Assembly (NCBI GenBank): GCA_029978905.1
Contig: JAPOIM010000001.1
Coordinates: 21,564-85,563 of the forward strand
Reading direction: 5' to 3'
DNA length: 64,000 nt
DNA from: Planctomycetota bacterium
GTDB taxonomy: Bacteria; Planctomycetota; Planctomycetia; Pirellulales; UBA1268
Position 1 is the first letter of the stretch, and every line of letters starts with the position of its first letter. Made by a program: the position numbers and the translations under genes. Positions 1-64,000 of the stretch are shown piece after piece. The notes under the pieces were generated by a model. It worked only from the letters and a program-made list of their open reading frames with translations. It did not search any database and had not been told where the DNA came from.

Positions 1-10
1 GACATCACGA

Positions 11-1561
11 GTGGTGGTCATCGGTGGTGGGCTCGCGGGCCTCGCGTCCGCATGCACCCTCGCAGCCCGCGGCTATGCCGTGACGCTCTGCGACAAGAAC
101 GCCTGGGTCGGTGGCAAGGCCGCCTCGCTCGCTGAGCAGGGCTACCGGTTCGACATGGGCCCCACCATCCTCACGATCCCCGACGTCCTTCGTCGGGTCT
201 TCTCAGAAGCTGGCCGCGATCTTCATCAGGCGCTTGAACTGGTACCGCTCGACCCGCAGTGGCGGAGTTTCTTCACCGACGGCACGACGCTCGACCTTGT
301 TGCGGATGTCGCCGAAATGCGGAAGAACCTTGACGCACTCGCCACTGGCGACAAGGCCGGGAGCGGAAAGGCGGGCGATGGGTTTGTGCGGTTCATGGAA
401 CTTGCCAAGCGGTTACACCGAATCTCAGACGACTACTTTTTTTGGCGTCCGGTCGGTGGCATGAAAGACATGTTCGACTCCAAACGCGGATTGTCGCTGA
501 GCCTCCTCAAAGAAGTCATGGGGATGCGGCCTGGGCATAGCGTGGGAGGCACCGTGCGGGCCTTTGTGCCTGACGAACGTGCGGCGCAGATGTTCGACCA
601 CTTCACCCAGTACGTGGGGAGCAACCCTGAGAACTCGCCGGCGGTGCTGTGCGGCATCGCGAGCATGCAGTCGCGCGACGGCGTGTGGTATCCGATGGGC
701 GGCATCACTGCCGTCCCCAAGGCTTTGGCAGCGCTCGCGGCGGAGCTGGGTGTTGAGATCCGCACCGAATGCCCCGTGAGGAAGATTCGGACGGCCGCGG
801 GGAAGGTGCAGGGGGTGGAAACGGCGGCGGGAGAGTTTCTTCCCGCAGCCGCCGTGGTCAGCAACTCCGATAGCGTCCGCACGCATCGGGAACTTCTGCA
901 GCCGGCTGAAGCGGCCAAGTTCTTGCGGCGACGAGGCTACGAACCCGCCTGCTCCGGAGTGGTACTCTACCTCGGCCTGAAGCGGCGTTACGAACAACTC
1001 CTGCACCACAACTTCGTCTTCTCGCGGGATCCCCACGAGGAGTTTGAAGCGATCTACAAGAGAGGTGAGCCGGCCCCCGATCCCACGGCCTACGTCTGCG
1101 CCCCGGCGGTCACCGACCCGAGCGTTGCGCCGGAGGGTGGAGAAGCCCTCTATGTGCTGGTGCACACGCCCTACCTTCGCCCACACCACGACTGGTCGAA
1201 GATGCTCCCCGCCTACCGCAACACGATCGTCCAGAAGCTGCGTTCCACTGCGGGCATGGAAGACATCGAAGACCGCATCGTGGTGGAGCGGACCCTCACA
1301 CCCCAAGACATCAACGACCGCTACCACGTGCTCAACGGAGCGATCTACGGTCTGGCAAGCCACGGGCGATTCATGGGGGCCTTCAAGCCTTCCAACCGAT
1401 CGCCTGACATCGAAGGCCTGTACCTTGCCGGAGGTGCCGCGCACCCAGGCCCAGGCATGCCGATGGTGATGATGTCAGGCTGGATCGCTGCCGACTGCGT
1501 CGACAAGGACGGCCTCGTCGAACGCACGCAGCCCCGATCCTCACCGGCCATGACCGCCTAA
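11..1561 (+). CDS. Phytoene-desaturase-family FAD oxidoreductase (CrtI/CrtN/CrtP-like carotenoid desaturase or oxidase); true start may lie upstream of the window
   Basis: 516-codon ORF starting at GTG 11. It has the N-terminal dinucleotide-binding motif VVIGGGLAGLASA, plus WVGGKA, FDMGPT and the C-terminal LYLAGGAAHPGPGMPMVMMSG block typical of the CrtI family. The frame stays open back to nt 2. Co-directional acyltransferase and GT2 genes follow. Confidence 0.85.
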   Translation: MVVIGGGLAGLASACTLAARGYAVTLCDKNAWVGGKAASLAEQGYRFDMGPTILTIPDVLRRVFSEAGRDLHQALELVPLDPQWRSFFTDGTTLDLVADVAEMRKNLDALATGDKAGSGKAGDGFVRFMELAKRLHRISDDYFFWRPVGGMKDMFDSKRGLSLSLLKEVMGMRPGHSVGGTVRAFVPDERAAQMFDHFTQYVGSNPENSPAVLCGIASMQSRDGVWYPMGGITAVPKALAALAAELGVEIRTECPVRKIRTAAGKVQGVETAAGEFLPAAAVVSNSDSVRTHRELLQPAEAAKFLRRRGYEPACSGVVLYLGLKRRYEQLLHHNFVFSRDPHEEFEAIYKRGEPAPDPTAYVCAPAVTDPSVAPEGGEALYVLVHTPYLRPHHDWSKMLPAYRNTIVQKLRSTAGMEDIEDRIVVERTLTPQDINDRYHVLNGAIYGLASHGRFMGAFKPSNRSPDIEGLYLAGGAAHPGPGMPMVMMSGWIAADCVDKDGLVERTQPRSSPAMTA

Positions 1562-1580
1562 CCCTTCGGCGACCATCCCC

Positions 1581-2387
1581 ATGGCCGAGCCCGGTTTGCA
1601 CGAGCAGAACCTTCCGCCGTTTTCTCGACCGCGGTTTGGATGGTTCATGAAGTATGTGCGCTGGTTTTTTCGCCGCCACTTCCATGCGCTGCGGCTTCTC
1701 GAGGGCTCCTCTCCCGAGATCCACGGTCGACCGGTGGTGATCTACACCAACCATCCAGGCTGGTGGGACCCACTCGTCTTCTTGTTGCTCGCCGAGCGTC
1801 TCTACCCAGATCGGTTGAATTACGGCCCGATCGACTCTGCCGCACTCGGCAAATACCGTTTCCTGGAATCGATCGGCTTCCTCGGCATCGAGCCGGGCAC
1901 ATGGCAAGGATCGAAGAAGTTTCTGCGGTACGCTCGCGCGAGCCAAAAAAGAGACGACACGATCTTCTGGATCACCGCAGCCGGCTCGTTCGTCGATCCA
2001 CGCGTCCGGCCGGTGCCGATTCGCCCCGGCGTGGCCCACGTGGCAGCTGGTGGCGATGGCCTTCTCGTGCCGCTGGCGATGGAGTATCCGTTTTGGAACG
2101 AACGTTTGCCCGAGGCCCTCGTGGCCTTTGGAGAACCCATCGACCTCGCCACTGCCACCGCCGAGTCAACCGAGGCGTGGCATGAGCGGCTGACCGCAGC
2201 CCTGACCACCACCCAAGACAGACTGGCTACCGCCGCGATGCATCGCGATCCCTCGGTGTTCCAAACATTGGCCGTCGGTCGCGAGGGCGTGGGAACGGTG
2301 TACGACACGATTCGCTGGGCATCCGCTCGACTGCGGGGTCGCGCCTTCGACCCCTCGCACAGTGGATCGACCGAAGGGAAATCCTGA
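1581..2387 (+). CDS. PlsC-family (lysophospholipid-type) acyltransferase; candidate carotenoid-glycoside acyltransferase (CruD-like)
   Basis: ATG at 1581, 19 nt after the desaturase stop. Catalytic HX4D motif NHPGWWD. Sits between a CrtI-family gene and a GT2 gene. Confidence 0.7.
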   Translation: MAEPGLHEQNLPPFSRPRFGWFMKYVRWFFRRHFHALRLLEGSSPEIHGRPVVIYTNHPGWWDPLVFLLLAERLYPDRLNYGPIDSAALGKYRFLESIGFLGIEPGTWQGSKKFLRYARASQKRDDTIFWITAAGSFVDPRVRPVPIRPGVAHVAAGGDGLLVPLAMEYPFWNERLPEALVAFGEPIDLATATAESTEAWHERLTAALTTTQDRLATAAMHRDPSVFQTLAVGREGVGTVYDTIRWASARLRGRAFDPSHSGSTEGKS

Positions 2388-2390
2388 CCC

Positions 2391-3548
2391 ATGGGAACAG
2401 CCGCCCTCATCGAAGTCACGGCGATCGTGGGCCTCGGCCTCGCGTCTGTTCCCGCCATCCTGACCGCTCGGAACCTGCGGCGATTCACGCGGGCACCGCA
2501 CGATGGGCAGGCGTCCGAGCCCGTCTCCGTGCTCATCCCGGCTCGCGACGAGGCCGGATCCATCGAGCGGACCTGTCGGGCGATTCTTGCCAGCGAAGGA
2601 GTCACCCTGGAATTGGTCGTGCTCGATGATGCGAGCCAAGACGAGACAGCCGCGATCGTCAGCCGGCTGGCCCAAGAAGACGCGCGGGTGCGGGTGGTGC
2701 CAGGCCGTCCGCTGCCGAGCGGCTGGTGCGGGAAACAGCATGCCTGCAGCCAGCTCGCGACCCTCGCTCGCTACGACACGCTGCTGTTTCTCGACGCCGA
2801 CGTGACGCTCAAGCCTGATGCGATTCGGCGAGCCGTTGGATTTCTCAACACCTCAGGCGTGGCCTTGGCCAGCGGCTTTCCGCGGCAGCTCACCGGCACC
2901 CCGGTGGAGTGGCTCTTGTTGCCACTGATTCAGTACGTGCTGCTCGGGTTCCTTCCGCTCGGCATGAGTCGTCGAAGTCTCTCGCCAGGCTTGGCCGCCG
3001 GGTGCGGCCAGCTGTTTCTCAGCAAACGCGCGGATTACGAAACCGCTGGAGGACATGCCGCGATCCGTGAATCGCTCCACGACGGCATCAAACTACCGCG
3101 GGCCTACCGACGGGCTGGGCTCTCCACCGATCTCTTCGACGCCAGCGACATTGCCGAATGCCGCATGTACACCCGCGGGGTCGACGTCTTGCAGGGGCTC
3201 TCCAAGAACGCGACCGAAGGGATGGCCACACCGCAGGCGGTCGTCCCTGCCACGATCCTGCTCGCCGGCGGGCAGGTGCTGCCGAGCCTGCTGTTGGCCG
3301 CCGCCCTCACGACCCACTCGGTCTCATCGACCGTCTCGCCGATGACCGTCGCCGCCCTGACAGGGGCCGTGGTCTTCTCCGTGCTCACCCGGATGGTGGA
3401 AGCCGTCCGCTTTCGGGCCCCGTTCTCCAGCAGTTTCGCTCACCCACTGGCGATCCTGGTCTTTCTCGGGATCCAGTGGTTTGGCCTCTTCCGCCGCGTG
3501 GTCGGCATGAAAGCCACTTGGAAAGGCCGCAGCCTCACCCCCCAGTAG
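2391..3548 (+). CDS. Family-2 glycosyltransferase, membrane-bound (CrtQ/CruC-like carotenoid glycosyltransferase candidate)
   Basis: ATG 3 nt after the upstream TGA. GT2 signatures VSVLIPARDE, VVLDDASQDET and LFLDADV. Hydrophobic N- and C-terminal segments. Confidence 0.8.
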   Translation: MGTAALIEVTAIVGLGLASVPAILTARNLRRFTRAPHDGQASEPVSVLIPARDEAGSIERTCRAILASEGVTLELVVLDDASQDETAAIVSRLAQEDARVRVVPGRPLPSGWCGKQHACSQLATLARYDTLLFLDADVTLKPDAIRRAVGFLNTSGVALASGFPRQLTGTPVEWLLLPLIQYVLLGFLPLGMSRRSLSPGLAAGCGQLFLSKRADYETAGGHAAIRESLHDGIKLPRAYRRAGLSTDLFDASDIAECRMYTRGVDVLQGLSKNATEGMATPQAVVPATILLAGGQVLPSLLLAAALTTHSVSSTVSPMTVAALTGAVVFSVLTRMVEAVRFRAPFSSSFAHPLAILVFLGIQWFGLFRRVVGMKATWKGRSLTPQ

Positions 3549-3564
3549 GTCACCGCCGCGGGGC

Positions 3565-4758
3565 TTACGAGGCAGGGCCCGCTCGCCGGCGGGCCTCGGT
3601 CACCGCCCGAATCGCCTCCTCGACGGTCAAACCGCAGGCGGTGAGGTGCCCCATCTTCCTTCCGGGACGGGCGGAGGCCTTCCCGTAGAGATGGAGACGC
3701 ACGCCAGGGACAGCGAGCGCCGCCCCCCAGTCAGGCTCGCCATCACGCCACAGATCGCCGAGCAGATTTGCCATCGCCGCAGGCGCGAGGGCACGCGTTG
3801 AGCCGAGAGGGAGGCCGCACACCGCCCGCACCTGCTGCTCAAACTGACTCGTGGCGGCTGACTCGATGGTGATGTGCCCGGAGTTGTGGGGCCGTGGGGC
3901 AATCTCGTTCACGAGCAGGCGGTGGTCGCGGGTCACAAAAAACTCAACGCAGGCTACGCCAATAAGGTCGAGCTTTTCAGCGAGGCTGCAGGCCACTCGT
4001 TCCGCCCGCTCGGCGACCTCGTGCGGAAGCGGGGCAGGGCAGCTGGCAACATCGAGGATGTGATTGGCATGCAGGTTGAGCGATGGAGCGAATGCGGCCA
4101 CCGACCGGTCGGCGGAGCGCGCCACGACGACCGAAACCTCCATCGCAAAATCGACCCATGCCTCATACACCAGGCGATCCGCCTGGAGCGTCTGCCAAGC
4201 CGCATCGACGTCGGCGGGCGTCGTGAGCTTGACCTGCCCACGTCCGTCGTAGCCAAAGGTCGCCGTCTTCACGACCCCGGGGAGCCCCAGGTCAGCGACC
4301 GCCTGTTGGAACTCGGCGGCCGTGGTGACCAACCGATTCGGCGTGGTGTCGAAACCGTGCTCCGCGAGAAATGCCTTCTCTCGACCACGGTCCTGCGTTG
4401 TCGAGAGGACATCAGGTGAGGGGTGCACGCGGGTGACAGCCGCCATTGCCCGCCCCGCCTCGGCAGGCACATTCTCAAACTCAAACGTGACGGCATCGAT
4501 CTCCGAGGCCACGTGAGAAAGCCTCGCGATGTCGCTGTAGTCGACCTGCACGAATCGATCAGCATGCCGCTGTGCGGGCACATCGGCGGTGTCGCTCATC
4601 ACCGTGACTCGGTAGCCCATCTGGCGGGCTGCCATCGCGAACATCGCTCCGAGTTGCCCTCCACCGAGCACGCCGAGCATTGCGCCCGGCAGCAGCGGGC
4701 TCGGCAGCGTTTCTGTGCGTGTCGCGTCGCATCGCGGCGTCGGCTGGTCAGGCTTCAT
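3565..4758 (-). CDS. purK: N5-carboxyaminoimidazole ribonucleotide synthase
   Basis: ATP-grasp protein with [14 protein letters not shown] near the N-terminus and a typical PurK C-terminus (RKMGHLT). Its ATG overlaps the purE stop (ATGA). Confidence 0.9.
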
Positions 4759-5309
4759 GACTTTCCATCGACAGGAGACTCACCCACCCGATCTGCCATC
4801 ACGCGATCCGTCTGCTCGCGCCGGAACGTCTCCAGCTTCTGCCGAAGATCGTCGTCGCCGAGCGCCAGGATCGAGACCGCGAGCAAGCCGGCGTTGGCCG
4901 CCCCCGCTCGACCGATCGCGAGCGTGGCCACAGGAATCCCCGCGGGCATCTGCACAATGGAAAGCAGCGAATCAACGCCGTGGAGCACCTTCGACTCCAC
5001 CGGCACCCCCAGCACAGGCAACGTGGTCTGGGCCGCCACCATTCCCGGCAGGTGCGCCGCCCCACCAGCACCGGCGATGATCACCCGCAAGCCACGTTCG
5101 ACCGCCGTTTTTGCGTAGCTGGCGAGTTTCTCAGGCGTGCGGTGAGCGGAAACCACCTCACACTCGTGAGGCACGCCAAACTCGGAGAGGATGTGCGCGG
5201 CCCGCTCCATGGTCTCCCAATCCGAGCGGCTCCCCATGACAACGCCAACAACAGGAGCGGGGCTGGAAGGGAAGGCCGTGTCGCCAGCGGACGTGGAGGC
5301 AGGTGGCAT
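4755..5309 (-). CDS. purE: N5-carboxyaminoimidazole ribonucleotide mutase
   Basis: [23 protein letters not shown] and [17 protein letters not shown] motifs. The track ORF runs to 5573, but the ATG verified at 5307-5309 gives a canonical ~184-aa PurE. Confidence 0.9.
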
Positions 5310-5422
5310 GGACTCGTCCGGATTCTGGGGAAAAATGTAGGAAAACCGACCCGCATCTTGATGCGGGCAAGGCGTGGTTGCAACGCTGTGTGGAAAACCA
5401 CGACGCTGCGAGCCCCACAAAG

Positions 5423-6457
5423 ATGCCTGAGATTGTGCCCGTTGCCTGGGAGGCTGGAACGCCGCTCTCCGCGGAGAGCCGTGCGACGTTGAGGCGGGCA
5501 GCCGACATCCTGCTGCGGGGCGGCCTGGTCGCCATTCCCACAGAAACGGTGTACGGTCTCGCGGCCGTCGCAACCGACGCCGCCGCGGTGGCGCGGATCT
5601 TCGCAGCCAAGGGGCGGCCTGCCTCCAACCCGTTGATCGTGCACGTCTCGGGGGTCGACATGCTCCGGCCGCTGGTGGCCACGTGGCCGGAGGAGGCCGA
5701 GCGAGTGACCGCCCACCACTGGCCAGGCCCGCTCACCGTCGTGGTCCCAGCTTCAGACGCGGTGCCTGACGTGGTGCGGGCTGGGGGCACAACCGTCGCC
5801 CTGCGATCTCCCGAACATCCGGTGACCGCCTCCCTCCTCGCGATACTCGGCAAGCCTCTTGCCGCGCCGAGTGCCAACCGGTCAGGGCTGATCTCTCCCA
5901 CCACAGCCGCGCATGTGGCCGCGAGCCTCGGAGATGCCGTTGACCTGATTCTCGATGGTGGCACCTGCGACTGCGGTATCGAATCGACCGTGCTCGATCT
6001 CTCGGGTGCGGTACCTCGCGTGCTGCGGCCTGGGCCGCTTGACCGTCAGACGCTCGAAGTCTCTCTCCACGGCTCCATCGAAGGCCCTGAGGCGACCTCC
6101 TCGACCGTCGCTCGCTCGCCAGGGCTTCTTCCACGGCACTATGCCCCGAAGGCCGAACTGGAACTTGCCACAGACGGTCGGGAGCGGGTGCATACCCTTC
6201 TGGCCGCGGACAAACGCGTCGGCTGGATCACGCGAGGCGCAGTTGCGGCGACCGCTGCGGCCGCGAGCGCGTCAAAAGGCCGGTTGCATCATCTCAGCCT
6301 CCCCGACGACCCAGCAGGCTACGCTCGCCATCTCTACGCGAGCCTTCACGCACTCGACGACCTCGGTGTGGAAGCGATTGTGGTGGACCGCCCGCCGGGC
6401 GACGAGGCCTGGCACGCCGTCCAGGACCGCCTGACACGAGCGTCGTACCGAGAATGA
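5423..6457 (+). CDS. tsaC: L-threonylcarbamoyladenylate synthase, long Sua5/YwlC type
   Basis: [28 protein letters not shown] and the C-terminal Sua5 extension. ATG verified at 5423; the track start at 5303 overlaps the purE start and was rejected. Confidence 0.85.
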
Positions 6458-6490
6458 ACCGAGTCGACCCAGCCACGCTCTCGCAGCCGC

Positions 6491-7411
6491 TCAGGCCGCG
6501 GTCGCCGATGCTCCCATGATTTCGGCAAGCGCTTCGGTAATCGTCGGATAGCGGAACGCAAACCCGTGCTCGAGGGCCAGGGCGGGAACCACACGCTGCG
6601 AGTGGAAGAGCACCTGCGCAAACTCCCCGAAGGCGAGGCGAAGCCCAAAGTAAGGAACCGGCACGAGCGCTGGCCGGCCCACCGCCTTGCCCAGAGCCTT
6701 GGTGAACTCACTGTTTCGCACAGGGTTTGGGGCCACCGCGTTGAGTGGTCCCCGCACGCCTGTCGTCGTGGCCGCGAAGAGATACAGGCTCGCCAGGTCC
6801 GCCACGTGGATCCACGGCATCCACTGCTTGCCGTTTCCAAGCGGCCCGCCCGCGCCCATCTTGAAGGGGGTCAGCATCCGGCCAAGAGCTCCGCCCCCAG
6901 CCCCGAGGACAATACCGGTGCGTGCCGTCACAACGCGGACGCCACTCGCCTCCGCCGCCATCGCCTCCGCTTCCCACTCCACACACACGCCAGCGAGAAA
7001 GTCTTTCGCAGGCGGGGAGGATTCGGTGAGCTCCGCCTCGCCACGGTCGCCGTAGTAGCCCACGGCAGATGCCGAGACGAACGTGGCAGGGGGCACCGCG
7101 GCCGAGGTCATTCCCTGGACGAGATGCCTTGTCCCCAGCACGCGGCTGTCACGAATACGAGCTTTTTGCGCGGCACTCCAACGCCCCTCCGCCACAGACT
7201 CACCGGCGAGGTGGATGACCGTGTCGATCCCCTCAAACGCCGCTGCCGGCGGAGGGCCTTGCATGGGGTCCCACGCGTGGAAGCGGCGGGCGAGCGTGCC
7301 GATCGACTCCTTCGCCCGGTCGGGATTCCGCGTCAGGACAACGGGATCATCGAGAAGGCGGAGAAGGCGGGGGCCCACAAAACCAGTGGCGCCAGTGACG
7401 AGTGCTCGCAT
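6491..7411 (-). CDS. YfcH-like NAD-dependent epimerase-family protein (TIGR01777 type, DUF1731 C-terminus)
   Basis: MRALVTGATGFVG Rossmann start. Length and C-terminal pattern (PALVPVP, RVVP, GFAFRYP) are typical of the YfcH family. Confidence 0.8.
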   Translation of the reverse strand: MRALVTGATGFVGPRLLRLLDDPVVLTRNPDRAKESIGTLARRFHAWDPMQGPPPAAAFEGIDTVIHLAGESVAEGRWSAAQKARIRDSRVLGTRHLVQGMTSAAVPPATFVSASAVGYYGDRGEAELTESSPPAKDFLAGVCVEWEAEAMAAEASGVRVVTARTGIVLGAGGGALGRMLTPFKMGAGGPLGNGKQWMPWIHVADLASLYLFAATTTGVRGPLNAVAPNPVRNSEFTKALGKAVGRPALVPVPYFGLRLAFGEFAQVLFHSQRVVPALALEHGFAFRYPTITEALAEIMGASATAA

Positions 7412-7506
7412 CGGTCTCTCTCAAACTGAAGGAAGAAGCCCCCGCGGGCCGGCCATAAAAAACCGTTTGCTGGATTGTAGACAGCGTGGAGAAAAGCACA
7501 GGGCGG

Positions 7507-7558
7507 CTTCAAAACGAAAAGTCCCGCCTTGAACACTCTCGATTCAAGGCGGGACTTC
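7507..7558 (-). terminator. Rho-independent terminator downstream of the 7618-8334 gene
   Basis: A 15-bp perfect stem (7519-7533 pairs with 7543-7557) with a 9-nt loop. On the minus strand it is followed by TTTTCGTTTTG. Confidence 0.8.
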
Positions 7559-7617
7559 GTAAAGTCACCTACGGACCCGAAACGCGCCGCGGCACGAAAG
7601 GCCGTTCTGCCCCCCGC

Positions 7618-8334
7618 TCAGGATCCGGGGAAGCGGGCCTCATGGGCCAGGCTCGTCAAGAACGTGCGGGCGGAGCCGTAGTCGCCTGCGGCGTACTTGT
7701 CGACGCGCTGCTTGAGGGCATCCGCGAAGTCGCTGACCGCCGCCTGGATTTCCTGAAACTGGTCATACGAAACGCTGCCACCAGACGCGGCCCGCTCCGC
7801 GAAGAGCCGGTCGACATTTTGCCGATAGGGATCGAAGACGCTGTCCGTCAGCACCAGCGGGTACGTGATGTGACCGGTGACTGGATCAAGCTCAAGGGTG
7901 GTCAGTCGCGATGGGGCCCTCGTGTGCGCCAACCGGATCGCCTGTTCCTGCGTAATCGGCGGTCCATTCTCCTCGGCCCGCGCCTCGCGGTTCGTCTTTC
8001 GCATGTCGAAGTAGGTGTTGGTCCACTTCTCGCGATTGTCGATTTCCTTGGTCTTGGCATCTTCCCAGTTCTTGGCCGCCTCGGAGTTTTGCAGGTTCTG
8101 ATATCCGGCCGCCCGCATCACCTGAGCCATGCCGTAGTCAGCGGCCTGAGCTGCGGTGGAGGCATAGCCCCCCATCCCGCCGCGTCCCCATCCCCACTGG
8201 GCTTCCGCAGAACCGGGGACACTGACACACGCCACGGCGGCGACGAGCACGATCCAGCCGCCGATGCCGGAGGCACGACATTGGTGCACGTCATGTCGCA
8301 CAGAAACGGTTTCCACGCTCGGGCCTTCGCGCAT
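7618..8334 (-). CDS. Secreted/membrane-anchored hypothetical protein
   Basis: ATG verified at 8332-8334. Hydrophobic signal-like segment GIGGWIVLVAAVACVSVPGSAEA, then a Gly/Trp-rich stretch (QWGWGRGGMGGY). High GC3 coding pattern. No recognisable catalytic motif. Confidence 0.6.
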   Translation of the reverse strand: MREGPSVETVSVRHDVHQCRASGIGGWIVLVAAVACVSVPGSAEAQWGWGRGGMGGYASTAAQAADYGMAQVMRAAGYQNLQNSEAAKNWEDAKTKEIDNREKWTNTYFDMRKTNREARAEENGPPITQEQAIRLAHTRAPSRLTTLELDPVTGHITYPLVLTDSVFDPYRQNVDRLFAERAASGGSVSYDQFQEIQAAVSDFADALKQRVDKYAAGDYGSARTFLTSLAHEARFPGS

Positions 8335-8631
8335 GTTCTGCTCCTCGTAAATAGACGCTGTAGGGAACGGTGTAGGGATGTTTTGGCGGGTTTGTCTGAA
8401 CGGTTGGGGGCGTTCCCGTGGCACGTGTGCCACAGCTGATCTGAGTCGGCCTGCGGGACACGCCGATTTGAGGGGAGGAGTCGGGAAAGCCGCTCTTCGC
8501 CGCTGTCAAACTTTCGAAGTATACTTCCGAACCTGGAATGGGTCATCGCGAAACTCGAAAATCAACCCCCCATTCCCATTTTCCCGACCACCCCACAAAT
8601 CTCTTCTGTTGCCCCCCAGCGGAGTCTCCCA

Positions 8632-10578
8632 ATGCTGTTGCGTTCCATGACCGTCACGCTCTTCCCGCCGAGGACTGGCCTGCTGATTGGCGTGCTCTCC
8701 ATCGGCCTTTTTGCTCTCGGCTGCGGGCCCAAAGAGCCGGCGGCTCCCCAGGGAGACGTTGAGGATGCTGCCGCGGCGACCGGCGATTCTGCGGAACCCC
8801 TCGAAAAAGAACTTTCCGAATCGTCCTCCACCAGCGACCTGATTGCCATGATCGACGCCGCCGCTGAGAAGCGTGGCGGTGGCAAGGAGACGCTCGAGCA
8901 GATTGTTGGTGCGACAGAGTCGGATGAGGCTGACGTGCGGTGGCACGCCGCGCGAGCGATCGGCATGATCGGTGAAGACGCCATCGGTGAGATCCCCACC
9001 CTGATTCGGCTGCTCTCCGACGAAGACCCCGTGGTGGTGGCGCAGGCCGCTTCCGCGATCCGCCAGATCCGGATGGACGACCATCGGGAGAGCGCCGATC
9101 TCGATGACGCCGCACGTGGGCACTACAGCGACGCCACCGAAGCCCTTGTCGGCAAGATCGTGCACCCCGATGCCCGCGTGCGGAGGGTCAGCATTCGCTC
9201 GCTGGCAGCGCTTGAGCCGCCACTCGACATGCTTGTTCCGCTCTTCGCGCAGCAGCTCGTCGACGAAGATCCCTCGGTGGTGATTCCCGCGCTGCACACG
9301 ATGGCCGATGCAGGCGCTGTGGCCGTGCCGTTCCTGATCGAATCGCTCGCCGAGCCAAAGTCGCGATACTGGGCCAGCGTTGTTTTGGCCGAACTCGGGC
9401 CTGAGGCGGGGGATGCCGTTGGCTCACTCCTGGCCATCGCTGAAGACGCCGATGGCGAGCCTGAGGAGCGGATGCAGGCGATTCTCGCCTTGGCCGCGAT
9501 CGGCGAGGCCGCCGCGTCGGCAGGCGATTCGCTCGCAGCGATGGCCGCCAACGAGGCTGGTCCTGTGCAATACGCTGCCGTCTACGCATGCGGCATGCTG
9601 CGGGTTCCTGCAGCGACCGACGCCCTTGAGTCGATTGCCGCATCGGATGTGCCTTTTCTCCCAGGCATTGCCACGTGGGGCTTGGCTCGCATCCACCCCG
9701 AAGACACCGCTCGGATCGCATCGGCCTACGAAAAGCTGATGGCCGGCCTTGAGCACGAGAACCCCACCGTGCGTCAGGCCAGCGTGACGGGGCTTTCCGA
9801 TCTCGAAGACGAGCTCACTGAAGAGCAGCGTTCGACCCTGGCGACGGCCCTGACTGGCACGCTCAACGACGATGTGCTGGAAGTACGGGAAGCCGGCGCG
9901 GCGGCACTTGTCCGACTCGGTGCAGACGCAACGCCCGCCCTCGTCACACTCCTCGGCGAGAGTGGGGAGGCTCAGCGAGCCGGCCTGGAACTCCTCGCAG
10001 CGATTGGCCCCCCAGCGGCCGCCGGCTTTGGTCCAGCGCTCGACACGCTCGTGGGCAGTGACGATGTCCTGGTTCGCGCCGACGCTGCGTTTACCCTCGG
10101 CTCGCTCGCTCGCGCCGACGGCGAAACGGCATCGACGGTCGACGCCGCCTCGCTCGAAAAGGCAGTCAGCACGCTCGTCGAACTGGTGAGCGGCGAAAGC
10201 AGTCCTGCGGAACTTCGCTACACCTCCGTTTACGCACTCGGCAAGGTTGGTCCCGCTGCGGCAGCCGCAGCCGAAACGCTGCGAACGCTGTCGACCAGCG
10301 ACGACATTTTGCTGGCCACAGTCGCCGCGTGGGCCGGCCTGCGTGTGGAGCCGGACAACCGTGCTCAATACGAACAGGCCATCCCACTCCTGGAAAAAGC
10401 GCTCCAGTCGGATCGTGAACTCGCCCGCCTGGAAGCCGCGGTTGCCCTCGGCGAAATCGGCGCCCACGCCGCAGGATCGCTGCCGCTGCTCCAACTGGTG
10501 AGCGAAGACGACCCTTCACGCGAGGTGCGTGCCGCCGCTGCTGCGGCTGCTGGGAAGATCGGGGCGACCGGCTCCTGA
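8632..10578 (+). CDS. HEAT-repeat lipoprotein
   Basis: Signal peptide with lipobox LFALGC. About 16 degenerate HEAT/PBS-lyase-like repeats (e.g. DVRWHAARAIGMIGEDA, VREAGAAALVRLGADA, ELARLEAAVALGEIGAHA). Confidence 0.75.
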   Translation: MLLRSMTVTLFPPRTGLLIGVLSIGLFALGCGPKEPAAPQGDVEDAAAATGDSAEPLEKELSESSSTSDLIAMIDAAAEKRGGGKETLEQIVGATESDEADVRWHAARAIGMIGEDAIGEIPTLIRLLSDEDPVVVAQAASAIRQIRMDDHRESADLDDAARGHYSDATEALVGKIVHPDARVRRVSIRSLAALEPPLDMLVPLFAQQLVDEDPSVVIPALHTMADAGAVAVPFLIESLAEPKSRYWASVVLAELGPEAGDAVGSLLAIAEDADGEPEERMQAILALAAIGEAAASAGDSLAAMAANEAGPVQYAAVYACGMLRVPAATDALESIAASDVPFLPGIATWGLARIHPEDTARIASAYEKLMAGLEHENPTVRQASVTGLSDLEDELTEEQRSTLATALTGTLNDDVLEVREAGAAALVRLGADATPALVTLLGESGEAQRAGLELLAAIGPPAAAGFGPALDTLVGSDDVLVRADAAFTLGSLARADGETASTVDAASLEKAVSTLVELVSGESSPAELRYTSVYALGKVGPAAAAAAETLRTLSTSDDILLATVAAWAGLRVEPDNRAQYEQAIPLLEKALQSDRELARLEAAVALGEIGAHAAGSLPLLQLVSEDDPSREVRAAAAAAAGKIGATGS

Positions 10579-10753
10579 GCCGGACTCTGAGGCCTACACC
10601 AATCGCAAGCCCCAGCGTCGGCCGACTGGATTTCGCCCCCTCCGCTTTCCGATCTCAACAGATGGACAGCGGGTGGGCGAGCCGGTCGGCAGTCGGCGCT
10701 CGCAGCCCCCGCGTCTGCTCACCCCATCACGGCACCGCCGGTCAGGGACAGAC

Positions 10754-11284
10754 ATGGGACTCAAATTCGGGCTGTTTGGAAAACTCTGGCTCAACAACTT
10801 TGCGAAACCGCAGGAAGAGCGGGTGCTAATTCAGTACCTGCAGAGCCACCCGGTCGAGCGGATGCTGGAGATCGGCGTGGGCACGCTGGAGCGGGCGGAG
10901 CGGGTGCTCGGTGCGGCCTCGTCGAAAACGCTCCGCTACGTCGGCATCGACCCATTTGAGTCACGGTCGCCCCAAGACCAGCCAGGGGTTTCTCTCAAGG
11001 AAGCCCACCAGCGACTCGGCCAGAAGGCATCGTGCCAGTTCATTCCCGGCCCCGTCGACACCACGCTCGCTCGCGTCTGCAACCACATCGGCTTGTTCGA
11101 CATGGTGGCGGTGTCAAACGGACTCGACGATCGGGCGCTCGAACGCGTGTGGTTTTTTGTCCGCCGCGTCGTCAAGCCAACCTCGGCCGTGTTTCATCAG
11201 TCGGCCGAAGGCGCCTGGTCGGAAGTCGCTCGCGACGAACTCGACCGGCGATCACGGCAGGTTCTTGGCCGGCAGGCTGCGTAG
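10754..11284 (+). CDS. Hypothetical protein, possible class I SAM-dependent methyltransferase fold
   Basis: ATG verified at 10754. MLEIGVGTLERAE resembles SAM-binding motif I. The upstream part of the track ORF (10529-10753) overlaps the HEAT gene end and is Arg/Pro-rich. Confidence 0.5.
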   Translation: MGLKFGLFGKLWLNNFAKPQEERVLIQYLQSHPVERMLEIGVGTLERAERVLGAASSKTLRYVGIDPFESRSPQDQPGVSLKEAHQRLGQKASCQFIPGPVDTTLARVCNHIGLFDMVAVSNGLDDRALERVWFFVRRVVKPTSAVFHQSAEGAWSEVARDELDRRSRQVLGRQAA

Positions 11285-11342
11285 TTTTCGCGAAAAAGCA
11301 GCGGGCGTGGTGGAGCAGGGCCCCTCTGGCTAGATTGGGACC

Positions 11343-12752
11343 ATGTCTACACCACGCTCTCTCCTCGACAAAATTTGGGATCAGCATGTGGTTTGCGCAC
11401 CCGATGGTGAACAACCGCTGATCTACATCGATCTTCACCTCGTGCACGAGGTGACCAGCCCGCAGGCGTTTGAAGGCCTGCGGCTTGCCGGTCGCAAGGT
11501 ACGGCGGCCCGAACGCACGTTCGCCACGCCCGACCACAACGTGCCGACCACCGATCGTCGCCTTCCGATCGCTGATCCGATCAGTCGTCAGCAGATCGAC
11601 ACGCTGCGGAACAACTGCCGCGAGTTTGGCGTCCGACTGTTCGATCTCGACGACGCCGACCAAGGCATTGTCCACGTGATCGGTCCCGAAATGGGACTGA
11701 CGCAACCGGGCATGACCATCGTCTGCGGCGACAGTCATACGGCCACCCACGGTGCCCTCGGGGCTCTGGCTTTCGGCATCGGCACCAGTGAAGTCGAACA
11801 CGTGCTGGCCACGCAGACGCTGCGTCAAAGCAAGCCAAAGTCGCTCGAACTGCGTGTGGACGGCGAACTCGCCCCCGGGATCACCGCCAAGGATCTCGTG
11901 CTCTACCTGATCGGGAAGATCTCAACCGAAGGTGGCACCGGATCGGTCATCGAATACACCGGCCCCGTCATTCGCCGGCTGTCGATGGAGCAGCGGATGA
12001 CCGTCTGCAACATGTCGATCGAAGCAGGTGCTCGGGCAGGCATGATCGCCCCCGACGCCACGACGTTCGACTACCTCCGAGGCCGCGACTTTGCTCCTAA
12101 GGACTTCGACGCCGCGGTTGCGAGGTGGAAGCAGCTGGCGAGCGATCCCGGCTGCCACTACGACCGCGTGGAGATCTTCAACGGCGGAGACGTCGTGCCA
12201 CAGGTCACCTGGGGCACCAACCCGGCACAGGTCGTGGGCGTGGACACCACGGTCCCCGATCCGGCGAGCCTGGAAACCGCAGCCGACCGTGACTCGGCCA
12301 CGAGGGCCCTGGACTACATGGGGCTCGCCGCTGGCACGAAGATCGTCGACATCCCGCTCGACCGGGTGTTCATCGGTTCCTGCACCAACAGCCGGATCGA
12401 GGACCTGCGGGAAGCGGCGCGAGTCGTCCGCGGTCATCGCGTTTCGTCGAACGTCAACGCGATGGTGGTGCCTGGTAGCGGCCGCGTGAAGCGTCAGGCC
12501 GAAGCCGAAGGGCTTGACCGGATCTTTGTTGAGGCAGGATTTGAGTGGCGTGAAGCGGGCTGCAGCATGTGTCTGGGGATGAATCCAGACACCCTGTCTG
12601 TCGGCGAACGGTGCGCCTCCACCAGCAATCGCAACTTTGAGGGACGGCAGGGCAAGGGAGGCCGGACACACCTCGTGTCACCATCGATGGCTGCGGCAGC
12701 CGCGATCACCGGTCACTTCACGGACATCCGTGGCTGGAACTACCAAGACTGA
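11343..12752 (+). CDS. leuC: 3-isopropylmalate dehydratase large subunit
   Basis: Full-length aconitase-family protein with [20 protein letters not shown] and [11 protein letters not shown]. Confidence 0.95.
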
Positions 12753-12794
12753 CTCCCCACCGGTTCGCCGGAAGAAAGGACCGCATCACCTCCC

Positions 12795-13391
12795 ATGGAA
12801 CCGTTTACGATCCACACTGGTGTCGTGGCAGCCCTCGATCGGGCCAATGTCGACACCGACCAGATCATTCCGAAGCAGTTTCTCAAGCGGATTGAACGCA
12901 CTGGCTTCGGTGAGTTCCTCTTTTTTGACTGGCGTTTCCTGCCGGATGGTTCCCCCGATCCGGCCTTCGAACTCAACGCCCCAGAGTTGGCGGGCGCGAG
13001 CATTTTGCTTGCTCGCCGCAACTTCGGCTGTGGCTCAAGCCGCGAGCATGCCCCCTGGGCACTTGGCGACTACGGCTTCCGGGTGGTCATCGCGCCGACC
13101 TTCGCCGACATCTTCTATTCCAACTGCTTTCAGAACGGAATCCTGCCAATCCGGCTCGACGAAGCCGACGTGGACGAACTGTTTCGCCGAAGCCAGGCTG
13201 GCCCATACCGGCTCACCGTCGACCTGACCACGCAGACGATTCGAGACGACGCAGGGTTTTCCCGGCCTTTCGAAATCGACGCGTTTCGCCGCCGGAGCCT
13301 CCTGGAAGGCCTCGATGCGATCGGGCTCACGCTGCAGCATGAAGCCGCCATCGACGAGTGGGAGCGGAGCCATGGTGTCGCACAGGCCTAA
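12795..13391 (+). CDS. leuD: 3-isopropylmalate dehydratase small subunit
   Basis: [14 protein letters not shown] and [15 protein letters not shown] motifs. Immediately follows leuC. Confidence 0.95.
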
Positions 13392-13413
13392 TGGCCCGTG
13401 GCAAGAGGCTTCG

Positions 13414-14469
13414 ATGGCCTTGATCCACGTGGGTGGCGACCAAAGAAGCCGAGCGGCCCTGACACGCATGGCCATCGTCTGCCTGAGCGTGGCCAGCCTT
13501 TTCGTCGGCGTGGGTGCGGCGATGGCGGCCGAGACTTCTGAGGCCGACGCAATTCGCATTCGGCCTCTGGCTGACGCGCCAGGAGGCGTGATCGACCTCG
13601 CCCTCGCTCCAAACGGCCAGCGGCTGTACGCACTTTCCGCAGACGGCAACCAGGTCTTGGCGACCAGTTCCGGTCGCGAGGCCGATGGCAGTTGGCGGGT
13701 TGCGCTCGAAGGTGCCTCGCCGGATGGCCCAGGCCTCTGCCTGGGCTGCATCGACACCAGCGTCGTAGCGATCCTCCGCTGGGGAACGGAAGGGGTGATC
13801 ACCACCCACCGCATTCCTTCCCCGCCGGAGAACGCGGCGGCTGCCGAACCGCTGCAGCGAATCAGTCTCGAGAGCGGCGAAACGGCAGCAGCCACAAGGG
13901 GGCGCCACAGCTTTGTGGTGAGCCCCACCCGCAACTGGCTGGCCACCGCCACCGAGATGGAGGGAAAATCGGTGGTCGTGCGGGCAGCGGTGGCAGGCGT
14001 CCGTGTGAGCAGTTTTAGTTCCCGCCACAGCCCCGACCTTCCCTTGGGCACCACGATCCGCTGCCTGTCGGCAGGCCTCGCCGACGAACTGGTGCTGCTG
14101 ACGCAACCCAGCGACACCACCGAGCAGACCCTCTCCATGTTTGCCACGCCGTCCGGCTGGGAGCTCCTGCAGCTGAACACCGGCCTCCGTGAGATTCGCG
14201 ACGTCTGCTCCACGAGCCCGAGTGGCACGCTGTGGGCACTCACCGGCAGCGCCTCGGAGGGAGCCGCCCAACAGCCTGCGGGGCTGTGGCGACTCGATGC
14301 GGTCATTCGGCAACGCCGACAGGCCGTGCAACCGGTGCTCGTGGCGGCGTTCGACGACCCCCGCGCGCTGGTCAGCGGTGGCGATGATGTGCTCTACGCT
14401 GCCGTGGACAGCGGCACACGAGTGATCGAAATCAGGCCATCCCCTTCTGCCACCACCACCCGCGAGTAA
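13414..14469 (+). CDS. Secreted hypothetical protein, possibly beta-propeller-like
   Basis: ATG verified at 13414. Signal-like MAIVCLSVASLFVGVGAAMAAE. LALAPNGQRLYALSADGNQV resembles propeller blade repeats. The plus frame has strong GC3 codon bias; the competing minus-strand ORFs were rejected. Confidence 0.6.
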   Translation: MALIHVGGDQRSRAALTRMAIVCLSVASLFVGVGAAMAAETSEADAIRIRPLADAPGGVIDLALAPNGQRLYALSADGNQVLATSSGREADGSWRVALEGASPDGPGLCLGCIDTSVVAILRWGTEGVITTHRIPSPPENAAAAEPLQRISLESGETAAATRGRHSFVVSPTRNWLATATEMEGKSVVVRAAVAGVRVSSFSSRHSPDLPLGTTIRCLSAGLADELVLLTQPSDTTEQTLSMFATPSGWELLQLNTGLREIRDVCSTSPSGTLWALTGSASEGAAQQPAGLWRLDAVIRQRRQAVQPVLVAAFDDPRALVSGGDDVLYAAVDSGTRVIEIRPSPSATTTRE

Positions 14470-14539
14470 CGCCCGCCGGTCACGCATTTCTGCTCGTCAG
14501 GCTCGAGCGGAGCCGGCGTTACCCCCAACGAGATCCCCA

Positions 14540-14899
14540 ATGCACGACACCCCCGCCTCACCTCCTCCAAACTCCCGTCGCCAGCGAATCGAGGCCATGC
14601 TCGCGGAAGATCCGGATGACGTTTTCCTCCGGTACAGCCTGGCTCTGGCGATGGATTCGGATGGCGAATGGGAGCCCTGCCTCGAGATCCTCGAATCGCT
14701 CGCACGGGGCACACCTCCCTACGTCCCCGCCTTCCAGATGAGTGGACAAATCCTCGTCGCCCACCAGCAGATTGAGGCCGCCCGGCGTGCCCTTCGTGAA
14801 GGTATCGAGCAGGCGCGGGCCCAGGGCCTCGATCACGCGGCCGCGGAAATGGCCGAACTCCTCACCACGCTCGGCTCCGCTGGTGAACACGACGCCTGA
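14540..14899 (+). CDS. Small TPR-like repeat protein
   Basis: 119 aa, all-helical pattern with TPR-like pairs (FLRYSLALAMDSDGEWEPCLEILESL, AFQMSGQILVAHQQIEAARRALREGIE). Confidence 0.6.
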   Translation: MHDTPASPPPNSRRQRIEAMLAEDPDDVFLRYSLALAMDSDGEWEPCLEILESLARGTPPYVPAFQMSGQILVAHQQIEAARRALREGIEQARAQGLDHAAAEMAELLTTLGSAGEHDA

Positions 14900-15039
14900 C
14901 GGTAGCCGCGACGCGCCCGCCTCAACGTATCTGGGTACCGACCGCGACCGCACCCTTGGTATGATCCGACCCCAGTGCCGGGACATCGCTCCGGCATACG
15001 CCGATTTTGCCCTGCTGCCGCAGACAAGGAACTGCTTTC

Positions 15040-16089
15040 ATGACCAACGCCACGATCGCATCCGATGCCCCCATCTCCACCGGACGGTGGCATGCTCTCG
15101 CCTGCCGCGTTCTCGATGGGCATCAGGTCGACCGCGACGAAGCGCGGGCGATGCTCGATTCGAGCGACGAAGAGCTTCTTGAACTCTTGGCCGCCGCATA
15201 CCGGCTTCGGCACCGTCGGTTTGGCAACACCGTGCAACTCTTTTTCTTGATGAATGCCAAGAGTGGGTTGTGCCCTGAAGACTGCAGTTACTGCTCCCAG
15301 TCGAAAGTTTCCGAAGCAGAAATCCCACGTTACAACCTGCTCTCGGCCCCAAAGCTGATGGAAGCCGCTCGGATGGCCGCGGAACGGAACTCCAAGACGT
15401 TCTGCATCGTCATCTCCGCACGAGGTCCCACCGAACGCGAGATGGCCGCCGTGTGTGAGATCGTTCCGAAGATCAAGCAGGAACATGACCTCAATATCTG
15501 CGCGTGCCTTGGCCTGCTGACCCCGGAGCAAGCCAAGCGGCTTGCAGACGCAGGCGTCGACAAGGTGAACCACAACCTCAACACCAGCAGCCGATACTAC
15601 GCCGAGATCTGCTCCACCCACACCTACGCCGACCGCGTGGCCACACTCGCTGCCTGCCGAGAAGCAGGGCTTTCCCTGTGCAGCGGTGGCATCATCGGAA
15701 TGGGGGAAGAACGCGACGACGTGGTCTCGATGGCGATGGAGCTGCGGGATCTCCATGTTGAGAGCATTCCCCTGAACTTTCTGAACGCGATCGATGGCAC
15801 CCCTCTCGAACACACCTCCTCGCTGACGCCACGCGATTGCCTCCGGGCCTTGGCGATGATGCGATTTGTGAACCCCGACGCAGAAATCCGGATTGCGGGT
15901 GGCCGCGAACTGCACCTCAGGAGCCTCCAACCGCTCGGGCTCTATCCGGCAAACTCGATCTTCGTGGGCGATTACCTGACCACCAAGGGCCAGCTGCCCG
16001 AGGCTGATGAGTCGATGATCCGAGACCTCGGGTTTGAAATCACGAAGGGCTCCGAGGCGGCAGAACCACCAGCCTGCACGAACGCATAA
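15040..16089 (+). CDS. bioB: Biotin synthase (radical SAM)
   Basis: CPEDCSYCSQS radical-SAM cluster motif and BioB-like remainder (NLNTS, GGIIGMGE). ATG verified at 15040. Confidence 0.9.
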   Translation: MTNATIASDAPISTGRWHALACRVLDGHQVDRDEARAMLDSSDEELLELLAAAYRLRHRRFGNTVQLFFLMNAKSGLCPEDCSYCSQSKVSEAEIPRYNLLSAPKLMEAARMAAERNSKTFCIVISARGPTEREMAAVCEIVPKIKQEHDLNICACLGLLTPEQAKRLADAGVDKVNHNLNTSSRYYAEICSTHTYADRVATLAACREAGLSLCSGGIIGMGEERDDVVSMAMELRDLHVESIPLNFLNAIDGTPLEHTSSLTPRDCLRALAMMRFVNPDAEIRIAGGRELHLRSLQPLGLYPANSIFVGDYLTTKGQLPEADESMIRDLGFEITKGSEAAEPPACTNA

Positions 16090-16286
16090 ACCCCCTCCCT
16101 TTCCACGCCACCCCAGTCTTCGGTGCCACTGGCTTTGTCTTCGGAGCAAGGCAAAGGTTCCCAAGCCCAGCGACCGATACCACCGAAAGAACTGGTCCGT
16201 AGTGACGTCGCTGCCAGCGGCCGCTCGGCACGCGCGTGGCGGCATCTGCACGGCCCGCGAAGGTTTGTGAAAGGGGAGGGTGGCTG

Positions 16287-17087
16287 ATGAATGTGGCGAG
16301 CAAGCGTGTGGCCAGACACTCAGCGGGAACGTGGTCGTCGGCAGGTGCACTCCTTGCCACGCTCGCGCTTGGCGCATGCCACCACGCGGTCGCTGCCGAG
16401 CCAGCCGTCGCACCATCACGTCCCCCCGTGATCGCACAGTCGACCGACGCGACCGCCGCCACCGGCAGAATCGCGATTTCCTCACGGATCGCCCGGGCCC
16501 GACGTCCAATCCAGGTCATGCCAGCGGCGTCGCCCGCTGTCGACAACGCGCTCGCAGCCCCCGACCGACGCGACACCCCGCCGGCCGCCGTTGCCGCGAA
16601 CGGGACGCCTGATCCCACTACGGATGCCGCCGCAGGGCCGCGTGTTGAAGGGTTTACCTACCCCATGTCCGTGGCGGATGGTTTGCCGACGACAAGCGAA
16701 CACGAGTCATCCGGGCGTGCATCGTCAGCCCCCGCCGTGAGCCTGCGGGTGCTGGAGCCGATGGCAAAGATTTCTGAGGGCAGCCCGATCGAATGGCGGC
16801 TGCAACTCGCCAACACCGGCAGCGAACCACTGGAAGGCGTGACCGCCTGGCTCTTTTTCGCGGAAGGCATCGAACCAGTCGCTGCCAGCGGATCCGAGGC
16901 AGCGCTTGCCGCGGGGGAGGTGCGGTTCGCCCCGCTCGCCTCACTTGGGCCAGGCGAGACGGTGGAACTCCTGGTCACGGGAGTAAGCACCGCAGCAGGT
17001 GAAGTTGCCTACCGAGCCGAGGTCATTGCCGCAGGCAGCAACGACCCGGTCGCCGAGGAAGGCTTCGTGCGTGTGACCGCACGCTAG
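16287..17087 (+). CDS. Lipoprotein with C-terminal DUF11/CARDB-like Ig-fold domain
   Basis: ATG at 16287, preceded by aaggggaggg. Lipobox LALGAC. The C-terminal pattern LQLANTGSEPLEGVTAW...GETVELLV...AEV resembles DUF11 repeats. Confidence 0.6.
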   Translation: MNVASKRVARHSAGTWSSAGALLATLALGACHHAVAAEPAVAPSRPPVIAQSTDATAATGRIAISSRIARARRPIQVMPAASPAVDNALAAPDRRDTPPAAVAANGTPDPTTDAAAGPRVEGFTYPMSVADGLPTTSEHESSGRASSAPAVSLRVLEPMAKISEGSPIEWRLQLANTGSEPLEGVTAWLFFAEGIEPVAASGSEAALAAGEVRFAPLASLGPGETVELLVTGVSTAAGEVAYRAEVIAAGSNDPVAEEGFVRVTAR

Positions 17088-17102
17088 TTTCCTCGGGCAC
17101 AC

Positions 17103-17633
17103 TTACTGCCCGACCAACTGCCGGCACGACGCCCGCGTCGCGGTCAGGTGATGACGGCGACGGATCGCAGGAGGCTCGCACATCAGCCCCTCTGCCTGGT
17201 CGCACACATCGCGGCCCCAGCTGTAGTCGTCGATATGGCCACCTCGACTGCCATCAAGCACCATTCCGACCGGATGGATCCGGTGGGCCCGTACGTCGTG
17301 TACTTCCTTCCCAAGCGTGATGGTGAAGGTGAAGGGGCGGTCAGCGTGACGGCAAGTCGAGGCAGTCATGGCGATCTCCATACTCCGGCATGTGTCGGCA
17401 CCAAACGACGCCGACTCCGACACCACAGCATCTGCACATCGCATGCCAAAAAAATCTTTCGCCGAGCGATCGTAAAACAGGGCTCCGCGGGACGAGCCGA
17501 GCCCCCGCATCTCACCCAAGTTCACGCCGACAGCATGCTGTAAGCCCTGCTTGTCGCCCAAACTTCCGCGGGCACCCCAATCGTGTCCGCACGCACAGCC
17601 AGGCAACACCGTGGACGTGAGAAAAAATTTCAC
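17103..17633 (-). CDS. Cys-rich hypothetical protein (coding status uncertain)
   Basis: 176-codon ORF with a GTG start. GC3 is clearly lower than in neighbouring genes. A same-phase plus-strand ORF (17148-17543) has similar statistics. The start codon lies inside a weak hairpin plus T-tract. Confidence 0.4.
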   Translation of the reverse strand: MKFFLTSTVLPGCACGHDWGARGSLGDKQGLQHAVGVNLGEMRGLGSSRGALFYDRSAKDFFGMRCADAVVSESASFGADTCRSMEIAMTASTCRHADRPFTFTITLGKEVHDVRAHRIHPVGMVLDGSRGGHIDDYSWGRDVCDQAEGLMCEPPAIRRRHHLTATRASCRQLVGQ

Positions 17634-17651
17634 ACTCGGGTGAAAAAACTT

Positions 17652-18527
17652 TCAGTCGGCTGCGGAAGAATCGTCTGCTCGACGACGACGACGGGGCGTC
17701 TCAGCGTCGCGGCCAGCACCACCACCGGCCGCAGCGCTCGACTGGCCAGCCAGCGTGCTCCCGGTGGGGGAGGGGAGGCTGGCGGCGTGGGGCCGTTTCT
17801 TCAACTGATCGCGAAGTTCCGCAGCCCGCTCGTAGTTTTCTGCCCGCACCGCTTCGGCCAACTGCTCATCAAGCGTGAGTCCCACTTCGTAGCGACTACG
17901 GACATTCTCTCGCATCTCCTCAAGACGCTGCACCAACTCATCTTCAGAGAACTGGTCGGCTGCGTCGTACTCATCAAAGAGGTCGCGGAAACGGTCGAGC
18001 CCGGCATTGATCTCGCCGATCGCCTTCTCTGGGCCGTCCTCCTCCAGCGCCGCAAGCGCCCCCGCCTGCACACGATGAAACAGCACAAAGGGCCGGTACT
18101 GCTCGTGTGAAAGGGTCCACTCTTCATCAGAAGAATGCTGGCGGACGAAATCCATGAACGCGAGGCTGTGGTCCGCATCTTTGGCGGCACGGGCATACTC
18201 CCGGAGCGACAGCCAGCAGACGCGTCGGTGATAAAACTGCACGAACTCGCGATCGGCTTCTGAGCACTGTTCGTCACTGAGTTCGAACTCGTCCCCCTCG
18301 CGGATCACCTCACCCACGAGATAGTCGAAGTAGGTGTCGGCTCCGCCGGGGCGTTCCCCATCCGGGCGATACTGGGTTTCCATCTGGAGCAGGCCCATGT
18401 CGACCCGCATCTGGATCACCTCACGGCCGCCACCCGCTTTGACCAGGCGGGCGTTGACCTCGCCCGGCCGGTAGGGCCAGTTCGCCAGGAGCGCGTCGAT
18501 ATCTCGGGCGTCTCGTCGTGATGGCAT
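17652..18527 (-). CDS. UVR-domain-containing conserved protein
   Basis: ATG verified at 18525-18527. C-terminal UvrB/UvrC-type UVR motif LDEQLAEAVRAENYERAAELRDQL. N-terminal domain of unknown function. Confidence 0.7.
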   Translation of the reverse strand: MPSRRDARDIDALLANWPYRPGEVNARLVKAGGGREVIQMRVDMGLLQMETQYRPDGERPGGADTYFDYLVGEVIREGDEFELSDEQCSEADREFVQFYHRRVCWLSLREYARAAKDADHSLAFMDFVRQHSSDEEWTLSHEQYRPFVLFHRVQAGALAALEEDGPEKAIGEINAGLDRFRDLFDEYDAADQFSEDELVQRLEEMRENVRSRYEVGLTLDEQLAEAVRAENYERAAELRDQLKKRPHAASLPSPTGSTLAGQSSAAAGGGAGRDAETPRRRRRADDSSAAD

Positions 18528-18719
18528 GGCTGACCCCTCTCTTTTTCGAGTGTTTCTCGGCAGCGGTGCCCTGAGACGCCGCCACACATTTTCCGTCGGC
18601 CCACCCGCCGAAAGGCGTGCGTACCAGACGTCTCAAGTATACCAAGGCAGCCTCCCGCAAACCTGTGAACACGTGACCGCCGCAGAGGGCCGCCGCGAGA
18701 AAAACGTGGGGGAAAGCAC

Positions 18720-19148
18720 TCAGTCTCGCGGTGGCCTCCGAAGTTTTTTGGTCTCGGAACGCCGCTCTTTCGCCACCCGCCGACGAGCTACCGACCCACG
18801 TGTTGGGCGTGTTGGGCGCCGCAGGCGCGGCAACTCCGCCGCCTTCTCGAGCATGGCCTGCAGTTTACTGACGCAGTCGGCGACATTTCGTGGCTGATCA
18901 CGAAATCGCTGACTCGTGATCACGAGATCGCCGGCATCGGTGATGCGCGATCGCTGCTGCTCAAGGAGCCGTGCTTTGAACGCGGGAGGAAGGCTCGGCG
19001 AGCCGACCGCGTGAAACCGCAACACAGCCTTCGTACTCGCCCGATTCACATGCTGCCCCCCCGGCCCCTGCGACCGCACGAAATGCCAGTGGAGTTCCTC
19101 CGCGGGGATACGGATCGCTCCGCGGACGGCAGTGAGGGCAGTCTTCAT
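18720..19148 (-). CDS. arfB: Alternative ribosome-rescue factor / peptidyl-tRNA hydrolase ArfB
   Basis: GGQ motif SQGPGGQHVNRASTKAV and a basic C-terminal tail (RRRVAKERRSETKKLRR). ATG verified at 19146-19148. Confidence 0.85.
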   Translation of the reverse strand: MKTALTAVRGAIRIPAEELHWHFVRSQGPGGQHVNRASTKAVLRFHAVGSPSLPPAFKARLLEQQRSRITDAGDLVITSQRFRDQPRNVADCVSKLQAMLEKAAELPRLRRPTRPTRGSVARRRVAKERRSETKKLRRPPRD

Positions 19149-19464
19149 GGAGAGCGTGTCGGGGCAGCGAAGGGAAGGGGAGACGAAGGCACCGTACGAA
19201 AGATGCCGTGCCACCTGTCAAGCCCGCGTCACAAAAAGTATGAGGCACCTTCGGCAGCACACCAAGGTCCTCTTTCCCGAGCAAAGTGACTCCTCTCGCA
19301 ACTTGTCTGGACAGTTGCCGGAAAGGGGTTCCATACTTTTCCTCTTCCCGATGCATGCCAGAGGCCTCTGGGCCGGTCGAGCACGCTCGCCCTGTCTTGC
19401 CGCCTCGGGAGCACGACCAACGACGACACCCTCAACCATCGACTCTGCCTGGAGAAGTGCACGA

Positions 19465-20325
19465 ATGCTGCGAGCTTCAATCAGTGAACGGACCACCTTT
19501 CGCTGGGACCTCGCCGAGGAACTTGCCGCTCTCCACCTGCATGGTTTCGACACCCTCTCGCTGTGGCGGCCGAAGTTGTCGGATCTCGATCAGGCAGAGG
19601 CCCGCAAACTGCTGGACACCGCCGGGGTCCGCGTTTCGAGTTTGCAGTGGGCCGGCGGCTTTACTGGCAGCGACGGCAGGTCGTTTCAGGAGAGCCTGAC
19701 GGATGCCCACGAGGCGATCGACGAGGCTGCCGCCATCGGGGCCGAGGTGCTCTTGGTGCATACCGGCTGCCGTACTGGCCACACGCTTGGCCATGCACGC
19801 AGGCTGGTGCAGGAGGCGCTCGAACGGCTCGCGCCGCACGCCCATGACCTCGGCCTTCGCCTCGCCCTCAAACCGACCCACCCAGCAGCCTCCGCAGGCT
19901 GCGGCTTCCTCACGCAACTCGACGACGCCGCGCGGTTTATCGAAGAGGTGCAACACCCCTGCGTGGGCCTCGCACTCGACCTTTGGCATTTCGGCCATCA
20001 GCAGACCTGCCTCAGCCTGCTCCCGTCGATCATCAACCACGTCCACGTGGTCGCCGTCGCCGACTGCCTTGGTGGCCCGACTGCGGAGCACGACCGACTG
20101 CCACCAGGCGAAGGCAACCTGCCGCTGCGTCATCTCCTCACCGCGCTGCTCGAAGCGGGCTACCGAGGTGATGTGGAGTTTGAGTTTGTCGCCGAGCCAC
20201 TCGCGGCGAGCGTTGCCGCGGGCTATCACGAGGCCTTGCGACGGACACGCCGCGATCTTCGCTCTTACGGCTGCTTCACCACATCCCCCAAAAGCTCACG
20301 GCCGGCCTCAAGCCCAAGCCGCTAG
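19465..20325 (+). CDS. Xylose-isomerase-like TIM-barrel protein (sugar phosphate isomerase/epimerase family)
   Basis: ATG verified at 19465, with GGAGAAG upstream. Family-typical pattern (LLVHTG, LALKP, GLALDLWHF, PGEGNLPL, VEFEF). Confidence 0.75.
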   Translation: MLRASISERTTFRWDLAEELAALHLHGFDTLSLWRPKLSDLDQAEARKLLDTAGVRVSSLQWAGGFTGSDGRSFQESLTDAHEAIDEAAAIGAEVLLVHTGCRTGHTLGHARRLVQEALERLAPHAHDLGLRLALKPTHPAASAGCGFLTQLDDAARFIEEVQHPCVGLALDLWHFGHQQTCLSLLPSIINHVHVVAVADCLGGPTAEHDRLPPGEGNLPLRHLLTALLEAGYRGDVEFEFVAEPLAASVAAGYHEALRRTRRDLRSYGCFTTSPKSSRPASSPSR

Positions 20326-20336
20326 ACCGCATCGCC

Positions 20337-21281
20337 TCACGGGCCTCGCAGATCCCAGGCTTCCACCCAGGTGGTTTCCATCGGCTTGAGATCAAAGTCT
20401 TTGCGAAGCCGCTGATCAAAGTCCGCCATGTGGGCTGCACCGTAGAAAATGGCCACCCGCTCTCGGCCTTTGGCAATCTGTTGCCGCATCACATCAAGAG
20501 CCGCCGCGTTGCGGTCGGTGATGATGGTGGAGCCACTCTCTCCCCCGAACGCGGCCGTGAGCACCTCCATGTCGGTGAACTGCTCCGCCATGATGCGGCG
20601 GAGTTGGAGCTCCCGATCGGAAGAGAAGAGCAGGCCAAATAGTTCGCCGATCCCCACCTCGCCAGACGTGTCTCCCGCAGCCGCTTTCCGACGAGCCTGC
20701 GTCATGCCTTCCTGCATCAGCCTGCTAAACATCGTCCACCACGACTCCCCGCGTTTCTGCATGGCCGCATCAAACTGCTGCGGAGAGAGGTCGGCATGCA
20801 CAAAGTTGGCCTGGCTGTAGTCAATCTCCTGCAGCTGGAAGGAAAGGCCGAGCGCTCCGGTGAGCCCTTGCTGGGCGGAACCGATCGCCCCGGAGGGACG
20901 CTGGCCGGCCTTGGGAACACGGTTGTTTTCCGGGGCCACAAGCTCGTAGAGGACGGCATCGTAGTCGCGGAAGAGACGGTTGAGGGTGGCGTAGTACTGC
21001 TCACTGCCGATGTGCACCGCCGCCACCAGATCGACGGTCAGACCGTCTTCGACCTGCGGATCGCCTGCGTACCTCACGACGGCGGTGTCAAGCGATCGAG
21101 GCTCGCCATCCTCTTCGCGCGTAACTCGCAGAAAACTGAGCCCGTCGCGGTCCTCGGCGGCCTGCGTCTCCTCGGCGCACGCACAGACAACGTGGTTCGC
21201 AGGAAGCCCTCCCGCGAGCCAGATCGCGAGACCGGACGCCAACAACACAGGCATCGCAACGTGGGGCACTCGGCTTGGCAT
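20337..21281 (-). CDS. TraB/GumN-family protein, secreted or membrane-anchored
   Basis: ATG verified at 21279-21281. N-terminal hydrophobic segment. LVAAVHIGSEQYY and VAIFYGAAHM motifs are typical of the TraB/GumN family. Confidence 0.7.
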   Translation of the reverse strand: MPSRVPHVAMPVLLASGLAIWLAGGLPANHVVCACAEETQAAEDRDGLSFLRVTREEDGEPRSLDTAVVRYAGDPQVEDGLTVDLVAAVHIGSEQYYATLNRLFRDYDAVLYELVAPENNRVPKAGQRPSGAIGSAQQGLTGALGLSFQLQEIDYSQANFVHADLSPQQFDAAMQKRGESWWTMFSRLMQEGMTQARRKAAAGDTSGEVGIGELFGLLFSSDRELQLRRIMAEQFTDMEVLTAAFGGESGSTIITDRNAAALDVMRQQIAKGRERVAIFYGAAHMADFDQRLRKDFDLKPMETTWVEAWDLRGP

Positions 21282-21546
21282 AAAGGCATCTCCAAAGGAT
21301 TCCCGCAGTATAGAACGCAAACGGCCGGACCGTGACGCCACCCCGCGAAACTGCGCAACCAAGGCAAAGTTGAAGCGATTCCCTGAAGAAACCCTCGACC
21401 CCTCTCTTACCCAAATTGCCGTCCTGCGCGTCATGGCCCGCAATCTCTACCAAGAATGGTTAACCCGACGGAGCGGCACGACCGATAAACCCATTGCGAA
21501 CCGCACGAGCGGACTCAACGGATCCTGTTCCCAAGGAACCTTAGCG

Positions 21547-23511
<1,965 letters not shown>

Positions 23512-23559
23512 TCGCGACGCCCACACAATCCATGTCACGAAGTCCGCGTGACAGTTCGC

Positions 23560-23596
23560 CCGTCGCCGGGGGGTTTCCCTCGGCGACGGTTTTATT
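23560..23596 (+). terminator. Rho-independent terminator after the beta-barrel gene
   Basis: Stem ccgtcgccg (23560-23568) pairs with cggcgacgg (23581-23589), followed by ttttatt. Confidence 0.7.
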
Positions 23597-23597
23597 G

Positions 23598-24110
23598 CTA
23601 CGGCTCCACGTTGATCCAGGCAGCCGTCGCGCCCCGCACCCGGGCGAGCTTGGCATGCCGCTCGATGAGCGGTTGCCAGAGCGGGCAGGCGGCCACGGGC
23701 TCAACCGACACAGGCAGTTCGGCTGGCAAACCGTCGGGGCCCACTTGGGCAAACCCAAACAGCCCATCCATCCAGGGTAGATCCCGGCCGTGAAGCGGCA
23801 TGCCGATCACGCCGACCGCGAGGTAGCCGCGTCGCACAGCGAGCACCGCCCCTCGGATCTCCACGAGCGACCCGACCGGCACACTTTGGCGACACTCCAG
23901 GGAAATCACCCGCCGCAGCATCAAGTTGGCGGTGGGCCCCACAGCCCGCGTTGCGGTCGCGTACCCCGTCTCCAGCCCGTACTGCAGGAGGGCGCCTGCG
24001 TAGAGCGTGCCGTAATGGTTCGCATCCGCCGGGAGCACAAGGCGGTGGTTAGCCGTTTCTCGCGGCCCCGGACTGGCGGTCGATGCGGAAGCAGAGGATT
24101 CGAGTGACAT
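23598..24110 (-). CDS. Hotdog-fold acyl-CoA/acyl-carrier thioesterase
   Basis: ATG verified at 24108-24110, 7 nt after the stop of the fusion gene. PADANHYGTLYAGALLQYGLE is typical of the YciA/Acot-type hotdog thioesterases. Confidence 0.7.
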   Translation of the reverse strand: MSLESSASASTASPGPRETANHRLVLPADANHYGTLYAGALLQYGLETGYATATRAVGPTANLMLRRVISLECRQSVPVGSLVEIRGAVLAVRRGYLAVGVIGMPLHGRDLPWMDGLFGFAQVGPDGLPAELPVSVEPVAACPLWQPLIERHAKLARVRGATAAWINVEP

Positions 24111-24117
24111 GGCCCGG

Positions 24118-27100
24118 TTATAGCCGGGCCTGGGCAACCTCTGAAAGAGACCGGCTGCCGGTGCGGCGAGCAGGCCGAATCACCTCGGGAGCAATCCGCT
24201 CGAGCTCTTCTCGCATCACGCTCACCGTGGTGCGGATCTGCTCGGACGTGTGCTTCGACGTGATGAAGAACCGCAAGCGGGCCGCTGCCTCTTCCACCGC
24301 GGGATAGAGAATCGGCTGCACGTTGATGCCACGGGCAAACAGGGCCTGCGAAAGCTGCAGGCTCAGCAGCGAGCTGCCAAGAATCACCGGCACCACACCC
24401 GAGTTCGACGACTGTCCTGTGTCGAGCCCGGCCTCGGCAGCGAGTTCCAGGAACAGCGCTGCATTGGCCTGTAACTGCGCGGGCCGCTCTGGCTGCTCGT
24501 GGAGCAGGTTAATCGCCGCCAAGGCTGCTCCAGCTGCCGAAGGAGGCAACCCAATCGAGTACACGAAGCCGGGAACCGTGTATTTCAGCCACTGGACCAG
24601 TGCCTTGGACCCCGCGATGTAGCCGCCGCAGCTGCCAAACGCCTTGGAAAGCGTGCCCATCCAGAGGTCCACCTCGGCAGGATCCATGCCGAAGTGCTCA
24701 GAGATTCCGCGCCCACGCTGCCCCATGACACCGATCGAGTGGGCTTCATCCACCATCAACAGGGCCTTATGCCGACGGGCCACGTCGACAAATCGCGGCA
24801 CGTCGGCGAAGTCGCCGTCCATGCTGTACACACCTTCGACGACCATCAGCACGCGACGATACTGCCCGCGGACCTGGGCCAGCATCGCATCGGCCGCCTC
24901 CACATCGTTGTGAGGGAAGGCACGGCGGCGGGCGCCAGAGAGCACCGCCCCCTGCTGGATGCTGTTGTGGGCGAGCGCGTCGTGCAGGATCAGGTCACCC
25001 GGTCCGACCACGTGGCCGATCACCGTTTCGTTGGTGGCGTGGCCACCGACGAGGGTAATCGCATCTTCAGTGCCGACGAGGCCGGCGATCGCCCGTTCCA
25101 GCTCCACGTGAATCGTCTTCTCGCCGGACACGAGCCGACTGGCCGAGGCGCTAGTGCCAAAGCGATCAATCGCGTCCTTCGCGCCCTTGGTGACCTCGGG
25201 GTCCCCGGACATGCCGAGGTAGTTGTAGGTGGCCCAACTGATGAGCTCACGACCGCCGATCTGCGTCAGGTCGCCGGTCACCCCCTCGTGCACACTGAAG
25301 TAGGGGTTTTGCAACCCTGCGTCGCGGATCATCTGGAAGTTTTGTTCAAGCGCTCGCACCTCAGGAAACGCCTCGATGCGGTAGGCCTCTTCCGAGATCT
25401 CACCAGCCGCCACGGTGTCGCCCGCCGTCGCCATCATCTCCCCGCCGCCAGGGAGGTGGTCAACAATCGCCTCTGCCACTTCGCGGCAGGTTTCGATCAT
25501 GGGGAGCACCTGTTCGGGGAAACGGCCACCGAACGTGTCTTCAAGAGCGGCGACGATCTCCATCCGTTCGAGCGAATCGAGACCGAGTTCCACGATGTTG
25601 GTGTCGAGCGACAGTTCGCGTGCCCGTTCCTTGGCCACCTTGCGGACGTGCTCATACACCGTCTGGACGAGGGCGTCTGGCAGGTCTCGCTGAGGCTTGC
25701 CAGCACGGTTGCTGTCGCCAAGGGGGCGCAACCGCGCGAGCCTTGGCGCCGCACTCCCGGCAGGCGTCTCTGGTGCCGGTTCGGCGGAGACTGCAGCCGC
25801 GGCAGCCGGAGACTGCTGCCATGCCACTTGCTGCTCCACCACTTCCAGCGTCCCTTCGAGGAACATCTTCTTGCACAGATGCCGCTGAATCTTGCCGCTG
25901 GATGTCTTCGGGACGCTGTTGGGACGCACCAGCACCACACCCTCGAGAGCCACTTCATGCTCGGTGGCCAGGCGGCGGCGAATCGCGTCTATGGCGCCAG
26001 CGATTTCGGTCGGCTCGCGACGCCCTCGCTCCAGTTCCGCCACGACCACCACCCGCTCGCGACCTTCCATGTCCACGGAGAACGCAGCCACGCTCCCCGC
26101 CCGCACGAGCGCACTCGTGTCTTCCACCGACGCCTCGAGATCCTGAGGGTAGTGGTTGCGGCCGCGGATGATGATCAGATCCTTCAACCGCCCAGTGACA
26201 AACAGTTCGCCGTCGTCAAAGAAGCCAAGATCGCCCGTCCGCATGTAGGGGCCAGGATGACGGTCGGTTGCGAGCCCCTCAGGCAAGTGGAGCATCGCCC
26301 CAAACGTCTCCTGTGTGGCCTCGCGACGGTTCCAGTAGCCTTGTGCCACACTGGGACCACTGACCCAGATCTCGCCCACGCGGCGAGCCGGCAGGGGGCT
26401 GAAGGTGTCGTGATCCACGATCACAACATCCTGTCCCTCCAGTTCACCACCACTTCCCACGAGTCGACGCGAGCCGGCATCGGCACCAATCACGGGCTGC
26501 GCTTGGTCGCTTTCGAGGGCGGTTGCGTCAAACGTGCGAATCACCGGAGGCTCAAACTTCATGCCGCCGGTGACCATCAGCGTGCTCTCAGCTAAGCCGT
26601 AGCACGGGAAGAAGGCCTCCCGCCGAAAGCCACACGGCTCAAACGCCTCGCAGAAGGCGTCGATCGTTTCGGGACGCACGGGTTCGGCACCATTGAAGGC
26701 CAGCGACCAGCTCGAGAGATCGAGTTCTGCCCGCTGCTCCGGCGTCGTCTTCCGCACACACAGCTCGTAGGAGAAGTTCGGGCCACCACTGATCGTCGCC
26801 TTGTACTTCGAGATCGCTTGCAGCCAGCGGAGGGGCTTCTGCAGAAACGCCACGGGCGACATGATGACGTTGAACTTCCCGCCGTAGAGCGGCACGAGGA
26901 TGCCGCCGATCAAGCCCATGTCGTGGAAACTCGGCAGCCAGAACACCCCAGACTGGCTGCGGGTGATCTCAAACGCCTGCATGATCCGCAGCGAGTTGTG
27001 CAGCAGGTTGCCGTGCGACAGCATCACGCCCTTGGGCGTCCCTGTCGAACCGCTGGTGTACTGCAGGAAGGCGAGGGTGTCGCCGTCGATGTCGGGACGT

Positions 27101-27654
27101 TCCCACTGGTCGGCCCAGTGATCCTCGAGTTCGCTGTCCACCTTCCACACGAGCGACTCGAGGCTCGGCGCCGTCGCCCGAAGGCTGTCGAAGCGATCGA
27201 GCACGTCGCGAGTGGTCAGGGCCACCGAGGCGCGGGCATCAGCGGCGATCGTCTCAATGCGCTCGACGGAACGGTTCTTCCGCGGCGGATAGGCGGGCAC
27301 CGCAATCGCCCCGCCGTACAGGCAGCCCATGAAGGCGGCAATGAAGTCAAGCCCCGACGGGTAGAGCAACAGCACCCGCTTGCCCCGCATCCCGGAAGCA
27401 GCGAGCCACGCCCCCACACCCCGGGCCTTCCGGTCCAACTCGGCGTAGGTGATGTTGAGCTCTTCCTGTTCACCATCCACAAGGAAGGTGAAGGCGCGGT
27501 CATGGGGCCGATAGCCGGCGCGTTGCCGAAGCAGATCGACGATGGTCGGTGCGAACGAGTTTTCGCCAGGTGCGGTAGGATTCACGTCGTCTGCGGGCTC
27601 CGAGGCTGCCGACGGGGAAGACACAGGCCACTGCGGCTCATAGGGTGTCGGCAA
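24118..27654 (-). CDS. Trifunctional fatty-acyl-AMP ligase / acyl carrier protein / PLP-dependent alpha-oxoamine synthase fusion
   Basis: One uninterrupted ORF. The adenylation domain carries FLQYTSGSTGTPKGV, YGLAES, TGDLGF, GRLKDLIIIRGRNHYPQDLE and SSGKIQR. The carrier domain carries ELGLDSLERME. The AOS domain carries MVDEAHS and GTLSKAFGSCGGY. The first start-like codon is TTG (27652-27654); alternative GTGs are at 27624 and 27585, so the exact start is uncertain. Confidence 0.85.
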   Translation of the reverse strand: MPTPYEPQWPVSSPSAASEPADDVNPTAPGENSFAPTIVDLLRQRAGYRPHDRAFTFLVDGEQEELNITYAELDRKARGVGAWLAASGMRGKRVLLLYPSGLDFIAAFMGCLYGGAIAVPAYPPRKNRSVERIETIAADARASVALTTRDVLDRFDSLRATAPSLESLVWKVDSELEDHWADQWERPDIDGDTLAFLQYTSGSTGTPKGVMLSHGNLLHNSLRIMQAFEITRSQSGVFWLPSFHDMGLIGGILVPLYGGKFNVIMSPVAFLQKPLRWLQAISKYKATISGGPNFSYELCVRKTTPEQRAELDLSSWSLAFNGAEPVRPETIDAFCEAFEPCGFRREAFFPCYGLAESTLMVTGGMKFEPPVIRTFDATALESDQAQPVIGADAGSRRLVGSGGELEGQDVVIVDHDTFSPLPARRVGEIWVSGPSVAQGYWNRREATQETFGAMLHLPEGLATDRHPGPYMRTGDLGFFDDGELFVTGRLKDLIIIRGRNHYPQDLEASVEDTSALVRAGSVAAFSVDMEGRERVVVVAELERGRREPTEIAGAIDAIRRRLATEHEVALEGVVLVRPNSVPKTSSGKIQRHLCKKMFLEGTLEVVEQQVAWQQSPAAAAAVSAEPAPETPAGSAAPRLARLRPLGDSNRAGKPQRDLPDALVQTVYEHVRKVAKERARELSLDTNIVELGLDSLERMEIVAALEDTFGGRFPEQVLPMIETCREVAEAIVDHLPGGGEMMATAGDTVAAGEISEEAYRIEAFPEVRALEQNFQMIRDAGLQNPYFSVHEGVTGDLTQIGGRELISWATYNYLGMSGDPEVTKGAKDAIDRFGTSASASRLVSGEKTIHVELERAIAGLVGTEDAITLVGGHATNETVIGHVVGPGDLILHDALAHNSIQQGAVLSGARRRAFPHNDVEAADAMLAQVRGQYRRVLMVVEGVYSMDGDFADVPRFVDVARRHKALLMVDEAHSIGVMGQRGRGISEHFGMDPAEVDLWMGTLSKAFGSCGGYIAGSKALVQWLKYTVPGFVYSIGLPPSAAGAALAAINLLHEQPERPAQLQANAALFLELAAEAGLDTGQSSNSGVVPVILGSSLLSLQLSQALFARGINVQPILYPAVEEAAARLRFFITSKHTSEQIRTTVSVMREELERIAPEVIRPARRTGSRSLSEVAQARL

Positions 27655-27976
27655 CTTCGGTCTGTGCGAAAGACATTGTAGGCGGCCAGGCAGAGCAACC
27701 CGCAGTTTCGGCGCAGAGTGCCACCCCGCACCTCACCTCACCCAGATGGGCTTCCTGACCGGCAAGGTCACGAAAAGCCCCCGGGTTCCTCAGGCTTCGC
27801 CCGGGTCCCGCCGGTCTCGCCTGAGGCCCCCACACACGGAGCATCGCAGGGAACGGTCCACGAGCCTCCACCCGCCGCCAGCACCCGCTGCGACGACGAA
27901 CGGAGCGGACACTGCGTTGACACGTCTCACACGGCGATTCACAGCCGGCCCAACGGCACGGCCTCGTCAGTGCGAT

Positions 27977-28204
27977 CTACGCCCAGGTGCGACCGCTGGC
28001 ATGTTCGCAACGCGGGGCGAAGTTGCCCAGCAGCCCGCCGATCACATCCCAGCGATCAGGACGGCGAACCTCGATGTCTCCTTGCTGGTTGATCCGTACA
28101 AGGCACGTGTCGGTCAAGCCGGCACGTTGCAGTTCGTCGGGGCTCACCTCGTCTGGCTCCAGCATCCGCATCAGCATGCGGCCATTCATCTCGATGAACT
28201 TCAT
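27977..28204 (-). CDS. Small hypothetical protein (75 aa)
   Basis: ATG verified at 28202-28204, preceded by GGAGGG at suitable spacing. Good GC3 pattern. No recognisable motif. Confidence 0.55.
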   Translation of the reverse strand: MKFIEMNGRMLMRMLEPDEVSPDELQRAGLTDTCLVRINQQGDIEVRRPDRWDVIGGLLGNFAPRCEHASGRTWA

Positions 28205-28257
28205 GGTGTCGTCCCTCCCTCTCCCCGCCACGACGTGCCTTGCCCAACCGCCAAAGT

Positions 28258-29226
28258 CTACCCGAACTGTGCCCGAATGCGCGCATACGTCGCTTCGAGT
28301 CGTACGAAGTCATCCGCGGCAATCTCCTCGGCACGCGCCTGTGGCCCGAGGCCCATCTCCGCAAACACCTGATCGACGATCGCCCGCCCCTTCGCCTGGT
28401 CACGGCCGCCGGCCATCCTCGCGAGCACACCCCGCAGCAGTTTTCGCCGATGGCAAAAGACATCGCGAACAAAACTATGGAAACGTTCGAGGTCGGCGAT
28501 TCCCGCCCGGCGAGCCGGCTCGACTTCAATCCGCAGGATCGCAGAGTCGACTTTGGGACGTGGCCAAAACGCCGAGGGGGGCAGCACGCGGACGATCTCG
28601 CTGCGGCACTGGCTCCCGATCCAAACCGAGAGCGCGCTGTAGTCCGACGTCCCCGGCGTCGCGCAGATCCGCTCGGCAAGTTCCCGTTGGATCGTGACGC
28701 ACGCAACGTCGAATGGTTGAGGCATGGCCAGCAGGTTGCTGATCACCGGCGTGGCCACGCAGTAGGGCAGGTTGGCCACCAGCAGGAATCTCCCCTGCGG
28801 CAAGGCGTTTCTCGCCTCCGCGATCGCCTCGGTCACCGCAGCGGAAAACACATGCTTCGATCGCAGCGCATCCCCCTCAACCAAAGCCACCTTGTCGCCA
28901 GGAGGCCCCAGCATCAAAAGCTGCTCACGGGTCAACTGGGCAAGCCGATGGTCGATCTCCGCCGAGACCACCCGACCGGCAAGCATGGCCAACCGCGTGG
29001 TGAGCGTGCCGCTGCCTGCTCCCACCTCAAGCACCACATCGGTGGGCTCAATTGCCGCAGACCGCACCAGCAGGTCGAGCAGGTTCAAGTCGATCAAAAA
29101 GTTTTGACCGCGTCGGGCGTCGATCGTGAAGCCCACCTCGGCAAACCACTTTTTGAGGTAGGCGGCCGTCTGTCGAGGAGGCGTCACCGGTGCCTGAGGT
29201 TCAGGATTGGAGTGCTCGGGTTCCAT
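28258..29226 (-). CDS. rsmA: 16S rRNA (adenine1518/1519-N6)-dimethyltransferase
   Basis: RRGQNFLID and VLEVGAGSGTLT motifs. The ATG at 29224-29226 overlaps the ribE stop (ATGA). Confidence 0.9.
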   Translation of the reverse strand: MEPEHSNPEPQAPVTPPRQTAAYLKKWFAEVGFTIDARRGQNFLIDLNLLDLLVRSAAIEPTDVVLEVGAGSGTLTTRLAMLAGRVVSAEIDHRLAQLTREQLLMLGPPGDKVALVEGDALRSKHVFSAAVTEAIAEARNALPQGRFLLVANLPYCVATPVISNLLAMPQPFDVACVTIQRELAERICATPGTSDYSALSVWIGSQCRSEIVRVLPPSAFWPRPKVDSAILRIEVEPARRAGIADLERFHSFVRDVFCHRRKLLRGVLARMAGGRDQAKGRAIVDQVFAEMGLGPQARAEEIAADDFVRLEATYARIRAQFG

Positions 29227-29894
29227 CAGTCCTGCTCCCTTTGTGCCTGCGATTCCTGCACGAGACCGGGAGCATTGCCGCGACCCGGTCCCCCTCCTGC
29301 GGCAAACCAGGCTTCCAGCCGAGTTGTCACGTACTTCCCGATGAGATCGGTCTCCAGGTTGACGGGATCCCCAGCCGCGAGGGCACCGAGCGTGGTCACC
29401 GCGAGCGTGTGGGGAATCAGGGCCACGGAAAACTCGCTGCCAGTCACCTCCACCACCGTGAGGCTCACGCCATCGACGGTGATCGAGCCCTTGGGGACCA
29501 TTTGCCTGAGAATCGCGGCGTCCGCCGAAAAACGGCACGTCACCCAGTCTCCCTCCTGCTCGCGAGCGAGGAGCCGCCCGACCGCGTCGACGTGCCCCGT
29601 GACCAGATGCCCTCCGAGCCGATCCGACACCTGCAGCGAACGCTCCAGATTGACGCGGCCACCGGGCTGTAACCGGCCGAGGGTCGTTTTCGCCAGGGTT
29701 TCAGGGCCGAGTTCGAAGGTCAGCCGGGCGCCGTCGATGGCCACGATCGACAGGCAGCAGCCACTGACGCAGATGCTCGCACCCATCGTCGCGTCGTCCG
29801 AGAGGGGCCCCGCGTCGATCACCAGTCGCAAGCCCGGGGGCTCCGCCTGAGCCGCGGTGACCGTGCCGAGAAGTTCCACGAGTCCGGTAAACAT
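29226..29894 (-). CDS. ribE: Riboflavin synthase
   Basis: MFTGLVE start and duplicated lumazine-binding repeats (GASICVSGCCLS / GSITVDGVSLTV). Confidence 0.9.
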   Translation of the reverse strand: MFTGLVELLGTVTAAQAEPPGLRLVIDAGPLSDDATMGASICVSGCCLSIVAIDGARLTFELGPETLAKTTLGRLQPGGRVNLERSLQVSDRLGGHLVTGHVDAVGRLLAREQEGDWVTCRFSADAAILRQMVPKGSITVDGVSLTVVEVTGSEFSVALIPHTLAVTTLGALAAGDPVNLETDLIGKYVTTRLEAWFAAGGGPGRGNAPGLVQESQAQREQD

Positions 29895-30047
29895 CTGCCG
29901 TCACCATCCTGTTGAAGGAAAGCGTGGATCGTATGCCACCACCGTCCGCTCCGAAAGCCAAACGGGTGAGGGTCGCCCCGGATTGGTCAGATCGCATGCG
30001 GGTGCCCTGCGCGACCCTTGCGTCGCGCAGGTGAACCGGCACAATGA

Positions 30048-31385
<1,338 letters not shown>

Positions 31386-31425
31386 TCCTCTTAAATAAGG
31401 CCCTCCAGAGCCTTCGGTCCCTCGA

Positions 31426-31465
31426 GTGACCCGCGAAAACCTGTTTTTCGCGGGTCACTTTTTTG
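31426..31465 (+). terminator. Rho-independent terminator after eno
   Basis: A 14-bp perfect stem (31426-31439 pairs with 31445-31458) with a 5-nt loop, followed by TTTTTTG. Confidence 0.85.
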
Positions 31466-31499
31466 CGCCTGCCCGCGAGAGTTGGACGCCCAAACCGCC

Positions 31500-31883
31500 C
31501 TAGGACCGTGGGGCCGGTTTTCGCATCAGCATCCAGCCGCACGCCGCCGACGATCCCGCAGCGGCAATCGCCAGCGGCCAGAGAGGAATCAAGCGGCTGC
31601 GGGGGGCTTCATCCATCACCACCGCATCTTCAGCCAGGCTCGAAGGTTGGAGGCCTGCTGCACGGCGTGCCCGTTCGGCAGCAAGCTGACCGCGTCCGAG
31701 ATACCGCCCTTCGATCTGGCCCTGCCTGCGGTCGTACTTCGGCGACACGAGGGCCAGCGACACAAGCGCCATCACGGAAAAGAGGAGCCCCCAAAACCAC
31801 GGGCTGTCGGTCAGGCGATTCTGGCTGGATTCAGGCATGCGATGGAGCAATTCACGGACACGATCTGCAGCACCGGCTGACAT
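31500..31883 (-). CDS. Small two-helix membrane protein, third gene of the AAA+/vWA operon
   Basis: The ATG at 31881-31883 overlaps the vWA gene stop by 1 nt (TGATG). Two hydrophobic helices: WFWGLLFSVMALVSLALV and LIPLWPLAIAAAGSSAACGWML. Confidence 0.6.
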   Translation of the reverse strand: MSAGAADRVRELLHRMPESSQNRLTDSPWFWGLLFSVMALVSLALVSPKYDRRQGQIEGRYLGRGQLAAERARRAAGLQPSSLAEDAVVMDEAPRSRLIPLWPLAIAAAGSSAACGWMLMRKPAPRS

Positions 31884-33607
31884 CAGCCAATGATCGATCG
31901 CCGCTGCTGAAGGTAGTCCCAAACGACAAACCGGTCGAGTTCCCTGCCTGCCGCGAAAAACACACGCCCCTGGGCCGTCTGGGCGAGCCGGTAGGCAAAC
32001 TGAATGTCCTCGCTCGACTGCGACCAGCCGGAGAGGAGAAAAATGTTGACCACGATCCCTTCGCGTCGACAGGCCTCTGCCTCGCGGATGGTGGCCTCTT
32101 CGGTCCGACGGTGCGGTGGATAGAGCAGGTAGAGTTCGCTCCCCTCGAAGTGCGCGGTCGGCAAGCCGTCGGTGATCACAATCACCTGACGGTTGGGCGT
32201 GTCCTGCCTGGCGAGGTGTCGTCTGGAAAGCGAGAGCGCGTGCTGGATGTTGGTGAAGTGCGGGGGGATGTCTGCCTCGGTGATCTTCGGATCGGCCATG
32301 TCTGCTTTGAGTCGCACGACGGGATCAAAGATCGTGACCGGCTTTGGCAAGAGGGTGACGAGTTCGCCAAAGGATCGCGGCTTGGCAAACGACGCCATCT
32401 CAATGAACTGAAGAAAGTCGCCAGGGAACTCGCGCTGCACGAGCCCCTGGAGGGCAAGCGCCATCCGCTTCACGCTCACATAGAGTCCTCCATGCCTCAT
32501 CGACCCGCTCATGTCGAGCACCACGCTCGTCGCCGCCTTCGGCGTGTTGCGGGTGTGGTGGACCTCAATGTCGCGCGGCTCCAGCCGCAGCATGCCCTCA
32601 GGCCCACGTGCCCCACCCGTGCGGAGCATCGCATTGACCAACGATCCGGGAATATCCATGTGGGCGACCGAGTCACCAAACTCATACGGCCGCGTGGGCA
32701 CGAGTTCCACGGCCCCCTCTCCGGTGACCCGCACCTCGTGACGGCCCGTGCGCGAGGCCGACATCGCAGAAAAGATCTGCTCCAACAGCTTTCCCTGAAA
32801 CACACGCATCGCCTTCGGGGTGAGCGAGTATCCGCGACGGCCTTTCTCGAGCCCTTGCTCAGCAGCCATCTGCTCCACCATCTGCTGCACCTGCTGCCGG
32901 AGGCGGTCGAGGTCGCCGAACGCACCGCTCGCGCCTTCTTCGTCTGCCATCCGGCCGAGTGCCTGCATGTCGACAAGCCCCACCTTCCCGTTCTTCATGG
33001 CCTCCTCGAGTTGGCGGAGCAGGTCTTCGATCTGCTCGAGTTCCTGCTTGACCTCGAGGGCCGCAGCGACCGACAGACGCTCGCGTCCTGAGAAAGTCCA
33101 ACGGGCGGCAAGCTCATCAACCTCGTAGACCTCCGCGAGATGCTTCATCAGCCGCACGAGGTCACCGGCGAAGCGTCCACGATCGTCGTTTTGGGCGTAC
33201 CACAGCCGCTCGAGGCGACGCAGCTGTTCGTCCGACACCGCCCGCTCAAAGGCCTGCCGATGCCGTGCGGGGGGCTCCGCTCGACTCGCCTGGTCGTGAA
33301 AGAGGTGACGGGCCTGGCGCTGCGCCGCACGCGTTTCGTAGCGTTCGAGAATCTTTTGCCGCCGCTCCAGCAGCATCTGCCGAAGGGCGGCAAGCGACGG
33401 ACCGAGCCCGCGAATCTGCTCCGGATCAAGCACCACGGCTTCAGCAAGTTGCTCGTCGGTCAGCCCGTCGAGATCGCCGAAGGCCAACGCATGCTCCATG
33501 ATCGGGCCGAGAAAATCCTGCCCCGTCGGACGCGGTGGCGGGATCCGCACCGGGTCGTACTTCTGGTAGGCGTGAACAACTCCGCCGAGGGTGTTACGGG
33601 TGGGCAT
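31883..33607 (-). CDS. von Willebrand factor A (vWA) domain protein with long helical N-terminal region
   Basis: ATG verified at 33605-33607. MIDAS motif VVLDMSGSM, and VIVITDG later. Starts 15 nt downstream of the AAA+ gene stop. Confidence 0.8.
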   Translation of the reverse strand: MPTRNTLGGVVHAYQKYDPVRIPPPRPTGQDFLGPIMEHALAFGDLDGLTDEQLAEAVVLDPEQIRGLGPSLAALRQMLLERRQKILERYETRAAQRQARHLFHDQASRAEPPARHRQAFERAVSDEQLRRLERLWYAQNDDRGRFAGDLVRLMKHLAEVYEVDELAARWTFSGRERLSVAAALEVKQELEQIEDLLRQLEEAMKNGKVGLVDMQALGRMADEEGASGAFGDLDRLRQQVQQMVEQMAAEQGLEKGRRGYSLTPKAMRVFQGKLLEQIFSAMSASRTGRHEVRVTGEGAVELVPTRPYEFGDSVAHMDIPGSLVNAMLRTGGARGPEGMLRLEPRDIEVHHTRNTPKAATSVVLDMSGSMRHGGLYVSVKRMALALQGLVQREFPGDFLQFIEMASFAKPRSFGELVTLLPKPVTIFDPVVRLKADMADPKITEADIPPHFTNIQHALSLSRRHLARQDTPNRQVIVITDGLPTAHFEGSELYLLYPPHRRTEEATIREAEACRREGIVVNIFLLSGWSQSSEDIQFAYRLAQTAQGRVFFAAGRELDRFVVWDYLQQRRSIIG

Positions 33608-33622
33608 GCCTCGACCTCAGCT

Positions 33623-35062
33623 TCATAAGCCACCGGTGTCGTAGATGGTGCGGCCGCGCCGCTCGACACGCGAGATCCTCTCAGACGCATACAGACCGGC
33701 GAGCACAAACTCCACACACGAGGCGTGGACGGCAGGATCCTCAGAGGCGTTGACCTCGAAGGCTTTCCCCCACACTTCCGGCACGTCTTCCACGATTCGA
33801 CGATACGCCGTGGAAGGCAGCAGGTCGCTCACCTCAACTTTCACCCCCTCCGCGAACCCGCGAACGATTGGTTCGAGCCCATGGCGGTCGACATACTCCT
33901 CGAAGACCTCTCGAATCGCCTCCGCCACAACCGCCTCGAGCACCTGCCGTTCAGACATCTGATGACTTCCCATCAGGTCGAGTTCGAGTTTCCCCAAGCT
34001 TGAGGTCGCCAGGTGACCGAGGTCGCTGATCCTCGGTACCGCCGGCCGCTCGCCCGTCCGCACACCGCGATGCCGCGCACTCGCCACCACCGTGCGGTAG
34101 TTGGCGATCGAAAACCGAGCGCTGACTCCCGACTGCTGATCGATGAACTTGCTCCGCCGTGCCGCGATCGTGATCTGCTCGAGAACCTCCTCCATGAACG
34201 GGGGCATCCGCACCGGCCAATCCCCCTCGAGATCGACTGCCGCTTCCTGTCGCGTCACCTCCATGCCACGCGCGCGATCTTCGGGATAGTGCGTGTGGAT
34301 CACGCCACCGATGCGATCCTTGAGTTGTGGAATCACCTTCCCCGAGCGGTTGTAGGTCGACGGGTTTGCCGAAAACAGCAGCACGACGTCGATGTCAAAC
34401 TTCACGGGGTAGCCACGGATCTGCACATCCCGCTCTTCGAGGATGTTGAACATTCCCACCTGCACGAGTTCATCAAGTTCGGGAAGTTCGTTCATGGCGA
34501 AGATCCCACGGTGCATCCGCGGGATCAGCCCCAGATGCAACGCTTCTTCACTGGCCATGCTCACCCCGCCGGCAAGTTTGGCAGGGTCGATCTCACCGAT
34601 GATGTCGGCGAACTTGGTACCCGGGGCCAGCCGCTCGGCGTACCGCTGGTCACGATGCCACCAGGCGATCGGGACGTCCTCAGGAGCCCTCACTTCCACA
34701 AGCCGCCGGCCTGCGGTGGTGATGGGCTTCTCAGGATCGTCGTGGAGCGGGATCGCTGGATCGTCGAGGTAGGGAATCCACTCGTCGAGAAAACGTGTCA
34801 GCAACCGCATGAGGCGACTCTTCGCTTGCCCTTTCTCGCCTAAGAAAAGCAGGTCATGCCCCGCGAGCAGCGACACATTGATTTCAGGGATCACGGTGTC
34901 GTCGTAGCCCACGATGCCGGGGAACAGTTCCTCCCCAGCCGCCAGCATCCGCAGGAAGTTCTCGCGTATCTCTTGCTTAACCGTCCGGCTTCTCCAACCG
35001 CTGGCCCGCAGGGCAGCGAGGGTGGAGGGAAGGGCAGGGGAGGGCATTTGCATGGGCGACAT
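33623..35062 (-). CDS. AAA+ ATPase of the Mg-chelatase ChlI/BchI-like (MoxR-related) type
   Basis: ATG verified at 35060-35062. Walker [12 protein letters not shown], Walker-B-like [12 protein letters not shown] and [13 protein letters not shown], as in ChlI-type ATPases. Confidence 0.75.
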
Positions 35063-35264
35063 CCTTGGCGGGCGGACATGCTCTGATTGTAGACCGCTGC
35101 CGCCAAGGCACAGGGCGGCAGCCGCCGCTCGAAGAGCACCGCGGCGAAAATGTCGAGATTGAAAGGCTGGCAGTCCGCCTCCCTCGGATCGGGCCGAACT
35201 ATACTTCCGGTCAGGAGAGGCGAGCACCTCCTCCGAGCACCATCACAGCGCGAGATTCACGACG

Positions 35265-35570
35265 ATGAGCGACCTGATCACTGTCCGTAGGATTACGGTA
35301 GTCACCCACAATCGGCTTGAGGAAACGCTCGTCAACCAGTTCGCCCAGTTTGGAGCGAAGGGCTACAACGCAATGGACTGCCGAGGTCGTGGCGAACACG
35401 AACTGCTTCAGGACGTCTTTGCGGGTGCCACGCGCGTCCGGATTGAGGTGATCGTTCAGCCCGACGTCGCCGACAAGATCTTGGCGTTCCTGGCGGAACC
35501 GCAGTTCGCGCATCAGCCAATGATGGTGAGCGTGGAAACGCTCGAGGTTCCCGCGTCGGCAAACGTGTAG
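35265..35570 (+). CDS. PII-like (GlnB-fold) small signalling protein
   Basis: 101 aa. The pattern ITVVTHNRLEETLVNQFAQFGAKGYNAMDCRGRGE...VRIEVIVQPDVADKILAFL follows the beta-alpha-beta-beta-alpha-beta PII layout with a short T-loop. Confidence 0.5.
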   Translation: MSDLITVRRITVVTHNRLEETLVNQFAQFGAKGYNAMDCRGRGEHELLQDVFAGATRVRIEVIVQPDVADKILAFLAEPQFAHQPMMVSVETLEVPASANV

Positions 35571-35595
35571 GGCGGAGCGCCGTCGGCGTTCCGTC

Positions 35596-36441
35596 CTACG
35601 ACGCGAGCGGAAAGCGGATGGTGATCGCCGTTCCCTTGCCTGGGCTGCTTTCCACCCTGATACGTCCCCGGTGGGCTTCGACGATTTCAAGGCAGGCGGC
35701 TAAGCCGAGACCACTGCCTCCCTTGCCTGTCTCATCCGGGCCCTCTTTGGTCGAGAACTGCGGTTCGAACATTCTTCGCATCACCTCCGGCTCCATCCCG
35801 CAGCCCGTGTCGCGAACCGTCAGGTCAACCGCTCGCCCCTGCGCCGAAGAACTCAGCCGAAGAATCAGGCGACCACCCCCGTCCATCGCCTGCCGCGCAT
35901 TCACCATGAGGTTCAGCAGGACCTGCTGGATCTGGCCGGGGTTTCCTTGAATCCGCGGCACTTCCGCAAACTCCCGCTCAACCTGCACCCGGTATTTCAT
36001 CATCTCCCGCTCGAGGAGCACGAGCGCGTCTTCGATCACCGCTTCAAGGTTGACCGGCTCCATGCGACTGCTGCGGCTGCGAGCCATTCCCAGCACACTC
36101 GAGGTGATTCTGGCAGCTTTGGTACTGGCTGACAGGATGCGGTTGAGGGCCTTGTCGCGTGTGGGCTCGTCTTTGTGTCGCAGCCCCATCTTGGCGTAGT
36201 TGAGGATCGTGGTCAGGGCGTTGTTGAACTCGTGCGTCGTGGTGCCAAGCAGTTCCCCCAGCGTGGCCGATTTCTGCATGTTGAGCAGTTGCTGGCGGAG
36301 ATCGATCACCTCCTCGGCGAGCTGGTCGCGCTCGGCTTCGATCGAGAGGGGCTCGGAATCCTCCGCATCCACGAAGTGGGGGGATGGGCCTGCCGGCCTA
36401 CCGGGCTCGATTCCTCGGGGTGTCGCCTCCCGCATGACCAT
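35596..36441 (-). CDS. Soluble sensor histidine kinase (HisKA + HATPase_c), no adjacent response regulator
   Basis: H-box TTHEFNNALTTI, N-box LLNLMVNARQAM, G1 DTGCGM, G2 GSGLGL. The track start at 36561 is TTG. The codons between 36442 and 36549 are AT3-rich and contain a TTTGGCAC repeat, so I prefer ATG 36441 (or 36435). The start is uncertain. Confidence 0.8.
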   Translation of the reverse strand: MVMREATPRGIEPGRPAGPSPHFVDAEDSEPLSIEAERDQLAEEVIDLRQQLLNMQKSATLGELLGTTTHEFNNALTTILNYAKMGLRHKDEPTRDKALNRILSASTKAARITSSVLGMARSRSSRMEPVNLEAVIEDALVLLEREMMKYRVQVEREFAEVPRIQGNPGQIQQVLLNLMVNARQAMDGGGRLILRLSSSAQGRAVDLTVRDTGCGMEPEVMRRMFEPQFSTKEGPDETGKGGSGLGLAACLEIVEAHRGRIRVESSPGKGTAITIRFPLAS

Positions 36442-36790
36442 GGATTTTTCCGTTTCCCCAAAAGTGCCAAAAAGAGTGCCAAACCCCGTCGCTTCGAGCC
36501 CTCGCCGTACGCTGCCGCCGAGAACCGCGTCTGCTGCTCGCCAGGCCATTTCGGCCCCCAAAATGCGCCCAGGTGGGCCCGGCTGGGCCCCCCAAGGGTC
36601 TCTGTCGGATTCGTATCGTCCCCAAACAGGGGAGGGCTCTAGAATGATGACGTTGCATCCTTCCGACGCCTGAACCGTTCAACTTTCACGGGCCTAGGCT
36701 GTCTGACTCACCTTTTTGTGCGATTTGCTGAGAAAAGAGCGGCTTCGGGCAAGAACTTCCGCTTCCAACGGTTTTTGGGAACGCAGAGTG

Positions 36791-37513
36791 ATGGGAAAGA
36801 TTGCCAAGATCCAACGGGTCCAAATCTCGCAACGCCGTGGCTTCACGCTCGTCGAACTGCTCGTCGTGATCTCGATCATTGGCGTGCTCATCGGCATGCT
36901 GCTGCCGGCCGTGCAATCGGTCCGTGAGGCCGCGCGACGGACGCAGTGCAAGTCAAACCTGAAGAATGTCGGGCTGGCGATGCAGATGTATCTCGACCGC
37001 GTCACCCAGGGGACGTTTCCGGTCGCAGCCCGGCTCCCCAGCCAAGAACTCGACTTCTACGTGCCAGGTTCTCGCCCCATTAAGCCCAGCATTGCCACCG
37101 TGCTTGGCCCTTACGCGGAAAACAACCGGGCGATCTACCGCTGCCCCTCCGACTTCGACTACTTCCAACGCCCTCCGGAAATGCAGGACACCTACCGCAC
37201 CAAACTGATGGCGATTCCCGCAGCGGACCGTCCCGCCGAGTACCTCGACCTGAGCTACGAGGGCACGAGCTACGAGTACCCCAACCGTCGCCTCGAAGAC
37301 AAAACCCGAGAAGAGGCACTCGCCTACCGGGGAAGTGTGGGGTCGTCGGAAAAACTCTGGGTCTTGTATGAGTTTGAAGGCTTCCATGGGGGCTGGGTGT
37401 CACAGTTCTCGTCGAGCGAAACCGATTTCAACGACCCTGACCCGGACCGCCCCAACCCGACTCCAGGTGCCCGCAACTTCCTTTATCTTAGCGGTCGCGT
37501 CGACAACCTCTGA
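36791..37513 (+). CDS. DUF1559-type protein with prepilin-like N-terminal cleavage/methylation domain
   Basis: ATG verified at 36791. [49 protein letters not shown] is the canonical type IV pilin-like leader plus DUF1559 start. C-terminal [12 protein letters not shown] resembles the family end motif. Confidence 0.85.
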
Positions 37514-37609
37514 GGAACCCGCTCGCACCCACCTCATGGAACGCCACGCACGCCGTTCTGCCTTCCTCTCCCTGCCCGTCATCCCGCCGACCATGTTTGA
37601 GGTTTATCT

Positions 37610-38347
37610 GTGAGCACCACCGCATCCAGGCGGCGTCAGGTTCTGTCTGATCTCACCTCGAGCCAGCGTGGTGCCCGTCGCCGCAGCGGCTGGCGGATCG
37701 CGATGTACGTGGGTGGTGGCTTCGCGGCCCTGCTGCTCCTGATCGCTGTCGGCGGTTGGTACTGGTGGTCCTCGGCGGTCAACGATCCGCGAGTGGTCGC
37801 CATCGTTGAGCAGGGCAACCAAATCCGCGATCAGTTTTTCCCGCCCGGCGACCCGGCGGGTTCCACCAGAGTGATGTCGCAAGAGGATGCCAGCGAGATG
37901 GTGTCTGCGATGGCCTCGATCCGAGAACAGATGGAAACGCTGCCCCAGCACCTCCGACCCGTCGCAGGCATGCAGATCGGCCAGATGTTTTTTTCTGGGA
38001 TGCAGCAGCGGGTCGACACCTACTTCGACACGCCCCCCGCACAGCGACAGGCCGTCTTGGACCAGCAAATCCAGCAGATGGAGATGATGCGGGCTGCATT
38101 CGCGCAGAACGGCCAGGCGTTTGGCGGCCCACCGGGAGGCAGCACCGGAACGCCTCCCGCCGGCTCGGGCAATGGGCAGGCTGGCCCGCCTTGGGCCCGC
38201 GGTGGAGACCAAGGCAGAAGCAACGAGTGGCAGAAGCGGATCATCGACCGCACCAGCCCAGAGCAACGAGCCAAGTGGACAGAATACCGGGATGCTATCG
38301 ACAAGCGCCGCCAGGAACTGGGCTTGAGCGACACGTGGCGGGGCTGA
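37610..38347 (+). CDS. Membrane-anchored hypothetical protein with LTxxQ-like motifs (possible Spy/CpxP-like periplasmic protein)
   Basis: GTG start. One TM helix IAMYVGGGFAALLLLIAVGGWYWW. Motifs TPPAQRQAVL and TSPEQRAKW. Gly/Pro-rich linker. Confidence 0.5.
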   Translation: MSTTASRRRQVLSDLTSSQRGARRRSGWRIAMYVGGGFAALLLLIAVGGWYWWSSAVNDPRVVAIVEQGNQIRDQFFPPGDPAGSTRVMSQEDASEMVSAMASIREQMETLPQHLRPVAGMQIGQMFFSGMQQRVDTYFDTPPAQRQAVLDQQIQQMEMMRAAFAQNGQAFGGPPGGSTGTPPAGSGNGQAGPPWARGGDQGRSNEWQKRIIDRTSPEQRAKWTEYRDAIDKRRQELGLSDTWRG

Positions 38348-38383
38348 CGCGAGGAAGGCGCCGGATGGTGAGGGAGAAAACGC

Positions 38384-38662
38384 ATGTCTGAACTCCTCGG
38401 CTTGCTCGCAGAAGGGATGCAGTTGGCGTCTGACCTTGGCTACCGCGTTCGCGAAGAGCCTCTCGGCGACATGCCGGGCGGGGGCTGCGTGGTCGCTGGT
38501 CAACGACAGATTTTGCTCAATCTCGAGCAGGGCCCCGCCGAACGCCTTGAGCACCTGCTCGACGCGCTGGCCGCCGACCCGCATGTCGGCAACGAACCGA
38601 AGAGCCGCGCGCTCGCGACGCGGCTCCAAGAACGCTCCAGTTCCAACGGTCCCGGCTCGTAA
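38384..38662 (+). CDS. Small hypothetical protein (92 aa)
   Basis: ATG at 38384, preceded by gagggag. Good GC3. No recognisable motif. Confidence 0.5.
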   Translation: MSELLGLLAEGMQLASDLGYRVREEPLGDMPGGGCVVAGQRQILLNLEQGPAERLEHLLDALAADPHVGNEPKSRALATRLQERSSSNGPGS

Positions 38663-38736
38663 CGACGTTGCGCGCGGCACCGGCTCGGCGTCGGCAAGAT
38701 TTTTGGTCCCCACATGCGTGCGAGGCAGCCCAGCGC

Positions 38737-39378
38737 TCAGCCGTGGGCGTCGGCCGTCGCGTCGCGGTAAAGGCCATGCTGCTGTATGAAGGTGGCCACC
38801 GCCGCGGGCACGAGGTAGCGGATGCTGCGACCAGCCCGCACGGCTTCTCGGATCGCAGTGGCTCGCACGCCGACGGCAGGCATCCGCACACAGCTGTCGA
38901 GACACCGCTCAAGAACCGTGGCTCCAAGAAGTTCTCGCAGCGTCGCGTCGTTGCGGAGTTGATCCTCGTCGTCGAGACCACTGCGACTGATCGTGACGAG
39001 CTCGGCAAGTTCTGCGATGCGTCTTGGCCCCCGCCAGGTGGCGAGCCCTCGCACGGCGTCTGGCCCAAGTAGGAGCACGAGCTGGTCGTCCGGGAACCTG
39101 GCCCGCATTTCTGCAAGCGTTTCCACGGTATAACTGATGCCTCCCCGTTCGAGTTCCACGCTCGACACCTCAAACGCAGGGTGGCCGCTCGTGGCAAGTT
39201 CCAGCATCGCGAGCCGATCCGCCGCTGCCGCCGGCGTGCGATAGGTTTTGTGAGGCGATTGGGCTGCGGGCACGAAAATCACCCGGTCGAGTGACGCCTG
39301 CTCGCGCGCCGATTCCGCAGCGATCAGGTGTCCGAGGTGGACTGGATCGAAACTGCCTCCATAAATGCCGATTCGCAT
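38737..39378 (-). CDS. nadD: Nicotinate-nucleotide adenylyltransferase
   Basis: MRIGIYGGSFDPVHLGHL start; ATG verified at 39376-39378. The track extension to 39579 reads through repeat DNA. Confidence 0.9.
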   Translation of the reverse strand: MRIGIYGGSFDPVHLGHLIAAESAREQASLDRVIFVPAAQSPHKTYRTPAAAADRLAMLELATSGHPAFEVSSVELERGGISYTVETLAEMRARFPDDQLVLLLGPDAVRGLATWRGPRRIAELAELVTISRSGLDDEDQLRNDATLRELLGATVLERCLDSCVRMPAVGVRATAIREAVRAGRSIRYLVPAAVATFIQQHGLYRDATADAHG

Positions 39379-39390
39379 GCACCAGACTCC

Positions 39391-39480
39391 ATCTTTGTCG
39401 CGACATACGCCGTCGCGAGAAGCTTTGTCGCGACAGACAAAATCGCGAAGACCTCTGTCGCGACACACCCAGTCGCGTGC
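39391..39480. repeat. Three tandem 30-bp units, each with the perfect palindrome TGTCGCGACA plus a TCGCGA-like core 15 bp later; probable operator array
   Basis: The units are atctttgtcgcgacatacgccgtcgcgaga, agctttgtcgcgacagacaaaatcgcgaag and acctctgtcgcgacacacccagtcgcgtgc. The palindromes lie at 39396-39405, 39426-39435 and 39456-39465. The array sits in the nadD/priA divergent intergenic region. Confidence 0.9.
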
Positions 39481-39510
39481 TGCGAAGACGCGCCTGCGAG
39501 GTGTTGTTTC

Positions 39511-41775
39511 ATGAGTCAGCATACGCCGCAGCGAGGACTCTTCGAGAGCGGCCCCGCCTGGGAAGAGGACGACCGGCACGCCGGCTTAGTGGCGAGCGTC
39601 GTGCTCGCCGGCCCGCTCGATCGACCACTTGATTACCTGGTGCCCGAGAAACTCGCTGGCAGCGTTGAACCTGGCAGGAGGGTGCGCGTGCCGCTTGGCA
39701 GGAGCAACCGTCCGACCGTTGGCTACTGCGTGGCGGTCAGCACCCGCGACATCCCGGGCTCAGGGCTCAAAGCGGTGCTCGACGTTGAGGACGAACGTCC
39801 TCTCCTCTCGGCCACCATGCTCGAACTCACCGCCTGGATGAGCGAGCGATGGATGTGCCGCCACGGCGAAGTGCTCGAGGCGGTTCTCCCGGCAGGCGTC
39901 CGCGAGGCAGCAGGCAGCCGTCAGCAGCCGCACTTCGTGCTGGCTCCACGCGCCACGACGCCCCAACCGCGTCTCACGCCTGCCCAGCAGCGGGTGATCG
40001 CAGCTGCCACGGCCCCTCTCACGGCCAGCGAGCTGGCGGACCGCTCCGGAGCCAGCCGTGCGGTGATCACGCGGATGGTCAAACGCGGCCTGCTGATCGA
40101 AGCGGCCGCTCCGGCGGTGGAAAAGCAGGCTCTCCCGGCGGACGAGCGGCCGCAGCTCTCTCCCGACCAGGCGGCTGCACTCACGCCGATCTGTGATGCG
40201 ATGCGTGAAGGTCGCCACGAGACCGTGGTGCTCTTTGGCGTGACTGGAAGCGGAAAAACTGAGGTCTATCTCCAGGCCGTTGAAGAGACGCTCCGCTACG
40301 GCAAGCAAGCAATCGTGCTGGTGCCCGAAATCAGCCTCACCCCGCAGACCTGCAGCCGTTTTCGGCGACGCTTTGGGACCGTGGCAGTCTTGCACAGTCA
40401 TCTCACTCCCGCAGAACGGCACCGTGAGTGGCGAAAGATCGCAGCCGGAGACGTGGGAGTCGTGGTCGGCGCGCGGAGCGCCGTCTTTGCCCCCACGCCT
40501 CGCCTCGGCCTGCTGGTGATCGACGAGGAACACGAAAGCAGTTTCAAACAGAGCACCGCCCCGCGCTACCACGCCCGCGATGTGGCGGAGTGGCGCTGCC
40601 GAAGGGAATCGATCCCCCTCGTGCTCGGCTCGGCGACGCCGGCCCTGGAAACCTTTCAGAAGTGCCTCACGAGTGAGTGGCGAATGGCGTCGCTGCCCAA
40701 CCGCGTCGGAGGCACCCATCTCCCTGGCGTGCTGACGGTCGATCTCCGCGATGGGCCTCCGCGACGAGCCGGCGGCCTGACTCCACGGCTGGAGGCCGGC
40801 ATCCGATGGGCGCTCAACGCCGGCGGGCAGGTGATCCTCCTGCTCAACCGTCGTGGTTTCGCCACGCACGTGCAGTGCCACGCCTGTGGCCACACCGTCA
40901 TCTGCCCCCAGTGCGACCTTTCGCTGACCCTGCATCAGCCAGGCAGTCGCGGGATCTGCCATGGCTGCGGACGCGTGATCCGCATTCGGCCACGTTGCAG
41001 CGAGTGCGGTGAGCCGGGCCTCTCAATGCGAGGCAGCGGCACCCAGCGGCTCGAAGACCGGGTCGCCCGCTCCTTCCCTGACGCGCGCGTTGCCCGCATG
41101 GACGCCGACACGATGCGTCGGCGGGGCAGCCATGAGGCGACGCTTGACGCCTTCCGAAATGGCGAGATCGACATCTTGGTAGGCACGCAGATGATCGCGA
41201 AGGGGCTCGACTTCCCCTCCGTGATGCTCGTCGGTGTTGTCTACGCCGACGCAGCCCTGCACCTGCCCGACTTCCGTGCGGGGGAACGCACCTGCCAGCT
41301 GATCACGCAGGTTGCAGGACGGAGTGGCCGCGGACCGAAAGGGGGCCGTGTGGTGGTGCAGACAGCCACCCCCGAGCACCCCGCGATTCGCGCCGCTGCG
41401 GTCCACGATTACGAAGCGTTTGTACGCCACGAATTGCCCATCCGCGAAGCCCTCGGTTACCCGCCGTTTGGCCAGGTCATTCGCTTCGTCATCCGCTCGC
41501 GGAGCGAAACGGCAGCCCGCGAGTGGGCCGAACATCTCGCAGGAAGGCTGCGGCGACAGATCGAGATGGCAAGCGACGCCGGCAATCGCATCCGCGTGCT
41601 TGGCCCAGCGCCCGCACCGATCGAGCGTCTCCGCGACGCCTGGCGGTGGCACCTGCAAATCCAGGGACCTGATGGGGGCATCCTGCGGAACCTCGTGAGA
41701 CGGGCAACGGAAGGCCTTCGCGTGCCTGATTCGGTCGCCTGGATCGTGGATGTCGATCCCGTGGAAATGCTCTGA
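39511..41775 (+). CDS. priA: Primosomal protein N' (replication-restart helicase PriA)
   Basis: ATG verified at 39511. Walker A GVTGSGKTEVY, VIDEEHE and the Cys-rich zinc module CHACGHTVICPQCD...CHGCG...CSECG. Confidence 0.92.
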   Translation: MSQHTPQRGLFESGPAWEEDDRHAGLVASVVLAGPLDRPLDYLVPEKLAGSVEPGRRVRVPLGRSNRPTVGYCVAVSTRDIPGSGLKAVLDVEDERPLLSATMLELTAWMSERWMCRHGEVLEAVLPAGVREAAGSRQQPHFVLAPRATTPQPRLTPAQQRVIAAATAPLTASELADRSGASRAVITRMVKRGLLIEAAAPAVEKQALPADERPQLSPDQAAALTPICDAMREGRHETVVLFGVTGSGKTEVYLQAVEETLRYGKQAIVLVPEISLTPQTCSRFRRRFGTVAVLHSHLTPAERHREWRKIAAGDVGVVVGARSAVFAPTPRLGLLVIDEEHESSFKQSTAPRYHARDVAEWRCRRESIPLVLGSATPALETFQKCLTSEWRMASLPNRVGGTHLPGVLTVDLRDGPPRRAGGLTPRLEAGIRWALNAGGQVILLLNRRGFATHVQCHACGHTVICPQCDLSLTLHQPGSRGICHGCGRVIRIRPRCSECGEPGLSMRGSGTQRLEDRVARSFPDARVARMDADTMRRRGSHEATLDAFRNGEIDILVGTQMIAKGLDFPSVMLVGVVYADAALHLPDFRAGERTCQLITQVAGRSGRGPKGGRVVVQTATPEHPAIRAAAVHDYEAFVRHELPIREALGYPPFGQVIRFVIRSRSETAAREWAEHLAGRLRRQIEMASDAGNRIRVLGPAPAPIERLRDAWRWHLQIQGPDGGILRNLVRRATEGLRVPDSVAWIVDVDPVEML

Positions 41776-41832
41776 CGAATCGCAGGCTTTCACCTTCCTG
41801 CCGGCCGAAGGACAGCGGTACGATACAGGTCT

Positions 41833-43626
41833 ATGTCGTACCGCTCATTGAAGGACATCCTTGGCGAAACCAGCCTCGAGAGGAAGTGCCGCTTCCTCTT
41901 CGGTCTCTGCCTCCTGCTGTTGATTACGGGCAGTTTCTGGTGGTATGGCAGCCGGACCGAAGATCTCGTGTACACGAGCACCCGCACCACGGGGCGGCAT
42001 CTCGTCGACGCGGTGATGCTGCATCACCATTGGAAGACGCTCGAAGCCGACAAGAAATACACGACGCTCATCGAGACGCTCGGCCAGCAGTTGCAGAGCC
42101 AGCCCTACACCTGGAAGATCCTTCGCCCCGATGCCCCCAGCGAAGAGTTGGCGGCCTACACGTCGCTTGACACCGCCGTCCTCGACTATTTTGCTGATCC
42201 GGAAGCGAGCGAAACCACGCTCCCACCGCCGCCGACCGAGTCGCCCGTGCTTCCGGCAGATCGAGGGGAGTATCGAGAGTTCCGCACGCCAGACAACGCC
42301 GAGTATCACTACTACCAGCCGATTCGGGCTCGGACGAGCTGTCTCATCTGCCACGAGCACCGCGGCCCCACAACCGCGGAAGGGCCAGTGGGCCCACGGC
42401 TCTCCGAGAACGAACTGATGGCGGTGGTGAAAGTCGTGATCCCCGACTCCGCCACGCAAAACGCCATCAACGTCAACCGAGCCATTTTGCTGACGACCGC
42501 AATCGTCACGGTGTTCTTGGCGATGCTCGCCGCCTACGTGATCGTTCGCTACGTCATCGTGAAACCCCTCAAGCACCTTCGCGAAGTCAGCGACGAAGTC
42601 CGTAAAGGCAACGTGGGCGCGAGGGCGGAAATCCACACCGGCGACGAGTTCGAGGACCTCGGCACCGCCTTCAATCGGATGCTCCGAGGGCTCGTCGATT
42701 CTCAGGATGAACTGCGCAAGGTCAATCACAACCTCGACAGCAAGGTCGACCAACTGGCTCAAGCCAATATGCATCTCTATGAGATGAACAGACTCAAGAG
42801 CGACTTCCTCGCCACCATGAGCCACGAACTGCGGACGCCCCTCAACAGCATCATCGGCTTTTCCGATGTGCTCGGAGGGATCCCGGCCCTCGAAGACAAG
42901 CAGAAGCGGTACGTGCAGAACATCCGCTCGTCCGGAAGGATGCTGCTGGACATGATCAACGACATCCTCGACCTGGCAAAGATTGAAGCCGGCAAGATGG
43001 CGATCCGCCCAACCGAGTTTCCACTCGCCAGCGTGATCTCCTCGCAGTGCGACATGGTCCGACCTCTGGCCGAACGGCGGAACATCGATGTCGACTTCGT
43101 CGTCGCCGACGACGTTGGCCTGGTGTTTCAGGACCAAGGCAAGGTGCAGCAGATCCTCGGCAACCTCCTCTCGAACGCGGTGAAGTTCACCCCGGAGGGA
43201 GGCAGCATCGAGGTACGGGGCCAACTGGACCGATCACCGGGCGATCGCAGCGGTGGGGTGCTCGTGATCGATGTGTCCGACACCGGCGTCGGCATCGCCG
43301 AGGAAGAGCAGCAGGTCATCTTTGAAAAGTTTCGGCAGAGCCGCCTGTTTCGCAGCGGCGAAGATGCGATGACCCGCGAGTTCTCTGGAACTGGCCTGGG
43401 GCTATCGATTGTCCGTGAACTTTGCCGCCTCCTGGGTGGCGATGTCTCACTGACGAGCGAACTCGGACGGGGAAGCACCTTCACCGTGCGCCTTCCCGCG
43501 CGGCTCTCCGCCCGGCAGGTCACTGAGCCTGGCGCCACCGATTCTCCGCCACGCTTCGGCGAGCATGGCGCGACGGTCGGGAATGCGATACCATCCGAGT
43601 CGTCTGCCGGTGGCGTTGTCGCCTAA
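41833..43626 (+). CDS. Membrane sensor histidine kinase with periplasmic c-type-heme (DUF3365-like) domain, HAMP, HisKA and HATPase_c
   Basis: TM1 at FLFGLCLLLLITGSFWW. CXXCH motif SCLICHEH (codons 42340-42354). TM2 AILLTTAIVTVFLAMLAAYVIV. HAMP region. H-box SHELRTPLNSIIG. G-boxes DTGVGI and GTGLGLS. Confidence 0.85.
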   Translation: MSYRSLKDILGETSLERKCRFLFGLCLLLLITGSFWWYGSRTEDLVYTSTRTTGRHLVDAVMLHHHWKTLEADKKYTTLIETLGQQLQSQPYTWKILRPDAPSEELAAYTSLDTAVLDYFADPEASETTLPPPPTESPVLPADRGEYREFRTPDNAEYHYYQPIRARTSCLICHEHRGPTTAEGPVGPRLSENELMAVVKVVIPDSATQNAINVNRAILLTTAIVTVFLAMLAAYVIVRYVIVKPLKHLREVSDEVRKGNVGARAEIHTGDEFEDLGTAFNRMLRGLVDSQDELRKVNHNLDSKVDQLAQANMHLYEMNRLKSDFLATMSHELRTPLNSIIGFSDVLGGIPALEDKQKRYVQNIRSSGRMLLDMINDILDLAKIEAGKMAIRPTEFPLASVISSQCDMVRPLAERRNIDVDFVVADDVGLVFQDQGKVQQILGNLLSNAVKFTPEGGSIEVRGQLDRSPGDRSGGVLVIDVSDTGVGIAEEEQQVIFEKFRQSRLFRSGEDAMTREFSGTGLGLSIVRELCRLLGGDVSLTSELGRGSTFTVRLPARLSARQVTEPGATDSPPRFGEHGATVGNAIPSESSAGGVVA

Positions 43627-43666
43627 AGACCCGCCATCCCCACACCTGGACCTTTCTCGATCACCC

Positions 43667-44173
43667 ATGTCTGACACCAAGGCTGCCCCAACAGAAGTCG
43701 TGCTCTTCACTGACGGAGGCTGCAGCGGAAACCCCGGCCCCGGAGGCTGGGCTTTCATCCTTCGTCACCCAGCCAGCGGCAGTGAAAGCAGCGACAGCGG
43801 AGCCGAGCGTGAGACCACGAACAACCGCATGGAACTGACTGCCGTCGTCCGCGGCCTCGCGCGTCTCACCCGCCGCACACGGGTCGAACTCGTCACCGAC
43901 AGCGTCTACGTGGGCACAGGCCTCTCCCAGTGGCTGCCCAAGTGGAAGGAGCAGGGCTGGCGTCGAAAGGAGCGGGGGCGTTTCGTGCCGATCAAAAACG
44001 AGGATTTGTGGCGAGAGCTCGACCGGCTTTCCTCGCTGCACGACGTCCGTTTCTCGCATGTGGCAGGCCACTCGGGACACCCGGAGAACGAGGCCTGCGA
44101 TCGCATGGCGGTGCAGGCCTATCGCGACCTGGTGAGTGAAGAGGGCAGGGGATCGCGTGCCGGCCGAGGCTGA
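43667..44173 (+). CDS. rnhA: Ribonuclease HI
   Basis: ATG verified at 43667. FTDGGCSGNPGPGGWA, TNNRMEL, VTDSVYV and GHSGHPENEACD. Confidence 0.9.
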   Translation: MSDTKAAPTEVVLFTDGGCSGNPGPGGWAFILRHPASGSESSDSGAERETTNNRMELTAVVRGLARLTRRTRVELVTDSVYVGTGLSQWLPKWKEQGWRRKERGRFVPIKNEDLWRELDRLSSLHDVRFSHVAGHSGHPENEACDRMAVQAYRDLVSEEGRGSRAGRG

Positions 44174-44206
44174 CGCTGTCGCCAGGACGCGGAGAGGGAG
44201 TCGCCC

Positions 44207-46390
44207 ATGCCTGCCCAGGACCCACCAGCTGACAGCCCCACCGATGCGTCGCCTCACCGCGAGCCAGGCAACGCCGGCCTGCCCGCGCCGCCCGGTCCCT
44301 CTTCCCCTGGGCTTCGTGCAAAACTCGAGTGGCTCCCAGGTGTGGGAAGTCGTCGCGCGGAGCGACTGGCGAAGCTCGGGTTGGTGGAGGTCCGCCAGGC
44401 GCTCGTGCACTTCCCTCGCGACTACAAGGATTTCACCGGCAGCCACTCCTTAGACGCGATCGTGGCAGGCGAGCATGCGGCCGTGGCAGGTGAGGTGATC
44501 GACGTCGGATCGCGAACGACGATCACCGGCAAGACGATGGTGACGCTCCTGCTGGCCACCCCAGCAGGCCCACTCCGCGGCATCTGGTTTGGGATGCCTT
44601 TCCTGGCCAAGCGGTTTCGCGTGGGCAGCCGGGTCGTGCTGGCGGGGGTGCCGCGTCAGGCTGCGGGCTCCTGGGAGATGGCGCACCCGGAGGTACGGTA
44701 TCTCGACGCCGACGAGGCCAGTGAGTCGTCGCCATGGCTGGCCGTCTATCCACTGACCGACGGTGTTCGGCAGTCCGATGTGCGGATGGGCGTGCAGGCG
44801 GCATTGGCTGCCGCCGAAGGCCAACTCCAAGAGACGTTCCGCCCTGACGAACTCGACGCTCGCGGCCTGCTCCCGATCCACGAAGCCTTTCGCGCCGTGC
44901 ACCTGCCAGCAAGCCGCGAGGAAATCGATGCCGGCCGGCGTCGGTTTATCTACCAGGAGCTTTACATGCTCCAGCTGGCCCTGCGGCTCCACCGCCGGCA
45001 GGCTGAGGTGGCGCACCAGGCCCCGGTCATCGCTCCAGCCGCCGACGTTCGCAGCCGCATCGAGGGCGTGTTTCCTTTCCCTCTGACCGAGGCTCAGCGA
45101 CGGGTTGCGGGGGAGATCCTCACCGACATGACCCACCCCACGCCGATGCAGCGATTGCTCCAGGGAGACGTCGGCAGCGGGAAGACCGCTGTCGCAGTGG
45201 TAGCCCTCCTGGCTGCGGCCCTGACCGGCCACCAGGGGGTGATCATGGCCCCCACCGAGCTACTTGCCCGGCAGCATCTCACTACCCTGGAACGGATTCT
45301 CGGTGGACGGCAGCTGATGGATGCCGCGGGCGAACCGCTCTCCCCTTCGGTTGAGCTGCTGATCGGCGGTCAGACCAAAGCCGTTCGCGAAGCCACCCTT
45401 GCACGGATCGCTCAAGGAACGTCGCGGCTGATCGTGGGCACGCAGGCACTCGTCGCGTCGCCACCCCAGTTTCATCGCCTCGGGCTTGTCGTGATCGATG
45501 AGCAGCACCGGTTTGGGGTGGTGCAGCGGGCGCGTCTTCAGCAGGACGGCTGCCAGCCGCACACGCTGGTGATGACGGCGACACCGATCCCCCGCACCGT
45601 GGCGCACGCCCTCTACGGCGACCTCGACCTTTCCACGATCGATGAACAACCTCCCGGCCGCCAGCCGGTGCAGACCTACCGCGTCGGGGCCCAACAGCTG
45701 GAACGGTGGTGGGGTTTCTACTGCAAAAAGTTGCGGGAAGGCCGCCGCGGGTATGTCGTCGTCCCCGCCGTGGAAGAGTCGGAGTCGGGCCTCGCCAGCA
45801 TCGATTCCGCCCTCGAGGAACTCGCCAACGGCCCGCTCGAGGCTTTTCGCCTTGGCCTCGTGCATGGCCGACTCGCCGCGGATGTGAAGCACGCCATCAT
45901 GGAAGACTTTCGTCGAGGTCGTATCGACGTGATCGTCGCCACGAGCGTGGTCGAAGTGGGCATCGATGTGCCAGAGGCCACAATCATGACGATCCTCGAT
46001 GCCGACCGCTTCGGACTCGCCCAGCTGCACCAGCTTCGCGGCCGTGTCGCGCGAGGCGCCACACGCGGCATCTGCGGTGCGGTCACGCAGGCCTCCGCCG
46101 ACCATCCACGTCTTCAGGCCTTCGTCGACACCACCGACGGCTTTCGGCTCGCAGAGATTGACCTCATTCAACGAGGACCTGGCGAACTTGTGGGCACGAA
46201 GCAATCAGGAGTGCCGCCGCTGTGCGTCGCCGACATTCTTCGAGACGCGCATGTCGCCACAGAAGCCCGCGAACACGCAATCGCCACGCTGGCTGCAAAC
46301 CCGTTTCTCGAAGGAGACGACCTATCGCGTTTGCGAAAACTCGTCGTCAGGCGTTGGGGCGACTCACTCGACCTCGGCGGCATCGGCTAG
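44207..46390 (+). CDS. recG: ATP-dependent DNA helicase RecG
   Basis: ATG preceded by ggagagggag. Wedge-domain N-terminus. GDVGSGKTAVA, VIDEQHRFGV, and QLHQLRGRVARG near the C-terminus. Confidence 0.92.
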   Translation: MPAQDPPADSPTDASPHREPGNAGLPAPPGPSSPGLRAKLEWLPGVGSRRAERLAKLGLVEVRQALVHFPRDYKDFTGSHSLDAIVAGEHAAVAGEVIDVGSRTTITGKTMVTLLLATPAGPLRGIWFGMPFLAKRFRVGSRVVLAGVPRQAAGSWEMAHPEVRYLDADEASESSPWLAVYPLTDGVRQSDVRMGVQAALAAAEGQLQETFRPDELDARGLLPIHEAFRAVHLPASREEIDAGRRRFIYQELYMLQLALRLHRRQAEVAHQAPVIAPAADVRSRIEGVFPFPLTEAQRRVAGEILTDMTHPTPMQRLLQGDVGSGKTAVAVVALLAAALTGHQGVIMAPTELLARQHLTTLERILGGRQLMDAAGEPLSPSVELLIGGQTKAVREATLARIAQGTSRLIVGTQALVASPPQFHRLGLVVIDEQHRFGVVQRARLQQDGCQPHTLVMTATPIPRTVAHALYGDLDLSTIDEQPPGRQPVQTYRVGAQQLERWWGFYCKKLREGRRGYVVVPAVEESESGLASIDSALEELANGPLEAFRLGLVHGRLAADVKHAIMEDFRRGRIDVIVATSVVEVGIDVPEATIMTILDADRFGLAQLHQLRGRVARGATRGICGAVTQASADHPRLQAFVDTTDGFRLAEIDLIQRGPGELVGTKQSGVPPLCVADILRDAHVATEAREHAIATLAANPFLEGDDLSRLRKLVVRRWGDSLDLGGIG

Positions 46391-47523
46391 TTCGCAGCGA
46401 CGATCCGCTCACCAGCCCTCCAGGCGTCTCCTTCTCGTTCGACACGGTGGTAGAGCGTGTCTCGTTCGACAGGCTCCCGACCGGCTTCGCGGATGAGCCG
46501 TTTGATGTGTTCCACCGAGAGCACTTCTGGCGTCGTTGCCCCGGCGTCGTGATAGATCAGTTCGTGGCGCACCGTGCCATCGAGGTCATCGGCGCCGTAG
46601 GCGAGTGACGCCTGGGCCGTCCCAAGGCCGAGCATGATCCAGTACGCCTTGATGTGATCAAAGTTGTCGAGCACGAGCCGCGAGATCGCCATTGTGCGGA
46701 GGCTCATCATCGCTGTCGGCTTGCCGATCTCCGCGAGCTGCGTGTTGTCTGGATGAAAAGCGAGCGGGATGAACGTTTGAAATCCGCCCGTCTCGTCCTG
46801 CAACTCACGGAGCCGGAGCAGGTGGTCGGTCCGGTGGTAGGCATTCTCAATGTGGCCGTAGAGCATCGTCGCATTGCTCCGCAGCCCAAGTTCGTGTGCC
46901 GTGCGATGGATGCGAAACCACTCTTCGGTGTCTGCTTTGTGTTCGCAGATCTTGTCACGAACCTCCGGGTGGAAGATCTCCGCCCCGCCGCCCGGCAGGC
47001 TACCCAGCCCCACAGACTTCAACTCTTCGAGAATGTCGCGGATCGAACGCTTTGTCAGATGACAAAACCAGTTGATCTCGACCGGCGTCCATGCCTTGAG
47101 GTGCAACGTTGGGTAGTGCTGGTGGAGCAGGGCGATGATGTCGCGGTACCACTCGTACTGCTTTTGGTGATGCAGGCCACCGACGATATGCATCTCGGTG
47201 CTTCCGCTCGCAACCGCCTCACGACCGCGCTCGAGAATCTGCTCGTCGCTCATCAGGTAGCCCCGCTCATCGCGGAGGTCTGCCCGGAACGCGCAGAAGG
47301 TGCATCGATAGATGCAGATGTTGGTGGGATTGAGATGGGTGTTGATGTTGTAGTAGCAGCGGTTGCCGTTCTTTCGCTCTCGCACGAGATTGGCGAGCTG
47401 CCCCAACTCATGAAGGTCGATCGCTTCATCCCAAAGGCTTTCGGCCTCTGCGGCATTCAAGCGCTCGCCAGCCTCCACCTTCTCACGAATCGGGCCGAGG
47501 GATCTGGACACACTGCGAATCAT
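46387..47523 (-). CDS. mqnE: Radical-SAM menaquinone (futalosine-route) enzyme, most like aminofutalosine synthase MqnE (MqnC not excluded)
   Basis: NINTHLNPTNICIYRCTFCAF (CX3CX2C). Length and the GGGAEIF pattern fit the MqnE/MqnC family. Neighbours are UbiA-type and UbiE/MenG genes. Confidence 0.75.
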   Translation of the reverse strand: MIRSVSRSLGPIREKVEAGERLNAAEAESLWDEAIDLHELGQLANLVRERKNGNRCYYNINTHLNPTNICIYRCTFCAFRADLRDERGYLMSDEQILERGREAVASGSTEMHIVGGLHHQKQYEWYRDIIALLHQHYPTLHLKAWTPVEINWFCHLTKRSIRDILEELKSVGLGSLPGGGAEIFHPEVRDKICEHKADTEEWFRIHRTAHELGLRSNATMLYGHIENAYHRTDHLLRLRELQDETGGFQTFIPLAFHPDNTQLAEIGKPTAMMSLRTMAISRLVLDNFDHIKAYWIMLGLGTAQASLAYGADDLDGTVRHELIYHDAGATTPEVLSVEHIKRLIREAGREPVERDTLYHRVEREGDAWRAGERIVAAN

Positions 47524-47633
47524 GACTGCACCTTTTCACTTCTGCGGGCCACCTGCCCACTCCGATCATTCACCATCGCCATCATCCCACACGTAACCGC
47601 AGAGCCGAACCGGAGGCAACACAGGCCATTCGC

Positions 47634-48554
47634 TCATGACCAGACGTCTGCTCCCACTGCCACCAACAGCACCGCTCCAATGATGGCGTTGGCTGTGAAA
47701 AACGCCGCATTGACCTTCGACAGGTCATCCGGCCGAACCAACGAGTGCTCCCAGAGGAGCAGCACTGCGATCACGCCGAGACCGATCCAGTAGGTCCCCC
47801 CCAGGGCTGGAATCGTCCATGGGAGCGCCGCGAGCAGGAGCAGCGTGACGCCGTGCATCACGGCAGCCACCCTCAGGGCCCGTGTCACTCCCAGCGTCGC
47901 GGGGATGCTGTGGAGGCCGACCTGGCTGTCGAACGCCGCATCTTGGCAGGCGTAGATCGTGTCAAATCCCGCCACCCAAAGCATCACCGCCAAGCCGAGG
48001 AGAAGTGCCGGTGAGAGGTCAGTCGGATCGGCCAGCACCGCCTCACCCCGGATGGCGATCCAGGCGGCCACCGGCGCCATCCCCAGCGCCGCCCCCAGCC
48101 ACACATGGGCCAGCATCGTGAAGCGTTTGGCGTAACTGTATCCCAGCAGCCAGGCGAGCACCGGCAGCGCGAGCACGACCGGCAACCAGTTCGGCAGAAA
48201 GAGGAGCGTTCCCGCCACGAACACCAGCGAGGAGACGGCGACCAAGGCCACCACCTGCCCCACGCTCAGCTCTCCAGAAGGAAGATGGCGAGTGGCCGTC
48301 CGCGGATTGGCCGCATCAATGTCGCGGTCAACAAGCCGATTGAACGCCATCGCCGCCGTTCTCGCCGAAACCATGCACACCACGACTCCCGCCAGCGGCA
48401 GCAGCCATCCGTCGGGCAACGGCCCGCCCCTGGAAGAAGGTTCGGCGCGACTCCAGGCAACGAGCACGGCAATGATCGCAAAGGGCATCGCGAAGACGGT
48501 GTGGCTAAACCGCACCAGCGACAGCATGGACTGCACGGGCGTCGCCATTCTCAT
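47634..48554 (-). CDS. UbiA-family aromatic polyprenyltransferase (menaquinone prenylation step candidate)
   Basis: NRLVDRDIDAANPRT and DTIYACQD Asp-rich motifs. Multiple TM helices. The ATG at 48552-48554 overlaps the upstream methyltransferase stop (ATGA). Confidence 0.85.
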   Translation of the reverse strand: MRMATPVQSMLSLVRFSHTVFAMPFAIIAVLVAWSRAEPSSRGGPLPDGWLLPLAGVVVCMVSARTAAMAFNRLVDRDIDAANPRTATRHLPSGELSVGQVVALVAVSSLVFVAGTLLFLPNWLPVVLALPVLAWLLGYSYAKRFTMLAHVWLGAALGMAPVAAWIAIRGEAVLADPTDLSPALLLGLAVMLWVAGFDTIYACQDAAFDSQVGLHSIPATLGVTRALRVAAVMHGVTLLLLAALPWTIPALGGTYWIGLGVIAVLLLWEHSLVRPDDLSKVNAAFFTANAIIGAVLLVAVGADVWS

Positions 48555-49366
48555 CGCTCCTCGCCACATGCGGCCTGCGAGCCACGGCGATGCGCAATGG
48601 TCAGCGTCGCGATACCAAAGGTGAGCGGATGCATCGCCACCCGCTCGTACCCCGCCGAGCGGACCAAATCCGCCAACCGCTCGCCGGAGGGAAACTCTTC
48701 CACGCTTTCGTTGAGATAGCGGTACGCGTCAGAGCCGTTCGCCGCCAGACCGTTTCCCAACCGCGGCAAGACATGACGGAAGTACCACAGGTAACTCGCC
48801 CGAATCAGCGGGTTGGTCGGCAAGGAAAACTCCAGGATCGCCAATCGGCCGCCCGGACGGGTGACACGAGCCATCTCGGCGAGCCCCGTGGCCGTGTCGG
48901 CAATATTCCGCAACCCGAACGCGACGGTCACGAGGTCGAACGAAGCATCCGGGAAGGGGAGGGACATCGCATCCGCTTCGAACCACTCCACCGGCAAGCC
49001 GCGTCGCCGCGACTTCACCACCGCGTGGTCGAGCATCGGCTGACAGAAATCTGCTCCCACGACCCGAACCGCGGGCCCAGCCTTCTGCGCGTAGGCGATG
49101 GCGAGGTCTCCCGTCCCGGTGCACAGGTCCAGCATCGCCCCGGCCGCCGGAGGGGGGGCGTGCCGCACGGTGAACCGACGCCAGAGCACATCGATCCCGC
49201 CGGAGAGCGTGCGGTTGGCAAGATCGTATCGTGGCGCGATCTCCGCAAACATGCCGCGGACGCGTTCACCACTCTTGTCGACCTTCACGTGGCCGTTCGT
49301 CTCCGTGCCGACCTCAGGATCTGCAAGATCGGGTTGTCTCTCCACCGCCATTGATTCGCTGCCCAT
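48551..49366 (-). CDS. ubiE: Demethylmenaquinone/ubiquinone C-methyltransferase
   Basis: VRGMFAEIAPRYDLANRTLSGGIDVLWRR, SAM motif LDLCTGTGDLA and FGLRN. Confidence 0.88.
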   Translation of the reverse strand: MGSESMAVERQPDLADPEVGTETNGHVKVDKSGERVRGMFAEIAPRYDLANRTLSGGIDVLWRRFTVRHAPPPAAGAMLDLCTGTGDLAIAYAQKAGPAVRVVGADFCQPMLDHAVVKSRRRGLPVEWFEADAMSLPFPDASFDLVTVAFGLRNIADTATGLAEMARVTRPGGRLAILEFSLPTNPLIRASYLWYFRHVLPRLGNGLAANGSDAYRYLNESVEEFPSGERLADLVRSAGYERVAMHPLTFGIATLTIAHRRGSQAACGEER

Positions 49367-49496
49367 GGTTCCGTCACGCTATTCCGCTCCGCGGCCGCGG
49401 TCCACACGAGACGTGAACCGGCGGATTATTCGCACTCAACAGAGAGGCAACACGCACGTGACGGTTTCTTGGCATTGCCACACCTGCTTCCATGGT

Positions 49497-50258
49497 ATGC
49501 CGGTAGGGGCTGTGGCGGGAGGTATCGCCGTCGTGATCGACGTCATTCGGGCCTCCACCACGATCATCACCGCCTTGGCACACGATGCGGCTGGCGTGAT
49601 TCCCACCGATGCCGTGGAAAAAGCACGCTCACGAGCCGCCATGCTCGGTGGCGAGACACTCCTCGGAGGGGAGCGTGGGGCTGTCCGTATTGATGGATTC
49701 CAGCTCGGCAACTCCCCCCGCGAATACACCCGTGAACAGGTCGCCGGTCGGCCCATCGTGTTCACCACCACCAACGGAACCGCCGCCCTGGCTGCCTGCC
49801 AGGACGCCGCCGTGGTCCTGATCGGGAGTCTCGTCAACAGAACCGCCGTCGCCGCGGCAGCTCGGCGCGCAGCGGCTCGAGTCGCAGCCCAAGCTGACCC
49901 CGTTGCCGTCCACCTGGTCTGCGCCGGCGTGGAAGGGCAGGTTGCCGACGAAGACCTTCTCGGCGCTGGGGCGATCGCCGACGCCGCCCAGGCACTCTTC
50001 CCCGACGACGCTCTTGATCAAGCCGCGAAAGAAGCCCGCGCACAGTTTCTCACCGCGGCCGGACACCACACGGGGGCCGCGGCGATCGCACAGCTCACCG
50101 CATCGCTGGCGAGTACCGAAGGAGGCCGACGGATCGTGGCCTTGGGAATGCAGGACGACCTGCCGATTGTGGCTGCCCTCGACGCCCACCAAACCGTCCC
50201 CATTTTCGACCCGACCTCGGGCGTCCTTACCCCAATTTCCGCTCAAAACGCTCTTTGA
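49497..50258 (+). CDS. 2-phosphosulfolactate phosphatase family protein (ComB-like)
   Basis: AVVIDVIRASTTIITAL and GFQLGNSPREY are family-typical. In-frame ATG verified at 49497; GTG 49458 is an alternative start. Confidence 0.75.
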   Translation: MPVGAVAGGIAVVIDVIRASTTIITALAHDAAGVIPTDAVEKARSRAAMLGGETLLGGERGAVRIDGFQLGNSPREYTREQVAGRPIVFTTTNGTAALAACQDAAVVLIGSLVNRTAVAAAARRAAARVAAQADPVAVHLVCAGVEGQVADEDLLGAGAIADAAQALFPDDALDQAAKEARAQFLTAAGHHTGAAAIAQLTASLASTEGGRRIVALGMQDDLPIVAALDAHQTVPIFDPTSGVLTPISAQNAL

Positions 50259-50322
50259 GCCCGCCTTAGGCTTCCGATGACGGGCTGGCCCCACGCCCGC
50301 CGCTCCGACTACACTCCGCCCC

Positions 50323-51957
50323 ATGAAACAGCCAGCCGACCAATCCCGTATGGACCGCATCGTTTCGCTCGCCAAGCGTCGCGGATTCATTTTTCAGTCG
50401 AGTGAAATCTACGGAGGCCTCAACGGCTTCTGGGACTACGGTCCGCTTGGGGTTGAGCTCAAGCGAAACCTGAAGAATGCGTGGTGGCACGACATGGTTA
50501 GCGGCCATGACGAACTGGCCACGCTGAACGGGGCCGCGGGCCCTTACGAGATGACCGGTCTCGACTGCACGATCATCATGCACCCGCAAACCTGGAAGTG
50601 TTCCGGTCACTTCGACCTGTTTCACGACTGGCTGGTCGACTGCCGCGAGTCGAAGCGTAGGTATCGCTACGACCACCTGCTCGGCCGGTTTGCCAGCCAT
50701 CGCGGGAAGCGGGTGTTTATCGTCACCGACGCCTCCGGTGATGAGGCGGTCGCGGCCACCGCGGCGCGGGCACAAAAGTTCTTTGGGCTGCGAGCGAAGC
50801 AGGTCGACGAGATCGAGTGGGAAGGCGCCGTCGTGCCGCTGGCAGGGCATGCGTCCCGCGAAGAATCGCTCGCTCCCGAGGCGAGTGAACCAGGCACGCT
50901 CACGGAGCCACGTGAGTTCAACCTGATGTTCGAGACACGGATCGGCGCACTGGCGAGCGGCGGTGACGAAGACCGCGCGTTCCTCCGCCCCGAAACAGCC
51001 CAGGGCATCTTCCTCAACTTTAAGAACGTGCTCGACACCTCGCGGGTCCGCGTGCCTTTTGGCATCGCCCAGATCGGCAAGAGTTTTCGAAACGAGATCA
51101 CACCCCGCAACTTCACGTTTCGATCACGTGAGTTCGAGCAGATGGAGATCGAGTTTTTCTGCAAGCCGGAAGAGTCGGCAGCGTGGTACCGCTACTGGCG
51201 CGACCGTCGCTGGAACTGGTACCTCAGCTTGGGCCTTACCGAAGGGCGACTGCAGCTTCGGGAACATGATGCCGACGAACTCTCACACTATTCGTGCGGT
51301 ACCGCCGACATCGAATACGCATTCCCGTTCTTGGCCGAAGGCGAGTTTGGCGAACTGGAGGGGATTGCCCACCGCGGCGACTTCGACCTCCGCAGCCACA
51401 TGGAAGGAAAACTCGTCCGGCAAGACGGCGAACTTGTGGTTGAGAAGGGTGAGGACGGAAAACCGCGCCACCGTGGGAGCGGGAAGGACCTCTCGTATTT
51501 CGACGACCTTTCGCGCGAGCGGTATGTGCCTCATGTGATCGAACCGTCGGCAGGGGCAGACCGGGCGGCCCTCGCGTTCCTCTGCGATGCCTACCACGAA
51601 GACGAAGTGCCGGACGAGAAGGGCAACCCCCGCAGCCGTACGGTCCTCAAACTTCATCCTCGGCTTGCTCCGGTGAAAGCCGCGATCCTGCCGCTGGTGA
51701 AGAAGGATGGCATGCCGGAAATGGCGATTGACCTCTACCGTGAGCTCAAGCGACACATGCCCTGCCAGTACGACGAGAAGGGCTCGGTCGGACGTCGCTA
51801 CGCCCGTCAGGACGAAGCGGGAACGCCTTGGTGCCTGACGATCGACGGCCAAAGCCTGACCGACCGCACGATCACGCTTCGCGATCGCGACTCGCTCGAG
51901 CAGACCCGTGTGCCACTCGACGAAGCCGTCGCGCTCTTACGGGAGAAACTCGCATGA
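50323..51957 (+). CDS. glyQS: Glycine--tRNA ligase (homodimeric class II type)
   Basis: RRGFIFQSSEIYGGLNGFWDYGPLGVELKRNLK start and class II motifs (FRNEITPR, GADR). Confidence 0.93.
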   Translation: MKQPADQSRMDRIVSLAKRRGFIFQSSEIYGGLNGFWDYGPLGVELKRNLKNAWWHDMVSGHDELATLNGAAGPYEMTGLDCTIIMHPQTWKCSGHFDLFHDWLVDCRESKRRYRYDHLLGRFASHRGKRVFIVTDASGDEAVAATAARAQKFFGLRAKQVDEIEWEGAVVPLAGHASREESLAPEASEPGTLTEPREFNLMFETRIGALASGGDEDRAFLRPETAQGIFLNFKNVLDTSRVRVPFGIAQIGKSFRNEITPRNFTFRSREFEQMEIEFFCKPEESAAWYRYWRDRRWNWYLSLGLTEGRLQLREHDADELSHYSCGTADIEYAFPFLAEGEFGELEGIAHRGDFDLRSHMEGKLVRQDGELVVEKGEDGKPRHRGSGKDLSYFDDLSRERYVPHVIEPSAGADRAALAFLCDAYHEDEVPDEKGNPRSRTVLKLHPRLAPVKAAILPLVKKDGMPEMAIDLYRELKRHMPCQYDEKGSVGRRYARQDEAGTPWCLTIDGQSLTDRTITLRDRDSLEQTRVPLDEAVALLREKLA

Positions 51958-52775
51958 GGCCCGCAGTCGCCACCGTCTGCTCGCTTGATGCGGCCCTGCC
52001 AACGATTCTTGAAGACTACGCCGCAGGACATTGCGACGCCGTGGATCTGTGGCTTGGCCACGCGGAAGCCGCCCTGGAATCACAGTCGGTCGAGCAACTG
52101 AGCGACCTCTTCACCTCCACTGGCATCGCCCCGGTCGCCGCGAGCTTCCAAGGTGGGCTGCTGACCAGCCAAGGGGATGCTCGCCAGGAACACTGGAGCC
52201 TGTTTGAGAAACGGTTGCCTCTGCTTAGCCAGCTCAAGATCCCGGTGCTGGTGGTCGCAGGGGATGCATTTGGACCACTCTTGCCGCAGGATCTCTCTCG
52301 GTTGTCGATGAGCCTCTCCGAGGCCGGCAAGCGGGCCGCCGACGCAGGCGTGCGGATTGCGCTCGAGTTCGATGCGCGAGCCAGTTTTCCCAACAACCTT
52401 CAGTCGGCGATCGCGCTTGTCGAAGACGTCGGCCATCCGGCCGTTGGTCTCTGCCTCGACTGGTATCACTACACCGTCGGGCCCAGCAAAGCCAACGACC
52501 TATGGCTGCTCTCACCCGACATCCTCTTCCATGTGCAGCTCTCCGACATCGCGGACGTGCCGCGGGAGATGGCCAGCGATGCCGACCGCATTCTTCCGGG
52601 CGAGGGCTCCTCACCCCCAGACCCGCTGCTGACTCGGCTCCGCGAACTGCAGTACACGGGCGCCATTTCCGTGGAAACCCACAACCCTCAGTTGTGGCGG
52701 GTGCCACCGCGGCAGTTCGGCGAGATCGCCATCACGGCCCTTCGTCGCCTGCTTGGCGATGCACGCATGGAGTGA
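51954..52775 (+). CDS. Xylose-isomerase-like TIM-barrel protein
   Basis: The ATG at 51954 overlaps the glyQS stop (ATGA). Family pattern IALEFDA, GLCLDWYHY, PGEGSS, ISVETHN. Confidence 0.7.
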   Translation: MRPAVATVCSLDAALPTILEDYAAGHCDAVDLWLGHAEAALESQSVEQLSDLFTSTGIAPVAASFQGGLLTSQGDARQEHWSLFEKRLPLLSQLKIPVLVVAGDAFGPLLPQDLSRLSMSLSEAGKRAADAGVRIALEFDARASFPNNLQSAIALVEDVGHPAVGLCLDWYHYTVGPSKANDLWLLSPDILFHVQLSDIADVPREMASDADRILPGEGSSPPDPLLTRLRELQYTGAISVETHNPQLWRVPPRQFGEIAITALRRLLGDARME

Positions 52776-52800
52776 GCGACTCCCGCAAGCCGCGTCCGCT

Positions 52801-53466
52801 TCAACTCGCCCGCCGTGCGGCCGCGTCGCGCGGATCGGAGAACTCGTTCATCGCCTGGGCCTCTGCCTCCACGACATCAATGTCCCGCAGGCGGCTCTCG
52901 TGGCCAGCAGGTACCAACGAATAGTGCCTTGCCCGCGTGAGGAGATCGATCACCTCCACGCAGGACTTTTCTCTCGTCACCCACAGTGATGGGTCGAGCC
53001 TGCGGAGATCGACCGACGCGGAGTAGGTGCGGAGCATCTTCTGCCGACCCTTGGCGTATTCCGGGAAGTACGACATCGCCAAGGCGTAGAGGCTGCGGTA
53101 GATCGGGTCGCGCCAACGAAGATAGGGCCCGTTGCTTTTTGAAATCGCGCCCCAGGTTCGACCGCGGCGAAACAGCGCGATGACGTGATCGTCGTCGCCT
53201 GGGGCGGCCCCCATGTCCATCAGCAGGGGAGGGCGACGAGCCATCGTGAGGGCACACGCGGCCACGAGGGCCGCTTCGATGCAGTGGGCTCGCTTTCGCG
53301 TAAGCACTCCCTGCACCGAGAGCGCCGTCCAGCCGTCTTTTTCAAAGTTCATCGGAATCGTGTTGACGAAATCCTGGACATCTTCCGGTTGCCGCAGCTG
53401 CGCAAGCAGCTCCGCGTGTTCCTGAGAAAGCCCAAGTTTGATGCCGCGTGCGATCCGAGACTTCAT
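52801..53466 (-). CDS. Hypothetical protein, possible transglutaminase/papain-like fold
   Basis: ATG verified at 53464-53466. A candidate Cys in RAHCIEAALVAA and a His in DDDHVIALF suggest a thiol-peptidase-like dyad. Weak evidence. Confidence 0.45.
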   Translation of the reverse strand: MKSRIARGIKLGLSQEHAELLAQLRQPEDVQDFVNTIPMNFEKDGWTALSVQGVLTRKRAHCIEAALVAACALTMARRPPLLMDMGAAPGDDDHVIALFRRGRTWGAISKSNGPYLRWRDPIYRSLYALAMSYFPEYAKGRQKMLRTYSASVDLRRLDPSLWVTREKSCVEVIDLLTRARHYSLVPAGHESRLRDIDVVEAEAQAMNEFSDPRDAAARRAS

Positions 53467-53717
53467 GACACCTGTATGTGGTTGAACGGGTGACGAGCCC
53501 GCATTCCCCATCGAAACCTGAGCCCCACCCTAACGACCTCGCCCCATTCGCTCAACCGGCAGGCCGTGCGCGAGAGCCAGAGGGACGATGCCCGCCCAGC
53601 TCCGTAATCCGTGAGAACCCATCCACGTTCGACGAGATGCTGTGTATTCTGAAGTGCTTCGATCGCGAAGAGCCCCTTTCATGGCTCTCCCACAGCACTT
53701 TTGCGTATGGCATCTGC

Positions 53718-55082
53718 ATGTCGAACACCTCCGCTCTTGTTCAAACGATTGACCTTTCTGCAGCCGATGGACGAAAGAGGCTCGACGCGCTCGTCGCCAG
53801 CCTTTCATCTCAGGGCGACGTGGTCAGTCCTGCCGCAGCACAGCGAACGATCGACATCTTCGGCGAACCCCTGACCCCCAAGCAGGTCGTGGCCAAGATC
53901 TGCTCGGATGTCAAAGCCAACGGCCGCGAGGCTGTTCTCGACTACTCACGTCGCATTGACCGCGCTGATGTCACCGACGCCTCACTGTTTGTCACGCCAG
54001 AGGCGTTTCAAAAGGCGCATGCGAGCGTGGAGCCTGCCTTCCTGGAGACCGTGCGCCGCGTGCGGGCTCGCGTCGAACGATTTCAGCAGGCCGTGCTCCC
54101 CAACGACGCCGAGGTGTCCCTGCCGGGCGGCGGGTCACTTCGGCAGCGTTACCTTCCGCTGGATCGCGCCGGGATCTGCATTCCTGGTGGGGCGGCCGCG
54201 TATCCGTCGTCGCTGCTGATGACTGCGGTGCCCGCCCAGGTGGCGGGCGTGCGTGAGATCGTGGTGGTCGCGCCTCCCACCCCCTTTGGCAGCGACAACC
54301 CTTACCTGCTCGCGACCTGCCATGAGCTCGGCCTCTCCTGCGTGATGCGGGCGGGAGGCGCCCAGGCGGTTGCCGCGCTTGCCTACGGGATCGAGGGCCT
54401 GTCCCGCGTCGACACGATCGTCGGCCCGGGCAACCTGTTTGTGGCCCTTGCCAAGCAGCACGTCTTTGGCGACGTATCGATCGACTCCATCGCTGGCCCA
54501 AGCGAGATTGTGGTGGTCGCCGACGCCACCGGCAGCCCTGAGTTCATCGCGGCCGACATGCTGGCCCAGGCAGAGCACTCGCCTGGCTCCGCCATTCTCC
54601 TCACCAGCTGTCGGAAACTGGGCGAGGCGGTTGCCGCCGCGGTCGAACGCCGGCTTGCGGTGCTCGAACGAGGCCAACTGACCCGCGAGAGCCTGGAGCG
54701 GTTCTCGGCAATCGTCCTCACGGGAAGCGACCGCGAGTCGCAGCAGATTGCCGACGAACTCGCCGCGGAGCATCTCTCGATTGACACCGCAGACCCGGAG
54801 GCGACGCTCGCGGGCATCAGGCATGCCGGCGCCGTCTTCCTGGGGCCCTACAGCCCGGTCGCCGCAGGCGATTACGCGGCAGGACCCTCCCACGTGCTGC
54901 CCACGGCCGCAACGGCCCGCTTTGCCGCAGGCCTTTCGGCAACCCACTTCCTCCGCTCAGGCAGCGTGATTCGCCTGACGAAGCCAGACCTGCAGGATCT
55001 TGCCGATGACATCCGCCTGCTCGCCGACACCGAAGGCCTGACTGCCCATCGCCGCAGTGTCGACGCCCGTTTTGGGGGGTGA
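53718..55082 (+). CDS. hisD: Histidinol dehydrogenase
   Basis: ATG verified at 53718. IAGPSEIVVVAD and AQAEHSP motifs, and the full-length HisD pattern. Confidence 0.92.
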   Translation: MSNTSALVQTIDLSAADGRKRLDALVASLSSQGDVVSPAAAQRTIDIFGEPLTPKQVVAKICSDVKANGREAVLDYSRRIDRADVTDASLFVTPEAFQKAHASVEPAFLETVRRVRARVERFQQAVLPNDAEVSLPGGGSLRQRYLPLDRAGICIPGGAAAYPSSLLMTAVPAQVAGVREIVVVAPPTPFGSDNPYLLATCHELGLSCVMRAGGAQAVAALAYGIEGLSRVDTIVGPGNLFVALAKQHVFGDVSIDSIAGPSEIVVVADATGSPEFIAADMLAQAEHSPGSAILLTSCRKLGEAVAAAVERRLAVLERGQLTRESLERFSAIVLTGSDRESQQIADELAAEHLSIDTADPEATLAGIRHAGAVFLGPYSPVAAGDYAAGPSHVLPTAATARFAAGLSATHFLRSGSVIRLTKPDLQDLADDIRLLADTEGLTAHRRSVDARFGG

Positions 55083-55151
55083 GGCTCACCTCGGAACGTG
55101 AGGTAAACTTTAAGGAGTGCTCCTCCCCGCAGGCCCCACGACACACACGGC

Positions 55152-56252
55152 ATGGATCCGAACACCCCGTCCGCAGCAGCCTTTTCCGGTGGCACTCCTC
55201 CGGTCAGACCAGATATCGCCGCGCTCGCCCCGTACGTGCCGGGCGAGCAACCCCAGGGTGGGCGTTGGATCAAACTCAACACCAACGAAAACCCGTATCC
55301 TCCTCCGGCGGCGGTGGGAGATGCGATCCGCGATGCCGCGAGTGGCCGCAACCTCGCGAAGTATCCCGATCCCCTCGCGACGAGCTTTCGCAAGCAGGCA
55401 GGGGAGACGCTGGGGATCGATCCCGACTGGATTCTCTGTGGGAATGGCTCTGACGATGTGCTGACGATTCTCGTGCGGACGTTTTTAGGGCAGGGAGAAT
55501 CACTCCGCATGCCCTATCCCAGCTACATCCTGTATCGCACGCTGGCAGGCATTCAGGGCGCCCGCTGCCACGAAGTCACCTTTGAAACTGACTGGTCGCT
55601 CAGCCCTCTCTTCACGGCTGCTCGGTCTGGCCTGCGGCTGGCCATCATCCCCAATCCGAACAGTCCTTCCGGCACACTGCTCTCAAAAGAGTGGCTCCTC
55701 GAAGCGGCACAACAGCTTCCGTGTCCGCTGGTGATCGACGAGGCGTATGTCGACTTCGCCGAGACGAACTGCCTCGACCTCGTGGCTGCCTGCGAGAACG
55801 TGATCATCACACGTTCGTTCAGCAAGTCGTACGCGCTGGCCGGCCTGCGATTCGGGTTTGCGGTGGCGAGGCCGCAGATCATCGAGCAGCTCACGAAAGT
55901 CAAGGACTCCTACAACTGCGACACGCTCTCGATCGCCGCCGCCACTGCTGCGATTGCCGACACCGCATGGCTGGCTCGCACGCGGTCGTTGGTCATTGCC
56001 ACGCGAACCCGGCTGGAGGCGAGCCTCGCCGCCATGGGTTTTTCTGTTCAGCCGAGTCAGGCCAACTTCGTGTGGTGCACACACCCCGACAAAAACCACC
56101 GTGCCATCTACGAAGCCCTCAAGCAGCAAGGGATTCTCATCCGCTGGATGAACTATCCCGGCTGGGGTGACGGCCTGCGGGTGTCGGTCGGCACCGAGGA
56201 AGAGACCGATGCCTTCCTCGCGGCCCTCGCCAGCATCCTCGAACAACTCTGA
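55152..56252 (+). CDS. hisC: Histidinol-phosphate aminotransferase
   Basis: KLNTNENPYPPP and the PLP-lysine motif RSFSKSYALAGLRFGF. Confidence 0.92.
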   Translation: MDPNTPSAAAFSGGTPPVRPDIAALAPYVPGEQPQGGRWIKLNTNENPYPPPAAVGDAIRDAASGRNLAKYPDPLATSFRKQAGETLGIDPDWILCGNGSDDVLTILVRTFLGQGESLRMPYPSYILYRTLAGIQGARCHEVTFETDWSLSPLFTAARSGLRLAIIPNPNSPSGTLLSKEWLLEAAQQLPCPLVIDEAYVDFAETNCLDLVAACENVIITRSFSKSYALAGLRFGFAVARPQIIEQLTKVKDSYNCDTLSIAAATAAIADTAWLARTRSLVIATRTRLEASLAAMGFSVQPSQANFVWCTHPDKNHRAIYEALKQQGILIRWMNYPGWGDGLRVSVGTEEETDAFLAALASILEQL

Positions 56253-56296
56253 CGCGCGTTTCCTCTCCCCGTACCCTCCGCATCGACGAGACGGCC

Positions 56297-56890
56297 ATGC
56301 CACGCACTGCCCAGGTTTCTCGGATCACCTCCGAAACAGCGATCGAGCTCACCCTCAACCTCGACGGGACTGGCATCGCCGACATTTCCACCGGCCTTGG
56401 TTTCTTTGACCACATGCTCACGCTGCTGGTGGGCCACTCCTTGATCGACCTGACCGTCTCCTGCAAGGGCGACCTGCATGTCGATGGTCACCATACCGTG
56501 GAAGATGTGGGGAGAGCCTTGGGCCAGGCCTTCCGGGAAGCCCTTGGAGAACGACGAGGCATTCGTCGCTATGGCCACGCGATCCTGCCCATGGATGAGT
56601 CGCTCGTGACGGCGGCCGTCGACCTTGGTGGCCGGGCCGCGTGCGTGCTCGCTGCCGAGTATCCCGTGGATTCGATCGGCGCCTTCGACACACAACTCGT
56701 GGAAGTCTTCTGGGAAGGCTTCGCGGCGACCGCCGGAGCGAATGTGCATGCAATCCTGCACCACGGCCACAACGCCCACCATATCGCCGAAGCGATCTTC
56801 AAGGGCCTGGCCCGGTCGATCCGGATGGCCCTGGAACTCGACCCCCGCCAACCGGGTGTGCCGAGCACCAAGGGCTCCTTGACGGTGTAG
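56297..56890 (+). CDS. hisB: Imidazoleglycerol-phosphate dehydratase
   Basis: RITSETAIEL, DGHHTVEDVG and HHIAEAIFKGLAR motifs. Confidence 0.93.
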   Translation: MPRTAQVSRITSETAIELTLNLDGTGIADISTGLGFFDHMLTLLVGHSLIDLTVSCKGDLHVDGHHTVEDVGRALGQAFREALGERRGIRRYGHAILPMDESLVTAAVDLGGRAACVLAAEYPVDSIGAFDTQLVEVFWEGFAATAGANVHAILHHGHNAHHIAEAIFKGLARSIRMALELDPRQPGVPSTKGSLTV

Positions 56891-56905
56891 CCGTGGCTTC
56901 GCCGA

Positions 56906-58219
56906 CTACTCGTTGACGTAGGTTTCCAAGAACCGCGCCAAGCGATGGAAGTCGCAGCCCCGTTCGACGAAGCGGACCACCGTCACGAGCGTGGCGGGGT
57001 CAACAAGTTCTTCAAACGGCACGTAATTCAGGTCGAGCTGACCTGAAACGCTGACCATCACGCCGTTGAGCCCACGTTCGGCCAGGGCTCGATATGCACC
57101 CACACCAAGTTGGCTTCCGAGCATGATGTCGAACGCGTGTGGCTTCGCGCACCGCGCCTCATAGCCCAACTGCAGCCCGACCACCTTCCGCGACCGGCCG
57201 GTCTGCCGAGCGTATTCGTCGGCCACCAGCTTCGAGAACATGCGGCCAAGCTGGATGTGTGAAATCGAGATGTGGCCGTGGTCGTCACGCGGGATGCCTT
57301 CCAACTGACTCTGCGGAAGGTATTCGGCAAGGCCTTCGGCAAGCACGATCACACCGAACGGCTTGTTTTCCTTCTCCTCGCGGACCCGCATCGTCTTCAC
57401 GATTCGGCCGACGACCTCCTGCACATTCATCACCGGCTTCACGCGTGTTTCACCTGATGGATCGGTGACCGTCTCTTCCGAGCGGTAGCGACCGTGGATG
57501 TCTTCCACGCTGATCACGAGGCTCGCCTCACCGGAGATGGCAGCCCCGTAGGCGAGCCAGCCCGCGCTGCGGCCCATCGATTCGCAGAGGAAGTAGGCCC
57601 GAGCGGCCTCGGCGTCGTAAATCAGGTTGCGGAGTTCTGTGGCCAGGGTGTCCACAGCGGTGAAATAGCCGAACGTGAAATCGATGCCCATGTAGTCGTT
57701 GTCGATGGTCTTGGGCAGATGCACGACGGGGATCCGCGGGCTGCCAGCCGGCAGCCGATCCTGAAACATCTTGAACTTGTTGGCGGTCTTGAGCGTGTCG
57801 TCGCCGCCGATGGAAATCAGGGCCTCCACGCCGAGCGAACGCAGCCCCTCGTAGACCTTCTTCAGCGGCGCGGAACGGTCGGGGTCTTCAAGGTGCTCCG
57901 GGCTCGAAACGAGTTTGCCGGGGTTCGCCCGGGCGGTCCCGATCAGAATCCCCTGGCTCGATCGCGAACGCTTCATGAACTCGGGCGTGAGATGCACCCA
58001 GTCGCGTCCTTCCTCGAGGGGCTTTTCAGGCGAGTAGTCGATCAGCGATGAGTAGCCGTGCTTCATGCCAAGCACTTCGCAGCCGCTCTTGAGAAACGAA
58101 ATCGCTGCCGTCGAGATCACCGCGTTGGCCCCTGGGGCGGGTCCACCTGCAAACAGGATCGCCACTCGACGAAACTGGTGCGTGGCCTTCGGAGGGGAGG
58201 TGAGGGTCTCGGTGATCAT
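56906..58219 (-). CDS. pfp: 6-phosphofructokinase, probably pyrophosphate-dependent
   Basis: ATG verified at 58217-58219. FAGGPAPGANA, SIGGDDTLKTA (GGDDT rather than GGDGS), PKTIDND and ESMGRSAG. Confidence 0.85.
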   Translation of the reverse strand: MITETLTSPPKATHQFRRVAILFAGGPAPGANAVISTAAISFLKSGCEVLGMKHGYSSLIDYSPEKPLEEGRDWVHLTPEFMKRSRSSQGILIGTARANPGKLVSSPEHLEDPDRSAPLKKVYEGLRSLGVEALISIGGDDTLKTANKFKMFQDRLPAGSPRIPVVHLPKTIDNDYMGIDFTFGYFTAVDTLATELRNLIYDAEAARAYFLCESMGRSAGWLAYGAAISGEASLVISVEDIHGRYRSEETVTDPSGETRVKPVMNVQEVVGRIVKTMRVREEKENKPFGVIVLAEGLAEYLPQSQLEGIPRDDHGHISISHIQLGRMFSKLVADEYARQTGRSRKVVGLQLGYEARCAKPHAFDIMLGSQLGVGAYRALAERGLNGVMVSVSGQLDLNYVPFEELVDPATLVTVVRFVERGCDFHRLARFLETYVNE

Positions 58220-58320
58220 CTCAATCTCTCTATTGCGGAGGGGAGGGGGGGAACCGGAAGGGAGGAACTGCGTGCAACGGAGCGTCCGACCGTTCTCGCA
58301 CGCCACCACGCAAGGAGACA

Positions 58321-59664
58321 TCACCCAAGCAGGGTGCGTTCCACAAACGTGGTATCGATTTGAGAGTCGTGGAAGGCGGAGTGCGAGAGGATCTCGAGAT
58401 GGATCGGCACGGTCGTCTTGACCCCCTCCACACGCAGTTCCTTCAGCGCTCGCTGCATCGTTTCGATTGCCTCGCGTCGGGTGGGCTGATGCACGATCAG
58501 TTTGCCGATCAAGGAATCGTAGTGCGGGGGAACGACGTAGCCGCTCGACACGTGCGAATCAAAACGGACTCCAAAGCCACCCGGCACGATCATCTTTTCG
58601 ATCCGCCCCGGGCAGGGGCGGAAACCGTGGGCAGGATCTTCGGCATTGATCCGACACTCGATCGCGTGGCCGCGTTGGACGATGTCGTCCTGCGAGAACC
58701 CAAGCGGCTCACCCGCGGCGACACGGATCTGGGCCTTGATCAGGTCGATGCCCGTCACCATTTCCGTCACGGGATGCTCAACCTGGATCCGCGAGTTGAG
58801 TTCGATGAAGTAGAAGTTGCCTTCCTGATCGACAATGAACTCCACGGTGCCCGTCGAGTAGTAACCGGCAGTCTTCGCCAGCCGCACAGCCGCCTCACAC
58901 ATTGCCTCGCGCGTCGCCTGGGCGAGTCGCGGGGAGGGGCTCTCCTCGATCAGCTTTTGGTGCCGTCGCTGCGTCGAGCAATCGCGTTCCCAGAGATGGA
59001 CGACATTCCCGTGCATGTCGCCGATGATCTGCACCTCAACGTGCCGCGGCCGCTCGACATACTTTTCCAGGTAGATGCCCGCGTTGCCGAACGCCGCCTG
59101 GGCTTCGGTCGCCGCCTGTTGAAACGCGGATTGCAGCGTGAGATCGTTGGAGGCCACCCGCATGCCTCGTCCGCCGCCACCGGCAGTCGCTTTCAGCAGC
59201 ACCGGATAGCCGATCTTGCGAGCGACCTCGAGGGCTTCCTGCTCACTCGCCACAAGTCCGTCGCTCCCCGGCACGCAAGGCACATTTGCCTTCATCGCCA
59301 GGGTCCGGGCAGAGTTTTTGTCGCCGAGCTGCGCCATCGCTTCGGGCGTGGGGCCGATAAACCCGATGTCACACGAGCGACACACTTCTGCAAAGTGCGA
59401 GTTCTCGGAGAGAAACCCGTACCCAGGGTGAATCGCCTGGACATTGCCGATTTCCGCAGCGCTGATCACACGGTCGATCCGCAGATAACTGTCGGCAGCC
59501 CTTGCGGGCCCCACGCAGATCGCCTCGTCAGCGAGCTCGAGATAACTCGCATCTCGATCCGCTTCCGAACAGATCGCCACCGTTTCAATTCCGAGTTCAC
59601 GACATGCGCGAATCACGCGGAGCGCGATCTCACCTCGGTTGGCCACCAGAATGCGTTTAAACAT
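58321..59664 (-). CDS. accC: Acetyl-CoA carboxylase, biotin carboxylase subunit
   Basis: [21 protein letters not shown] start and the full ATP-grasp biotin carboxylase pattern. Confidence 0.96.
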
Positions 59665-59724
59665 GTCCGCCGAGATCCACTCCGCCAGAAGGGAATACGA
59701 ATGCGGGCTCGATCACCGGAACGA

Positions 59725-60195
59725 CTACGCGCCGGGATCGACCTTCACGAGCGGCTGGCCAAACTCGATAGGAGCACCATTCTCCACGAGCACCGCCACC
59801 ACCTGCCCGGAAACACCAGACGGAATCTCGTTGAAGACCTTCATGGCTTCAATGATGCAGACCGTCGATTCCGGACCGATACGATCCCCAACCTTCACGA
59901 ACGGAGACGCCTCCGGGCTACTCGCCCGATAGAACGTGCCCACCATCGGACTGGTGATCACGACATGGTTGCTGTCGTCTGCCTTTGCTTCCGACGGCGG
60001 TGCGGCCGCCGTCTCGGTCGCGCGAGCAACCGGCGCAGCCACCACCCGCGGCTCGTCGTCAGAGCCTCGGCGGATACGGACGCGCTGGTCCGCCTGCTTC
60101 AGATCGATCTCTGTGAGATCGTGCTTTTTCATGAGTTCGATCAAGCGACGAATCTGCTTGACGTCGAACACGTCTCCCGAACTTTCTACGGCCAT
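59725..60195 (-). CDS. accB: Acetyl-CoA carboxylase, biotin carboxyl carrier protein
   Basis: Biotinylation motif IEAMKVFNEI. The track start 60231 is TTG; the first ATG (60193-60195) gives a canonical N-terminus, FDVKQIRRLIELM. Confidence 0.9.
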   Translation of the reverse strand: MAVESSGDVFDVKQIRRLIELMKKHDLTEIDLKQADQRVRIRRGSDDEPRVVAAPVARATETAAAPPSEAKADDSNHVVITSPMVGTFYRASSPEASPFVKVGDRIGPESTVCIIEAMKVFNEIPSGVSGQVVAVLVENGAPIEFGQPLVKVDPGA

Positions 60196-60346
60196 GGATT
60201 CTCGTGTGGTGATGGACACCCGACGGGTCAACGGACGCCGCCTTACCAGCGGGCGGGTCGAAATCCGCGAGACGGAGAGACAACCGCCGCCCGGATTTCC
60301 TCGCTAGGGTACGCCAGCACGGCTCACGCGTACAATCTCGGCTGTC

Positions 60347-61312
60347 ATGACCGAACAAAACCACCTTTTTTCGCCAGCCCCCCGTTTTTCGGCGGTCGCC
60401 CTCCCAGATCTGGCACGTCTGCGGCGTCGCGCCGATGTCGACAAATTTGGCTGCGGCCGCGTCGTGGTGATTGGGGGTGCCACCGGCATGGCGGGGGCTC
60501 CCGCCCTCTCCGCGATGGCGGCGCTCCGCAGCGGAGCGGGTCTCGTGGAACTCCACGTGCCGGAGTCGGTGGTCTCCACCGCCGCCACCTTCAGCCCCTG
60601 CGTGATGACCCACGGCCATCCGGCCACACACACGGGCACGTTCTCCGTCACGGCCAGCGAACCGTTGCTCGAACGCGGCGAACGCGGCGATGTCGTGGCG
60701 TGCGGCCCCGGCCTGGGACGAAACGCAGACACCGTCCACCTCGTGCAACGCCTGTGGCAGGAGTGTCCGGTGCCAACTGTCTTTGACGCCGACGCCCTGT
60801 GGGCACTGTCGCAGATTGATCGGGGCACGCTGGCCCAGCATGCCGCGCCTCGCGTGCTGACGCCTCATGGCGGCGAGTTGCTCCGCTTCCTCGACCCACG
60901 GCCCGCCTCATCGTCGCCACAGGATCGGCCGCCTCGTGACGAACTTGAACGCGAGGCGTCGGCGCTTGCGGCAGACCTTGATGCGGTGGTCGTGCTCAAG
61001 GGACCGCAGTCACTCGTCACCGATGGCAGCCACCAGTGGCACAACACCTCGGGCAATGCAGGGATGGCCACCGCCGGCAGTGGGGATGTGCTGACCGGCG
61101 TGATCGCAGCCCTCAGTGGCGGTGGTCTTGCGGTGCTCTCGGCCGCGCACGTTGGTGTGTGGGCACACGGCTATGCCGGCGACGTCGCCGCGAGCCGACT
61201 CAGCCAGACGTCCCTCATTGCCACTGACCTTCTCGACCATCTCCCTCACGCCTTCCGGTGCCTCGAGCAGTTCCTCGCCGACGGCCACTGGCAAGCTGCA
61301 CCATCCGCGTGA
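60347..61312 (+). CDS. nnrD: ADP-dependent NAD(P)H-hydrate dehydratase (YjeF C-terminal type)
   Basis: VVIGGATGMAGAPALSAMAALRSGAGLV and ATAGSGDVLTGVIAAL motifs. Confidence 0.85.
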   Translation: MTEQNHLFSPAPRFSAVALPDLARLRRRADVDKFGCGRVVVIGGATGMAGAPALSAMAALRSGAGLVELHVPESVVSTAATFSPCVMTHGHPATHTGTFSVTASEPLLERGERGDVVACGPGLGRNADTVHLVQRLWQECPVPTVFDADALWALSQIDRGTLAQHAAPRVLTPHGGELLRFLDPRPASSSPQDRPPRDELEREASALAADLDAVVVLKGPQSLVTDGSHQWHNTSGNAGMATAGSGDVLTGVIAALSGGGLAVLSAAHVGVWAHGYAGDVAASRLSQTSLIATDLLDHLPHAFRCLEQFLADGHWQAAPSA

Positions 61313-61964
61313 CGTCCACCACGCCCTCGTCCCCGGCCGCCCACACCCGTGTCGTCGTGGTCACCGGCACCACGCTCGAACCGGTGAACGACCCAAACGC
61401 GGGCAACACCCACATCCCCGGTTCTTCAAAAAAGCACCGCTGCGAGAGACGGTCGCCACTGGGGGACCGGATCGAAATCCTTGGATGAAGGTGCCCGCAG
61501 ACAATGGCCCGCTCGGTCAGCCGGCTCTGCGGAGGCTCGTGCACAAAGACCCACGGCGGTTCGTCGAGTCGCTCCACGATCCTGTCGATGCCAAGTGCCT
61601 CAGGAAGCGTGACGCGGCGGTCATGGTTGCCTTCGACGAGCACCACCTGCGTGGTGGCGATCCGCCTGCGAAAACAGGCAAACTCCTCAAAAACGGCGGG
61701 TGTGCAGCCCGTCGCCGCGTGAAACAGGTCGCCAAGGATCAGCAGTCGCTTCGCCTCAGTTGCCTGCACGAGCTGCTCGAGCCGCTCGAGGTCACCGAGC
61801 GATGAGCCTTCCGGCACCGGCAGCCCCGCATGCCGAAACGACGCGGCCTTCCCTAGGTGGAGATCCGCCACCAGGAGTGTGCCATCCGCCGGCAGCAGCG
61901 CGGCTCGCCCCGGGAGGAGGTCTATCTGCGGCGGATCGATGACCCCTCGGGGCTCGACGAGCAT
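61215..61964 (-). CDS. pdeM: Ligase-associated DNA damage response metallophosphoesterase PdeM
   Basis: LVADLHLGK, ILGDLFH and VEGNHD motifs. The start overlaps the end of the upstream Lhr-type helicase. The Arg-rich C-terminal tail overlaps the nnrD 3' end. Confidence 0.8.
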   Translation of the reverse strand: MLVEPRGVIDPPQIDLLPGRAALLPADGTLLVADLHLGKAASFRHAGLPVPEGSSLGDLERLEQLVQATEAKRLLILGDLFHAATGCTPAVFEEFACFRRRIATTQVVLVEGNHDRRVTLPEALGIDRIVERLDEPPWVFVHEPPQSRLTERAIVCGHLHPRISIRSPSGDRLSQRCFFEEPGMWVLPAFGSFTGSSVVPVTTTTRVWAAGDEGVVDVTRMVQLASGRRRGTARGTGRREGDGREGQWQ

Positions 61965-64000
61965 CTCGCGGTCTCCTCAAGTTCTCTCGCCATGTCGGTG
62001 ATGCGTTCCAGCCATCCCTGGGTCGAGAGACGCGACTGAATCTGCTCCGCCCATAACGGAAAGGCGAGTGGTGACAGACGGCTCGGCTCCATCACCACGA
62101 TCTCTGAATTCGCCAATCGCTCAAGAGCCCCAGAGAGTCGCCCATATTCAAACTGGGATTCCAGCACTTCACGCCGTGCTTGCTCAAGCAGCATGTTGCC
62201 AGGATCGTGCTCTTCGAGCACATCAAACAGGAGCCCGGCCGATGCTTGCAGATTCCGGTCGCCCTTCCGCCCGGGAGCGTGCCCCGCAATCAACCCCGCC
62301 ACGCGGGCGATCTCACGAAACTGCCGTCGGGCCATCTCTGTGCCATTCAGGCACGCCAGCAGATCTTCCAGAAGCTGATGCGGAGACAGCATCCGTCGCC
62401 AGTACGACACGGCACTGCTCACACGTGATGGGGCGAATCGCTGCCTTCCCAGGATCTGGAGTCCCCAGTCGTTCACGGTGCAAACCAGGGTCGCTGGCGT
62501 GTGCTGGGCAATCCTCCAGGCCACTAGGGCCGCGAGCCCTTCATGCACGAGGCGTCCTTCGAAAGGATAGAGGAACGCGTGATGGCCATCGCGACTGGCG
62601 ACCAACTCGATGAGCAGGCTGTCTCGCTGCGGCCGACAGCTCCAGGCCGCCTGGGTGGCAAGCAGCGGTTCCACCGCGTGGACTTCCTCCATGGCCTGCC
62701 CTGGCTTCGGCCCATCGGCCACCAGGGCCTGCACCTCAGCGGCCAGCAGGGTGGAGAGGGGCATCCGCCCTCCGTTCCACCGCGGCACCGCCACGCCACC
62801 GGCCGATGGCTTGGCCCGACGCACCCACGCGGTCAGTCCGTCAAAGCGAAACAACCGCAGCGTCCGCCCCGCGAAGAGAAAGCGGTCTCCTTCATTCAGC
62901 CGCGAAATGAACGACTCTTCGACCGTGCCGAGCCGACCGCCGCGAAGCCATTTCACCTCCACCGCAGCATCGCTCGTGATCGTGCCAATCGACATCCGGT
63001 GCCGCCTGGCCATGGCCGGTCCCGCGACATACCACCTCCCAAACCGTTCTCGGATCCGAGCGAAGTCGGGATACGCCGAAAGGGCAGGCCCACCTCGGGC
63101 TGCAAAATCCATGGCCCACCGCCAACTCGTCTGATCGAGATCGGCAAACGCTGCGGTGCCGCGTACCTCGTCAAAGAGGTCCGCTTCGCGAAAGCCGCCG
63201 CTGCACGCCACCGTCACGAGGTGCTGGGCGAGCACGTCGAGGGCAGCGGTCAAAGGACGCCGGGGCTCACTCGCCCCTTCGCCGGCCGCCTGCCGCGCGG
63301 CCGCACACTCCACGAGTTCCAGCGCGTGGGTCGGCACGCAGATCAGGCGGCCAACCGCGCCAGGGCGGTGCCCACTCCGCCCGGCTCGCTGCAGTAACCG
63401 CGCGATCCCCTTTGGACTGCCGATCTGCAACACCTGCTCCACGGGTCCGAAGTCGACCCCGAGGTCAAGGCTTCCCGTTGCCACGACCGCTTTGAGCTTT
63501 CCTCGTCGCAGGCCTTCCTCTGCGGCAGTACGGAGTTCGCGGTCGATCGAACCATGGTGCAGGGCCACCTTCCACTCGGGTCGGGACCGCGTGATCGCTT
63601 CAAACCACCGCTCGGCCTGCGACCGCGTGTTCGTGAAAACCAGCGACGTGGCCACGTTTTCAAGCGACGCGATCACCTGTGGCAGCAGCCGCATCCCCAT
63701 ATGCCCAGCCCATGGAAACCGCTCCATGGGCTCGGGGATCAGCGTCTCGATCTCCAGACGCCGAGGGACCTCAGCCCGCACGATCCTGGGAGACCGCTGG
63801 GCTGGGCCGACAAGCGCTGCGGCAGCCTCGTCGATGTTGCCGAGGGTCGCCGAGATGCCCCACGTGAGCAGCCCAGGCGAGAGGCTACGGAGCCGAGCGA
63901 GGGCGAGTTCGGTTTGCACACCACGCTTGGTGGAAAGCAGTTCGTGCCACTCGTCGACCACCACCATCCGCAACCCAGAAAACGCCTCGGCGGCGTCTTC
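61922..64000 (-). CDS. Ligase-associated DNA damage response DExH-box helicase (Lhr-type), N-terminus beyond the window end
   Basis: DExH box VVVDEWHELL at the window edge; the frame stays open to nt 64000. ALHHGS, LDLGVDF, QRAGRSGHR and a long Lhr-like C-terminal domain. Confidence 0.85.
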   Translation of the reverse strand, partial: EDAAEAFSGLRMVVVDEWHELLSTKRGVQTELALARLRSLSPGLLTWGISATLGNIDEAAAALVGPAQRSPRIVRAEVPRRLEIETLIPEPMERFPWAGHMGMRLLPQVIASLENVATSLVFTNTRSQAERWFEAITRSRPEWKVALHHGSIDRELRTAAEEGLRRGKLKAVVATGSLDLGVDFGPVEQVLQIGSPKGIARLLQRAGRSGHRPGAVGRLICVPTHALELVECAAARQAAGEGASEPRRPLTAALDVLAQHLVTVACSGGFREADLFDEVRGTAAFADLDQTSWRWAMDFAARGGPALSAYPDFARIRERFGRWYVAGPAMARRHRMSIGTITSDAAVEVKWLRGGRLGTVEESFISRLNEGDRFLFAGRTLRLFRFDGLTAWVRRAKPSAGGVAVPRWNGGRMPLSTLLAAEVQALVADGPKPGQAMEEVHAVEPLLATQAAWSCRPQRDSLLIELVASRDGHHAFLYPFEGRLVHEGLAALVAWRIAQHTPATLVCTVNDWGLQILGRQRFAPSRVSSAVSYWRRMLSPHQLLEDLLACLNGTEMARRQFREIARVAGLIAGHAPGRKGDRNLQASAGLLFDVLEEHDPGNMLLEQARREVLESQFEYGRLSGALERLANSEIVVMEPSRLSPLAFPLWAEQIQSRLSTQGWLERITDMARELEETARCSSSPEGSSIRRR

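Follow-up and report, generated by a model that had tools for sequence, protein, structure and literature searches.

A fatty acyl-AMP ligase, carrier and alpha-oxoamine synthase fusion conserved in Pirellulales as a candidate one-protein route to long-chain bases

Based on the identity of its adenylating domain, its carrier serine and the affinities of its C-terminal domain, we propose that a gene in a 64,000-nucleotide stretch of a Pirellulales genome (hereafter the window) encodes a self-contained long-chain-base synthase. We consider it reasonably probable that its product converts a free long-chain fatty acid and an amino acid, most probably L-serine, to a 3-ketosphinganine-type base. The protein unites a fatty acyl-AMP ligase (FAAL), an acyl carrier (ACP) and an alpha-oxoamine synthase (AOS), and the features of the locus are as follows:

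24118..27654, minus strand: FAAL-ACP-AOS tri-domain gene, 1178 aa from TTG (ORF list, Pfam and NCBIfam domains)
25834..27528, minus strand: FAAL domain, aa 43-607, N-terminal ANL core and C-terminal subdomain (PF00501, PF23024)
26452..26514, minus strand: FAAL-specific insertion after YGLAES, about aa 381-401, ESDQAQPVIGADAGSRRLVGS (MAFFT alignment)
25465..25662, minus strand: acyl carrier domain, aa 665-730, with LGLDSLERME at aa 690-699 (PF00550, E 1.1e-10)
24208..25410, minus strand: SgaB-type AOS, serine-palmitoyltransferase-like domain, aa 749-1149 (PF00155, PfSgaB identity, clade support)
23598..24110, minus strand: divergent YciA/Acot-type hotdog protein, 170 aa (junction sequence, profile matches, homologue names)
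23560..23589, no strand assigned: GC-rich 13-pair hairpin in the gap between the converging hotdog and BBP7 genes (terminator scan and sequence)
21547..23511, plus strand: BBP7-family putative outer-membrane beta-barrel protein, 654 aa from MGMKKNF (homologues carry PF07585)

The first-pass annotation had described a single minus-strand reading frame with an adenylate-forming, a carrier and a PLP-dependent unit in that order, and this description holds: the frame runs uninterrupted across 1178 aa from a TTG start codon, and Pfam recovers AMP-binding (aa 43-441, E 4.7e-66), a FAAL/DIP2-type C-terminal subdomain (aa 492-607), PP-binding (aa 665-730, E 1.1e-10) and Aminotran_1_2 (aa 803-1144, E 1.2e-47). 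All motifs quoted earlier were found in their places, with the catalytic ones intact. The FAAL domain carries FLQYTSGSTGTPKGV (aa 196-210), YGLAES (352-357), TGDLGF (473-478), GRLKDLIIIRGRNHYPQDLE (488-507) and SSGKIQR (585-591); the carrier has ELGLDSLERME (689-699) with the phosphopantetheine site Ser694 (codon 25573-25575); and the AOS domain has MVDEAHS (967-973) and GTLSKAFGSCGGY (1000-1012) with the PLP lysine Lys1004 (codon 24643-24645). Since the closest homologue is 1168 aa long, translation may in truth begin at codon 11, an in-frame GTG (27624); this probable alternative start would give an 1168-aa product. The stop codon TAA (24120-24118) is followed after 7 nt by the ATG, at 24110, of the 170-aa gene, which ends at 23598, again as first annotated. 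Contigs from three unrelated DNA runs (e.g. 23589-27004 and 23368-26991) and one metatranscriptome span the domain junctions, and over the hotdog/AOS, AOS/ACP and ACP/FAAL junctions they differ by substitutions only, with zero indels; a frameshift or an assembly join of separate genes is thereby ruled out as the origin of the fusion. The metatranscriptome assembly is in line with the fusion and shows that the gene is transcribed.

The adenylation domain had been assigned to the fatty acyl-AMP ligases, and this assignment is confirmed by several lines of evidence. FAAL subfamilies are the top NCBIfam matches of the tri-domain protein (377-459 bits), and the nearest solved structures are all FAALs, namely 7R7E (593 bits, 48.6% identity) and 3KXW (472 bits), with FadD32, FadD23, FadD28 and EcFAAL as further solved relatives. 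The PDB entry 7R7E, named 'Polyketide synthase', corresponds to the Synechococcus PCC 7002 olefin synthase. Furthermore, in the MAFFT alignment the FAAL sequences of the window, of Pirellulales and of 7R7E have the insertion (ESDQAQPVIGADAGSRRLVGS in the window), where FadD, the acyl-CoA ligase of E. coli, shows a gap of 21 columns. An acyl-CoA ligase is accordingly rejected as the identity of this domain. It most resembles long-chain FAALs, and extrapolation from those relatives suggests a long-chain substrate.

The C-terminal domain shares 55% identity over 402 aa (E 1e-149) with PfSgaB; a 2025 study showed this enzyme to be a palmitoyltransferase specific for serine (PMC12134224). In a neighbor-joining tree the two form one clade with AOSs that terminate polyketide synthases (PKSs), at 100/100 bootstrap support, to the exclusion of BioF, Kbl, ThAOS and the Sphingobacterium SPT; the domain's relatives among solved structures are ThAOS, LCB2a, SPT and Kbl. 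Of the nearest 150 cluster representatives among 1.84 billion proteins, which share 49-64% identity with the domain, nearly all form the C-terminus of a megaenzyme that contains a carrier, and relatives sampled by Pfam display the architectures KS-AT-DH-ER-KR-ACP-AOS, ACP-AOS and FAAL-ACP-AOS. A stand-alone Shinella AOS, 50% identical to that of the window, is flanked by a fully reducing PKS and an SDR in an sga-like arrangement. By its sequence affinities, then, the domain lies in one clade with AOS enzymes that depend on a carrier protein and release its chain, PfSgaB among them. It falls below every cut-off of the three NCBIfam Spt models (e.g. 286 bits against 640 and 269 against 500).

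The single-gene form is conserved across the order, being kept in Pirellulaceae, Thermoguttaceae and other Pirellulales, and the best 120 homologues listed have the identical three-domain make-up at 1130-1184 aa. The architecture was catalogued as A-CP-AOS in 2013 by Milano et al. (PMC3870968), with entries from Blastopirellula marina (A3ZWL3), a member of the Pirellulales, Microscilla marina (A1ZVW4) and Synechococcus PCC 7002 (B1XHP8); that work was a bioinformatic catalogue with homology models, which left substrate, product and role unassigned, and the likeness of the window protein to its entries is one of architecture. The architecture is widespread, yet our literature search found no characterised member. 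FAAL-ACP proteins fused to larger synthases also occur in Pirellulales and Acidobacteriota loci (L057, L060, L066 and L076).

The first-pass annotation had suggested that activation, tethering and decarboxylative condensation are fused here to yield a long-chain 2-amino-3-ketone, and the FAAL identity, the carrier serine and the AOS clade all support this. In the proposed sequence of reactions, the FAAL domain would adenylate a free long-chain fatty acid and, as with other FAALs, pass the acyl group not to CoA but to the Ser694 phosphopantetheine arm within the same polypeptide. The PLP enzyme (Lys1004) would bind the amino acid, most probably L-serine, and join it to the tethered acyl thioester in a decarboxylative Claisen condensation, thereby releasing a 2-amino-3-ketoalkane of the 3-ketosphinganine type and freeing the carrier arm. 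It counts against this proposal that the window shows no recognisable ketosphinganine reductase, ceramide synthase or phosphopantetheinyl transferase, in line with what had been said of the first two, and that homologues of the SgaC-like SDR of the Shinella locus are absent from the window and from the flanks of every related locus. On this reading, Pirellulales probably turn free fatty acids into long-chain bases of the sphingolipid type by a one-protein route; sphingolipids are not known to have been reported from cultured Pirellulales.

A close known parallel is the PfSgaAB(C) system of Pseudomonas fluorescens MYb115, whose very-long-chain sphinganines come from the joint work of SgaA, an iterative type I PKS, SgaB, an AOS that has SPT activity, and SgaC, a KDSR-like SDR (Peters et al. 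2025, PMC12134224). PfSgaB condenses acyl thioesters with L-serine in vitro, almost excluding alanine and glycine, and is required in vivo for C24-C28 sphinganines (PMC12134224). Besides the shared clade, the motifs around the amino-acid site match (GTSASASRLVSG in the window and GTSVSASRLVSG in PfSgaB), and in both systems a carrier-bound chain would be released through condensation with an amino acid. However, the window FAAL would load a ready-made free fatty acid where the PKS builds a chain, one polypeptide unites loader, carrier and AOS, the locus has no linked SgaC-like reductase and the host is a planctomycete. The logic of adenylating enzyme, carrier and AOS is identical to that of Caulobacter and other Rhodobacteria, in which AasR rejects CoA and loads free fatty acid onto a dedicated AcpR, from which Spt takes the acyl chain (Padilla-Gomez et al. 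2022, PMC9386255). This likeness is one of logic: three separate genes there correspond to one here, and the window AOS lies outside classical bacterial Spt, below the NCBIfam cut-offs and apart from the Sphingobacterium SPT in the tree. With FAAL-ACP loading didomains of assembly lines (e.g. 7R7E, Legionella 3KXW) the protein shares the FAAL-specific insertion, all ANL core motifs and a carrier after the FAAL; those didomains pass the chain to a ketosynthase for extension, whereas here the next and last domain is a releasing AOS. Compared by architecture, RedL, RedN/PigH and SxtA of prodiginine and saxitoxin synthesis likewise have an AOS right after a carrier and release an aminoketone (PMC3870968), but their loaders or chains are pyrrolyl, short acyl or methylated acetate and they reside in secondary-metabolite clusters, while the window gene stands alone in a core, housekeeping context.

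It is possible, though rather doubtful, that the same chemistry uses another amino acid (alanine, glycine or some other) or serves another purpose, the aminoketone being a signal or specialised metabolite such as a 1-deoxy-type base or the starting compound for pyrazines or for a CAI-1-like signal, and not a membrane sphingoid base. Consistent with this, no reductase or N-acyltransferase is linked, AOSs of similar fold make autoinducers, e.g. CqsA (a weak NCBIfam match; there is also a Bacteroides example), and the clade contains many PKS-terminal AOS domains whose products are not known. It had been held that the amino acid cannot be read from the sequence; specificity is indeed not directly legible, but the question is no longer fully open, as PfSgaB, the sole characterised clade member at 55% identity, is almost exclusively serine-specific and its amino-acid-site motifs match, making serine the favoured guess by extrapolation. 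Moreover, owing to the core context and the order-wide conservation, a structural lipid fits better than a strain-specific metabolite. A further reading, in which the protein is the loading and releasing part of a larger dispersed assembly line whose trans-acting enzymes first extend or modify the chain, so that the product is no simple base, draws on the PKS membership of most clade relatives and on the fused FAAL-ACP synthases mentioned above. We deem it unlikely: neither the window nor the 48 full-length loci have a KS, AT or other PKS gene close to the tri-domain gene, and FAAL, ACP and AOS by themselves constitute a chemically complete route.

That the gene is the organism's BioF, with pimelate activated, loaded on the carrier and condensed with alanine to 8-amino-7-oxononanoate for biotin, appears to us very improbable. 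TIGR00858 (bioF) is the top-scoring AOS model in NCBIfam, but its 345 bits lie under the model cut-off of 426, and the match is non-diagnostic because the PKS-coupled Shinella AOS, which cannot be BioF, scores equally (347 bits). [quoted passage not shown] Elsewhere in the window no bioF is seen, and bioB, earlier noted near 15040, was confirmed at 15007-16089 (TIGR00433, 403 bits), about 7.5 kb from the hotdog gene; yet this linkage is confined to the close, syntenic clade and is absent from the flanks of distant loci.

The long-chain-base synthase proposed here had been paired with a hotdog thioesterase. That designation stands in part: a profile of 20 homologues of the 170-aa protein matches solved hotdog acyl-CoA hydrolases (2GVH, 8e-11; 1VPM, 2.5e-10; 2EIS, 3.8e-9) as well as ACOT12, and the protein has 268 homologues with the JGI name 'acyl-CoA thioesterase YciA', but Pfam and NCBIfam give no match even at E<=1 and the canonical catalytic Asp is missing. 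In the close clade, 17 related loci have the gene directly downstream of the tri-domain gene; a metatranscriptome contig (24016-24795) spans the junction of the two in the window, and they are probably co-transcribed. As a core partner it did not hold up, being restricted to the window's close clade and absent beside the tri-domain gene in Pirellulaceae and Thermoguttaceae. Within that clade it may clear a mis-loaded carrier or, alternatively, may supply the FAAL by releasing fatty acids from acyl-CoA or acyl-ACP.

Beyond the hotdog gene lies the hairpin at 23560..23589, likely a terminator, with a T-run on its plus-strand side only, and then the convergent gene for the BBP7 protein, which has poly-Gly and poly-Asn inserts. 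A link between this gene and the tri-domain gene was not drawn in the first reading. The two adjoin in 24 of the 48 full-length loci; among the distant loci the figure is 14 of 32. The barrel gene is thus the neighbor conserved across families and perhaps a member of the system, and its conservation suggests a tie between the outer membrane and either the product or the fatty acid from which it derives.

The ORF at 24118-27654 on the minus strand runs without interruption from a TTG start and encodes a protein of 1178 aa. The first-pass annotation had read from it three units in order, and a Pfam search of the translation recovered all three (AMP-binding, PP-binding and Aminotran_1_2), with every quoted motif at the residue given for it. 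[quoted passage not shown]

Domains of the tri-domain protein (Pfam)
aa 43-441: AMP-binding domain, PF00501, E 4.7e-66
aa 492-607: DIP2/FAAL-type C-terminal subdomain
aa 665-730: PP-binding carrier domain, PF00550, whose conserved DSL serine is Ser694 in GLDSLERME
aa 803-1144: Aminotran_1_2, the alpha-oxoamine synthase (AOS) domain

As the closest homologue among the matches listed is 1168 aa long, translation may actually begin at codon 11, an in-frame GTG. At the other end a TAA stop is followed, after 7 nt, by the ATG of a 170-aa ORF ending at 23598. An origin of the fusion in a frameshift or an assembly join is contradicted by independent contigs that cross all of its junctions: those between the 170-aa gene and the AOS, the AOS and the ACP, and the ACP and the FAAL are spanned by Logan contigs from three unrelated metagenome runs of estuary and seawater origin (for example, contigs covering 23589-27004 and 23368-26991), which differ by substitutions only and show no indels, and contigs of one metatranscriptome likewise span them without indels. 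The tri-domain fusion is real. An RNA-derived contig (24016-24795) additionally runs from one gene into the other across the 7 nt that separate them, although the RNA library may contain carried-over DNA. At 26980-27040, around the core motif TSGSTGTPKG, a break or branch occurs in all four independent assemblies; this likely reflects near-identical DNA from paralogous AMP-binding genes in the community rather than a real junction. Upstream of the gene, the intergenic stretch 27780-27819 is polymorphic among the runs: one of them has a 20-nt insertion, GGCTTCGCCCGGGTTCCGCC, behind 27792, and a contig of another "goes back 40" over 27780-27819. A short tandem duplication within the putative promoter or leader is the suggested explanation. 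In the 600 bp upstream of the gene, scans returned no Rfam element and no repeat, and no sigma-70-like promoter was found there.

The adenylation domain contains all of the ANL core motifs (TSGSTGxPKG, YGxAE, TGD, GRxKD and PKTxSGKI), and several lines of comparison bear out the fatty-acyl-AMP-ligase flavour that had been ascribed to it. FAAL families top its NCBIfam ranking at 377-459 bits, all under their equivalog or subfamily cut-offs, and its best relatives in the PDB are FAALs, namely 7R7E/F/G (593 bits) and the Legionella enzyme 3KXW (472 bits), followed by FadD32, FadD23, FadD28 and the E. coli FAAL (EcFAAL). Aligned with MAFFT, the domain and 7R7E are 48.6% identical and have in common a stretch of 21 residues after YGLAES (approximately aa 381-401), where the acyl-CoA ligase FadD of E. 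coli has a gap; as judged from this alignment, the stretch is the FAAL-specific insertion. 7R7E is named only "Polyketide synthase" in the PDB, and we take it to be the loading FAAL of the olefin synthase of Synechococcus PCC 7002 with a bound C18 adenylate. FAALs do not accept CoA and pass their acyl groups to holo-carrier proteins only; they have a FAAL-specific helix and a blocked CoA pocket (PMC8460268). The FAAL of the tri-domain protein is predicted to behave in the same way. FAAL-ACP units 44-51% identical to that of the window also occur in five related loci of Pirellulales and Acidobacteriota (L057, L060, L066, L068 and L076), where they are fused to much longer proteins (matches of about 5 kb); therefore, larger assembly lines also use the same loader.

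The C-terminal domain displays the hallmarks of the fold-type I PLP-dependent AOS enzymes: a catalytic lysine (Lys1004, within GTLSKAFGSCGGY), the DEAHS motif (MVDEAHS at 967-973), a PLP-stacking histidine and a carboxylate-binding C-terminal arginine, with the His of LAHNS and the Arg of ARLRFF aligned with 3A2B, 7POA and LCB2a. Its lysine motif, GTLSKAFGSCGGYIAGSK, is nearly the same as that of the plant LCB2a. Solved structures of ThAOS, LCB2a, bacterial SPT, Kbl, ALAS and BioF are approximately equidistant from it, at 162-232 bits. Among the NCBIfam models for this superfamily the best score, 345 bits, is that of bioF (TIGR00858), which requires 426; Kbl (301), Spt (286 and 269) and ALAS (254) are likewise under cut-off, and the classical bacterial Spt models NF047599, NF047600 and NF047603 are not reached (286 vs 640, 269 vs 500 and 226 vs 670). 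This ranking might be taken to place the domain within BioF. However, it means little, because a PKS-coupled control scores the same: the stand-alone AOS of Shinella, 50% identical to the window domain, obtains 347 bits on TIGR00858, and it cannot be BioF because its gene is flanked by those of a KS-AT-DH-ER-KR-ACP synthase and of an SDR.

A more informative placement came from searching 1.84 billion cluster representatives, of which the best 150 matches (49-64% identity) were considered. Almost all of these matches are C-terminal domains of proteins of 0.8-2.9 kaa, and therefore the AOS domain is a member of a large clade of AOSs that depend on a carrier and release the chain. The architectures among the matches sampled with Pfam were KS-AT-DH-ER-KR-ACP-AOS, KS-AT-...-AOS, ACP-AOS and FAAL-ACP-AOS, the last shown by seven of the ten proteins of about 1.1 kaa in the sample. 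Furthermore, the domain shares 55% identity (402 aligned residues, E 1e-149) with PfSgaB, the AOS of Pseudomonas fluorescens MYb115, the sequence of which was taken from the supplement of Peters et al. 2025 (PMC12134224). A small, distance-based neighbor-joining tree (343 trimmed columns) unites the window domain with three Pirellulales orthologues, seven megasynthase-linked representatives, the Shinella enzyme and PfSgaB in a clade supported by 100/100 bootstraps. Left outside are BioF and Kbl of E. coli, two archaeal AOSs encoded next to bioB, an AOS of Bacteroides, ThAOS and the SPT of Sphingobacterium. The separation is very clear, with identities of 55-65% within the clade vs 31-35% outside it, and 31% to E. 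coli BioF. Hence a BioF identity, which the first-pass annotation had kept as a possible refutation, is strongly disfavored by the sub-threshold profile score, the 100/100 exclusion from the BioF group and the equal score of the control. The label "8-amino-7-oxononanoate synthase", common in databases, misreads FAAL-ACP-AOS proteins as biotin enzymes, and the tri-domain proteins are often mistaken for BioF in this way. In the same small tree the sister of the carrier-dependent clade is the plant LCB2a (91/100) and not the Sphingobacterium SPT.

The clade to which the AOS domain belongs includes an enzyme of established function. In Pseudomonas fluorescens MYb115, C24-C28 sphinganines are made by the iterative PKS SgaA, the AOS SgaB and SgaC, a putative SDR of the KDSR-like kind. 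In purified form, SgaB binds L-serine and joins it to acyl thioesters, yielding 3-ketosphinganines; of alanine, glycine and serine it has a "virtually exclusive preference" for the last (Peters et al. 2025, PMC12134224). By analogy with PfSgaB, L-serine specificity and a 3-ketosphinganine product may be expected of the tri-domain protein. A comparable logic has been proven in Caulobacter with the proteins AasR, AcpR and Spt, which are thought to steer free fatty acids into sphingolipids (PMC9386255). Whereas Caulobacter distributes these roles over three separate proteins, in the window FAAL, carrier and AOS are united on one polypeptide; and whereas the sga cluster provides a PKS (SgaA) and an SDR (SgaC) alongside its AOS, the tri-domain gene has a FAAL in place of the PKS. 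No KS or AT gene was found near the tri-domain gene. In agreement with the earlier reading that the window has no recognizable ceramide synthase or ketoreductase, neither of these, nor a PPTase, was recognizable within it, and a query with the SDR that adjoins the Shinella AOS found no homologue in the window or in any related locus. That Shinella locus (L070, Shinella yambaruensis, 2583-18544) is itself an sgaABC-like cluster, coding in order for a 2467-aa KS-AT-DH-ER-KR-ACP synthase, the stand-alone AOS, the SDR, and then Wzz-like and ABC-transporter proteins, neighbors which hint at the export of a PKS-derived sphingoid lipid in this rhizobial relative.

Onto the observed domain identities, domain order, motifs and clade we project the following reaction. 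The FAAL would form the acyl-adenylate of a free fatty acid, presumably a long-chain one, and load the acyl group, presumably in cis, onto Ser694 of the carrier. The AOS would then bind an amino acid, probably serine, as its external aldimine, condense it with the acyl-S-carrier, decarboxylate the adduct and release a 2-amino-3-ketoalkane. The first-pass annotation had posited such a fusion of activation, tethering and condensation with a 2-amino-3-keto product, and the domains, the motifs and the SgaB clade all lend it support. We consider the general chemistry, the joining of a fatty acid and an amino acid to an aminoketone, to be very probable, and that serine is the amino acid used to be somewhat better than an even call. 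An enzyme of this kind would combine free-fatty-acid salvage, tethering and condensation in one protein and is a possible biocatalyst for obtaining alpha-aminoketones from free acids with no need for CoA thioesters.

The first-pass annotation had coupled this protein to a "hotdog thioesterase" starting 7 nt after its stop, of which the position and, by profile search, the fold stood, while the catalytic assignment is in doubt. The 170-aa protein (23598-24110, minus strand) has no match in Pfam or NCBIfam even at E<=1. A profile built from an alignment of 20 homologues, when compared with PDB sequences, matches 2GVH (8e-11), 1VPM (2.5e-10) and 2EIS (3.8e-9), as well as ACOT12 and the YciA protein HI0827, which settled the predicted hotdog fold; the AlphaFold model, based on 20 aligned sequences, had too low a confidence to be of help (pLDDT 40.6). 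JGI names its homologues "acyl-CoA thioesterase YciA". In YciA/Acot-type enzymes we take the helix Asp to be the catalytic residue, with an Asn contributed by the DxN motif. The 170-aa protein has Leu46 where 1VPM, 2EIS and 2GVH have this Asp, next to an invariant Glu47, and retains an invariant Asn31; given Leu46, thioesterase activity cannot be assumed, and the family may be catalytically divergent or inactive. It is also small (268 proteins), and a place for its gene directly 3' of the tri-domain gene is restricted to the close clade of the window's near relatives (17 loci), the genes at this position in Pirellulaceae and Thermoguttaceae being unrelated, for example mobA/moeA-like. The 170-aa protein is thus a putative, possibly divergent thioesterase of an accessory nature, which could act in carrier editing or in the supply of free fatty acids.

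We then clustered the flanking ORFs of the 48 related loci with a full-length tri-domain gene, and the sole family found in both close and distant loci was of the BBP7 type. These proteins have a signal peptide and are beta-rich, and their genes lie 0.2-1.5 kb from the tri-domain gene, usually convergent and downstream of it, with an upstream, same-strand position in some Pirellulales loci (L016, L040 and L052).

Examples of BBP7-type genes in related loci
L013: 14011-15234
L016: 7606-9228
L023: 14034-15200
L040: 5340-6566
L061: 13901-15310

The linkage recurs across Pirellulales families in 24 of the 48 loci (14 of the 32 distant loci among them) and suggests a tie of the tri-domain system to the outer membrane, with the count of 24 inflated by shared locus ancestry. 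Distant members match the putative beta-barrel porin family PF07585 at 27-49 bits (cut-off 26). The window copy (21547-23511, plus strand) has no Pfam match itself, and homologues 53-66% identical to it reach PF07585 at 30-31 bits; its AlphaFold model, rich in beta structure, is of low confidence (pLDDT 41.5), and the protein has long poly-Gly and poly-Asn inserts (about 30 N/Q). A FadL-like nature of this protein is conceivable. A GC-rich hairpin of 13 pairs lies between this gene and that of the 170-aa protein.

The tri-domain gene is widespread in Pirellulales and uncharacterized. Of more than 8000 homologues, the best 120 have lengths of 1130-1184 aa and the same three domains, and those with a named source are from Planctomycetota or Pirellulales. 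As for the taxonomic spread on which the annotation had left a check to be made, contigs from one genome per species contain the full-length gene at 70-95% identity in Pirellulales metagenome-assembled genomes and at 48-58% in Thermoguttaceae and cultured Pirellulaceae (Novipirellula, Rhodopirellula, Aporhodopirellula, Neorhodopirellula, Stieleria and Rubripirellula). An A-CP-AOS architecture was catalogued in 2013 without a function, a Blastopirellula marina protein included (PMC3870968). The family does not appear to be an already characterized one: a full-text literature search on "oxoamine synthase" found no characterized FAAL-ACP-AOS protein, searches joining FAAL with AOS, BioF or SPT found nothing, and neither a 2025 review devoted to FAALs in natural-product biosynthesis nor a 2021 eLife survey of FAAL architectures mentions a fusion with an oxoamine synthase or PLP domain. 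Two AOS papers concern unrelated stand-alone enzymes, the BioF of Nostoc and a CqsA-like enzyme of Bacteroides. A Black Sea study predicted "Spt-like" proteins in 138 Planctomycetota genomes, without stating whether they are fused or separate (PMC11334938).

We tentatively raise a broader proposal, which we regard as the less probable outcome: that Pirellulales as a group make sphingoid bases and an unrecognized envelope lipid via a single-polypeptide FAAL-ACP-SPT, tied to the BBP7 outer-membrane barrel through fatty-acid uptake or lipid placement, as a core trait of the planctomycete envelope. Bacterial sphingolipid synthesis was long held to be restricted to a few phyla with the classical Spt. 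A polyketide-synthase route to bacterial sphingoid bases was added in 2025 (PMC12134224). If true, the present proposal would amount to a third bacterial entry to sphingolipid chemistry, beside the classical Spt and the PKS-SgaB route, in an abundant order of aquatic planctomycetes, about whose envelope lipids little is known and of which cultured carriers exist in Rhodopirellula, Novipirellula and Stieleria.

The surrounding window is ordinary chromosome, with genes including enolase, ribE, rsmA, leuCD, bioB, priA, recG and menaquinone genes, and members of the close clade share the gene order eno-ribE-rsmA, tri-domain gene, 170-aa gene, BBP7, traB-like. The bioB gene (15007-16089, plus strand) stands alone downstream of leuC and leuD (11343-13391), with no bioA, bioD or bioF beside it. 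Further along, a CofH/MqnC-type radical SAM gene, a UbiA-family prenyltransferase gene and a UbiE/COQ5 methyltransferase gene occur in a run at 46387-49366 on the minus strand, which looks like a menaquinone gene group of the futalosine route.
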